Source of the DNA: Azolla caroliniana | Lineage: Eukaryota > Plantae > Polypodiophyta | Direction: 5' to 3' | DNA length: 64,000 nucleotides | Assembly: GCA_043228905.1 (NCBI GenBank) | Contig: JBHGNT010000017.1 | Coordinates: 9,672,001-9,736,000, forward strand | Shown here: piece after piece, positions 1 to 64,000 of the stretch | Layout of the letters: the number at the start of each line of letters is the position of its first letter | How positions within the stretch are numbered: position 1 is the stretch's first letter | Made by a program: the position numbers and the translations under genes | Notes under the pieces: model-generated | Seen by the model: only the letters and a program-made list of their open reading frames with translations | Told to the model about the DNA's origin: nothing | Databases searched by the model: none

Positions 1-1240
1 GACCCCTTCCCTCATGTATGCATCGGTAGTATGGGCTCCAGGTCTACCATCTTTCATGTGGACGCAATTGGCGAGACCTTTGAAGATGATCTTATCACGT
101 CAACTCTGAAGCAAATCGATAGTACCAGATGACATTATTAGAGCAGAGTTCAGTCAGCCCCTGATGTTAGTAGAAGCACTTTTTCAAGTGGTAGTTTTTA
201 TTCATCGGATACATAGCCAACCACAAGATAAGATATCATGTCGAGCCTTTGAGGCATCCTGATCCCTACATGCGTCTAGAGACACTAGCTCTTGGTATAG
301 CACTGTGGTGAGTTGGTTACTTGCAAACGGCATAGACATTAATAACCTACCTCCCTTTAGGTACAACCATGGACTGATCAAACTCTAATATCTCATGAAG
401 ACCGTAATAAAGTGATACACCAAGAAATATGGCAAATTTACACTCGATATAAATGGATCGCCCCACGAGAGCCACTCCCATCTAAAATGTTGTACTACAA
501 GGAACATTTCTTGCACTTCTCTAAGTTAGGTTTTATTACACAACCAAGATATCTAGATACATTCTTATCAAATGCACTAAGGGTGGCCATTGGACAACTT
601 AGGATATCATCTCACCAACTTGAGATTGAGAATGGTCGGGCTAATAGAGTCCCTAGAGAGGAAAGGCTATGTAGGTTATGCCACAGAGATAGAGGATGAG
701 TATCACTTCACATGCAAGTGCCCAACTTATGCTGATATATGGGAGGAATACTAAGACATATTAGGACCCTCTCCCACCCTCTCCAAACTATTAGATACCC
801 CGGATGTAAAGAGACTAGGTAGGTATATCTTAGATCTAAAACAACATAGGGAGAATAAATTACAAAGTGTTAACCATAACCCTTTTACTATTCATCAACA
901 TGTAACTAGTGTAATTTTTCAAGAACAAGGGGAGACGATGAATGGGGATACACTTACGCCGCTCGGCCTCTCTCTTTAGGAAGCAGAAATGCAAAGAACA
1001 ACCAAACGCCCTCGGATGTTGGGCTTCAAAACAAGTCAACACGGAGTAGAAAAGATTAAGAAGATAAGGGAACGTGAGCTACGTCAACTAGAAGCTATGG
1101 TTGGGGTACCTTTTACATTGGGACTACGAGCCACATCCACATCGAAACCCTTTGACCTCGAAGACCTCCTGCTTCTCTTTGAGAGACTTGATGGAAATGC
1201 AATTAGGCCTAGTATAACATCATTTTCATTGTAGAACATG
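1..1240 (+). mobile_element. 3' part of a degenerate non-LTR retrotransposon (RTE-X/L2-like LINE ORF2 C-terminus)
   Basis: ORF 412-699 has LRVAIGQLRISSHQLEIENGR..PREERLCRLC, followed after a frameshift by EDEYHFTCKCP (C-terminal Cys/His motif). Homologous to the LINE at 49.4-54.1 kb. Stops and frameshifts present. Confidence 0.75.
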
Positions 1241-1299
1241 TTTTTTATATAGAACATGTTTGTTATTTTATTAGAACTTGTTGAGAATCAAGCTCAACT

Positions 1300-1970
1300 T
1301 GTTACGCGTGTGCGTGTAGAAAGAGGCGGAACCACGGGGGCCTTGAAGCGAGGAGCGAGAGAGAGAGAGAAGAGAAGACTTGCAGATACGCAAAGGGAGA
1401 AGGAAAGAGAAAGGAACGGCACACTTAATTACAGTAACAGTCGATTACAATATCCAAAGATTGCAAAATCTGACGATTACAACCGGCAAGGCGGCGATGG
1501 TCCCGACACGAGGATCCTACTCACGCACACAGACAGAACACACTCGACTCAAAGAAACAAAAAGGGGAGAGCCTCTGCTGGAAGCACACGGGTTGTCAAC
1601 GAAGCAGAGGCATCGAACTCCCGACACCCACAGAGACCGACGATCGGAGGAGAAGAGAGAGCTCGGCACTCCGTTCTGCAGCAGCACTTCATCCTCGCCA
1701 ACGCCCGATACCCTTTCTTCCTTCTCTCCCTCCTTAAATAGTTCAAAAAAAAAAAGGGACCGTTCTTCCCTAGTCAAATCGCTTTATTCCCTGTCCCTTT
1801 CGATAGAGATACGCATCAATCTTCTAATAAATATGTACTACCTAGTATTTACATCAACCGACCTAATTATGAATTATGTCCACAATATCAATTCTCGCGT
1901 CCACCTATGTGAGCGCCGAATCATGCGCCTTTTTCTCTGATTCCGCCTATGGCCGGTTTTCTTCACGACA
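1300..1970 (-). repeat. 3' LTR of Gypsy element (about 8 bp missing at its left end)
   Basis: Near-identical to 11271-11945 (roughly 20-25 substitutions counted by eye); ends CACGACA next to the PPT. Confidence 0.9.
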
Positions 1971-2075
1971 TCCACCCCCACCAAACCGCGCATCCACCGG
2001 CATGCGCCAGAGACGGGTAGATACCGAAGAAAACCGGCTTCACTCGTCACTCTCCGATTCTTCGCCGGGCCCGAA

Positions 2076-5037
2076 CTAATCGTCGTCGTCGCTCTCGCTC
2101 GCCAGCTCCGCCTCGTCTTCGAACTGCTTCTTGAACGCTTTGATCCGCTTCCCGGCCACCGGCACCGCTAACAGTGTCCCGACGAGTTCCACGAGGTGGT
2201 ACGTGCCGTTGTCATTCGCACTCGTCACCGTGTAGGGCCCGAACCATCTCCTCGCGAACTTTTGCACCGCCTTGTGCTGATTGTCGAGGCTATTGTCGTA
2301 TACCAAGACCCAGTCACCTTCCTCGACCATCCTTGGTCGCAACCAGTGCGAACGGTTGAACCGGGCCTTGTTCCGTTCCCTTGCCGCCCACAGCTTTTCC
2401 TTCGCCCATTTCATGTCCTCCGGCCTCCACTCGAGTTCCGAATCCGTGCTGCCAACAACTCCTCCCGCCTCATCTCGTCCTTCCAATCTACCGCCGCCCA
2501 CGAAGAAACCGTCCGTTCCACCGGCATGATCGGCTTCTGTCCATACATTAGCTCTGCCGGCATAAACCCTGTCACCGAACTGTGCGTAGTTCGGTCCGCC
2601 CATAGTGCGTAAGGAAGGAGCCGCGGCCAATTCCCGACCTGCCCTCCGCATGCACACACCAACGCCTTTACGATTGGCCCGTGCCACGTTCTACCTTCCC
2701 GTTCGCCTCCGGATTGTACGTTGTAGTAAGGGAGAGTTTGACCCCTAGCCAGTTGAACAACTCCTCAACTTCCTGCGCATCCAGCTCTCCCCGGTCCGCC
2801 ACGATCTTCCCGACGCACTCATATCGACACACTACCTCTTCGATCAGGAACCGGCATACCGCCGCGGTTGTCTTGTTCTGCAGTGCACGGCCTTCCACCT
2901 GGTTCGTTAAATCTTCTCGTGCAAGCACCAAGTATCGCACCTATCCTACTCCCATCGGCATCGTCACCAAGTCTACCATCCACTTGAAATGGACTGTAGG
3001 CGGGTAGGTCGGGTGTAGCTCATCCCGATGTCGGACTACGGGGTGCATTTGACAGCTTTCGCAAGTCGTTACGAACCGATGCACATCCCGGTACAGCCTC
3101 GACCACCAGTACTTCAGCTTCTCAAATGTGGCCCACGTTCCGCGGTGCCCGACCCAAGGACTCTCGTGAAATGTCGCCAGTAATTCCTCCCGTTCTTCTT
3201 TCTTTGCCACTACTCGGAGTGGGATACCGTTTCTTTTCTTTGGGTGCCTCCATATGCACCCGTCCCGTAGGAAGAATCGGTACGCCTTCTTCCGTACCCG
3301 GCTCGCCTCTTCTCTCGTCCACGTTGCATCCGGCGTCATCACCCGTAGGAACCTCCCGATTTCGAGCCACTCCCCGTCGTACCTACTATCGTCAAATTCG
3401 TTAAGCGTCGGACTGTCCCCTTTCCTCGTCGTCACATTAGCCAACCCGAAGAAGTCCTCGCTGACTTCTTCGTCATCCGAAAGCATGCCGTCTTCGTCGT
3501 TCAACCTTGCTCTCGAAAGCATGTCGACCATGGCGTTATCCTTTCCGGAGATGTGCCGTATCTCCGGGTTCAGGGACTTAACGTACGCTATCCACCGAAG
3601 CATTGCTAGGTCCCTGTCGGCCTTGACTGCCGAAACGATACCCTATAGTTCGCGCTTGACTTGGGCGTATCCTCGCTGCCGCTCGCTCAATACCTTCGCC
3701 CTGAACCGGATCGGGAACCGTGCACCATCCTCGTCCTCCTGGTTGATCACCCACCCAATCCCAATCGGGCTCGTGTCCACCGTCACGTAGATGGGGACCC
3801 CCTTACAGTAAACAGCTTTACGGAGAGCTTGCACTATCGTAAGCGCCTCCTTTAGTCTCCGAACCGACTCCGTGTGCGCCGTTCTCCACTCAAAGCTACA
3901 CCCCTTTTTCAATAGTCCGTAGAGGGGTTCCACGACATGCGCGTAGTGTGGGATCCAGATGTGGTAGAACGCGCATGCACCCAAGAATCTGCGGACCTCC
4001 GTAACTGACCCACAATCGTTCCTCATTGTGGAGATGGCCTCTACCTTTGCCGGAGACGGTTTCCTACCGTAAGGCCTGCACAGGTGTCTGACCACCAAGA
4101 TCTCCGACTGCTCGAACGCCGATTTTTCTCCGAAGAAGGTCTGTCGTGCGCTCTCGAGCTTCTGCAGCACCTTCTCACAGTCGTTGATGTGGTTCACAAC
4201 GAACCTCCGACATCCGTCTGGCCTGACAGTGTCATCCACATCTTCCACCGGACACCCCTTTATCGGGATGTCATCCAAGAATGGCATGGTGATGTCCGGG
4301 ATGCAGTCCCTCAACACCTTGTTCATTGCGTTCACCATATGCGCCACCGAATTCGTCCCGCCTTGTGGTAGGGTACACATCCGTACTAGGCTGAGAGGAG
4401 TTCGCATCGTCGTAATATCCCTACTCTCCACGGCTAGCTGGAACTGGTCGTACCCCGAGTATAAATCACTGACCGAATAGATCGACCTTCCAATGAAGGC
4501 CTCCACGAACTCGTCTATGGTCGGTTTGATTCCTACATTACGGATGGTCACCTTGTTGATCGGTTGCAGGTCCTGAATGAAGCGCAACGTGCCATTCTTC
4601 TTCGGCACCGTAAACCACCAATTCGAATACGGGGTACTCGACGGTTCGAGGATGCCCATCTCCACCTTTTGCTTTAGAAGCTCCATCAACTTCGGGATGT
4701 GAGCTCTCGGCACCAGAATTGGTTTGAGATTCCACGGTACATGCGGTACCATGAAGATCACCATTGGTTCGAAGATCGTCGGGTCCACGCACCCAATCTC
4801 CTCCGGCGAGAACGCGAAGGCTTTCCCATGCCTTCCAAGCATTCTCCGAAACATGTCCTCCTCTGCCGACAGTAGGAAGTCACCCCCACCGACCTTGAGC
4901 TCCCGTTGCGTTATGTCGGTGAACCGGTGCCCTATGCCAGCCAGATTTCGTACACTGGGGTCCGACGCGACCCCTTTTATCCGCTCCTCGCTGTCCTCCG
5001 GCAAGGGTGCCGCGACTGGCCTCACCTTCCGGTCCAC
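2076..5037 (-). pseudogene. Gypsy pol: reverse transcriptase, RNase H, integrase (broken by stops/frameshifts)
   Basis: ORFs 3643-5037 (RT-RH), 2941-3603 (RH end, integrase zinc finger), 2668-2940 and 2076-2687 (integrase core, WFGPY motif). Confidence 0.9.
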
Positions 5038-5051
5038 AGTCTTGTACTTTG

Positions 5052-8000
5052 TGTTGGCCGATCAGAAGAGCAAGGACAAGTGGGAAGGCGGAATCGGATC
5101 GGATAATAGGAAATAAATAATAGTAGAATTATTATTCGGAGGGACGGATCCGGTACAGTTGTACCGATCCGGATCCGGACCGATTCGGATGTCGGTTGCC
5201 TAAGCGCACCGATTGTAACCTTGCCGGATGCCTATAAAAGGATCCGATGATTTGTAAAGGGGACGAAAAGTAATACAATAGTAATTATTGCGTGTTTATC
5301 TGTATCTCGTATTGTTTACCGTCTGTGCTTAATTGTAATCATCTTACGCGTGTAACCTAGCATCCAATCCTTACCACCCCTTTGGAGAAGTGTCGGATAG
5401 ACACCTGTGTTGAGGCTAGTCCGGCCAGACAGACAACACTATTTTGGCGACCACGATGGGATCGCCGACGCTCCACCACACACAGAACCAGAGCAGGCGG
5501 CAGCATCGATCGATATATCAGAAGTCACGGAAGGAGCGGTGCAGGCGCTCACGGGGATAAAAGCAGGAGAACTTCAAACAATCGAAAACCCTTCAAGTGA
5601 AATCCTGTTCGAATATTTCGGGGAGTACTCTATCAGCAGCAAGGCGTATCGAACGCAGGGCGGAGAGAACCTGCTGTTTGGAGAAGTGGCCCGCGCCATG
5701 ATGGAATACGGATTCGTGAATCCCCGTCCCCCAGCCATAGCCAAGTACCGGGCAGCGTTCTTAATAGCAGCGTACGAAGGCTTACAAATAGACTGGCTCC
5801 ATTTCATAACCGAAGGATTGAAGGAGGCCATCAAAAATCTTGTGGAAGGAAAAAAGCCATGGGCCGGGATAGCACAATGGCTAACGGTGTTAGTCCCACT
5901 GGTGCTCCCCATCACACAAAAGAAAAGAGGTCGGCAGGAGACGACGCCGAAAAAGGTCACAAAGCGCCGACAGATTTTGGAGAAACACACCCCCGGATGG
6001 ACCCAGCAAGAAGCAGAACAGCAGGGGGAAGGACCATCCCGACAGCAACAGGAACCGGCAACAAAGGCAAAATCGGCAGGTAAAGGCAAAGGGAAATCGG
6101 CCGAGGAGGAACCGGTAGCGCGCAAACCAATCCATATAACGCTGCGACGGCCGGAACCGGAACCAGAGGTCTTTATACAAAAGGTCCGTCTGGTAACCGC
6201 ACCGGAGGAGGAAGCTGAAACAGAAGACTCATCCGAACCCCTGGTAAGACTCCCAGCAAGACAAGGTCGGGAGAAACGGGCGAAAGGACCGGCTCCACCA
6301 GTGGACAGAACTCAGCAGAGGGCGCAAGGACCATCTCCAGTAGCCGAGGCGGAAACAGCACCGGAACCCGTACCCAGGGAAGCAGCACCGACACCGGTTG
6401 GGCCGGACTTCAGAGAACCGGTCATCCTAGAGAAGAAGAAGGAACAAGCGTCGGAGCCAGAGCCAGAGAAGAGGCCGGAAAAACAGCCTGAGTTAAGTGA
6501 GCAAGGCCACCCCGACACCGGAAGAACAAAGCCACAATGGCTGAGATGGCTTTCGGAGCAGTTATCGGGAGTAGCGGACCAGTTAGAAAAAGAAGAAACG
6601 TGTAGGCAACAGCTGACGCATACAACAACTCAGGAGTTGGTCGTGCTCCGAACACAGATCGAGGAAATGCAAGAGGAGCTGTTGCAGGCAAGGGAAGGAA
6701 TTCAACAAGCAAAAGTTGTCACCGAGCCGGTCGGGACAACAAGGAAGCAACCAGAACCGGTAGCCTTGCAAACCGGCCCTGAGACCGAAAAAATAATAAA
6801 AACCTTACGAGAGGAGTTAAAAGCTCAGGAGGCATTAAGGGAAAGAGAAAGGGAGCAGCGGAAAGCGGTGGAGGACGACAGAAGAAAAATGGAAGAAGGC
6901 CTCCGGAAAGGTCGGGCCGCTAATGACCGACTGCAAGAAGAAAAAGAGAAGCTGCAAAAGGAGAAGGACCGACTACGTCGACATGCCGAGCAAGAGATAG
7001 AACGACTGCAGGAAGAACTCCGACAACAGAAGGACCGGGACGATCGGTTAAGAGCTCAGGCAAACCGACGCCTGAAGCAGAAGACGGAGGACTTCGACCG
7101 TCTCTACCGAGATCACAAGCAGGCCGAGTCGGACAACAAAAAACGGGCAGCAGACTACGACCGGCAAATAGAGAAGCTGAAAGAACAGCTCAAAGAGACC
7201 CGATTAGACCTGGCTAAGGCGATGGATGAGGTCAGTGCCAACAAGGAAGCATTGTCGGCGGAAATAGCCCAAGCAACGGAGAGAAGGAAGGAATTAGAGG
7301 CGCTAAGGCGGGAAAAGCTGGACCTGACCAAGATCAGGAATGAAGAAAAGGAAAAATCGACCTTCACGATCAGCAAACTGCAAAGTACCTATGAAAAGCA
7401 GAAAGCGGATTACGAGGCCCAGGCTCAGATAATGGCCGACATTATAAAACGGGCAAGGAAGGAAAAGCAGGAAGCTTATGCGCATGCTAAGGCAGGGGTT
7501 GACCGGATCAAGCTCATCATGTCAGGATAGAGTACCCGAGCTCAGGCAAGCATCAACGAAAGTACGGAAAAGCTATGGAAGGAGTGGTCACAACAGGCAG
7601 CCGAGCTGCAGACACTCCGAGCGGATGCCGAGAATCGGAGGAAGACCGGTGACAAGTTCTACAAGATGGATGAGGAAAGTATCGTCGCCATTCGGGAAGA
7701 ATTGTCGGAAGATTTCTACACTTTAGCGGAAGAACATCTCAAAGAAATCTGAGGGTTGGATGACGGGCAGCTCGCAACTCAGTTGGAGTTGGAGAGATAC
7801 GAGCAGGACCGGTTACGACAGGAAGCTAAGGGAAGAACGACGCCAACCACTATTGGTGAGGGAACGCGACCGGCTGAAGATGAACCAACCGACACCGAAC
7901 AACCCCGACGAGGAATACCCGAAGACGAACTTGAAGAAGAGCAGGAGCAGACCGATGCCGGAGAAGAAGAAGAGCTGAGACCGGAAGACACCAGAGCAGA

Positions 8001-8714
8001 GGAAGGAGGCATATCGAGTCGACTAGTCGAGACCGGAGAAAGCGACACCGGTAACAGAACAGAGCCAGGAACGGAGGGAGAACAGGAAGAACCCGGACGA
8101 AGCGGTGAGGAAGCACCAACACCACAGAATCAAGCAGAGCCGGAGCAGCAAATTTTTACGGAACAACCCACCCAACCGGAGGTCGGAGACCAGGCAGGCA
8201 AGGAACAGGAACAGGAGGAAGGAGCACCACTTGACACCATCGAGCAGAGTGTGCTCGATATTTTGGAGGAAGACTGAGGCCGGGAGTGGATTCGAAGTGC
8301 AAGGCACTTTCCCACGAGCGTGCCATGTGTTGGCCGATCAGAAGAGCAAGGACGAGTGGGAAGGCGGAATCGGATCGGATAATAGGAAGTAAATAATAGT
8401 AGAATTATTATTCGGAGGGACGGATCCGGTACAGTTGTACCGATCCGGATCCGGACTGATTCGGATGTCGGTTGCCTAAGCGCACCGATTGTAACCTTGT
8501 CGGATGCCTATAAAAGGATCCGATGATTTGTAAAGGGGACGAAAAGTAATACAATAGTAATTATTGCGTGTTTATCTGTATCTCGTATTGTTTACCGTCT
8601 GTGCTTAATTGTAATCATCTTACGCGTGTAACCTAGCATCCAATCCTTACCACCCCTTTGGAGAAGTGTCGGATAGACACCTGTGTTGAGGCTAGTCCGG
8701 CCAGACAGACAACA
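5052..8714 (+). mobile_element. Non-autonomous LTR retroelement nested in the Gypsy pol region
   Basis: 387-bp TG..CA LTRs 5052-5438 and 8328-8714 (about 4 transitions apart). Perfect 5-bp TSD CTTTG (5047-5051 / 8715-8719). PBS TGGCGACCAC at 5445 (tRNA-Arg-like). No gag, PR, RT or INT motifs seen inside. Confidence 0.93.
5407..8277 (+). pseudogene. Long charged coiled-coil 'extra ORF' of the nested LTR element, one frame with two in-frame stops
   Basis: ORF 5407-7530 and ORF 7756-8277 are in the same frame, separated only by TAG 7528-7530 and TGA 7750-7752. It has a globular N-terminal segment (..AYEGLQIDWLHFITEGL..), a P/E-rich linker, an E/K/R/Q heptad region and an acidic tail. The true start codon is unclear. 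Confidence 0.7.
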
Positions 8715-9013
8715 CTTTGTATCCACGCGGGCCGTCCGATCCGACCCAATCCTTTCCTCGAAGTCCACGATGACTTCGTACATTCCCATCGAACTAACCG
8801 GAATGGTCCGGTCTTCTCTAAGGTCTTCACCGATCACCTTTCGCAACTCGCCCAAGGTGTCGTCAAAGGAGACCGCCTCCACGGCGCCGCTGATCTCTTC
8901 GTCGGGGGAGAGGACTCTGCATCCCCTGAGCCGCTCCTCCGCTCGCTTCCTTTCCCGGCCACTGACGCCGACTATAGTACAACCTCCGTTTTCGGAGAAC
9001 CAAAACTTCCTAC

Positions 9014-11218
9014 CTATTGTACATGTGTGGGGTTCTTCCGGTACATCCGGACTAGCGCGGCCCCACACCTTGATAGCCCTCTATAATAATACCCTCGGTT
9101 GTCGCCGCCGAGGGTCTCGCGATTCCTCTCATGGTTCGGACGTACGGTCATGAATTGGATGGAATGTCGACCGTCCTGGCTCTTGACGCGCAAGTACGCC
9201 GAACCGTTGTCCAGCACCTTCGTCTCCATGCATGTTGCCGTAATGTATGGTTCGCCGAGAATCACCGGGTGCGAGGATGTTTCCTGCACGAAGAAATGTT
9301 GATTTATCTTGACGTCACCGACCTTTACGCGTATATTCGGGCACGCACCATGCAGCTCCTCCGTAGCACACGTCGCCGCGCGTATCTTCCACCCATGCTT
9401 GGTGTTGATCGGCCATTTACCCCTCTTGTAGAAATCCATGGACATCAGGTTGATTTCGGATCCATGGTCTACCAAGGCCACCACCCGTTCCGGAACGTCG
9501 TCGATCCGCACAGGGGTTTCCGTAGTTGCCCTGGCCCAATGCGACTTCGCATAGTGGGTTTCCGCCAACTCGTCTTCTAGGGCCGCGTCTTCTAAGTGCG
9601 TAGTCTGCACCTCCACCGGCTTCTCTGGTTCTGGCTCCGTCGAGAGCCTCTTCCGCTTTACCATGTCTACGATGGAGTCGTGGAACTCCCTCTTGGCGAT
9701 TCCCAGCACCTCCCACAACGACAGCTCCACTTTACTGTCGAGGATCCGCTCTTCAAGGACCTTCTGTAGGTCCGTTGCTCTCTCGATTTCGGTGCTCAAC
9801 CGAAACCCCGCCTGCTTCTTTCCATCCGGCGCGCTTGGGTTGCTGGCACCGGTCGGTTTCAGTCCGAACTGGGTCTCATCCCTCTGCGGGGGACTGACCC
9901 CCCCGGCCTTTCTTGCCCGTTTGTCTTCCACCAGAACCTCCTAGTTCTGGCAAGCGGCTTCTACGAAGCCCGTTTTCTCTTCGACCTGATCGTCCCATCC
10001 GGTGACCTCCTGGACCCGCTATTCCGCGCGGTCCGCCTCTTCCTTCTTCAACCGAACTCCGGAGAGGCCTTCTAGGACTAGCGGCCAGAATCCGGAGTCC
10101 TTCACCTTCCGGGTCTCATCACCCCCGACCCGAATTCCCGCTGACACTGAGTAGTTAACGACTTCTATGTGTCGTGCCGCGGCCTCTTCCATCAACCTCT
10201 TCATTCCGTCGCACCCCGTATTTAGTTCTAGGGCTCTCCGGGTCTCGCTCGCGTGCACCCGCCCGTTCCAGAGGTACACCACGTTGGTCCTGAGCGCGTC
10301 GGCGAAATCCGCGCAATCCTTCCGAATGTGACCAATTGCGTCACACCACATGCACCGCTGCCCAGCCGGCGGCCTCCGGTCGCGAGGTTATTCGCCGTTG
10401 TCTCTCCGTGCATGTGTGATCTGCAAGTCGCGCACCATCTGTGTCAGCTCCTCTAGAGCCGCTCCTCCAGATGGGCCTCTGACCATGTCGTTCGATGTCG
10501 GCCCCGACTCCAGCCAAATTCGGGTCTCTTCCTTCCTACAGGCTGGCACCGACACTGGCTCCTCGAGCCTCCTCGCCGGGACCGGCCCTGACCCCGACGA
10601 GCTTTCGTCGCTCCAATCGCGCTGCTTGTCGGAACGGCTGCAGACCCGTTTTACCACGGCCCAATCTAGCGTGAGCCCTTCGTCCGTTTCCAATAGGGGA
10701 CCCACCTTTTCCCTATCAAGTGCCTCCACCGACTTAACAAACAATAGTACTCAACTCGTTTTGAGCACGGTCCGGTCTAGCGTCGACAGTCGCGCGAACC
10801 GTTTTTCGAACTCTTGGAGGAGCGCCAACGTGTTCCTCCCCTTTCCGGGGCTTTCCACCCACGCCATGAAGTCCCGCCTCGACAGCCGAAGCGAGTCGTC
10901 AAACCCGTACTTCTCGAGGAGTTGCAACTCGAACTCCTCCCAAGTCTGGCATATGGCCAACACCTCGAGCACCTCCGCGTGGATGCCCGACGTCACCACC
11001 CGAGGGAATCCGAACAACCGCCTGTCCACCGGGATATCCCTCATGATCATTTCAGCCCGGTAAACCTCCAAATAACTTGTGGCGTCTTTCCCTCCGAACC
11101 GGCCTATAGTGCCGACGATCGATTCAATGGCTCTGTCGAGGGTACCCGTCCCCTCACGAGCGCTTACCAGCCAGTCGATGGCTACCACCATTGCCTCTGC
11201 TAGCTCCGATCCCCTCAT
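9014..11218 (-). pseudogene. Gypsy gag and aspartic protease
   Basis: Gag (IGRFGGKDATSYLEVY), CCHC knuckle, protease DHGSEIN..VILGEPY; interrupted by stops. Confidence 0.85.
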
Positions 11219-11239
11219 CTTTCAACTCCTTTGCCACCT

Positions 11240-11258
11240 ATTCACGTCGGGTTCACCA
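11240..11258 (-). promoter_or_regulatory. Primer-binding site complementary to the tRNA-Trp 3' end
   Basis: + strand ATTCACGTCGGGTTCACCA matches the recalled 3' end of plant cytosolic tRNA-Trp(CCA); it lies 4 nt from the LTR edge. Confidence 0.8.
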
Positions 11259-11262
11259 AAGA

Positions 11263-11945
11263 TGTCGCGTTGTTACGCGCGTGCGTGTAGAAAGAGTCGG
11301 GACCACGGGGGCCTTGAATCGAGGAGCGAGAGAGAAAGAGAAGAGAAGAGAAGACTTGCAGATACGCAAAGGGAGAAGGAAAGAGAAAGGAACGACACAC
11401 TTAATTACAGTAACAGTCGATTACAATATCCAAAGATTGCAAACTCTGACGATTACAACCGGTAAGGCGGCGATGGTCCCGACACGAGGATCCTACTCAC
11501 GCACACAGACAGAACACACTCGACTCAAAGAAACAAAAAGGGGAGAGCCTCTGCTGGAAGCACACGGGCTGTCAACGAAGCAGAGGCAGCGAACTCCCGA
11601 CACCCATAGAGACCGACGATCGGAGGAGAAGAGAGAGCTCGGCACTCCGTTCTGCAGCAGCACTTCGTCCTCGCCAACGCCCGATCCCCTTTCTTCCTTC
11701 TCTCCCTCCTTAAATAGTTCGCAAAAAAAAGGGACCGTTCTTCCCTAGTCAAATCGCTTTATTCCATGTCCCTTTCGACAGAGATACGCATCAATCTTCT
11801 AATAAATATGTACTACCTAGTATTTACATTAGCCGACCTAATTATGAATTATGTCCACAATATCAATTCTCGCATCCACCTATGTGAGCGCCGGTTCATG
11901 TGCCTTTTTCTCCGATTCCGCCTATGGCCGGTTTTCTTCACAACA
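11263..11945 (-). repeat. 5' LTR of Gypsy element
   Basis: TGTCG...CAACA ends; adjacent to the PBS; matches 1300-1970. Confidence 0.9.
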
Positions 11946-13720
11946 CCGTGCGGAGAGACAAATCCGAGAGGTTACCGGATGGGACTATTCAGTTGTGGAG
12001 AAGTCGAGCTTCATGGAAGTTGCATGCCAGAACTACAAAGTTCTGGTGGATGAGAAGCGAACCGAAAAGGCTGGAGGAGTAGGCCTTGCAGGGAGGTATG
12101 ATACCCGGAGCGGGCCAAAGAGGGTCAAAGTCGAGACAAAGTTTTGGAGGTTGGCCTTAGAGGGAGGACAACGTCACATACAAGAATCAAACCTCAAACC
12201 TCCCATGCCATAACCAACGAACAAGATACTTATATGATAAGACATGTGTACATTTAGAGTTTTGTTGGTCTACAAATCTTTATAAAGTTTTAGAAACTTC
12301 TAGAGTGCACATGCAATGCTCACGAACATGTATAATATGGTTGTTCATCATGATCCTAATTATGGTGAACAACACCAGTTACGGAATCATGAGTACAATT
12401 CATTCATTCTCTCTCAATATATTGTCTTTTGTCTCACATTCCTTGTCTCCTTTCTACCTACTCTAACTATATGTGACATGGATCTCTAACCCTCGCACTT
12501 AGAGTCCATAGATAATGTTAACTTTTGTAAATCAAGGTATGCAAAAGCATTGTGTGTGTGAGAGAGAGTGAGCGTGTGAGCAAGAGAATGAATTAGAGAA
12601 AACAACCAAAAATGAAAAGTACACATGGGGAGATTACATCTTATGAACAAAGATGAAGATGAATTATATATATATTTTAATCAACTCATACAACTGCATT
12701 TAAGGAAGATGAGTAGAAAGGGAAGTGGTTGTACATAGGCAAATTCTTAAGTTTAATGAAGGAGAATTGTTTGTGACTAAAGAGGGGACACGTAGGATTT
12801 CAAAGAAAACATTCAAGTATTTCCTAAGAGGCATGTATCTTTGGAAGTCACTAGCAAGAGATTGTGAACACCTTAGAGAGTGGTTTGTAATAAGGAAGAT
12901 TCGAGGACTCTAATATTTAACTATGTTTGACTTTCATGAAAGTCCTTGGGTAGGCCACAAGGATATATGGGCAACAATCTTAAAACTAAAAGAAATATGT
13001 TGGTGGCCAAGAATGTAAAGAGACATTGCTCATTTCGTGGAGACATGTGAAAGCATTAGACGCACTCAAATGTATGACATAAGGATTAGTTACACCTAAC
13101 CTACCCATTGGCCATACATTTAAAATGGATGTTGGACTTACTATCCGTGATTATGGTAGTGGGTTAGATGAAATACTTGGTGCTGCCAAGGGAATATCTC
13201 GTGAACTAGGTGGAAGGAAAGGCTTAGTCTGATGTCAATGTACAAATTCCTCGTAGTAGAAGTTATATGTTGACATAGGTGTGTGAGGAAGATAGTGGTA
13301 AACGCAGGAGAATTAGATGCTAATGAAGCTAGATAGCTTTTCTAGCAATTAGGGGTGAAACTATCTCTTACAACCCACTTACAACCCGAAGGCCAACGGG
13401 AAGATAGAGAGAGGACATAGTACCACAATTGATGTTATTGTAAGAGCTTGTGCGAGGAAAGTTAAGAGATTGACTTCGACTATTATCTTATGCCTTGTGG
13501 GCCAAAAGAAGAACTCACAACTCAATCATAGGGTTTTATGTTGATTGAGCTCATGTTCAAACAAAAGCCAGTAATACCCATAGAGGAAATGATCAGATCA
13601 TAGGTGGCAATGTCGTGGGAGAATGAGATGCGCGGAAAACTTATGGTGGCATAGATAATAGCACTTGAGAGGTGACCAAAAGACTTAAAGTTGGCAATGG
13701 ATAGGCGATGTGGTTCATGA
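11946..13720 (+). mobile_element. Older, heavily decayed Gypsy remnants of the same lineage, with LTR-like fragments
   Basis: RAERQIREVTGWD..VACQNY is homologous to the gag-pol linker at ~10000(-). Integrase remnants FHESPWVGH, KWMLDL, YNPKANGKIERGH at 12.9-13.6 kb. Confidence 0.75.
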
Positions 13721-14304
13721 AGGCGATGGCAATGAATGATTTGGATGATCGACATTTAGGTCACACTAGTCGCCTTAGGAAGATAAGTATTGTCGAATGC
13801 AAAAATTTAGGAAAAGCTGAAAAGTGTGCATGTTAAAAGGAATAAGAGCGCAAATTGTTAGGAGATTTGAATTTTGCAGAAGCCAAAATCTATAGGAATT
13901 TCTTTTGAGCTCGTGATTACGAATAAAGCGAGCATGCAAGACCAACAATGACAAATAGGTGATGTGATCGTTGTCCATTGGGACGGACGTTGCATTGAAA
14001 CTCAATGATTTTCTCGTGAAGATCTTCCTTTCCGATTTATATAATTTGATGATTTAATAATATTAGCTACAAAATATATCTGTGTGAATCGAATCGTAAT
14101 CGAACGAGGAGGAATTATAATAATTTTTGGCTCCGTGAAGTTTTGCTGGAATCCGATGGATGGAAAACAAGGTCTGCAGCTTCATAATACATAAATATGT
14201 ATGAGTAATAACAGCATGTATAAACAGTATATGTATGTATGTATGTATATCATTTGGTAAAATCGTGAAGATTGTGCTCTCTTTCTTTTTCTTTGAAGGT
14301 TTGC

Positions 14305-14425
14305 CACGTGTAAGGTGCTGAGTCCTCCACGCGTCAGTGTCACGCAGAGCTGCAGTCGTCGCAAACCACACACACAAACATCCCTCCCATCAATCACTCA
14401 AATAACATACTCACTCCTCACAACA

Positions 14426-14467
<42 letters not shown>

Positions 14468-14571
14468 AAACCCTAATCCTTCGCTAAGTTCTTCTTCTTC
14501 TTCTTCTTCTTCTTCTTCTTCTGCTATATACATACATACATACAATTATTATTATTATTATACGCTATATA

Positions 14572-14606
<35 letters not shown>

Positions 14607-14615
14607 AAACCCTAA
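14305..14615 (+). promoter_or_regulatory. Promoter/5' UTR region of the DCD-TENT gene: G-box, (CT)n tracts, two telo-boxes
   Basis: CACGTG 14305-14310; AAACCCTAA at 14468-14476 and 14607-14615, each preceded by a (CT)n tract. Confidence 0.5.
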
Positions 14616-14948
14616 TCCTAATCATATACATATATACATACACATACATACTGCAGACCTACGACTCTTCACCTTCACCTTCCCCCCCCCCCCCCAATCA
14701 CTCCATTCCATTCCTTTCCTTTCTCCTTTTTCCGCTCTCTCTGCCATTCCTCATCACATCTCCCTCTCTCTCTCTCTCTCTCTGTTCTCCTCCTCCCGTT
14801 CCCGTTCCCGTTCCCCTCCCCGCCGTTCTTCTCACCATCAATCGCCGCCCTGCACCACCCCCACCCACCTCATCCTCCTTCTTTTCTTCCTTCTTCTCTC
14901 ATCGCCTCACCAACTTCTGCATCCTCCTCGTTCATCCTCTCTCTGAGG

Positions 14949-15469
14949 ATGGTTGTTGCGAAGTACAGTAAGATTCCCTCATCCCTTCCCATCATCATCA
15001 ACAATAACAACAACAACAACAACAAGAGCCACAGCCACAGCCACAGCCACAGCGAGGCCACTAAGACGATCGACCACAACACTACCATCAACTTATTCGC
15101 TGGCTACATATTTGTTTGCAGTAACGATACTCTTCCAGATCTCAAGCGAAGAATTTTTGGTCAGCTCTCTGCCCCATTCAAATCCTTTGTTTCTTTATTG
15201 CAAGAACTTTTATGTCCATGATTGATGAACTCCTTATAGACTTGAAACGGTGAGTGATAATGACTGGCTATGGCAAGATCAACGGAAACGGAGCGATTAA
15301 TATAAATGTATCGATTTCCTCTGCTGATTACGCTGCATAATGTTACATTCCATTTTTGTTCACTTTTGCTAATAGCAGAAGGAAGTCGTTAGAAAAGAGT
15401 ATCTATTTACATAATCCAAGAAAGATATCAACTCATTTGCTAAACTAACTTGACGTTGTGGGGGGAGAC

Positions 15470-15535
<66 letters not shown>

Positions 15536-18500
15536 AATCTGAAGATTTTTCTTGCTTCTGAGCCCCCACCATCGCATTTTCTTAGGTTGCTTGGTTTACA
15601 AAGGTCAACCTGTTGACCAGTTAAATGTTTAGCGAAACATTTGATTTTCTCCTTGTTTTTCATTGTTTAGGATTACCCGCCCATCATGCAGAGTCGGTGC
15701 GAGCCATCAGAAAAGGGATGCCACTGTTCTTATTCAATTATTCAAGCAGATGTTTATGTGGCGTATTCGAGGTATTGTTCTTTCCTAAACCATTCTTTTT
15801 CAAGTTCTATTTACTTATTACTGAATATTTCTAATTCTTTTCCAAGTTTTTTGAGGTCAATCTTCTTTTAAAATTCATTATACTCTTAACAAGATATCAT
15901 TTTGATTGCTAATGTCCTTTTATGTAAAATCTCCAGGCTGCAAGTGATGGTGGATTCAATATAGATCCTCATGCTTGGGAAAATGCTGACCAGACAAGAT
16001 CGCGTAAGTCACCAGTGTCAAGGTACCCTGCTCAGGTAGATTTTTGTTTGTGTATTTTGAGTTATTCTCTTTCATTATCCATGATTTGTATGCTTGAGTT
16101 ATGGCAGTTGATGTTACATGATTAGTCATACTTATCATGGCATCTAGCATCCATTATGTGCTTAACGTCATTACACTTGTTTGATTAACATAGGCATGTG
16201 TCATTAACATCATCACTTATGTTTGCTTGATACCGGGCTATATGATTAATGCCAAGATTGTTACATGATTAGTCATACTTATCATGGGATCTAACATCCA
16301 TTATGTGCTTAACGTTATTACACTTGTTTGATTAACATGGGCATGTGTCATTAACATCATTACTTATGTTTGCTTGATGCCGGGCTATATGATTAATACC
16401 AAGATTGTGCATGATACTCAATCATTAGATTCACATCTCCCATCAGTACTTCTGGTTAGCCTAATATAAACATCTGAATGTTGGATTAACATGAACACCC
16501 GAATGTTGGATTACAGGTGAAAGTACGCCTGCGATTTCAGAGGCCACCATTAGACGAAGAGACTTTTCGGCCTCTTCTCGAGCACTTCGAAGGTCGCAAG
16601 TTCAGATTGGAACTGACAGACCACCAGGCAAATCTTATTATTATATTGTGATTATCTTGGCATTTCTTAATATTCACATCAAGGTTATATATGTTGCTTT
16701 ATGATATTTGACATGGTTTTGTGACTGGACAGGTACAACAACTCCTTAAGTTGTTTCGAGTTCCTGATACAGAGTTCTTTGGTGAGAAAGTGAGGGTATA
16801 TTCCAATCCCATAGGTGATCCAGATTCACCTTTCTCTGCTTTCAAATCTGATTCAGATTGTCACAGTGAGTGTTCAAGCAAAGGAACCTACACTGGGGAG
16901 GATGAGTGTGGGGCTGAAGAAGCTCCCTCAGAAGACAGAGTCCTCACCGACAATAAGCAACTATGTTTTGCACAATTTGATGATAATAATCATTTCTTGA
17001 GTGAGAGTTTGAATAGGATTGTATTGAACGTTGGGAATTTGAATCACAGTGAGATTCCAGAAGAAAGTCTTAATATGATGGTTTATGGTGCAATTCAAAT
17101 TCCAGATTCAGAGAAATCTTTTGAACCCAATGAAAGTCACATGCTTTGCTTGAATGTGAACAGTCCTGCTGTTAGCAGTGTTTCTGTTGATTCCAGTCAC
17201 AATGTTTCATATCTTCCTGTGGGCATGGACATGTATAATAATAGTAATGCATGTATGGTACCTGCACAAATTCAGCCTACATTTTGTGAAAGCATGATTT
17301 ATATCCCTATATATCCTTCCAGAGAGTTCATGGGTCAATCTTCGCATGTGATGCACAAGAAAGTAAGCAGAATAGAAGAAAGCAAACAGTTTTCTGGTTC
17401 ATGCATCTCTACAAAACAGTGCACTGATGATGTTAGTGATGAGAAAATAAGGCACTTTCCTCTAGAACCTGTAAGGGTATTGTCGCCGTTCCTTTTGTCA
17501 CCAAATTTGCACTTCATTACTTCTCGACAGCCCTTGATGGATCACATTGAGGAACCAGAAAGAATTCAGACTAGTCATGTTCCAACCATTTTGATGCCTT
17601 CCATGCCAAGAATTGTGCCTATGATTGACTTTGAGTTACTTCACTTTCAGATATTGCAATTTGCCAGATTGACTCGGCCATCTTTAGAGACACTGCTTTA
17701 TGTGGAATCTGCAATAGATTCTATCAGATCTTGTGTCAAGAAGCTGTGGCCTAATGCTGATGCGGAGGTTAGTCTCTTATGTTCGCATTTTACTGCAGCT
17801 AAAGTAAAAATTTTACGTCATGATTTACGAGCTCACTTTTCTTATTTCTTCATATTGATCTTGAAAACTTGTGACACCTGTATTGCAGGTGTTTGGTTCC
17901 TTTGCTACTGGTTTGTGTTTGCAACATAGTGATATTGACATAGCAATTGTGGATGCTCCTTTCTTACCAACAATGGTCAACATGTCTATGTCACACGCTT
18001 CATCTTTTCTATTGAGGGAACTTGGATCATACTTAAAACCCTTGGAATGGTGTGAGAGCTATAATGTGGTAGCCATGGCATCAGTACCTGTGCTGAAATG
18101 TCAATATCAGCCCATTGCTAATTCTCAGATAGCAGATTCTTCACTGCATGTACAATCAATTTCCATTGACATTACAATTGGTGGAATAATGGGCACCACT
18201 TATAAGTGGAATCAATCACATAGAATTGGTGGACGTGTGAACCAGCATACTGGAGGTGCCGCTCGTGAATATGTCCTTGAGAAAATCCAAGAGTTACCTG
18301 CTCTAGCACCACTTGTAAGTTATCATTGGAAAATAAAACATTGATTGTTTATCAAATTTTGAACCATATAAATTTATTTATAGCTTCTTAGTTTTGTTTT
18401 TTCTTGCATTCTTGCTTTGTACATGCAGGTGTTTCTGTTGAAGTCATTTCTGCACCATAAGGGTCTCAGTAATGTTTATTTGGGTGGTCTCGGATCCTTC

Positions 18501-19335
18501 TCCCTGACTCTACTGGTTACATTTTTCTTGGAAGTAGGTTTTCTGTTCTTTTGGTTCTCTTTTCCACATGTTTATTTGAATGACCTGGATTATGCTCTTG
18601 CAGCATGTGGATTTTCCTGTTATACCCTGCTTCTCATCAAAGGATTTAGAGATGGATAACCTGAAAAGTGGGATGAACTACAAATCTACACTTGGTGAAT
18701 ATTCCATTAGGAGAGCAGCAAAAACTATTGAGAGCATCTTAGCACTCTGGGAGTCTTCTTCATCGCATTGCTTGGGAAATTTACTTGTGGAGTTTCTTAA
18801 AATGTTTGCTTATGAAGATTTATCCAGCCAAAAAATTTTCTTGAAGGTAAAAAGATTGCTTTGTTTTAGAAAAGATTATAGAGATGGTTCCTTTATGTTA
18901 TTTTAGGAAGTGAATATACATTTGATGTTTCCATTTGTATTTTCTGTGCATGAAGTTTGATGTGTCATTGAACAACTTGTGTTATTTAAAGGGGCTTGAT
19001 GGCCATCCTGGTGGGAAATGTAGACGTCGGAATCGACACATACCATTGTGGATAGATGACCCTCTACGCCCTGGTGTTAATGTAGGTGCTGGCTCATTCG
19101 GCGTGTGTCATGTACAGGTAAATCCTTTTTTTATCCATTAAAAAAAGGAAAGATGTTTTGGCTGATTTATTTTACTATTAGGAAAGAACGAGAGGATGTA
19201 CATTATTTCAAACATTACGATCACATCTTTTTGCAGGACTCGTTTCGTGAAATGTTGCAGGTTCTTTCCTACGGGCAGTTTCCTGGAACACACCTAGATT
19301 TCAGCAAGATGGGTTGTCAAGACACCTATGTTTAG
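14949..19335 (+). CDS. DCD-domain / TRF4(TENT4/PAPD5)-like terminal nucleotidyltransferase fusion protein, ~851 aa, 10 exons
   Basis: Phase-consistent exons 14949-15159, 15671-15771, 15937-16035, 16517-16627 (GC donor), 16733-17767, 17889-18314, 18429-18533, 18604-18846, 18992-19117, 19237-19335. DCD motifs: GYIFVCSNDT..RIFGLP, GMPLFLFNYS, VFEAASDGGFNIDPHAW, SRYPAQV, KFRLEL. NTase motifs: VFGSFATGL..SDIDI, third Asp in SIDIT, GGLGSFSLTLL, LGNLLVEFL, PAP-assoc LWIDDPLRPGVNVGAGSF. Confidence 0.88.
16112..16408. repeat. Intronic tandem duplication, 2 x ~147 bp
   Basis: TGTTACATGATTAGTCATACTT... starts at 16112 and again at 16259 with few mismatches. Confidence 0.85.
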
Positions 19336-21129
19336 GCAACTGCATCAGTTAAAGCCAATTACTTCTTCTTCAAGCTGATATGAGAAGTTTTGCAGTATTT
19401 CTTCTTTTTGAATTCTGCATTCAGTAACCTGAAAGAAATGATCTCTAATGGCATGAAGTTTAGTAGAAATGTTCTGGTTCTGGTTCTGGTTCTGGCCTTT
19501 TGTTATAGAGGAACTGATTATGGAGCCAGATATGAAAGGAGTACTTAAGGAAAGTAGTGGATAATTCCATTACCACATGTTGTACAGTCACAATGTTTAT
19601 TCCAACACTCTTAAGAGGTTAATTGTCTCTGAGAGGTTCAGCAGAAGCAGTTTTGTTTGTTTTTTTTTAAATTCTTACGGACAGTCAAGTCAGTCAGAAA
19701 GAGTTCAATGTAAATCTGTACAGAGGATTGTAGAGTGTGCATATAACACATCTCACCTTGTCTATTTTTACTAGCTCAAGGCAAGCTAGTATAATAGCAT
19801 TGATTGAGAACTTACAGGACATTTTCTTTTCTATGACCTAAAACAATTTTGGGGTTGAAATTGAATACGAGCTTTCCCAGGCTGATACAGATCTTAGTCA
19901 GCAGCAACATGGCAAAGTGTTAGTCCTCTTATTCCTGGTTAACATCTTATGAAGATATTCATCAGCAGCAACATGGCAAAGTGTTAGTCCTCTTATTCCT
20001 GGTTAACATCTTATGAAGATATATATAGATAATAGATGTATATTCCAGCTTGGAATGGCTTTTCATGTAAATGAGATTATCATAGTTGAGAAAAAAACTC
20101 AACTTGACACAAGAAATGCTCTTGTGACATTGAAACAAATTTGTGCATAGAATTGGACAGGTTATGCAGATGATGCTCTACATATTTTGTGAGGTGGCAA
20201 TGTGCCCCAAGTGAAGTTGTCTTATCTAACTTGTGCATGGAGTTGGATAAGTTATGCAGATGATGCGCTATGTATTCTGTGACGTGTGCATGTGCCTCAA
20301 GCAAAGTGCTCTTTCTGTGGTAAAGACACAAGCTCAGTAGAATCAACGGGAAAACAGTTCATTGTAAAGAGCAACAACACTTACAATGAACAGATCATTG
20401 TGAAGTGAAAGGATAGATGCTCAAGCATGTGGAAGGTGCAAAATTTATCCAATGGAAATCAATATGGCATCTAGGAAAATTTAACCGAATGTATTCAACA
20501 TAGCCTGTGGCATTCATTAATTGATTGTATTTCAGCATATCCTCAGTTGAAGTTCAGGGTAGCCTGTGTGGGAAATATTTGAGGTTTGCCTTGTTTCAAT
20601 AGTGTAAGAAATTGTGGACACTGATTCTTGTAATTAATTAAAGCTCTAGACAGACTAGAACTGAATAAATAAAATATCAAATGTAGTCATCAGATTATAC
20701 ATTTCTCTTTTTGAAATTCTGGTAGACATTTGTATGGTATGTGCAAGCACACATCCGTATACGCATCTGCACACGCACACGCACACGCACATGTGATTGT
20801 TTGAATGATGTGTGCATTATAATTTTTTGTATTCATGGTATATGTGATTTAAACTTATCATGGAATTTAGGTTTTTGTAAACAGTTTTTTGCACTTCTTA
20901 TTTGTGAGATTGGAATGTGAACTTTCAATTCTCGTGAATAATTCTGATGGATTGCTAAAAGCATATCTTATTTACAGTTTCAAAGATCCTTAGGCCTGTT
21001 GAATTTTTTGATGTTGCACAATAGTGCACAATGCTAATGAATGAGTAATGAACTTACTGTTTTCTTGTTAGTGATGGAATTGCAATGCTTTATTTGAAAT
21101 AATTTGATTTCAACACTGATTAGTATAAT

Positions 21130-21700
21130 GGAGGGGAAAGCTTTGGGGAATAGTTAAACCCACGAGGACATGGATTTATAGTGCAGGGTGGTAGCATGTT
21201 CCAATGTGATGGGGTGAGACTTGGCACAAATTCTGAAATTTTTGAGGAGATTTGGCTTATGGTGGCATGTTTATTGGTTTGGCACATTTGGATCAGGCGT
21301 TGTAAGTTTGTTTTTCAACAGCAAAAGCTCTCATGTGGGGGGAGGTGATGTTAAATATCTAGTTTTGAGCTTGTAGCTTAGTTGTGTGGATGGTATGTCT
21401 CGGTTTAGGGAAAATTGGATGAAGCAAAAAGGTCTAGGTCAAAGTTCTTGCTGAAATGGGGTTGTTCTCCCATGATGGTCAAATCTTCGTCGAAGCCTAA
21501 GTGGAATTACCAGGTGCCTAGGTGGCTGTTTCGTTGATGGCTCCCAATATTGTACATGGGTTGTAATTATGTATGTATAGCTAAAACACAAGTGGGTTAC
21601 TATAGTCATGTTACCCGAATAACTTTGTTATAAAAGAGTTAGTTGGGAAAAATAGAGTCGACGTACAATGGGTTTTATTTCAATTTTGTTGGAGTTAATG
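21130..21700 (+). mobile_element. L1-type LINE 3' fragment
   Basis: Translates EEIWLMVACLLVWHIWIRRCKFVFQQ, the L1 ORF2 C-terminal W-x-I-W-x-x-R motif. Confidence 0.55.
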
Positions 21701-21936
21701 GTCGTGTGAGTTTTTGTTGTTTTTGTTTGATAGTTTTGGAGTTGTTCCTCCGAGTTGTATATGTTGATCCTACTGTGGATTTGGGTAAACTTTGTTGTAT
21801 TCTATTTGCTAACTAGTGTTTTTTGGTAAAAAAAATTTAAAAAATGGCATTATAGTATTGTTAATTCCCACTTTTACTCAAATATTAACTATAGAGTAAA
21901 TATTATGTTTTATGCTGACAAAAATGTGTTGCAATT

Positions 21937-22700
21937 GAATGGCAAGATGGTTGTAGTGGAAAAGGATGAGTGAAGATGGTGGCGGAGGCGGAAGCAAGGT
22001 TTCATGAGGGTTTGAGGAGAGTGGATTTTCTGGTTTTTGTAGGTACAGGACTCGGGCGATGAATGGCAAGATGGTTGTAGTGGAAAATGAAGCTGATTTA
22101 ATTTTGGAAGGATGAGGGAAGATGGTGGTGGAGGTAGAAGCAAGGTTTCATGAGGGTTTCAGGAGAGTGGATTCATTCTGGTTTTTGTAGGTATAGGACA
22201 CGGGTGATGAATGGCAAGAGGATCTTTATGCAAAATGGAGAGATAGTTGATGTGGAAGTTTTTGAAGCAGTCTTATTTACTTTTAGTTTTCATAATGATG
22301 AGTGAAGATGGTGGCGGAGGTAGAAGCAATATTTTATGAGGGTGAGGAGAGTGGATTAATTCTGTTTTGTGTATGTACAAGAAATTGCTGAAAATAGAGA
22401 GATACAAGACTCGGGCAATGACTGGCAAGATGGATGTTGTGGAAAAGGAAGCTGATTTATTTTTGAAAGGATGAGTGAGGATGTTGTCGAGGGTTGAAGC
22501 AAAATGTCATGAGTGGATGAGGACAACTAATTTTTTCTTTGTTGTCTATACAAGAATTTCATGGAAAATGGAGAGATGGCTGATGTGGAAATATCTTGAA
22601 GCACACTTTTTTTTTAGTTTATACAACGATGAGCAAAGATGGTGGCGGAGGCAAAAGCAAATTTTCATGAGGGTCTAAGGAGATTGGATTGAGTAGAGAA
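21937..22700. repeat. Degenerate tandem array (~5 units of ~145-185 bp)
   Basis: Core GATGAGTGAAGATGGTGGCGGAGG..AAGCAA..TTCATGAGGG recurs at ~21965, 22111, 22297, 22470 and 22628. Confidence 0.7.
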
Positions 22701-24399
22701 CTAGTATTTTCATATGGTAGGTTCATTTGGATCATTTGGATATGATGAACTCTTACATGTAGCAGCGATCAAGGAATCATTGTGAAAGAAGATATATCAC
22801 TACATGTTGAATACGATGGAATTGATGCTCGAGGCTTTGGCATGGCATCAACATTACTTGGTGATATGGACGTTGGTAGGGCAACAATATTACTTAGGGA
22901 GAAGTTCACCGATATTATCTTGTATCTTGCCTTTATCTTTATCTAGAAAGATTGGCTGCACAATATTCATTGTAATGTTGGATTATCTTGTATCTTGCCT
23001 TTGGCTACTTTAATCTTAATATTAATGGAGGATGATTTTTATGAAAAAAAAAAGTGTTGCAATTTATTCCCATAAGAGTTGAGGATAATGATATTCACCG
23101 TTCTTATTCTGGCACTTGCTAATGGATATAGGTTCTCATATTTGTTTTCGTACTCTTTGCAATTCTATGATTGTGCAAATTTAAGATGGCTTGATTTTAA
23201 ATATTATTGACCAAGAAAATTTGGTTTTTATTTAGATGAAAGAAAGTTGGTGTTGGGTTGATGATTCTCACTCAAACATTACAAACACCATCTATTTGTG
23301 GTTAGGCATGGAAACTCCTAACTTAATTTGTCCGACCAAAACCCAAATAAGACTTTGGGAAAGTCACCCTTGTTGATAAGAAATGGTTTATTACATGGAG
23401 TAAGAAACTAAAGTATTTCCATTAGTTTCTTTTGTTTTGATAAGAAAAAGCACACTATTATGCATGCCATGATGGGCTGACTTATGCCCACGTTGAATAT
23501 CTGCTTCTAGTTGATTAGGTTTGCTCGTTTCTATTGTAAAAAAGAACTAGGAAATTTCATTTAAATGACAATTCAATTACACTACAACCTTTATAATACA
23601 AGGTCCAATAATTTACAAAAGCCAACCAAATTGTTAGCAGCCACTTTTGGATCAATGTCATGGGGTTCAATGCGTGTGTATTGTTTGATTGTTATTGTTC
23701 ATTTGATTCCAATACATGCATAATGCTCTCACCCTACACAATTAGGCTATAGTGAATGTATGTTGTTAGATCATTGGTGTTCATAGAATGGCTGAAGGCA
23801 AAGAGCTTTTTGTTGTAGCCCTTGTTCCATTTTGTCTTATCATTGTGTATCTACAATGGGCATGGCATGTATGTCCCTTATTTCTCCCAAAAACAATTAC
23901 AATATTGTGGAGGCTATTAGTGTTGTCTTTTGTGTCCTTGGTTTTAAGCATATTTTCTTTCAAATGTTGTCATTTATTGTTACATCGATCAATTTCATGA
24001 TAATTGACAAGTGGAAAACTTTTTTCAACTCCCATTTTGAAATGTCTTCAATCTGAAAAAGATCAAATCCAAATTTTCATATGTATGGGAAAGGTTATTG
24101 ACATGCCCTCTTTAGAAGGCAAAGAATGGGTTGGAATAATAAAACTAGTGATAATTAGCCCTCCTTAGTAAATAAGAGCTAAGTCTTGTTCAAAACTTGT
24201 TTATTGGTCCATTTAGTAAAGAGGCCCAAGATTATGTGAGGAAGTACACAATAAAGCAAAATCCATGGAAGCCATAGATGTTCATGAACCATACTGACAT
24301 GAGTCCCTACATAAAAGGTTGCAAAAAAAGTTATCATTTCACATGAGTTGTTGATATCACGTTAACTAAGATAAGAGTCCTTTTACTCTAACCTCTAAC

Positions 24400-25122
24400 A
24401 TGGTCAAAGTTGTTTGATTTGGCAGAGATAGTTTATTGCGACAATGCGACTACTTCAGGAGATCGCACCACTCCCGAGAAAGAAGACCAATCCTGAAGTT
24501 GATCGTACTTATAGCCGGCCCAACCCTTATAGCCAAAATATATTGCCGACCTTATACATGATGTCGTACTCCATTGTCTCACGAAAGTACTTGAGTACTC
24601 ACTTTGCACAATCAAGATGTATGTCCCCAGGTTTCTGTCACATTCTAGACTCGAACCTCTGACTTTTAACACACACAGTACATTGTGTTGTGTTAACCAT
24701 ATGGAAGCTCTTGTGAACTATCCACATTCGATTGTGAACTTGTATATATTGTAGAGTCTAGTGTATAGTACATTCGAGAATATTCTAGTCGTTAGTATAT
24801 TCTAGAATTATTCTGTGGTATATTCTAAACGGGTATATTCTCGAGTATATTCTAGAGATATTCAATATTGGAAATTGTATAAATACTTGTAACATCCTTG
24901 GTTCCTTTCAAGGGATTCAACACCAGTCATTGACACATCAATCTATTATTCTCGTTTCGCCTCATCTTTGTCTCCTTGATCTTTATTTCTGTCTTCATGC
25001 CCTCATGTCGCTCACAACATCTAGAGTTCCTAACCTCGTCACATCTAGCTTCAAGTTCATCTATCGCTCATAGCCCCATCATCTGTGCTCTATCCTAGTC
25101 CACGCTTGGTGTGTCCGTGACA
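24400..25122 (+). mobile_element. LTR-like segment (probable solo/partial Gypsy LTR), boundaries uncertain
   Basis: TATA-like TGTATAAATA ~24877, TTCTAGA-type repeats, pyrimidine-rich U5, ends GTGACA; abuts the truncated Copia RT. Confidence 0.4.
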
Positions 25123-28100
25123 GTTTTTGCATAAATTGGCTAAGTAGACCGATTAAATAACTCAGGTCGGGTCAGGTAATGGTTAGATAGATTAAGCTGC
25201 CAATTAGTTGACGATACTAAGTCGGCACAGAATTTGTTGTTCTTGAATCAACAACGAGCTTGAGATTTCAATCGAGAGGGGTTGACATAGGTGTGCATTC
25301 AGTAATCCCGAATTTGTAGAGTTAGTTGAGAATGTAGTGTCGTTGAGAGATCAATATCCCGATTGGTGTCTGAATTACTTCTATACCAAGGAAGTAATGG
25401 AGCTCATTCATGTCTTTCATTTCGAATCTGCCAGATAGGAGCGTTTGGGCCTTATTAATGTTGGTGAGATCCTTTCCTCCGATGACCAGATCATCCACAT
25501 ACAAGATGATGACAATCGGGTTGTCCAGCTCGTTTCGGATGTATAGGGAGTTGTCCGATTTCGACATTCAGAAGCTGATTTGGTGAAGATATTGGGTGAT
25601 CTTCGAATGCCAAGCATGAGGTGCTTGCTTGAGTCCATATAATGGCTTCTTGAGTCGGCAAACTATTGTCAGATGTTTGGTTGATTCGATACCGAGTGGT
25701 TGAATCATGAACATCTCCTCTTCTAGTTCGCCTTGTAGGAAGGCGTTCTTCATGTCCATTTGGTGGACGTGCCACCCTTTTGCAGCTGCAAGGGCAATGA
25801 CTGTCCGAACATTCATCATCTTTGCCACCGGGGCAAAGGTTTCCTTGAAATCAACTTCGTGTGTTCGCTACGAGTTTGTCCTTGAAGCGATTTACCGAGC
25901 CGTTAGCATTATATTTTACTTTATATATCCACATGTAGCCGATCGATTTCTCCTGTGGAGAATGGGGGATGAGATCCCATGTGTCAATTTTGCATAGATC
26001 CTGCATTTTGTCGTTCATGGCTTCGATCCATCGTGGATCCTTGGCAGCCTCAAAAAATGTTTTTGGTTCTTAGACAGTCGTCGCCTTCATCATAAAGGCA
26101 TAATGGTATGCCATATACTCATCTAGCCGAATCGGCTAACCAAGTTTTTCTCTCAGGTGGAGTGATAGAGCTTCTGACTCCATTTGTCGGATGATTCGGA
26201 TATCCAGGCCTTCAAACTCACTATCAAGAGAGTGAGTCGACTCATTGTCAATCGATTCCTCGTATTACGACATTTTGGCCTTTCCTTTGTCTAGCTTCGA
26301 AGTTGGCCGAGATGTGCTTTGGTAACTTGGGGGCTCTTGTGGTCCACTCAGCCTTGTTGTAAGAGGACTTTCTTCGAACATGTGCTCGAGTTGATCTTTG
26401 TTCTCTAGTTCTTTTTTGGCCAATTCCGGGTTGACTAGGGTTGGAGTCGGTGTTGTCTCTAGTTCGTACTAGGATGCCGATTCGTCGAAGACGACGTCCC
26501 GACTCACTCGAACTTTTCGGGTAGATGGGTTGTAACATTTGTACCCCTTTTGTTCAAGTGAGTACCCTACGAGGATACATTTCTCCAACTTCAGGTCGAG
26601 ATTTTGTCGCTTCTCGTTAGAAATATGCACTTAGGCAATCGAGCCGAATATCTAGATATGTGATAGATCCAAGTTCTTTCTGAAAAACTTCTCATGAGGG
26701 GTTACATCGTGTACTCCAAAGGTTGTACACCTATTCATGAGGTAGACATCTGTGTTGGCCGCTTCTGCCCAGTACGATTTCGGCGGGTTCTTCTCGTTCA
26801 TTATTGCTCTTGCCACCTCTACTATATGCTGATTCTTTCGTTCAGCTACTCCATTTTGTTGAGGTGTGTGTCGGCATGAGAATTCTCGTCGAATTCCTTC
26901 CTTTCAAAGATATGATGTGAAATCATCCGAGAAATACTCCTTGCCTCCATCCGATCGAAGGCATCAGACATGCTGACTTGTGGCTTTTTCGATGTTCATC
27001 CTGGGTTGGACTCAGCCACAAACACAGGTGTCCGTACAGGAACACTCCTCCAAAGGGGTTGTTAGGACATGGATGCTATCCAGTTTTTATCCGATTCCAC
27101 TCTGACTATCTCTGGATGTCTTCCGGATTACTTATTGTGCAATTAATTAATTATCACACGCGTAAGATTAAGAATTAAAGCACCGAACGACAAGTACAAA
27201 AGGACTAATGATTAGGAACAGAAACACGCTTATTTCATATTACTTTCGTTAATCATTACATCGATTCCGGACCCTTTTATAGGCATTTGGTAGGGATTAC
27301 AAAATGGTGCCTTACCGACTACCGGCTATCAATCGGTGCGGATCCGGATCGGTACAACTATCCGGATCCGTCCGTTCCTATAATATTACTTAACCAATAA
27401 TTATGCTACTAATCTAATATTATATTTCGACTCATCCCCGTCCGGATCATACTTTAGGCCAACATTCAAGTTCGTTTTTAAACCTTTGGAAGTGTCTGAA
27501 CACTTCACTCTTCTTCTGCGTAGGATAGATCCAAACATGCTTCGAGAAGTCGTCGATGAACGTGACATAATATCGGCAACCACCGAATGTTGCCGTTTGG
27601 GTTGGTCCCCACACATCTAAATGTACTACATACAGGATCCCTTTGCTCACATTCCTCTCTTTCAGGGATGGTTGTCGGTGTTGTTTGCCGAATTGACAGG
27701 CTTCACATGCACCTACTATCTCTTTTTCGGTAAATGTAGGGAGTTCGATTACGACTCCTTTCGACTGCATTCCTTTAAGCTTTTGGAGATTGATGTGGCT
27801 AATTCGCTTGTGCCACAATTTCAAGTCGGTTTCGACTTTGAGGCCTTTGGCGAACATGACCGACTTCACCTCGTTTGATTCGAGGATGAACATTCGGCCT
27901 TCTCTTCGACCATGAGCGACTAATCAACCTTCTTTCTCATTAAAGCACCCCTCATTATTGAATCACACTTGCATGCCTTGTTCGACAATTTAGCCTACTG
28001 AGACCAAATTTTTCGTGATGGTTGGGACATGAAGTACATTCTTTAGGTAGGTTTGTTTTCCATCGTTCCCAAATGAGACATTTCCGATATGCCGAATCGA

Positions 28101-29580
28101 ATGGGTTGTGTTGTCTCGGTTTCGACATAGTCGTGTCGATCGGGCATTCTCAACTCTCGGAAACAATTTTCATGGGATGTCACGCGATTGGATGCTCTTG
28201 AGTCTACAAACCATACATCGTCTGAGGAAGAGATGTTTGTCGGATGTTGTGCCGACATCGAATGTGCGTTATGCCTCATCATGAACATCCTACCATGATC
28301 TTCATAGTCGGAATTCATTGCATAGTTCGTGAGTTGTCGATTGGTCAAAGCCGACTCTTGTTGCTTCTTTCGGCACTCCACTTCATCGTGGCCAAGTTTC
28401 CCACAGTACCCACATTCGATTGGGTTGTTGCGATGGCGCGGTCCTGCAGGATGGCTCCCCCTTTTGCCGAACTCCCTAGGATTGTTCCTATCGTCTTGCC
28501 ATTGGTGGGAGTTGTGTTCTCGGGTCGGCTGACCCTGTCGCCCTCGGCTGGATCAACCTCTATTTCCTCAGCCGAATCTTCTTCTTTCATCCGACTAGGA
28601 GTAGAGCATCTGACCATTTGGTGTGTTGCTCCTTTGTCAGGCATGATTTTCCTCTACCAGTAGTATAGATTGAAGGTGGATAAAGGAAGGAGGGTTCTCC
28701 CTTACGAGAATGGCCGATCTCATCGTGCCGAATCAAGGTGCCAAGACGCTAAGGTACATTTATTGACCCGAGGGCATCGCACAACTCCTTGATCTTCAAG
28801 GTATAGTTGGTGATTGACATATCCCTCTATTGCATGTTATTCAACTCATGTCGGAGTTAGAGCTTTTGTACAGTCGTATTGGCCGCAAAAATCTTCTTGA
28901 GATTGCCCCAAGCTTCTTTCGACGTTTTTGCCTCTCGAATATAGCTGAGCATGTGATCATGGACGCATGATGCAAGGCAAATACAACACACGACTTGCGA
29001 CCTGCTCCCAAACTGGGTAGTCGACGTGTGTTGGGTTGGGTTGCGTTTCATGAGCTCCCTCTATATAGCTCTAGTAACCTTATTCGACAAGGTATTGATG
29101 CTTGTACTCCCAAGATGTGAAGTTTGTTCCATCGAGCTTCTTTGTAGGAAGAGTGCTTCTCATCTGAATGTTCATGATGTCGATTTATATGGAGTGAGTT
29201 TTCGTTTTGTTGTTCTCTCGATGCGAACTGTGCAGGTTGCTGCTACATCAATCAACCGGTTCTTCGTGAACGTGGATGAGCTTGGATCAGGCTACCAATC
29301 GCTCTGATACCATGTTAAGAATGAAAGACGTAGGTGGTGTTGTGCAACGAAAGCAAGTTGTGTGTGTGAGAGAGTGCACATAAGGAAAACAGGGAGAGGT
29401 AGGGAGAGATCTTAGAACAAAGATATGATTACATCCAACAGTAACTAAGTTACAAACGGTTGGTATAAATACCAACTAGTCTAGGCAATTGTGCTTTCTA
29501 CTATTTACAAAACTAGCCTAGTATGTCCTCTGGCTAGTGTGAAACCATTTCATTTGGGAAGTTGAGTTTGATTCTCAACA
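25123..29580 (-). mobile_element. Ty1/Copia element, 5' portion (LTR-PBS-gag-PR-INT-RT), truncated before RNase H
   Basis: LTR 29313-29580 (TG..CA); PBS TGGTATCAGAGC (tRNA-iMet) 29301-29312; WFVDSRAS protease; VHLDVWGP integrase; HQMDMKNAFL and LYVDDL RT. Confidence 0.9.
26993..27464 (-). mobile_element. Solo LTR related to the LTRs of the nested element at 5052-8714
   Basis: TG..CA ends; TSD TTCGA/TTCAA; shares CGGATCCGGATCGGTACAACT, CTCCAAAGGGGT and AACACAGGTGTC motifs in reverse orientation. It interrupts the Copia integrase. Confidence 0.8.
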
Positions 29581-30296
29581 TAGGGACATGTGCCTAAGGA
29601 TTTTGAGGACTATGGCTTATATTGGTCCAATGTTAACAAAACAACATCCTCAGATCAATATAATATTAGTTAAATATAGCTTCATTAAACAATAACCATT
29701 GACTATCTCAATTAACTTTCCACACAATTATAATATTTGAATGAGGCCATTGACTATCTCAAGGATTGGGCGCATGCCATTCTATGCTTGAGGACATGTT
29801 TACCTTGGCTCTAAGGAGGCCAACATGGCGTTGCTTGTGAAACTAACACCACATGAATGTAGACAAATAATCCCAACAATTAGGATTGCACACAAGAGAG
29901 TAACTGCTAGCTAGCTTTGTATATTCACATAAACCCTATGCCTTGTGTTCAACCAAAATTATAAAAAATTATGTAGGCACAAAGATACTCACATAAAAAT
30001 GGGTCTATCTATTAGCCTTGTTATTGATCCGCTTGATGTTTTTGTTACACACCATATTCCCTCTATCATCATGCAAATGGACTTATCTGTAGCCAAATTA
30101 TTACTGTAGACAAGCTTGTACATAAATGCTCTATATTAGTTGAAAAGAGGAAAATGTTTTAATGAGCAATTTGTGAATTTTTAATTTTAACGAGGTTATT
30201 TTTTATCATAAAAAGTACCAAAAATGCTAATTCGAGTGACGAAAACAAGGAAAAATTTGCTTCAAAGGGGGAAAAATTTTGTGGGCCTTTTCAAAT

Positions 30297-30394
30297 GCAA
30301 CTAGGGACGTGACGATCCCTATCGTTGCTAAGGCTAATCCTAATTGGAAATGAAGAGAATTATTGATTGTATTGTAAAGTCCCTTATGCCCACG
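30297..30394 (-). pseudogene. psaB: Plastid psaB fragment (NUPT, ~100 bp)
   Basis: Translates [33 protein letters not shown], versus the recalled Psa[34 protein letters not shown]. Confidence 0.85.
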
Positions 30395-30463
30395 TAGAGG
30401 CTGAATACAGGGGCGCAACAGTCACCACATGTGAGGCCGTCTGGCTGAAACACATATTGAAGG

Positions 30464-33400
30464 TGTAAAAAGAATAGCGTGCAGAAGCAATAGAAAACCA
30501 AACACAGAAAAACGCAGGTTTAATGGAGAGCTTGGATACACACAGTACGCGGGAGAGACCGACAGAGAGAATACACAAAAAAACTCAATTAAAAAATAAT
30601 ACTCAATCTGTACATAGGATGTGCTCAGTGAGCACTTTTATACGAGTCCATATGGACTGACAGAAGTACTGACACGTACTTCAATACTCATAAATGAGCT
30701 CTACACTAACTCCAAAAATATATTCCTACAGCCTCGCGGTTTACGCACCGCTACGGCTTCTCGTTGCGCACCGGTTTACGCACCCGGTCCGGCCTAACCG
30801 ATCCGGTTATTGGCTTGCACAACCGATCTGGCCAATGTTGAGCTTGTATCTCAACACTCCTCCTCAAGCTCAACTTGAGGTTCCATCCGCTCTTCCGGAT
30901 ATATGCTCCGGATCCTTCTGGCTTCACGCCTTGCTCACACTCCTTGACCTGTTCGATTCCGCGCGCCTCGACCCTTCCAGTCGGCTTGCGTGCTCGTGCG
31001 GCCCTTCTCAGCTCCGTTGTTGTTGCGGTGTTGGCGCTTCTTCTGCTGCCTTCTCTTCTGCTTGGCCCTCAGTTGATTCCGCGTATCCGAATCAAACATC
31101 CGAACCGACTCGGCTTCCTCTGATCGGTTTTCGCTTTCGTCCGAGTTGGCTGTCTCCAGCTTGTCTTCGGTATTCTCACCCTTGACGGCTACGTCTCCCC
31201 CATGCTTGGTTGGCTTCGGCTCTTTCTTTTGACTGCTCCCCTTATATCCGCTTTCGGAATCTTCCGCGGATCCGCCTTCGACGTCTTCAGCCGATACGAA
31301 ATTGAATTCTTCATCCGACCCGGCGTCGCAGTCTTCCGGAACTTCTCTCCTCCTTCCGTGGTCATCATGGACGTCTCTCCCCCTCAAGTTCTGCACGTCG
31401 AGGCGACGCAACCCAATCGCACCCGAGAATTGCCGCAATTTGTCCAAACCAAGAGGCTTGGTGAAGGTGTCGGCAGTCTGTCGATCCATCGGAACATACT
31501 GAAGTTCGACTTCACGAGAGAGGACACGCTCACGGACGAAATGGTAGTGCACCTCAATGTGCTTAGTCCGGGCGTGGAAGACGAGGTTTTTTGCTAGCTG
31601 GATGTTGCTGAGGTTGTTGCAGTAGATTGTCATTGGATCGGATACCTCCACTTGCAGATCCTTAAGTAGCCGCTTCAACCATATGGCTTCGCATGTCGCG
31701 ACAACCGCTCCTCTATACTCGGCTTCGGTGCTCAACAATGCAACTGTCGGCTACTTCTTGCTACTCCATGCGATCACGACACTCCCAAGAGAGAACGCGA
31801 AACCGGACGTGGATCGACGATCGGCGACATTGCCGGCCCAGTCAGCATTGGTGTAGCCGACTAACTGTGGGGCTATACCGGTCCGATATAGTAGCCCCCG
31901 GTCCCTAGTGCCACTTACTTACCGTAGTACGCATTGCGCACATTGAAGGTGCTCCGTGGTAGGTCGCGCCATGAACTGACTAATCACCCTGACTGGGTAG
32001 CCGAGATCTGGTCGGGTGATGGTCAAGTATATAAGGCTTCTGACTATCTATCGGAACCTCGTTGGGTTGCATACCTTTCCGGAATCGGGGCGAAGCTTGA
32101 CGGTTCTATCCAGAGAAGTCGAGACGGACTTAAAGTCGGCCATCCCGAATTTGAAGAGCATACTCAGCATGTAATGTCGTTGGCTGATCAGTATGCCTTT
32201 GAGGGTGCGGATCACTTCGATCCCGAGGAAGTAATGAAGGTCCCCCAGATCCTTCATGTCGAATGATGCCGCAAATTGGAGCTTCACGCGGTCAATCTCA
32301 GCTAGGTCGCCGCCAGTGATGACCAAGTTATCAACATAAAGTAAAATGTTAACCGGCCCGAGTCGACCTTTCCGGATGAACAGTGAGGAGCCCAATTTTG
32401 ACGTTGCAAAGCCCATCCAACGCAATCGTTGCGTGATCTTCGCGTTCCAGGCACGCATGGCTTGGTTTAGTCCGTAAAGGGACTTCTTCAACTGGCCCAT
32501 CGCTGAGGTGTTCGTTCTAGAGTGAAATCCGGGGGGCTATACCATGTACACTTGTTTCTCAAGCTCACCTTGCAGGAATGCATTCATTACTGTTGAGAGA
32601 CAAGCTCAACATTCATGCATAATAGGATGCGTAACCCAGTGCATAGACTGGGTGCGTAAATCGGTACGCACAACCTGGCCGTATCAGTGCGTAAACCGAA
32701 AGGCCGTTGGAGAGATATTCCTCGTAAGGAATAATTTTGGGAGTGAGTGCCACAGAGAAAGCGAGTGCTGGAAAAAAGGGCCACAGAGAAAGTGAGTGCT
32801 GGAAAAAGTGCGCCGATTCTGACAGATCCGGATCCGACAAGGCCGGCAGAGAGAACCGGCAATACTTGCACTACGCAGAAGGATCGGGAGGATCCAAAAC
32901 CAGAAAAGCCAGTAAAGGCTAACTCGATGAAGAAGACCACTTCCAAATTGGAGGAAGTATGGTACGTTGATTCCGGTGCGTCAAATCACATGACGAGCCA
33001 CAAAGAGTGGTTCTCCTTCTTGGAGAAACCAGAACAACCAGGAGTTGTCGAAACCGAGGACGAATGTTCCAACCATCACGAAGAACCTTGTGTCTGCTGG
33101 ACAGATAGTCGACCAGGGGATGCAGGTTCGGTTTATGCACCTCGGGTGCTTCATCGAGGAAGAGGGCCAGATTATTGCGCAAGGGCGTAAAGACGGGAGG
33201 ATGTTCATCCTCGACACCAATGATGTAGGCAACGCTTTGTTCGCCAAAGGACAGAAGGTCGAATCGAACATCGACCTGTGGCAGAAGCAGATTGGCCACG
33301 TCAATTACCGGAGGCTTCAAGACCTGCAAACGAAACAAGTTGTTTTCGGTTTGCCGAAGTTCAGTGGCCGGAAGGCCCAAATATGTGAAGCTTGCCAACT

Positions 33401-36400
33401 AGGGAAGCAACACCGACTTCCTTTCCCTGACGAGCGTAACCGGAGCTGGAACAAGCTCGACTTGATACATTCCGATGTATGGGGGCCAGCACAGAATGTT
33501 AGTCTTGGCGGGAGTCGATATTTTGTCTCCTTCATCGACGACTATATGCGACACACGTGGATCTACCTCATCGAGAAGAAGTGTGAAGTCTTCGACTGTT
33601 GCTGGGACCTCAAAGGGTTCGTGGAAACGGAAATGGAAAGGAAGATCAAGTGCCTGCGGTTGGATGGCGGAAAAGAATATTTTTCCGGCCAATTCAATAG
33701 TTATCTGCAGCAAAAAGGAATTCGGAGAGAGTTCAGTTGTAGATACACACTGGAGCAAAACGGTGTGTCCGAAAGGAAGAACCGGTCGATTGTTGACGCA
33801 ACAAGGGCAATGCTAGAGGAAAAGAGCATGCCCCATTTCTACTGGGTGGAGATGGTCCGGACGGCCGTCTACATCCAAAACTAGATTGGTGACAAGGTGT
33901 TCTCGCATGAGCTATATTTCGGGTGCAAGCCGAATTTGAGACACCTTCGGATATTCGGTAGCATTGCATATGTGCATGTGCCGGATGAGAAATAGAGGAA
34001 GTTGGATGCAAAGTCGGAGAAATGCATCCTAGTCAGTTACTCGCATGAACAAAAAGGGTATAAATGTTATAACCCCCGAACGAAGCAGGTCCGAGTTAGC
34101 CGGGATGTTGAGTTTGATGAGATGACATCATGGTATGCCTTATCGGCTACGACTTCCGACCCCGACCCAATACCAGAGGATGAGGCTAGTGAGCCTGATC
34201 TCATTTCGGTTAAGTGGAGCGAATAAGCGGTTGAATCGGGATGACCAGTCGGATGACGAACCAGCGAGTAATGGACACTCTGTTGTGCTCTCCCCGCGCA
34301 AGGAACCGAGGAGACGGTTCACGCACAAAGAGAAGGGGAAGAAGAAGATGCCGGAATATGAAACCGGCAACGTTGAGTCGGATTGGGGCGAATCTGACTC
34401 CAAAAAGGATGAAGGCAGATCTTTGGCAACAAAGACCGCATCGGCCAAGAAGGGCCTCAAACTGGGTAACGATAAGTTACGCCGGTCTTCCCGTCAGAAG
34501 AATCCTGTTGTGCAGTTTGGATACAATGAGTACATGGCGCATCATTATGCGTACATGACCCGTGTAGCGGAAGTGCGTGAGCCGGAGAGCTACGTAGAAG
34601 CGGCGAAGGACGCAAATTGGCGCGCCGCAATGGAGGAAGAGATGCACGCATTAGCGGAGAATGAAACATGGGACCCGGTTGACGCACCGAAAGGTGTGAA
34701 GCAGATCAGATGTAGGTGGGTGTACAAGGTCAAGTACAACACTAACGGCTCGGTCAACTGATACAAGGCCCGGTTAGTAGCGTAAGGCTACGCATAGAAA
34801 CACGGCATCGACTACGATGAGACGTTTGCGCCGGTCGTGAAGATGACGATCGTTCGTGTTTTGCTCGCGGTAGCTGCGGCAAAGGGGTGGCACTTACATC
34901 AGATGGATGTAAAGAATGCGTTCCTGCAAGGTGAGCTTGAGGAACATGTGTACATGGTACAACCCCCCAGATTTCACTCTAGAACGAACACTTCGGCGAT
35001 GTGCCAACTGAAGAAATCCCTTTACGGACTAAAGCAAGCCCCGCGTGCCTGGAACACGAAGATCACGCAACGATTGCGTTGGTTGGGCTTTGCAACATCA
35101 AAATCGGACTCCTCACTGTTCATCCGGAAAGGTCGACTCGGGCCGGTTAGCATTTTACTTTATGTTGATGACCTTGTCATCACCAGTGCTGACCTAGGTG
35201 AGATTGACCGCGTGAAGCTCCCGCTTGCGACATCATTCAACATGAAGGATTTGGGGGACCTTCATTACTTCATCGGGATCGAAGTGATTTGCACCCCCAA
35301 AGGCATACTGATCAGCCAACGACATGACATGCTGAGTATGCTCTTCAAATTCGGGATGGCCTACTGTAAGTTCATCTCGACTCCTTTGCATAGAACCGTC
35401 AAGCTTCGGCCCGATTCCGGAAAGGTATGCGACCCGACGAGGTTCCGACAGATAGTCGGAAGCCTTATATACTTTACCATCACCCGACCAGATCTCAACT
35501 ACCCGGTCAGGCTGAATAGTCAGTTCATGGCGCACCCGACCGAGGAGCACCTTCAGTGCGCACAACGCGTACGTCAATGGCAATAATGACCGGGGGCTAC
35601 TATATCGGACCGATACTGCCGCGCAGTTGGTCGGTTACACCGATGCTGATTGGGCTGGAAACGCCAGCGATCGCCGATCCACATCCGGTTTCGCGTTCTC
35701 TCTTGGGAGTGTCACGATCGCGTGGAGTAGCAAGAAGCAGTCGACAATTGTGTTGTCGAGCACCGAAGCGGAGTATAGAGGAGCGGTTGTCGCGACATGC
35801 GAAGCCATATGGTTGAAGTGGCTACTTATGGATCTGGAGGTGGAGGTTTCCGATCCAACGACAATCTACTGCGACAACCTCAACAGCATCCAGCTAGCTA
35901 AGAACCCCGTCTTCCACGCCTGGACTAAGCACATTGAGGTGCACTACCATTTCGTTCGTGAGCGTGTCCTCTCCGGTGAAGTCGAACTTTAGTATGTTCT
36001 GACGGATCAGCAGAACGCTGACATCTTCACTAAGCCTCTTGGTCTGGACAAGTTGCGGCAATTCTCGGGTGCGCTTGGGTTGCGTCACCTCGACGTGCAG
36101 AACTTGAGGGGGAGAGACGTCCATGATGACCACGGAAGGGAGTAGGAAAGGAGCAGAAAAGACTGTGACGCTGAGTCGGATGACGAATTCGATTTCGGAT
36201 CGGCTAAAGAAGCCGAGGGCAAATCCGCGAAAGAGTCCGAAAGCGGACATAAGGGGATCAGACAAAAGAAAGAGCCGAAGTCAACCAAGTGTGGGAGAGG
36301 CAAAGCCATTAAGGGTGAGAAGATTGAAGATGAGTTGGAGACAGCTAACTCGGACGAGAACGAAAACCGATCGGAGGAAGCCGAGTCAGTTCGGATGTTT

Positions 36401-39400
36401 GATTTGGATACGCTGAATCAACCAAGGGCCAAGCGGAAGAGAAGGCAACAGAAGAGGCGCCAACACTGCAACAACAAGGAAGCTGAGAAGGGCCGTGTAA
36501 GTAAACAAGCCGACCGAAAGGGTCGAGGAGCGCGAGCGAGGTGTGAAGCCAGAAGGAACCGGAGCGTAGATCCGGCGGAGCATGTGGAACCTCAAGTTGA
36601 GGTTGAGGGGGAGTGTTGAGAGACAAGCTTACCATTCGTGTGTAATAGGATGCGTAACGCAATGCATAGACTAGGTGCGTAAATCGGTACGCACAACCTG
36701 GCCGTATCTGTGTATAAACCGAGAGGCTGTTAGAGAGATATTCCTCGTAAGGAATAATTTTGGGAGTGAGTGTCGAGGCTCATTTATGAGCAGTCAAGTA
36801 CTGTCAGTACTTGTGTTAGCCCAATTGTCAGGGCTTGTATAAAAGGTACCCACTAAGCACAGTGTATGTACAGATTGAGTATTATTTTTTGAATAGAGTT
36901 TCTATGTGCTCTCTCTCTCTCTCTCTGTCTCTCCCACGTACTGTGTATATCCTAAGTTGTCCATTAAACCTGCATTTTTGTGTTCTGTTTTCTATTGCTT
37001 CCGCACAACGTATTCTTTTACATTTACATCCATCTGGTGTAAGTACCACCCCTTCGCCATAGCTACTGCGAGTAAAACGCGGACACTCTTCATCTTCGTG
37101 ACCGGTGCAAACCTCTCATCGTAGTCGATGCCGTGTTGCTGTGCGTAGCCTTTCGTTACTAACCGGGCCTTGTATTGGTTGACCGAGCCGTCAGTGTTGT
37201 ACTTGACCTTGTACACCCACCTACATCCGATCGGCTTCACACCTTTCGATGCGTCAACTAAGTCCCAGGTTTCATTTTCCGCCAATGCGTGCATCTCTTC
37301 CTCCATTGCGGCACACCAATTCGCGTCATTCGCCGCTTCTGCGTAGCTCTTCGGCTCACGCACTTCCGCCACTCACGTCATGTACGCATAGTGATGCGCC
37401 ATGTACTCGTTGTAACTGAACCGCACAACAGGGTTCTTTTGGCGAGTAGATCAACGTAATTGCTCATTAGCCGATATTGAGGCTTTCTTGGCCGACGTGG
37501 ACTTCGCTCTCGAAGACCCGTCATCACTTCCCTCAGAGTCGGACTCGCATCGATCCAACTTGTTCCTATCGGTGTCGTAATCCGACACCTTCTTCTTCCC
37601 TTTTTCCTTGCGCGTAAGCTATCTCCTCGGCTTCCTATACGGGGAATGCACGGCCGAGTCTCCACTACTCGCCGACTCTTCTTCGGACTAGTCAAACTGA
37701 CTCAGTCGTCCATTCGGTCCACTTAACCGAAACGAGATCGAACTCTCTTCGAGGGTTCCGATTTCACCCTCATCCAGAGGCACTTCAGCCTCGCTGACCT
37801 CATCGTCAAAGCTCGGATTGGAGTTGACGTCCTGAGTCGGAGGCAAGTACCAAGACGTGGACTCATCAAACACAACATCGCGGCTCACGTGAGCTTGTTT
37901 GGTTCAGGGGTTATAGCACTTATAACCCTTCTACTTGTCTGAATAGCCAACTAAGATACACTTCTTAGCTTTCGCGTCCAACGTCCTCCGTTTCTCCTTT
38001 GGTACATGCACATACGCAATGCTTCCGAAAACTCTCAAGTGTCGTAGATTTGGCTTCCTGCCGAAATACAACTAATGCGTCGACACTTTGTCTCCGATCC
38101 GATTCTATATGTACACCGCGGTTCATACGGCCTCGTCCCAATAGAACTTGGGCAAGCTCTTTTCTTTCAGCATTGCCCGCGCCATTTCCACAATCGACCG
38201 ATTCTTCCTTTCGGCCACGCCGTTCTGTTCTGGCCTATATCTGCAACTAAATTCACACCGAATTCCCATCTGTTGCAGATACCCGTTGAATTGACCGAAA
38301 AAGTACTCTTTTCCGCCATCCGACCGCATGCACTGGATCTTTCTTCCTGTTTCCCTTTCGACGAAACTCTTGAGGTCCCGGAAACAGTCGAAGACTTCAC
38401 TCTTCTTCTCAATGAGGTAGATCCACGTGTGCCACGTATAGTTGTCGATGAAGGAGACGAAATATCGACTCCCGCCAAGACTAACGTTTTGTGTTGGCCC
38501 CCATACATCAGAATGTATCAAATTGAGCTTGTTCCGGCTCTGGTTACGCTCGTTAGGGAAAGGAAGTCGATGTTGCTTCCCTAGTTGGCATGCTTCACAA
38601 ATTTGTGCCTTCGGGCCATTAAATTTTGGCAATCCGAACACCACTTATTTCGATTGCAGGTCCTAAAGCGTTGATAGTTGACGTGGCCTATCCGCTTGTG
38701 CCATAAGTGGATATCCGACTCGACTTTTTGTCCTTTCACGAACATTGCGGTGCCAACGTCACTAGAGTCGAGGATAAACATCCTCCCGTCTCTATGCCCT
38801 TGCACAATAACTCGGCCTTCTTCCTCGATGAAGCACCCGAGATGCGTAAACCAAACCTGCATCCCCTGGTCGACGATCTGTCCGACCGACACCAGATTCT
38901 TCGTGATTGTCGGGACGTGTAACACGTTCATAAGTTTTCCTGTTTGCCCGACATGGCTTAGGGGAACTTCACCGACATTCTCGATCGGATGCAGAGTGTT
39001 GTCTCCCGTTGCGACTACTCCCGGTTGCATCGATTTCTCAAGGTATGAGAACCACTCCTTATGGCTCGTCATGTGGTTTGATGCACCGGAGTCAACATAC
39101 CACACCTCATCCGATTTTGGGGTGGTCTTCTTTATTGAGTTCGCTTCATGTCTCGTCACGAAGACTAACCCTTTTAGCTTTTCCGGAAGCTTCGGCGTAG
39201 TGCGATCGCTGCCGATTACCCTTGTCGGTTTGTTCGAAACCTGATCTGGATCTGGTCCTCTCCGAATCGGTGCGCTTCTTCCAGCACTCGCTCTCCTTGT
39301 GGCCTTTCTTGCCACAGTACCAACATTCTGTAGCGGATTTCCCTTGTCGGTTCTCATCATCTCGACTCCCCCCTGTTTCCGGAGGGTCTGGAATTGCTGT

Positions 39401-40389
39401 CGGCATCACTTCAGTGCCTCCTTCCTTGGTCCCGTCGGCCACTTCCATTGCGCACCGACTCGTCTCGCCCGCCACGACCACGGGGCCTATCTCCCTCCCT
39501 GTACAATATCTTGTTGTCGGCATGTATGCTCATCGACGCACCCACGTGGTTCTCCTCTATAAGGAGCATCGACTGTAGGTCGAAAAATGACGGCGTATTC
39601 TCCCGTGTACACATAGAAATTCGGAACGCTCCGAACTTCGACGCCAGTCCCCCGAGACAGATCTACACCATCTCGCCTTCCTCGACGTTCACATCCCCCT
39701 GTTCCCAAGCCGGGAAGTCTTTGTGTGTTGAATCGGGTGTTATATCATTTGCTCCGTCGACATAGCTCCAATATCCATGCCTGAGCAGGTACTGGTGCAT
39801 CTTGTATGACCAAGACGCGTAGTTGTTTCTGTCAAGCTTCTCGGTAGGAAGCGAGCTAGCCATGCCTCTATCCATTTTGTTTTTCCCGTTCTTTACAAAG
39901 GTTAGGTTTTCTTCTTTGAGCTAAGGTCGGCTGCAGAGGTTCTCAACCCTCGCGCTCTAATACCATGTAAAAAGAATAGCGTGCGGAAGCAATAGAAAAC
40001 CAAACACAGAAAAATGCAGGTTTAATGGAGAGCTTGGATACACATAGTATGCGGGAGAGACAGACAGAGAGAATACACGAAAAATTCAATTAAAAAATAA
40101 TACTCAATCTGCACATAGGATGTGCTCAGTGAGCACTTTTATACAAGTCCATACGGACTGATAGAAGTCTTGACACGTACTTCAATGCTCATAAATGAGC
40201 TCTACACTAACTCCCAAAATATATTCCTATGCGGAATATCTTTCCAACGGCCTCGCGATTTCCGCACCACTACGGCTTCTCGTTGCGCACCGGTTTACGC
40301 ACCCGGTCCGGCCTAACCGATCGATCCCAACCGATCCGGTTCTCGGCTTGCACAGCCGATCCGGCCAATGTTGAGCTTGTATCTCAACA
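30464..40389 (-). mobile_element. Ty1/Copia element, both LTRs present, degenerate
   Basis: LTRs 30464-30856 and 39966-40389; TSD GAAGG/AAAGG; PBS TGGTATTAGAGC 39954-39965; PPT at 30857; gag EKLDRNNYASW, CWYCGKKGHKESEC knuckle, WYVDSGAS, IHSDVWGP, RT, RH TKHIEVHYHF. Confidence 0.93.
32591..37022 (+). mobile_element. Closely related Ty1/Copia element inserted in opposite orientation into the RT of the 30464-40389 element; 5' LTR-gag deleted
   Basis: Partial 5' LTR 32591-~32750 fused to the gag knuckle; INT 33045-33884; RT 34837-35586; RH 35627-36100; PPT 36605-36613; 3' LTR 36614-37022; TSD ATTAC/TTTAC. Confidence 0.92.
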
Positions 40390-41628
40390 AAAGGATCTAG
40401 GCGTCCCTATAAAGGATCCGATTCTCCTATATTGCGACAATATGAGCAATATCTACCTGGCTCAGAACCTCGTGTTCCACGCGTGAACTAAGCATATCGA
40501 AGTACACTACCACTTCATCCAAGAGCACGTTCAAGCTGGAGATGTCGATTTACAACATATCAACACGACTCTTCAGGTGCCCGACATCTTCACAAAAGCC
40601 CTGGATATCGACAAACTACGACAGTTCGCGATGAACCTTGGTCTCTCGATCACCGAACAACCGCGGTTGAGGGGGAGCACCGAAAAATAGCAGTAGCTAC
40701 CGATGTCGAACATCAGCTGATTAGTTTATCTAAGTTGCCTAGAGCAGTTGAAGTACGATGATAATCAAGCCGAACAAGGAGCATGGAGCACCTTAACAAT
40801 CAAAGTTGTGCCCACTGACCTTCTGAAAGCCCGAAGATTTTTGAAGATCAAACCAAATCAACTTTTCGGCATCAGGAAGTTGTGTTCGAAGGGGCGTGTT
40901 GAGAATCGAACTCAACTTCCCAAATGAAATGGTTTCACACTAGCCAGAGGACATACTAGGCTAGTTTTGTAAATAGTAGAAAGGACAATTGCCCTAGACT
41001 AGTTGGTATTTAAACCAACCCTTTGTAACTTAGTTACTGTTGGATGTAATCATATTTTTGTTCTAAGATCTCTCTCTCCCTCTCTCTATTTGCCTTACAT
41101 GCACTCTCACACACAACGCCACCTACGTCTTTCATTCTTAACACCATATAAGAGGTGTTAGTTGAATTTTAGAAGGTAAGGTTCAACAATAAGAAGGGAC
41201 TTTTTAGGTTTAATTTAGGTGTCAAGGAGGACTCAAGAGTTTCTCAAGGTTGGTTCTTTTACTAAGCTTCATCTTTGTTATTGTGTGCAACTTCATTTGA
41301 GGTATGTGTACATTCTCTGACCCTTCAAAATGTTCAAAACATAGATGCTTCCACTATCTACAATGTTAGTGGACTCAAGAAGAAGTTGGCAAATGGCTAT
41401 AGCTTATAAACAAGTTCATCCTACAAATTTGTGGAGTTTGAAGAGATAATGACCACATGAACAAGATAAATATTGGATAATAACACACCATTTAGTCATT
41501 TGCAAGTGTCGAATTCAATAGAAAAGATAGGTTATTGGAGTATTTAACATTTAAAGCAAAATGTGCTATTTTCTTAGCATTCAAAACTTGAAGGAAACTC
41601 CCATAAAGAGGGAGAAAAGTAAATTTTA

Positions 41629-41941
41629 GGGAAAAGTACCAAAATACCCCTGGAAGTTCGTCTATTTACCAAAATGCCCCTGGAAGTTCGCCTATTTACC
41701 AAAATGCCCCTGGAAGTTCCAAATTTACCAAACTACCCCTATGTCCAAAAAATTACACTTTATAAAGTAATTACACACTCAAATCTACAAGCTCTATTTA
41801 CCAAAGATGGAAGAAATTGACCCGAACTAGCTCTATTTACCAAATATTTGAGTGTATAATTACTTTATAAAGTGTAATTTTTGGACATAGGGGCATTCTG
41901 GTAAATAGACGAACTTCCAAGGCTATCTTGGTACTTTTCCC
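41629..41941. mobile_element. Mutator-like MITE
   Basis: Long TIRs GGGAAAAGTACCAA.../...TTGGTACTTTTCCC; perfect 9-bp TSD TAAATTTTA (41620-41628 / 41942-41950); ~30-bp subterminal tandem repeats. Confidence 0.9.
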
Positions 41942-43394
41942 TAAATTTTAATAATTAATTTATTCCTTAACAAAAATTTGGGGATGAAAACTTTTAGAAA
42001 CGGAGAGGCTTTTACATTGATCAAAACGCCTACAAGGACAACCATTACCATAGATCGAGGTATTAGCATAAGTAACAAACATGTGCATATACATAGGTGC
42101 ACATGGTGGGGAAAGGGGTAGGACGAGTCATGACTCTTCCTAAGGGAAAATTTCTCTTACTTAGTAGGCAAGTGCATTATACCTTGTATATATTCACATT
42201 TGTTTTTTTGTTTTAGATAATACAATGTTAACTAACCAATTGCTCCTTAAACAAATGGCTATAGAAATTCTCTTTCCATTTAAATGTACTTTTAGTGTGA
42301 GACCATAACTGCCCTAGGTTCAATTTATAATATGACTACCCAACCTGCCATTAGCTACAAAGTCATTGGTATGTATGAATAAGTATATTTTTAGCCACAT
42401 AATCATTTCCAAGTATTAATAATATGTTAGCCACATATAAAGCAAGGAGCACAAGGTTAAATGCATATCTCATCAATAAATCTCAAGCCTAGGTTTAATA
42501 AATTATAATCTAACTATTAATGAAATACATAAACTTACCATTACCAAACAAACACATCTAGCTAACGTGTCAAAGCTTTATTGAGTTTATTTACATGACT
42601 ATTGCAAGCATCAACAATAAAAACACCAAGTTATCAAAGAAACACTTGAAACAGAGCTATGTGAAATCCACATGCAAGTTTTTTACTACAAGCTATGTAG
42701 GTTTGATTCTTAAGGATCAAATGTAGCTCCACATGTGGCTGATCACGTGTGCGCCAAGTATGAAGCATGACCAAACCACATAAAGACAATAATTGGTTTA
42801 GGCGAGTGTTTGATTTCTCCCTCAAAAGAGTATTAATCATTGAAAAGCAAGCCGGTTGTTTGGTTGTGCACATGTTCAAATTGTACATTTTGGAGGAGTT
42901 GTGTATCCTATACATTAGGAAGCAACAAAACATGGATGCCATGATTCTCGCTCGAATGGTGAGTGCCATCCACTCACGTATGTAATTGGGAGACAAGTAT
43001 CCACTATGGAGCGGAGCCCAAGTTCTGGAAAGCATACATCAACAACACACACTGTATGGAGGAATCCAAAAGAAAGGAAGTGACAAATCATCTCCAAGGT
43101 GAAGTGGTTCTAAATAGTGAACGAGGACACATCAAGCAAATGGATGGATATGGCCGCCAATCCAATCTAGGGAGGTGGAAATCTTTTGTTGCTCTCTTTG
43201 TGGCAAAAGTGTGTGTGTGTGTGTGTGTGGGTCATCGATGGAGGAGATAGTGTCGACAGATTGCGAATGAGATTCGACGTGTGTGTGTGTCCAGGTTGGC
43301 CAAAAAATCTTTGGCCATTTATCTAAGTACTCTATTATACTTACTACATACATACATACATATAGAGTTACTTAATTATTTATGTAATACCAAC

Positions 43395-43397
<3 letters not shown>

Positions 43398-43443
<46 letters not shown>

Positions 43444-43475
43444 ACCAACAGAATGACACACAGACACTCACTCCC

Positions 43476-43506
<31 letters not shown>

Positions 43507-43690
43507 GTGTGTGTGTCTCTTCCACTTTCCTCTTGAAAAAAACAAAGAGTGAATGTACAGCGAGCGCACTGACTCTTTCACAAGTCTTAATACTTCGCCA
43601 TCGCCATCGCCATCGCCATCGCCATCGCCATCGCCATCGATCCCGTTCCATCCCTTCCCTTCCCTTCCCTTCCTTCCCTTCTTCCTTTTG
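43398..43690. repeat. Microsatellite cluster (GA)n, (CTGT)n, (CGCCAT)n upstream of villin
   Basis: Directly visible; probably promoter/5' UTR. Confidence 0.8.
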
Positions 43691-45385
43691 CCCGCACTCT
43701 GTCTCTTGCTTCACCGTTCCTGCACCAACGATTCCCCGCCTTACTATGTCTGTCCCAAACCTTCGTTTCTGCCATAGCTCGTTCTGAACGGATTACTGAG
43801 AGCTTTTTGTTCTGCAATATCACGCAGAATTCCATGCTTTTCTACATTTATTTCTTCCTTCTACACTCAAGTTGACTATCTGATCATCGTGAAATAGATC
43901 CAGGTGCATTTCGGGGCTTCTCTCTCTCATTATCTGATTTTCCATGTTTAGCTAAGTCTTTTCTATCATTCATACTAATATTGAAGATCGAATTCATATT
44001 ACATGAGATGAAATCTGTGCTACTTTCTCTCTTTCTATGCCGATGGAAATAGGATAGAATGCATGAATTTTCGCTTATTTTTCTAAATCGGATCCATCTT
44101 CATTAAGATTCCTGTGCCACAATCTAAGTAGCGATCTACTTTTTGCTACAGAATTTCTGTTATCCTGATCATGTTCATTGTGAATTAAGTTAGTCTTTGA
44201 TGATACGGGAAAACAGGAGGATTGATACGAGAATCAGATGAATGAGATATGGATCGAGGTGCTGATACAATATGAATCAAATATCAAGTTAGATCAATAG
44301 ATAGATTAACACATGGTTGAAGCAATTGACCCAGTCGGATATGTGACCTTGAATTTCACTAAACATCCATCCTGAATACATTTACATGTCTAGAATAGAG
44401 ATCTGTATGCAGAGAATTCGTTGTAAATAATCACGGATCTAAATGAATTGGCACAAGGATAAAAATCAACATGGAAAGGGACCACCTTTGAATCTAGGAG
44501 CTAGAATCTAGTCCTTACAAATGACTAGATCTCCGTGATGTATCAGACTATATCCAGATTCCTTAATCTTGATCCTTTTGAATGAATGGATTTTTGGTAC
44601 TGGATTTCAAGATATCATACCTTTAAAGTATGTATACGTAAATTTACCGTGGTTGTAGTTCAAATTATTCATCATATGGCATAGAAATCATAAATGTTGC
44701 ATTTAGAAAAAAATAAACGGCTCTGATTCAGATTAGTTTTTTTTAGCTTACTGGTATCGAATTAATGAATTAGGCAGTCACAAGATTATGTAGGATTTTT
44801 AGCATTACAACCTGATTGAAAAAAGAATCGCATCTAGACTTATCCTTAGGAAGATGTGCAATGATAAACAAAAGCGAGATGTCCTTAGGCAGAATTTCTT
44901 TCAACTTTTATATATTTGCTGCTTCTGCCAAGTAGATTTAAGCTTTAGTAATGTTCTTAAGCTTCCAAAGATCTAAGAAAACCATGACAAGATATGTCAT
45001 TTTAAATGACGAACAAAACTGAATCAGCAGTTTGTTAGTGTCTTACTCACATTGACGGTGGTTTTTACAGTGTCGCATTTGGTTGCCCGCCTTATTTACC
45101 TGTTTCTTGCAAAGAATGCTTGATGTGTTTCGACAAAATCCGACAGTTTCCACAGACAAAAATATGGAGATTTACTTTTCTTAGAATTTAATGACACATA
45201 TCTGCTTTTGTTGAGAGAAGAAAGGTTGTACTATGGGACATTTTAAACTGTAACAAAAGTGTAATAGATTGACTTCTTTTATTTTTTGTCTTAAGATTTG
45301 ACATACATTTTATATTTTTTTCATCTAGGTTTAACAAAGGGAATCATTGTGGTAGCTTCAAGGCCATTTGAGTCTTAGTGTGCAA

Positions 45386-48300
45386 ATGGCAGTTTCAATG
45401 AAAAATGTGGATCCAGCATTCCAAGGGGTTGGTCAGAAAGTGTATCCTATAGATTTAAAAAATGAATTATGTTGTGTAGTTGAAGGTCTGTTATCAAATC
45501 TCGAACTATTAATGCTTCCGATTTCAACTTGCTGTATATTTCCTTACATTAATTTGTAGTGGAATGGACATTTGGAGAATTGAAAATTTCCAACCTGTTC
45601 ATTTGTCCGACTCTGATTATGGAAAGTTCTACACAGGTGATTCATACATTATATTGAAGGTAAACCTCAATAGCTCTGGGTGGCACCTGAGTAAACAAAC
45701 ATGTAATACCATAAGCGAGTTTGTTATTATTCCACTTTATGTCAAGTTCTAAGTCCCTACTAGCTGCACTTCCGAGTTCGAGATAATTGCTTCAAATAAT
45801 TTGAAACATCTGGGTAAATCCCAATATCAATTCTCATGAACACATGAAAAGAAATCCGATCAGGTATTCTGGATACTAATTATATCAACAATGATGTCAT
45901 CCTCATCGAAATCCAGTCTAGTTGTCTATATTCATGATGTGAATGCTGGACCATAAATAAACAATTCTACGTTCCTTGTTCTTAATTGATGATCAACCCC
46001 AAGTTGTTAGTTTATCCCCACATGTACTCTTAGAGTGGAAATTTTGTGATAGCACCTCAAATGAGGAGTAGCTATTGTGCAACCATGACCATCTGGATTG
46101 ATGAGATGTCAATGTGGGAAACCGTAGATGAGTAGGGCAGATGTATTTAGGAAAGAGGGAAGTAGGGTAATGGGATTGACTTGTTAGGTTGACTAGAAGA
46201 ATATTTTCTGTTGGCAGGTTAATATGTACTTAGACTTGGAGTATGTGCCATTAACTTTAAGATAAGTACTATCTAGCTCTAGCTTGTATCTAGGGAGCTA
46301 AGTCCTCTTAAATGATAGTTGACAGAAAAGGAATATCCCCACTACTATCAACTGAATTGCAAATTTAATGTGACAATAGACCAAATACAAAATATCAATA
46401 TCCATTATCGGTGTCAGAAAACTCTGTAGCTGACTAGTCCAGATCCTCGAAGCCCGAAGGTATAAACCCCATGGTAGGACTACCATTGTGAGTGACTCTC
46501 ATATGTAACAGAAATTTGTATTGACACATGTGCATCTCTGTAGTGTAGCTCTCTATTCCTATTTCTAGTCAATTCTCAATATTTCCAACACATACATCTT
46601 TCAATGAATTCAAAGAAACAACAATTTCTTCCATTGCCAAATGGATAAACGGGTCTTTTAACCAAAGTGTTTGATTAATGCGTCAGACAACTGCCTTGAA
46701 GAATGGAGCTTACCATTATGATGCTCACTTTTGGCTGGGAAAAGACACCAGTCAGGTATGTTTGAGAAATTGTTATTTTCTTGTATTTTCCACAAAGTTT
46801 TCAAGGATTATTATTTGAGCTTCTATATTGCTTGTTTTTTTTTCTCTGTTGAAGTTTCTTATTTGAATGATCTTATATGATATTTTTCAAGGATGAAGCT
46901 GGCACAGCAGCAATCAAAACAGTTGAACTTGATGCTGCTTTAGGTGGACGTGCTGTGCAGTATAGAGAAGTACAGGGTCATGAATCCGACAAGTTTCTTT
47001 CATATTTTAAGCCTTGCATCATGCCCTTGGAAGGAGGGGCTGCATCTGGTTTCAAAAAGGTAGAAATTGAGAAATTTGAGCCCAGACTTTACATATGCAA
47101 AGGAAGGCGAGCTGTGAGAGTTAAACAGGCAAGTTGTCACTAAATATGAATAAATGTGAGATTGACTCATATCATTTTTTCCCAATTTGTCTAAATTAGT
47201 CATAAATTTGGATTCAGGTTCCCTATTCTCGTTCGTCCTTGAATCATGATGATGTTTTCATTTTGGAAACGGAATCAAAGATATATCAATTCAATGGTGC
47301 AAACTCGAATATTCAGGAACGAGCCAAGGCATTAGAAGTTGTACAATATATAAAAGATACATATCATAATGGAAAATGTGAAATTGGAATAGTTGGTAAG
47401 GAAGCTTGTTATGCTTACAAGATTGATGAATTACTTTATTACTTATTGATGATTCAATGGACTTGCATAATTACCCATATTTTATTTTTCAGATGATGGA
47501 AAACTTGTTGCTGAAGCTAATACAGGAGAATTTTGGAGCCTCTTTGGAGGCTTTGCACCAATTGGAAGAAGAGCAACGTTTGAAGATGATAATCCTTGTG
47601 AGAGTTATGCAGGAAAGCTTTACATGTAAGTTTTACTGTACATGAAGCTATTGAGATTTGTATTGTCTATTCTATCTTGTCTGCCCTCGTTGCCATAATG
47701 AAAATCAGACAAGATAGATTATAAAGTATATATATTTTTATTCGTTACTTCCACCTTGCTACATAATGTTCATACTAACAACGAGATACTCACTGGATAG
47801 ATTACTTGGTGAGTTGTAAAAGGTAGATCTGATTGTTAGCAAAGAAAGAAATAGCAAAAAAAAGATATATTAATATCTCCAAAGGACCATAATAGCCTAC
47901 GTGATCTGACAAGGATTACTCCTATTTATGTTAGCTCATCAATGCAATTAACAAAAGAGACAGTGAAAGAAAAAGATCTTTCTACTCTAGATTCCGAAAA
48001 CTAAATGGTCTGACATGTAATCACGAATAGCCGACTATGAGGTTTGGTGCATTAGCTCTCAAACTTAAATTGCTGGCCTCTGAAAATCTTCGTCATGGGT
48101 TGATCCAATATGGAGGGGTTGGAGGATGCTGAGGGCGTCTCTCATCCCTTGTAATGACATCTTTGATCTTATGAACATAATACATATCAAGGTGCCGGTC
48201 TGAGCTGGTGTTGGCAATGTCCATCATAAAGAGCAATTGGTATAGCTATTGACTCCTTTTGAGTCATTACTGTAATTGGCTGGAATGCTTGCTTGTACAT

Positions 48301-51300
48301 GGGAAGTGTCCTAGTTGTGTTCATGCTTAACAATTCTTTGAAGGTTCTTGGCTAGGTAGACCGGTGAATTTTAACCTCTCCCTCAACAGGCCCTCTCTAT
48401 GCGTCTTTATCTCTGGAAGGAAAAACTCTTAAACATCTTTTATCATTGTATTCCACTCTCCAGCAAGGTTCAATGAATTCTTTAAAGGTACAATGATGTC
48501 TTCATTGGTCACACAAAAGGCCATGACCTCATGGATCTCATCCACAACCTCGCTGTCTCAAAAAGATAAAAGCTATCATCTCCTGTAATGGGAGTTATAG
48601 GCCAAGCTATTGTAACCATGTAAACCTAGAATATCCTGTGAAGAAAAAATTGAGGACACGCCTCAATTGTGGCCTTTAATTTGTTTATAGAATGTTTATC
48701 ATATTTATGACAAAATACAATTATGTCAGTTTTATAAATTTGTAAAAATGGTTTGGTCTCATAGGTCATCTTGGCCTTTAATATATGATAATGTTGCTGT
48801 CATTCCTTCTTTCTTTCTGAGTTCATAATAGATTGGGCAATGACACACATAATAGGCAAGCAAGATCAAGGCTTCCAACCTTGCATGGAACAAGAAGAGA
48901 TCCTACTTGAATTAAATTTGAAGAAAAGGTGTATAGGTTATCCTAGGACAAGAGAATAAAGAGCATGGAAAATAATGAATGAGAGGCATGCAGACAACTA
49001 ACTTCGACTCAGGCTCAGCATCAATATGTAAAAGCTCTCTGTTACATTCTTAGACAGCTCTCTTTGCCCACCCACCTGACTCATGCCCACGTGAATCCAC
49101 CTCTTTTGCTATACAAATGGTGGTGAGGAATGAAATCAATTGGTTACAATCTGGAAAGGCACAAGATCATCGTGGATTATTAAGTGAGCACTTTATCAAT
49201 GGCCCTGACACCTTGGTCCCACTTCTTTCACACATCTTTAATCGAGATATATGTGAAGGTTTCCCTACTTGTGGAACAATATACAATTATTCCGATCATC
49301 AAGAGTGGCTCTATTCGAGAGTTCGGATTGAGTGTATGCTGCCGCTCAGAGGAACAGGCAAGAGAATCTATTCACTATATGTATCAGTGTTAGAAAAAGT
49401 GTGTGCTCCTAATTGGTTGAATTCAAATAAGGGCACCCGTTTCTTCAGTCTTTCAAATAAGGGCACCTTGCGTAGTGGGCCACAGCCTTGTTTAAAGAGG
49501 CAATGGTATCTCCCTCTAATTTCATAAAAGATACTTCAATGAAAAACATAGTGTTCTTCGGATTCCACTCCTTGATGACACAATTGGCAAATTCTCTCTT
49601 CTAGAGGTAGTCGTGTATATCTGCTACCTCAATCTGTAACTGATGTGATGAAGTTCGCAGCTGCCCTATCACACTACGCAGCACATAGGATAGATGTATG
49701 TCCATATAAGGTGGCCTGATGATGAATCCATCCTCCGACATGTGTAAGAAGTGTGTCTTATAGTGGGCCATCTTTGTACCAAGTGGTATTTTGGGCCTGA
49801 TCCATGTGATCTTGTTTTCTAAGTTAATAATATCAGTTTGGATCACTCTTATTCTTTTCCACTTTGGCCATATTTAGATGGGGACAGTCCAAGCTATATT
49901 GGAACGGGGGTAGTGCATTTATACTCATGCCATGTGACTCGAACCATTGCTGCATTTCAGCATACCAACAATGAATGAATGTCTCCATTTTCAGCTAGTT
50001 GTCTTGATGACATAAGTGCCAACCTTGGGTACCTTCATTTAGGGGCTCCCAAAGACGTTGGATAAATGTCACTGATCAGAGCAATGCCTCAGTGAATATA
50101 GGTGCTGCTCCCATCTCTGCCTGGATTATATCGTGGGGCACTGATGCTTTGCTCCTTATCGTGTGAGCAATCATTGACACTAAAGGTCTCTCTAAATATT
50201 TCCAATGATTTGCCTTGTGAAGACTCTGTCCCCATGTTTCTACTCCAGAGAGAAGAGTTGGTGTGACAAGTGTATCAAATAACCACAACTTAGTTCGTGC
50301 TCTTGGAACTGCAAATGTGGACATCGTCTCTCGAGAGCACCAAGGGTGCATATCCACGAGAAAGTCGGGCACAAGCAGCCTCCTATAAGGAGAACCTAGG
50401 CCTTCTAAATGTTACTCCTAGGTATGCGTAGGAGCGTGTATATTCCACCTTTTCCTCTCCCAAGAAGAATTCCGGTTCTGATCTTATTACCCATGCTTGA
50501 GTGGTGTTAAACACCATCACTTTAGTTTTATCCATGTTGATTGACAAACCTTTGTCCGTACAAAATAGTTTTAAGGCATTTAGATGTCTTTGTAGTCCCT
50601 CTAGAGAGTCAGAAATCAGGACAATATCAGCATATAGTAATATTTGTATAGCTATACCTGCTAGGCGTGCTCCCGAATCCCCGAATCTCTCTATGTAATG
50701 TGATACTTCATCTATATAGAGACCGAAGAGAGTGGGTGATAGTGGGCATCCTTGCTTCACTCTAATTGTGCTAGCCACCGCCTCTGACAAATCCTTGGAA
50801 GACCATACTTTTCCTGACACGGGTTCATAGAGTGCATAGATTCCCCATTGCACATCTGTAGGAACACCAAGGGCTTCTAGCTGCTGCATAAGCCGAGCAC
50901 GTGGCAGTGTCAACGGCTTTTCGGAAATCCAGAAAACAGCAATAAATCCTCTTATTATGGGCTCTGCTCTCCTCAATAAGGGCCCGGAGGGTGAATATGT
51001 GATCCAAAGTTGTGAACCCCTCTGAAAGCCTGCCTGTCCATCTGAATGGCAGCCATTCCGCTCTGCCCATATACTCAATTCTGATTCTAGAATCGAGCCA
51101 TATAGTTCAGCCAAGTAATGGCCAATCATGATTGTTCTATAGTTGCTTGGCATCATTGGGTCTCCACTCTTGAGGATTGGTACAATGGTATGTTGAGTCT
51201 ATCTAGTAGGGAAACCTTCACACATGGCTCTATTAAAGATGTGTGCTAGCAATGGGAGCAAGGTGTCATGGGCATAGATAAAGTGCTCACCCACCAATCC

Positions 51301-54300
51301 ATCATGATCTTGGTCCTTCCCAAATTGTAGCCGATCAATGGCATTTCTTACATTTTGTGGAGTAAAAAAGGTTGATTCATGTGGGCGTGAGCCATGTGGG
51401 TGGGGAAGAAGAGGTTGCCCCGGGATATGATATAGGACCTTTGCATATCCATGCCACACCTGAGGTGAGGTCACTTGTGTGGTAGGTTGCCTCTCATTAA
51501 ACATTTTCCATGCTCTTTTACATTCTTGTCCTAGAAACAAGCGATACAAATGATCTTCAAATTTAGCCAAATACAATCTATTATTCTTCCTTACGAGGCG
51601 TTGGAAGGTTGCTCTCGTTTGTTTGTGTATAAATGCCCGAGTTACATCGCGCTGCAAGCATCTCCTTGTATCACGACATTCCTCATCATAACAACTATTT
51701 TGTATTACTCTACCAAGTTTGGGGGGATTGGCCATTGTGTGAGGAAAGGCATTTGTGGCTGCTTTATGCAATGATTTTGACAATCCTTGGGTAAGTTCTT
51801 CAAGGGGTGCGAAAGGATCCAAATCGAGCATGCCATTGTATACACCACAACTATACACATCAATTGTCTCACGAGTAAATAGATACTTAGCCAGCCCACT
51901 CTCATTAGCATATACATCCTTTGTGCATCCATCCTTTACCTCAAAGTGTAGATATGCATGATCTGCTGCTAAGCCAATAGGTCTACTCGATATAGTGAAC
52001 TCTTTTCAGATATAAGAGATAGAGATCCCATTAGATAATCGACTATGCTTGCACCTCCTTTTGGGTTCCAACATGTCAAAGCATTTGATCCAAGCCATTA
52101 TATATCACAAATCCATGCGCACTTCCCAAGGCTAGAAAGTGTTTTCCATATTCAGTTATAGCACTCATATCTTGAACTTGTCGATTTAGGCCAACCTCTT
52201 CTGCCATAACTTCTCCATAAACAGCCTCGTTGGTGTTAAACGTAGTTGTTTGTTCATCCTTGGTTCGTGCATTAAAATCTCCTAATAGTATTATGTCCCC
52301 CATAGTAGCAAATCTTATGATATCATCATATAATGATGGATATGGTGATTCACCTAAAGGTGCAAACCGTGAGTAGGCAGGTGGAAAGTAGCAAATTGCA
52401 ATATATAGCTCCCTAAGATCCCCTCTTTTGATTCATATCCACATGTAATGTGCATCTTAGTTCCTTATGCACAACACACACTCTATCATGAAACTCTTGT
52501 TTGTATAACACAACCACTCCTCCCGAACCTCTAGCGTGTCCCAAGTTCCCAGTATCTGAGGTTGGGGATGACATATTGACTCCCATCTATATCCTTGTAC
52601 ATCAGGGAGTTTGCTAGCCTTGCATTGGCGGGTCTCTGTTTACGTAGCAATATTTGTGTTTTTGAAGGTATCTTCAAAATATTCGACATTTGTCGATAGA
52701 GAGCTGTTGCAATTCCATATAGTCATGCGTAGGTTCTCATAGGCCATATATTGTCATGCGGTTCTCTTCTCTGTAATAATGACCATACCATCTCTTTATA
52801 CAACCCATTTTCCTTCTTGTCGTGCATCAAGTACTTGTGTCATATTTTCTTTGCGGTGTGCCACTTGAGCTGGAGTGAGTAATCATCTAAGTATATTCTA
52901 TCCATTCAGACTCCATGGTATCTTAGGACAGTAGGTACAAGGTATGAAATACAGAGGGCAGAGAAAATAATATAGATTCCAGGAATTCCTATGTGGCAGA
53001 AAACACAGAGGATCAGACTTGGCAGAAAATGCAGAGAATCAGATTTGCAGAAAACGCAAAGGATCAGACATTGCAAAAAACCTAGAGGATCAAATATTGC
53101 AGAAAACGTAGACAGAAAATGATAATGAGAAAAGCATAAGGTGCCCCATGATATATAATTTGGGATGAGATGGGAGCAGCCCCAATAGTGATCTAGCCAC
53201 TTTTCCAATCAGTGACAAGAGATTTGGAAGCTCCCAAAGCAAACATATTAACAGGTAGAACTTGAGGGCCCTTCTTTTCGATAGGAAAGCTTTTCTCATG
53301 TCGATAGCCATGAAGCGGATAATAAGGGCTTTAGCTCTAGACTCATCTCTTCCCACACTCCACATTGAAGCAAATGGATTCTTGGCATCTTCTTGTGGCT
53401 TCCTTTTTCAGCCCAACCAACCACTTGTACATGCAACACATTAGCGTTCCTCTTGGCCTCTTCTTCTAATGTAATGCTCATCATTTCCATCCTATCCACT
53501 GATGTTCCTTTTTGTTTTTCACTACCTCTATCCAAGGAACATTTCCTTTAATTTCTTTTTGGGCATGCTTAGCTTGAGCTTTGGCATTCTTTGGCCATTT
53601 TTGCCCATGTTTGCATTTCCGTAGTGACATGGGCTTTAACTGTAGAGATGCATTTTTTTACTGCTTCTTGTCCTTTTTCTAAATTGACTTTTATAGCTAC
53701 TAACTCAACCTTATTTGAGGATATTTCATCCTTAAGGTATTGATTGCGTCATGTCATCCTTGAGCTCTAAGTTTGATTTCTTGAAATGGCTTGCTATGCC
53801 TTTCTGCATCTCTTCTAATAACTCAATCTTGAGAGAGGCATATAACTCTGTTTTCTGTTTCTCTATCTCCTTTTTCATTTCTTCTTTTAATGCTCTTTCT
53901 ATACATATCCTCTATGAGAAGATTGATCTTTTGCGTAATCAAATGGCGTAATATCATCTTTTCCCTCTTCGACATCAAATGGAGCCTGCATTTTGGGTGC
54001 CTCGTGTGCCTTTCTAACGCTATTCGGGGTGCTTCCATCCCATCCTTTTTGTCTATGGTATCTTCTTGGGGTCTTCCATGGATCTGGACCCTCTTTATTG
54101 GTGTTGAGATCTATATGTCATCATAGCGACAAGTAAAACATGCTCCAAGAGATTGTACTCATGTCATCATAGCAACAGGTTGGTACATGCAAAAGATAAT
54201 TGTTGATATGCTGAAATGCAAGTGTTTCCAATCATATGGCATAAATACAAACACACTATCCTGGTTCTGTTGTGGCTTGGATTGTCCACACTTGGACATG

Positions 54301-57300
54301 AGAAAAGTGGAAAATAATAGAGTGATCTGAATTGATAGTTGCTAAATTGAATAATGAAAGCATGTGGATCAATCCCAAAATGCCACTTGACAGGAAGATG
54401 GCCCATAATAAGGCCCTCTTTTTTACTCGTCATAGAGAGATTTAACATTAGGCCCTCTTGGATGCACATCTATCACAAGTACTTTGTAATATGACAGAGA
54501 AACTCAGGACCTCTTGACATCAGGAAGAGATTGAGATAGGCAGATATGCATGCAAAACTATGGAAGAATGGATTTGCCAATTATATTATTGGGATGTGCA
54601 ATTAAAGGAACATTAATTTTGCCATTGTATTGCTTTTCACGAAATAAGAGGGAGATTTATTGTATCTTCAAATAAGGTTTTGGTCCACCCCGCAAGATAA
54701 TGGAATATGAAATTCACTGATTCTTGGGATTGTTCTTAGTAGAAATCAGGAGACATAGGCACAAGTTTCCGAAGTAAAAGAATATTGCCACGAAATGTCA
54801 TTAGCAAAGATCCACCACAGCCGTCTTTAGCACTGTTAGAGCTTAATCCTAATGTAACCGAATGATAAGGAAATATAAGATAAGAAAATAGAGGAGAGAG
54901 AAAGAAGGGTGTCGATCCACCCGACCACCCTTGAGCGAAGGGATCGAGACGGATTGGAGCCTCGATGGCGTCCCATACCACCGTTGTGGCATCGAGTTGT
55001 ACCTGGTACTGGTGCGCTCGCTACAAGAGTCTCTTCACCACACGATCAAAGTCTCGACGTAGTAAAATAATGTGTCAATGAGGGTAGCTAGCCCTCATAT
55101 TTATAGCCAGACCAAAGGCCCTTAGGCAAGTTGACACTTGGCCCTTATGGGTTGTCCCAATTTCTAGGATTAAAAGTAATCCCCCCTTCTTTACACTCTC
55201 GTTTAACCCTCACACTTTATCCACATGTATAGAATACTATGGTACAACTTACAACGTGATATTATATGGTCATGCCCGTAATAAGCACTGTCACCCCCTC
55301 CTCATGCTACAAGTTAATCAAGGGCTATAGAAGCAATCTCTCAACCACAAGATTTGAAAGGGGTTTACATTAGATTGGAAAATAGCAAATTTTCATGCAC
55401 ATAGGCCACATTCATTTGGACCATAGCCCTACCACCCTTGTTATTGACAAGTCAAACCCATTATCACTTGATATTGAAGGTGCTTTCCTCACTTTGGAGA
55501 CCTCTCTATCTTGGATTGGCACATGTTGGAGATCATAAGGGCATCACTTGACTAAGTTCACATGTTCAATGCTTTATTAACAAGAATATATGGTACCTTG
55601 GTCCTGCTAATGTAATTCTATTAATTTTGGTTTGTTGTTCTCAAAGATTAGACAGCATTTAAAAATGTAATCTGTTCAGTTTTATAGGCCATGTGGTCTC
55701 TTAAAGAAGTCAATTTATCATTCTTTCTCATGATCTCCTCACTCGCTCACCAGAACACACACAATTTGTAAACCTTGACTGCTGTTCACTTATAGAAGTA
55801 TTTATATGTTTGAAATAGTCTGGAAGATGGACAGCTGAATCCGATAATTGAATCACCCCTAACAAAGGGAATGCTCGAATCAAACAAATGCTATGTGCTT
55901 GATTGTGGAGCGGAAATTTTCATTTGGATGGGCCGCATTACTTCCCTGGAAGAGAGAAAGGCAGCCAGTATACTTGCAGAGGTAAGAACAAAATCAATTT
56001 GTTCCTTTGTGGAGCTTAGTTTTATCTTTCTTTATTCAATTGTTCCTTTGTGGAGCCTAGTTTTATTTTTCTCTATTCATGTGGTTATTCGGTCTCCTCA
56101 GGAATTTCTGTCATCTCAGAAAAGACCAAAGCAGACACTTCTAACCAAGATCATGCAAGGTTTTGAGACATTGATATTCCGTTCCAATTTTGATGCTTGG
56201 CCTCTGGGAGGTGGGGCCACCACGTCTGAAGAGGGCAGAGGCAAAGTTGCAGGTGCATATCAACTTACAAATTATATGCTTGTAGTTCTCCCCGAGTCTT
56301 CCATCTGAACCTGAAAGTAGTGTCATGGTGCAATGTCTTGTTCATGAATGCTGTAGATAGAAACTAAGATAAAATAAGGATAGTTTGGCTATGAATTTGA
56401 ACCTAGGTTTTCATAAAGTGCAGTATTTCTTTTTGTGAGATATTATTGGTTTGTCCATTGACAATTTGTTGATGTTAGTTTTCTGTATATTGTTTTTCAA
56501 CTAGCTTTTTATAGGTTTTATTAGCTTTTCGAGAGTGATAACCTGGTGAAAATAGTCTCACTATTATTGCATTTTGTAATTTGTTTTATAATTGATTCTT
56601 TATCACGTTTTTGGCAATATGTATTGTGTTAATATGGTCACAAGTCCAAATTTTTTATTTAATGCTATATGTCCTGTTAATTGTTTTACTGTATTGCAGC
56701 TATGCTGAAACAGCAAGGAGTCAATGTAAAAGGGCTTTTGAAAGGCACTCCCACCAAGGAAGAAATACCACCTCTTTTTGATAAAAATGGGAAACTTGAG
56801 GTAATATATCCCTTTATAGGTTTTGTAGCACGATTTCATTTAATTAGGGTTAGTGTTATTTGGCTGATCTCTTGATCTTCCAGGTTTGGAGAATCAATGG
56901 TTCCACTAAAATTTCCATTGCCACAGCAGATGTTGGCAAATTCTATGTTGGGGATTGCTATTTGATACTTTACACTTATCTTGGTGACCGAAAAGATGAA
57001 TACTTTCTTTGCCATTGGATCGGAAAACAAAGCACAAAAGTGGGTGCATCTATTCATTTCCATCATTCATAAACTTGAACTGTTCATCATTGCATCATGG
57101 AAATACTATAAATACTATTTGTCTATGAAAAGTGCTAATAATGGATTAGGTCCCTAGAAAAGAACACTTTATGTGCAGTTGGGTTGGAGAACAACCCATA
57201 GGGTTGATACATCTGTGATTGCCTTCATGAATAAACTGCAGATTATAAAGTATATGTGTACCCTTTTATAAAAACCAACAGAGAAATGTCTAGTAAGAGA

Positions 57301-60300
57301 AGTTAAATTTGCATAGAAAAGCAATGAACTGGACAATTCTATTAATCAGTGTCCTGCTATGGTTAATACGACATTAATAGAAAATTCACTGCCACCTCCA
57401 TCTGATAAAACAAATTGCAGTCTAATCCTCCAAAAAATTAAAAGAACACACCATTAATAATTTTGGGACTTTTGGTACTATATTATTCCTAGTAACCCGT
57501 TGGTCATAACTATGCAGGAGGACCAGGCTCTAGCTTCTCACCTTGCAACACAAATGGCCGTTAGTAATAAAGGACGGCCTGTGCAGGTGAGTTTTTATAG
57601 CTATATAGGTACTTCTCTATAAGTCTTCATGGCTGGCTAAATATTATTGATTCCCTTTTGTTTTAGGTACGTATTTTTGAAGGAAAAGAACCTGCTGAGT
57701 TTCTGGGATTATTCGAGAACTTCTTCCTTTTGAAGGTTAAGTATAATCTAGATATCGCTTGTGATTTTCTTATTCCGTGATAGTAGCTAAATCAGATGGT
57801 TTTTGCAGGGGGGCTTGAGTTCAGGATACCAAGGAAAGGTGACTGATCAGGGTTTAGTATACGATACTTATAAAGATGATGGGGTGGCATTATTTCGAGT
57901 TGAAGGAACAGATCGTCATAATAGGAAAGCAATTCAAGTTGATCTGGTCAGTATTTCTGTTTCATACAGAACATCTCTAAAATTTGATGAGCATGTTGTT
58001 TGGAGAGAATAATGCTTTTTTGTATGGCTACATAAAAAATTGTTAAAAGACAAATGTGCTGTTTTTAATACGTCGATTAGTTTGACATTGAATGAAATTA
58101 CAAGCACGTAAAGAAGGATGAAAATTCAGAATTTAAGCTGATAAATTTTAAGCCTCTCCATCAGCCAGCCACTCCGCAATTCTATAGCCAGGCATAGTGT
58201 TAAGAATTAGGTAATTAACTAGGGTTAATTAGTGACTAATTATGTGAGTAGTTGATAAACGGAAGATTAGGTGATATGTGTGTGAGAGGAAGAGAGAGAG
58301 GAAGTTACACTTATGAACAATAACATAAATGGGGGATGATTAACAAGAGTGTATATTAAAAAGCATCATCAAATACAAAAATACTCACAATGAGGTAAAT
58401 ATACATCTCATGTGCAAAGGTGCACATGTGTGAGTAGAATATAGTTACAAAGGTGTAACTCCTATATTAAATGATCATGGGAGTGGAGGATCTACAATGT
58501 ATCCACTCAAGTACAAAATCCTATTTAAGGCTTTAAGGTCAACACACTAACTAGATTCTATCTAGGTAACTACTAAGTTACGTGTGTTGACTAACTAACT
58601 AAATCTAGTTGAGCTTGATATCTCAACACAGTCTATAAATGTTGTGTGGCTCTTCTTTTATTTTAAATGTATGTGAAACTCCTTTTTAAATGTATGTGAA
58701 GGTTCAAAATACTTAGATAAATTTCAAGCCTCTCCATCAGCCAGCCACTCTGGAACCCAATTCTATAGCCAGGCATAGTCTTTAAATGTTGTGTGGCTCT
58801 TCTTTTATTTCTAAATGCATGTGAAACTCCTTTTTAAATGTACAAAATTTCAGTTCTCTTGTGTTTATGATGCCATTAAGGCGTCTGTAGTTTTTTATGG
58901 GTAAAGGAGTCCTTATCCATTGGAAATTTACTGAGCTCTGTAAATTAGAGATACCATACAGGTAGTTACTTAAGGTGAAGATGCATCACATATATGCTCA
59001 ATCTCTAAATAAGGACAGTATTGCTAGTTTGAGAAAATCAACAAATACTTCTAGTTTTCGTTTAATTATTCTATACCATATTCTCAAACACAACTGTGTC
59101 GTAGAATTCATTGTTTATTTAATTTATATATTGGGCACCTTTGTCTTCCTCATACAAATTCATACACAATAATGCCCAAGTCCAGAATCAATGAGTTTAT
59201 AATATTTCATTTAATATAAAAAATTTAGGACCTTGTATTTGGGTCTACCATAACTTTTTTATTCATAAATTCAAACTCTTAATTTCTTCTGTGAGAATTG
59301 AAATGACAGTGGTGCTGTACTGCTCTCCATTCTGGATCGACCTATGCTAGAGATCTTTTGAAGACAAAAGCCACAATATATCTGACTTGAGTCTCTTTTG
59401 GCTTATTTGCTTTTATGTTTACTTAGTAACATTTATTTTATTTTGATTTGTTGTTCTCAAAGATGAGACAACACTTAAAAGGTATAATCTCTTGTTTGGT
59501 CTTATAGGCCATTTTGGCCTCTTAAAAGACGTTAATGCATCTTTCTTTCTTTCTACAACTAACCTAGCAGAATATGGTTCTCTGTATTTATCCTGATACT
59601 AGCTACTAAAGTTGTTTCATCTTTTGATGTCCTGGAAGCATGGAAAGATCTTGATGCTTCTTTAAGGCCATCACAATAGAATATTTTTCCTTCTGATCAC
59701 ATTATTAGCCATTAAAAGTTACAACCATCACCTAATGTCTTTCTGGAATTATATAACATTTATAAGATATTGTTGCAACGGTAGGATTGAATGATGGTTT
59801 TGGTTTGTGCTCAATATTTCCCCACAGTATGGGTGTAGGCAGAGCACTTTACCTCTGTTACTTACATCTGAATTGGCCTATGCCAGGATGCGGAAAACTT
59901 GAACTCATCTTACTGCTACATCTTGCAAAATAATGCTGCAATTTTCATATGGAATGGGAATTCGAGTATTTCTGAAGAGCAACAAGTAGCAGTGAAAATG
60001 GCCGAGTTTCTGAAGGTATACCACATAATGGCCGTTTTTATCAAGATTAGTGAAGCTGAATGAGAGCAAAATGTATGCTTACTGTCTGCTGTTTTCTTTT
60101 TCCCATATAATGCAGCCCGGTACTACAGCTAAGATACTGAAGGAGGATTCTGAACCAGCCACATTCTGGAACCTGCTTGGTGGAAAAAAGACACATCCAA
60201 ACTATAGGGAACCCAAGGAAGCTGGCAAAGATCCTCATTTGTTTACTTGCTCCCTACTTAAGGGTATGTTTGTGATTAATATGAGCAACATGAGTCATTT

Positions 60301-61855
60301 TCCTTCATACCAAAATTTAAGTGATTTGCTAAATTCCTGTGTCTTGCACCATGGTCAAATTTACAACATACTGGAGTACAGGGAAACTGGAGGTTAGTGC
60401 ACGGCAGCTGTGATAATATTATTTGTTAATTATTGATCAATAAAATGAGATATAACGTCATACAATGAAATGTTCTAGGTTGTGGAAGTATACACTTTTG
60501 ATCAAGACGATCTATTAAGTGAGGATGTGATGATCCTTGATACATATACAGAAATTTTTGTATGGGTTGGTCAAAATGCAGATGTTGAAGAGAAGAAACA
60601 GACATTCGACATTGCTCAGGTGAGTGCATCTCTTGATTTGATGATCTACAGATTTAGTGAAAGGATGTGTATTTTTCTATTTTTCTTACTGCAAAAGCTT
60701 ATTGCAGAAATATTTGGATCGAGCTGCAAAACTTGATGGTAATCCTGCAGATGTGCCAGTGTATAAAGTCCCGGAGGGAAGTGAGTCCTTCTTTTTCACA
60801 AAGCATTTTAATACTTGGGACCCAACCAAAGCAGCAGTAAGTACCGTTACAGTCGGTTATTTTCAAATTCCTTTTACCAGAACATTATCAGATTAAAGGT
60901 TTAAAGGTTGATGAGAAATGAGGTCAAATTGTGTTGGTGTGGTTTAATATTTCAGTGCTCTTTTTAGTATAGCTTTCTTTATTTGTCATGGTGGTTTTCA
61001 CATCCACAGGTACAAGGAGGTTCTTTCCAGAAAAGGATTTCCATTCTGTTGGGGCTACATTCACCAACGGCAGAGGTGAGGCATGGATGTAGATAGTAAA
61101 GATGATTAATATGATAATTTTTTCATATATGTGATGTAAACAACAAACGCAGTCTCCTATGAGAAATACAACCATCGAAGGTGTGGAGACTGGATCCCTT
61201 GCAAAGTTAACTCCAACACCGAAGAGGCGAAGTGGATCCACACAATGGGCTGCAGCAGTTGCAGCTTTATCATCTTCTATAAACATTTCTGGCATCACAG
61301 ATGGCCCAAAACCTGTTGTAAAACCCATCAGAGTAAGACTCTCATCCACTGAAAGTCCTGAGAGTTCTTTGAAGAGCGAAGAAGAGAAGCCCAAAGGTAA
61401 TAAATCCTAGTTTTGTTATATGGTTGAACAGAGCAAAAGAAGATGTCCCAAGTTTCTAGTCGGGTTAATGATCATTTTGGAATGCAGATGCTTTACCGTC
61501 CGAAGCTGAAGCTAGCTCTATTGTGGAAAATGATGTTGGAACTGTTGAAGAGAAGCCAAGTGAAGACAAGACATCAGAATTCTTTAGCTATGAAAGACTA
61601 AAATGCAGATCTGAGGATCCAGCTCCTGGAGTTGATCCAAGGAAGAGAGAGGTAAAGATACGTTTTAATTACAGCTGGATTATGTATAACTTGTTGAAGT
61701 CAGTCTAGAGTCTTAGAGATTTTTGGTTATTTCTTGTTCAGTCCTACCTTTCACCAGATGATTTCAAGAAGGTATTTGGAATGGAATCTGAAAAGTTTTA
61801 TGAACTGCCAAAGTGGAAACAAGAAATTCAGAAGAGGGCGCTTGATCTATTTTGA
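45386..61855 (+). CDS. VLN: Villin (gelsolin repeats + headpiece), 22 coding exons
   Basis: Exons 45386-45441, 45560-45659, 46687-46755, 46892-47128, 47218-47395, 47493-47625, 55819-55981, 56102-56252, 56700-56800, 56884-57039, 57518-57586, 57667-57735, 57809-57946, 59887-60015, 60116-60263, 60382-60392, 60479-60619, 60708-60836, 61010-61075, 61153-61396, 61488-61651, 61742-61855. Motifs: [63 protein letters not shown], headpiece [25 protein letters not shown]. Confidence 0.95.
49060..49310 (+). mobile_element. Short LINE RT-N-terminal fragment, inverted relative to the adjacent LINE
   Basis: [37 protein letters not shown] matches [37 protein letters not shown] at 51.2-51.4 kb(-). Confidence 0.75.
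49400..54120 (-). mobile_element. Near full-length degenerate LINE (RTE-X/L2-like; ORF1 + APE-RT ORF2) in villin intron 6
   Basis: ORF1 coiled coil plus [84 protein letters not shown]-term [27 protein letters not shown]. Confidence 0.88.
58198..58628 (-). mobile_element. Copia-type solo LTR in a villin intron
   Basis: TGTTAAGAAT...GTTGAGCTTGATATCTCAACA ends resemble the other Copia LTRs here; imperfect TSD CATAG/CACAG. Confidence 0.8.
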
Positions 61856-62095
61856 GATTCTCTCGTTTTTTCGCGGAATTCGAGACTTTGTATTTATTTG
61901 TTCTTGCTATCATTGGCTGAGTATTAGCATCATCTTTTCGAAGTGATATTATTTTGGTGGTTCCCTGTTGGTCATTCATTTAAGTCAATAATGTTTGGCA
62001 TAGCCATTTACATCCAAGTTTGTGAAATGATATATAAATATTTATTATGACATTGAAGGTTCTATTTGAACATTGTAAATGTAGATCCCTCGGGC

Positions 62096-62299
62096 ATTTT
62101 CATCCCCCTCCTTTGTATCAGATGGTATTCTTTGATATCATGTTGTAATTCACCATGTTGCTAAAAATGTGAGTGTATTGTGATGAAACGACGGTCTATT
62201 TTCATCCCCCTCTGTATCAGATGGTATTCTTTGATATCATGTTGTAATTCACCATGTTGCTAAAAATGTGAGTGTATTATGATGAAACGACGATCTATT
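62096..62299. repeat. Tandem duplication 2 x ~102 bp downstream of the villin stop
   Basis: ATTTTCATCCCCCTC..TGTATCAGATGG at 62096 and 62198. Confidence 0.85.
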
Positions 62300-63099
62300 G
62301 TCGAATATAAAATGCTAAGGAGAAGGAATTTGTCACCCATAATTGTTGTAGAGAGAAAAGGACAGATCTACTCATTGTTTTAGGTCAAATTGTAAACTTG
62401 TAGGGTGGAGTAACTTGGTTTGCCTAAATTGTGTAGACCCCTCGCCGTGCAGTGTTGCATTGCAACAGAATTGAGAAAATGGCGGTGGTTGAAATGATTG
62501 TAAATAGAAACAGATAAGCTCAGCCATCCCCTTAACCCTGGTATCATCCTTGTATGTTGCTAAACTGGGGTGATTAGCACATTGCTATATGTTGACCCTT
62601 AAGTCTGGTAATGTCCTTGTACTGATGCCATATGGTTGTGCACCATCTCATTCTCCTCGAATTCCCTTTTTGAAGAATGGAATCTCCTTCTCTTCCTTAT
62701 AAAAAGATCTTCTCTCAAGGATTTGCTTGCATTGGGAGAACGTTTATTCTGAGAATTCTCCTAGGAATCTCAAGAATTGGCTCCTCTGAGAAATGTCGGC
62801 TGAGAGCCAGGAAGCGTTATCATGAATGAAGAACGATTGGAATAAACAAAACATTTGTTGGAGAGAAGCACAGCTTACGCTCTCTGTCTCTCTCTTCCTT
62901 TCTAAATGATGATGATCCCTAGTTTTGAGTTGTTTCCATTTCGACAGATAATCAGGGTTTCCTCTCTCTCAAAGAAATGGTTCTTTTGGTTTGGGTGTTT
63001 GTTTATGGTCTACTGAGTATTTTGATGGAGTGAGTGACATTTAGGAGAGGATGCTGGCGGTGGCTGCCTTGGCCACGGTGGCCCATTGGGAGGTGCCAT

Positions 63100-63356
63100 C
63101 CTCTCTACCTCTGTCTCTGCGACCGCTCACCCTGTCTCCCTCGTCTACCCCTCCCTCCCTCCCTCCCTCCCTTAATCATCTCATCCCTTTCTGACTCACT
63201 CACACATCCATCCATCCATCCATCTCTGTCCAGCCAATCTCTCTCTCTCTGGACTTGCCATTGCTGCTGCTGCTGCACCCTACCCTACCTGTCTGTCCCT
63301 CTGTCCCTCTGTTTCATCTCTTCTTTCCTTTTGTCTTGTTTGTTTTGTTTTCTTTC

Positions 63357-63396
<40 letters not shown>

Positions 63397-63400
63397 ATGA
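63100..63400. repeat. Pyrimidine-rich microsatellite region with (TAC)n; possible promoter/5' UTR of a downstream gene
   Basis: (CCCT)n, (CATC)n, (TGC)n and (TAC)13 visible; resembles the leaders of the two other genes. Confidence 0.5.
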
Positions 63401-64000
63401 TCCTGTGCGGTTTTGTTTCCTCCTAGTGGCCGCTTCGTTTACTATGGCCCATTTCTCGTCCCATGGCATTGCATTGCATTGTGTGGGGACTTTTGTCTTG
63501 CTTAATGGGAGGCTCTTCTAGTTAAGAATATCATACTCATAATTTGGCCTTCTATTTTCTTCTCCAAGATCTTCTCCTCCTCTGTTGCTGTTGTTGGCTT
63601 GCAATTATTGGTTCACACCCATAGATGATAGCATCAGGAAATCACAAGATGGAGCGAAAAGCCAAGTTTGATCCTTGGGGATCAGGAGCCCATAAAATTG
63701 AGAAATTGAGGGAATCTAAGTTGTATCCTGGCCATGGGCTAGGTAGGACTAGGAGGCCCTGACCCATAGATTGTGATAACAATCTTTTGTAAATTCTGGC
63801 TCCTTCTACAAGCTCTTTCAAATAGGGGATGGATGCAACTTCAACTTTGCCGTGCGAAACTCAAAGTCGCACAATTAAAAATCATGAAGTCTTGGCACAC
63901 CCCATTTCAATAAATCGCACTTGGAAGAACAATACACCCAAAGTCAAGTGGGATATATGGAAAGAATTATACGAATTAGCTATTGATCCCAATGTGGTCG

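Follow-up and report, generated by a model that had tools for sequence, protein, structure and literature searches.

Does a fern gene join a DCD domain and a TRF4-type RNA-tailing enzyme in one polypeptide, and if so, what might that polypeptide do? The question was raised by positions 14949..19335 of a 64,000-nucleotide stretch of Azolla caroliniana DNA (assembly GCA_043228905.1, contig JBHGNT010000017.1), here called the window. All features described below lie on its forward (+) strand. A first-pass annotation had proposed a fused, stop-free reading frame of ten exons. The gene model from ATG to stop comprised ten exons (2556 nt; 851 aa plus stop), and the spliced frame contained no internal stops. 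Eight introns were GT-AG and one, intron 4, was GC-AG. All nine introns (9/9) were skipped in public contigs at the predicted lengths, which bears out the fused frame; the runs behind these contigs were not recorded as RNA, although joints that skip introns in this way are as expected of spliced RNA. The transcript contigs ran on 3' past the stop, to at least position 19900.

Exon 1 (14949..15159) encodes a short N-terminus and the start of the DCD, and its joint (15158/15670) was found in contigs X14 and X3. The N-terminus contains Asn and Ser-His runs that were absent from the relatives compared. The DCD continues through exon 2 (15671..15771; PF10539, E 3.8e-09), exon 3 (15937..16035) and exon 4 (16517..16627), the latter two placed by the gene model, Pfam and contigs X4 and X6. 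Intron 4 (16628..16732, 105 nt), between the DCD and the linker exon, was absent from contigs X3, X4, X5 and X6; in the last three the shorter flank of the joint was 111 letters long. The GC-AG junction 16627/16733, which had been marked for checking, was therefore seen spliced in contigs of four runs. X4 (3230 nt) and X6 (3771 nt), contigs from relatives approximately 94% identical to the window, each ran unbroken from exon 3 through exons 4 and 5 into the beginning of exon 6, and the 105-nt intron was spliced out in both. A misjoining of two adjacent genes across this intron would be favoured by its non-canonical donor, and no single contig from the closest runs spanned the whole gene. The chance of such an error is negligible given the four-run splicing, the reach of X4 and X6 from the DCD into the enzyme exon, and dozens of fused relatives, annotated or transcript-derived. 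Separate genes for the two halves were ruled out by the same two contigs.

The DCD domain was placed at aa 49-187 (15093..16771, exons 1-5) by Pfam and a family profile, so that the complete domain proposed for these exons was recovered. When single exons were scanned, PF10539 matched exons 2-4, with only exon 2 passing the curated cut-off, and nucleotidyltransferase families matched exon 6, in agreement with the domain order first suggested. The FGLP, LFL and PAQV motifs were also present. Fold comparison was carried out with a model of the DCD of a Selaginella-type relative (P0062; mean pLDDT 86) in place of the window's own domain. This model matched EVE 1wmm best (Z 14.0, rmsd 2.4 Å over 122 residues), followed by VcaM4I (Z 11.2), the Mmi1 YTH domain (11.2), YTHDC2 (10.5), YTHDC1 (9.9) and the AtCPSF30 YTH domain (9.4). 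In all, fourteen listed matches besides 1wmm (Z 8.6-11.2) were EVE, YTH, ASCH or unnamed. The DCD is therefore predicted to be a PUA-like barrel of EVE/YTH type, and the fold group named at first pass was upheld by these model matches (EVE Z 14, YTH Z 9-11). Sequence profile searches with the DCD matched no solved structure chain.

Candidate pocket residues are F70 (15156), W118 (15976) and Y134 (16024). Residues 28-159 of the DCD model were aligned to YTHDC1 353-490 by end points only, not by residue-level superposition; on this estimate model residues F51, W99 and Y113 would fall near YTHDC1 376-382, 424-430 and 438-444, ranges that contain the cage residues W377, W428 and L439, respectively. 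Reading of m6A does not follow from a YTH fold, as the counter-example of Mmi1 shows.

The linker (aa 188-471, 16772..17623) lies within exon 5 (16733..17767), which encodes the end of the DCD, the linker and the first helices of the catalytic module. It is acidic and predicted to be disordered, with pLDDT below 50 over the equivalent stretch of the modelled relative P0003. The earlier description of a poorly conserved linker of approximately 300 aa held for its length (284 aa) but overlooked short conserved motifs: a Ser/Asp-rich motif in fern rows only (~16820-16906), and a second motif, retained across ferns, lycophytes and liverworts, of which the window has a worn copy (17162-17179). The linkers yielded neither an Air-like nor an MTR4-docking motif. 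A search of 28 proteins for AIM-like motifs gave matches in 2/28, all inside the DCD.

The TRF4-type catalytic module occupies aa 472-840 (17624..19299, exons 5-10), as judged by profile, Trf4 alignment and fold. Exon 6 (17889..18314) carries the GS motif (G522 S523) and the aspartates D534 (17931), D536 (17937) and D613 (18168) of the Pol-beta signature, and it matched MTPAP-like_central (PF22600) and NTP_transf_2 (PF01909). The predicted GS..DxD..D nucleotidyltransferase is thus intact in motif residues and Pfam matches. Across 47 family rows the catalytic columns held Asp in 45, 45 and 46, the remainder being gaps in partial rows. Exon 7 (18429..18533) encodes the GGLGS motif of the central domain, placed by Trf4 and family alignments, and exon 8 (18604..18846) a variable insert, a family-specific helix and the start of the PAP-associated region. 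Exon 9 (18992..19117) contains the nucleotide-recognition loop, and exon 10 (19237..19335) runs to the stop. The Pfam PAP_assoc family matched no single exon, and PF03828 matches in plant relatives were sub-threshold. The PAP-associated region of the first-pass annotation was nevertheless recovered by these relatives together with the alignment of the central domain and recognition loop to Trf4 residues 210-299 (i-E 3e-09).

Yeast Trf4 (3NYB) was the closest solved structure by sequence (E 1.7e-50, vs 1e-13 for Cid1) and the first-ranked fold match. The ESM Atlas returned generic TENT clusters only (0.83-0.85). By fold and motifs the product is predicted to be a class I non-canonical poly(A) polymerase/TENT. 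At the site equivalent to Cid1 H336, the window has V806 (19076) and Trf4 has Asn. The 47 family rows had Val in 19, Ala in 15, Ile in 3 and Ser in 2, and Asn was not among their five commonest states, whereas 33 other TRF4-like rows had Asn in 13 and Arg in 11. The UTP-selecting His that marks the TUTases Cid1, URT1, HESO1 and TUT4/7 was absent there. Some assays in the passage of PMC13702519 consulted show Cid1 H336A shifting toward poly(A) synthesis; reduced activity of H336L or H336A is seen in others. A preference for A is uncertain because Val/Ala/Ile replaces the Asn of Trf4 and because the H336 mutants were weaker in some assays.

Resemblance to TRF4/TENT4 stood by sequence and fold; the enzyme formed its own clade, outside the canonical TRF4-like proteins in the best tree, and is not a shown TRL or TENT4 orthologue. 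The tree did not establish a single clade with the canonical TRF4-like rows, nor did the test reject one (AU p 0.21); the rows included no named Trf4, TRL or TENT4 sequence, and the putative TRF4-like group was labelled from a Chlorokybus protein and a sequence motif. A common clade with long angiosperm TRF4-like proteins was rejected (AU p 6e-9). These proteins of 1506-1556 aa, which from their length we take to be orthologues of MEE44/NTP9 (At4g00060), the other TRF4 homologue of Arabidopsis, have the H-T-G motif in common with the family and a recognition loop that resembles its own, but DCD is absent from their Pfam lists. Yeast Trf4, animal TENT4 and Arabidopsis TRL (At5g53770) share with the gene product the catalytic fold, the GS-DxD-D and GGL motifs and the recognition loop; they differ from it in lacking its N-terminal DCD, large inserts and extra helix.

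Fusions of a DCD to a TRF4-type module were seen in ferns, lycophytes, mosses, liverworts, Closterium, Spirogloea, Cryptomeria and Taxus, with five paralogues in Ceratopteris and one locus found in each of Physcomitrium, Ceratodon and Marchantia paleacea. PF10539 and PF22600 were both present in 20/22 matches of one search and 45/54 of another. Two proteins, P0072 and P0113, had the same architecture plus an RRM. Three divergent, apparently non-streptophyte records also combined a DCD with a TRF4-like module; one origin and several origins were both compatible with the tree (p 0.64 and 0.47), in which long branches met among the non-plant fusions. The fusion gene is old in streptophytes and multiplied in ferns. 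No angiosperm member was found in the relatives searches, and the gene appears to have been lost in angiosperms. The term lineage-restricted was too narrow for a range from Zygnematophyceae to conifers, with similar fusions in other eukaryotes. The DCD match of P0053 was an artefact of its inclusion in the profile (Pfam gave none), and it was left out of the DCD counts.

The plant DCD proteins (NRP, B2, DCD-Kelch) share PF10539 and the FGLP, LFL and PAQV motifs with this gene. The fused DCDs were nearest in sequence to C-terminal NRP-type DCDs, with which they grouped loosely (tree support 51/71). Neither nesting of NRP-type domains within the fused DCDs (AU p 0.28) nor a single origin of all fused DCDs (p 0.16) was rejected. 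None of the four Arabidopsis and rice architectures, groups I-IV, includes a nucleotidyltransferase (Tenhaken et al. 2005). A DCD-TENT fusion was not known to the first-pass annotation, and no description of one was found in the text of the literature searched.

Yeast and animal Trf4/TENT4 depend on an Air/ZCCHC adaptor. We tentatively favour, at a little under an even chance, a reading in which the DCD would bind and select RNA in place of this adaptor, the TRF4-type module would add a short A-rich tail to the RNA 3' end with ATP as its preferred nucleotide, and the tailed RNA would be marked for exosome decay. This reading is favoured by the fusion on single contigs, the closeness to Trf4, the kept Asp triad, the missing His and the EVE/YTH-like DCD. 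It is also suggested by the RRM of P0072 and P0113 and by other DCD fusions, since elsewhere in eukaryotes DCDs are joined to mRNA-processing proteins, CPSF30-like and CAPAM-like (PMC7641849). A clear Air1 homologue is missing from Arabidopsis, and a TRAMP complex is unreported in plants (PMC8894942), which also counts for it. Substitutions in relatives were silent in 13/16 cases in the DCD and catalytic core vs 7/26 elsewhere (Fisher p 0.001; 42 listed coding differences, orthologues and paralogues mixed), and such apparent conservation would favour the same reading. Counting against it are the protein-only DCD ligands, the blank RNA captures, the Val/Ala/Ile site, the missing docking motif, the clade members recorded without a DCD (Klebsormidium P0042, Mesotaenium P0049, and P0052) and the loss of the conserved Trp in conifer DCDs.

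An alternative is a protein-docking DCD, as in NRP, that places an ordinary TRF4-type tailer in a stress, light or cell-death complex whose partners choose the RNA. Two proteins bind the DCD of Arabidopsis NRP, CRY2 (KD 4.34 uM) and one of fungal origin (KD 0.19 uM); in the literature searched only protein ligands have been measured for plant DCDs, and RNA binding is described for no DCD of any source. No DCD protein was among the hits of four RNA-capture supplements; one was detected and, in the row listed, scored 'no hit'. The loose grouping with NRP-type domains points the same way. These captures were, however, poly(A) captures from angiosperms, which appear to lack the fusion gene; protein binding is compatible with RNA binding, the predicted fold is common to nucleic-acid readers, and chromist DCDs are joined to RNA-processing domains. 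Docking is unlikely overall. If instead the DCD selects RNA and the tails are mixed, U-rich or C-rich, they might protect or re-route RNA rather than direct its decay, as the mixed tails of TENT4 protect RNA. The small hydrophobic residue at the base-selecting site, where other TRF4-like rows have Asn or Arg, and a disordered linker without an MTR4-docking motif would fit this role outside TRAMP; the missing His for UTP selection does not, and mRNA tails ending in C or G made up <1-2% in 20 plant species, for which the source passage mentions no excess in seed-free plants. This outcome is quite improbable.

Two further roles are less credible still. Service in the stem-loop histone mRNA pathway, poly(A)-less and likewise lost in angiosperms, is very improbable and fails on Selaginella: SLBP and poly(A)-less histone mRNAs were lost there, but the fusion is intact (P0022). 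An immune-type sensor-enzyme, in which the DCD senses modified nucleic acid and the transferase responds with a nucleotide signal or by modifying protein or DNA, would suit the prokaryotic DCD/EVE domains of defence systems and the plant DCD proteins linked to cell death. It is scarcely believable, as the sequence and fold matches were all RNA-tailing enzymes, Trf4 first, with no cGAS or OAS entry among the matches listed.

A bolder form of the favoured RNA-selecting scheme is rather doubtful: an F-W-Y pocket at the site of the YTH cage would read m6A or m5C RNA and direct tailing within one chain, the fusion would predate land plants, perhaps be shared with stramenopiles and have disappeared from angiosperms, and its reader part may be the ancestor of the NRP stress regulators. 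AtCPSF30-L, the heterokont Znf-YTH-DCD-KH proteins and S. pombe Mmi1 likewise couple a PUA-like reader to 3'-end processing or exosome decay; in those systems reader and polymerase are separate proteins, whereas here they form one chain.

Plant RNA-tailing work has been based on the ten NTPs of Arabidopsis, two of them TRF4-like, and the gene adds a further, undescribed TRF4-type class in seed-free plants and conifers that is invisible from Arabidopsis. The molecular ligand of the DCD has been a question since 2005, and its fusion to a tailing enzyme would give a direct read-out in the RNAs that are tailed. Knockouts are practical in the plants for which a single locus was found (Physcomitrium, Ceratodon and Marchantia paleacea). 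If the DCD does read a modified base, it would constitute a new class of plant epitranscriptome reader, and the NRP stress and cell-death proteins would be recast.

The exon chain proposed in the first-pass annotation for the gene at 14949..19335 (+) was correct, its ten exons joining into 2556 nt that encode 851 aa without an internal stop. The introns comprised eight of GT-AG type and one GC-AG. When the ten exons were compared singly with Pfam, DCD was matched on exons 2-4 and nucleotidyltransferase on exon 6; according to profiles built from relatives, aa 49-187 form the DCD and aa 472-840 the catalytic module. All nine introns were skipped at the predicted lengths in contigs from four public runs (presumed to be RNA). 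The GC-AG junction, which had been singled out for checking, was confirmed by contigs X4 (3230 nt) and X6 (3771 nt), each spanning exon 3, the junction and exon 6. Both were from four further runs, likewise presumed to be RNA, and since their identity to the window was approximately 94% they were assigned to related species. Further records from these additional runs showed a paralogue with both DCD and enzyme parts.

A stretch of about 160 bp was seen to be duplicated in intron 3 (16068-16400), and similar short duplications lie in the 3' flank near 19900-20020 and 20150-20280. The motif AAACCCTAA, which we take to be a telo-box, occurs only twice in the window (14468-14476 and 14607-14615), both within 500 bp upstream of the ATG; 0.69 copies were expected by chance and at least two occurred in 15/100 shuffles. 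The two copies are not independent because both lie within a duplicated CT-repeat stretch. A minus-strand Gypsy-type LTR retrotransposon (approximately 1250-11950; RVT_1, RNase H, integrase zinc finger; LTRs 9975 bp apart and 96-98% alike) ends 3 kb upstream of the gene. Between its protease-side and RT regions sits a nested element (5052-8714) flanked by a 5-bp duplication; its TG...CA terminal repeats are approximately 390 bp long and 99% alike across 300 nt. The element carries a charged 709-aa ORF (5401-7530 +), likely coiled-coil, and an acidic 174-aa ORF, neither of which was matched in Pfam. Several broken, partly nested copia-type elements (gag_pre-integrs, rve, RVT_2) occupy 27400-40200. 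Minus-strand LINE-type RT fragments (RVT_1; 49000-52000 and approximately 43700-61400) lie upstream of a gelsolin-repeat exon (55814-56308) and are probably intronic to a villin-like gene.

Searching with exon 6 returned 22 longer proteins, 20 of them with both PF10539 and PF22600, from Adiantum, Ceratopteris (five genes), Selaginella and transcript-derived records. When the catalytic region from Selaginella was the query, 45 of 54 proteins had both domains, and the genera represented grew by Diphasiastrum, Marchantia, Riccia, Calypogeia, Sphagnum, Ceratodon, Physcomitrium, Closterium and Spirogloea. Cryptomeria and Taxus were added by an index-free profile search (1.84 billion representatives; best 150 of 6816). 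Records from Klebsormidium and Mesotaenium contain the catalytic part but no DCD, through true absence or a split gene model. The fusion is real and conserved. The window protein groups with paralogues from ferns (SH-aLRT 99-100), so its source is likely a fern. Among the matches listed from these searches, none was a named angiosperm protein combining the two domains, and the DCD architectures of Arabidopsis and rice in the available part of PMC1182354 lack the transferase. Loss in angiosperms is likely on these sequences, and only likely, because names were looked up for just 20 newly found proteins and the trees exclude short fragments.

Fusions were also found beyond the streptophytes. The Durusdinium assembly protein P0072 joins DCD, transferase and RRM; with P0093 it clusters in the tree with Mucochytrium P0113, whose DCD (E 6e-05) and RRM are weak. 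P0110 (contig L002, 5986-8862), a single ORF in a cluster of 27 members, has a clear DCD fused to a TRF4-like module whose triad reads N/D/H, so its transferase is likely inactive. The contig is eukaryotic and gene-dense (57% GC) with adjoining RFC and sorting-nexin genes, and its source is likely a small marine alga. A topology test neither supported nor rejected one fusion origin. Tandem DCD copies, two or three per protein, were observed separately in P0060, P0065, P0071, P0099, P0102, P0106, P0158 and P0159, which form their own group in the DCD tree.

Against solved proteins, the family profile matched yeast Trf4 (E 1.7e-50) and Cid1 (1e-13); Trf4 was also the top match by fold. The catalytic triad was intact in every family row with letters at those columns. 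In a quick tree of 62 rows, the 19 streptophyte rows formed one clade (SH-aLRT 100). Grouping them with six rows around what we take to be long angiosperm TRF4-like proteins was rejected (p 6e-9); grouping with seven rows, presumably canonical TRF4, was not (p 0.21). Where Cid1 has H336, Trf4 carries Asn and members of the family carry Val, Ala, Ile or Ser. In the part of PMC13702519 available, H336N increased ATP use and H336A moved Cid1 towards poly(A) activity in some assays and lowered activity in others. On this evidence the family enzyme would likely prefer A.

When relative P0003 was modelled at full length, its linker had pLDDT <50. Ferns, lycophytes and liverworts conserve a linker motif, likely a docking site, that spans about 12 residues and ends in DPAVNS; it was found in no moss, algal or conifer row, and the window copy is worn. 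Among 42 listed coding differences from public-run contigs, 13/16 were silent in the DCD and catalytic core versus 7/26 in the linker and inserts (p 0.001).

A Selaginella-type DCD model (57-row alignment, mean pLDDT 86) resembled, by two methods, the domains EVE and YTH, supporting what Bell et al. (PMC7641849, seen in part) had claimed at the level of profiles. Residues F70, W118 and Y134 were jointly aromatic in 35/49 distinct fused DCD rows and 72/87 unfused rows; being common to unfused rows also, the triad is a DCD trait and not a fusion trait. The conserved Trp is absent from conifer DCD copies. By rough placement from end-point offsets only, the three residues lie near YTHDC1 W377, W428 and L439; in YTHDF1 numbering, presumably only the first fits the cage.

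Trf4 and TENT4 reach RNA via Air/ZCCHC7, and the consulted portion of PMC8894942 gives no clear Air homologue for Arabidopsis and no reported TRAMP for plants. In the simplest reading, which we favour tentatively at somewhat below an even chance, the DCD would be a built-in RNA selector, the linker would give reach to the RNA 3' end, and short A-rich tails would prime decay. Counted against RNA reading were the protein ligands of NRP DCDs (PMC13570309, in part); Mmi1, which retains two cage Trp yet does not bind m6A (PMC6356822, in part); and blank look-ups, DCD terms matching nothing in the supplements of PMC7226388, PMC4942612 and PMC5093948 and a single DCD row scored 'no hit' in that of PMC11177498 (files perhaps incomplete or using other identifiers). 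That the DCD docks proteins instead is the nearest competitor, less probable in our estimate. Protective or non-A tails are improbable; a role in histone mRNA is very doubtful, and synthesis of a signal by the transferase slightly more so.

The fusion is apparently undescribed. Databases name family proteins 'DCD domain-containing' or hypothetical. Among the matches listed from full-text literature (subscription papers and bioRxiv supplements being outside the scope), there was nothing on a fusion of DCD with nucleotidyltransferase or TENT4, nor, for plant NTP names with seed-free plants, any account of one. TRF4, NTase and nucleotidyltransferase are unmentioned in the text and three supplements of PMC7641849, its Fig. 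13 on plant DCD architectures not included. In the parts available, a 2026 review (PMC13030794) lists angiosperm NTPs only, and for ferns and lycophytes PMC5569507 is limited to HESO1 and URT1. The family pairs an enzyme of a kind already known with an added candidate reader domain.
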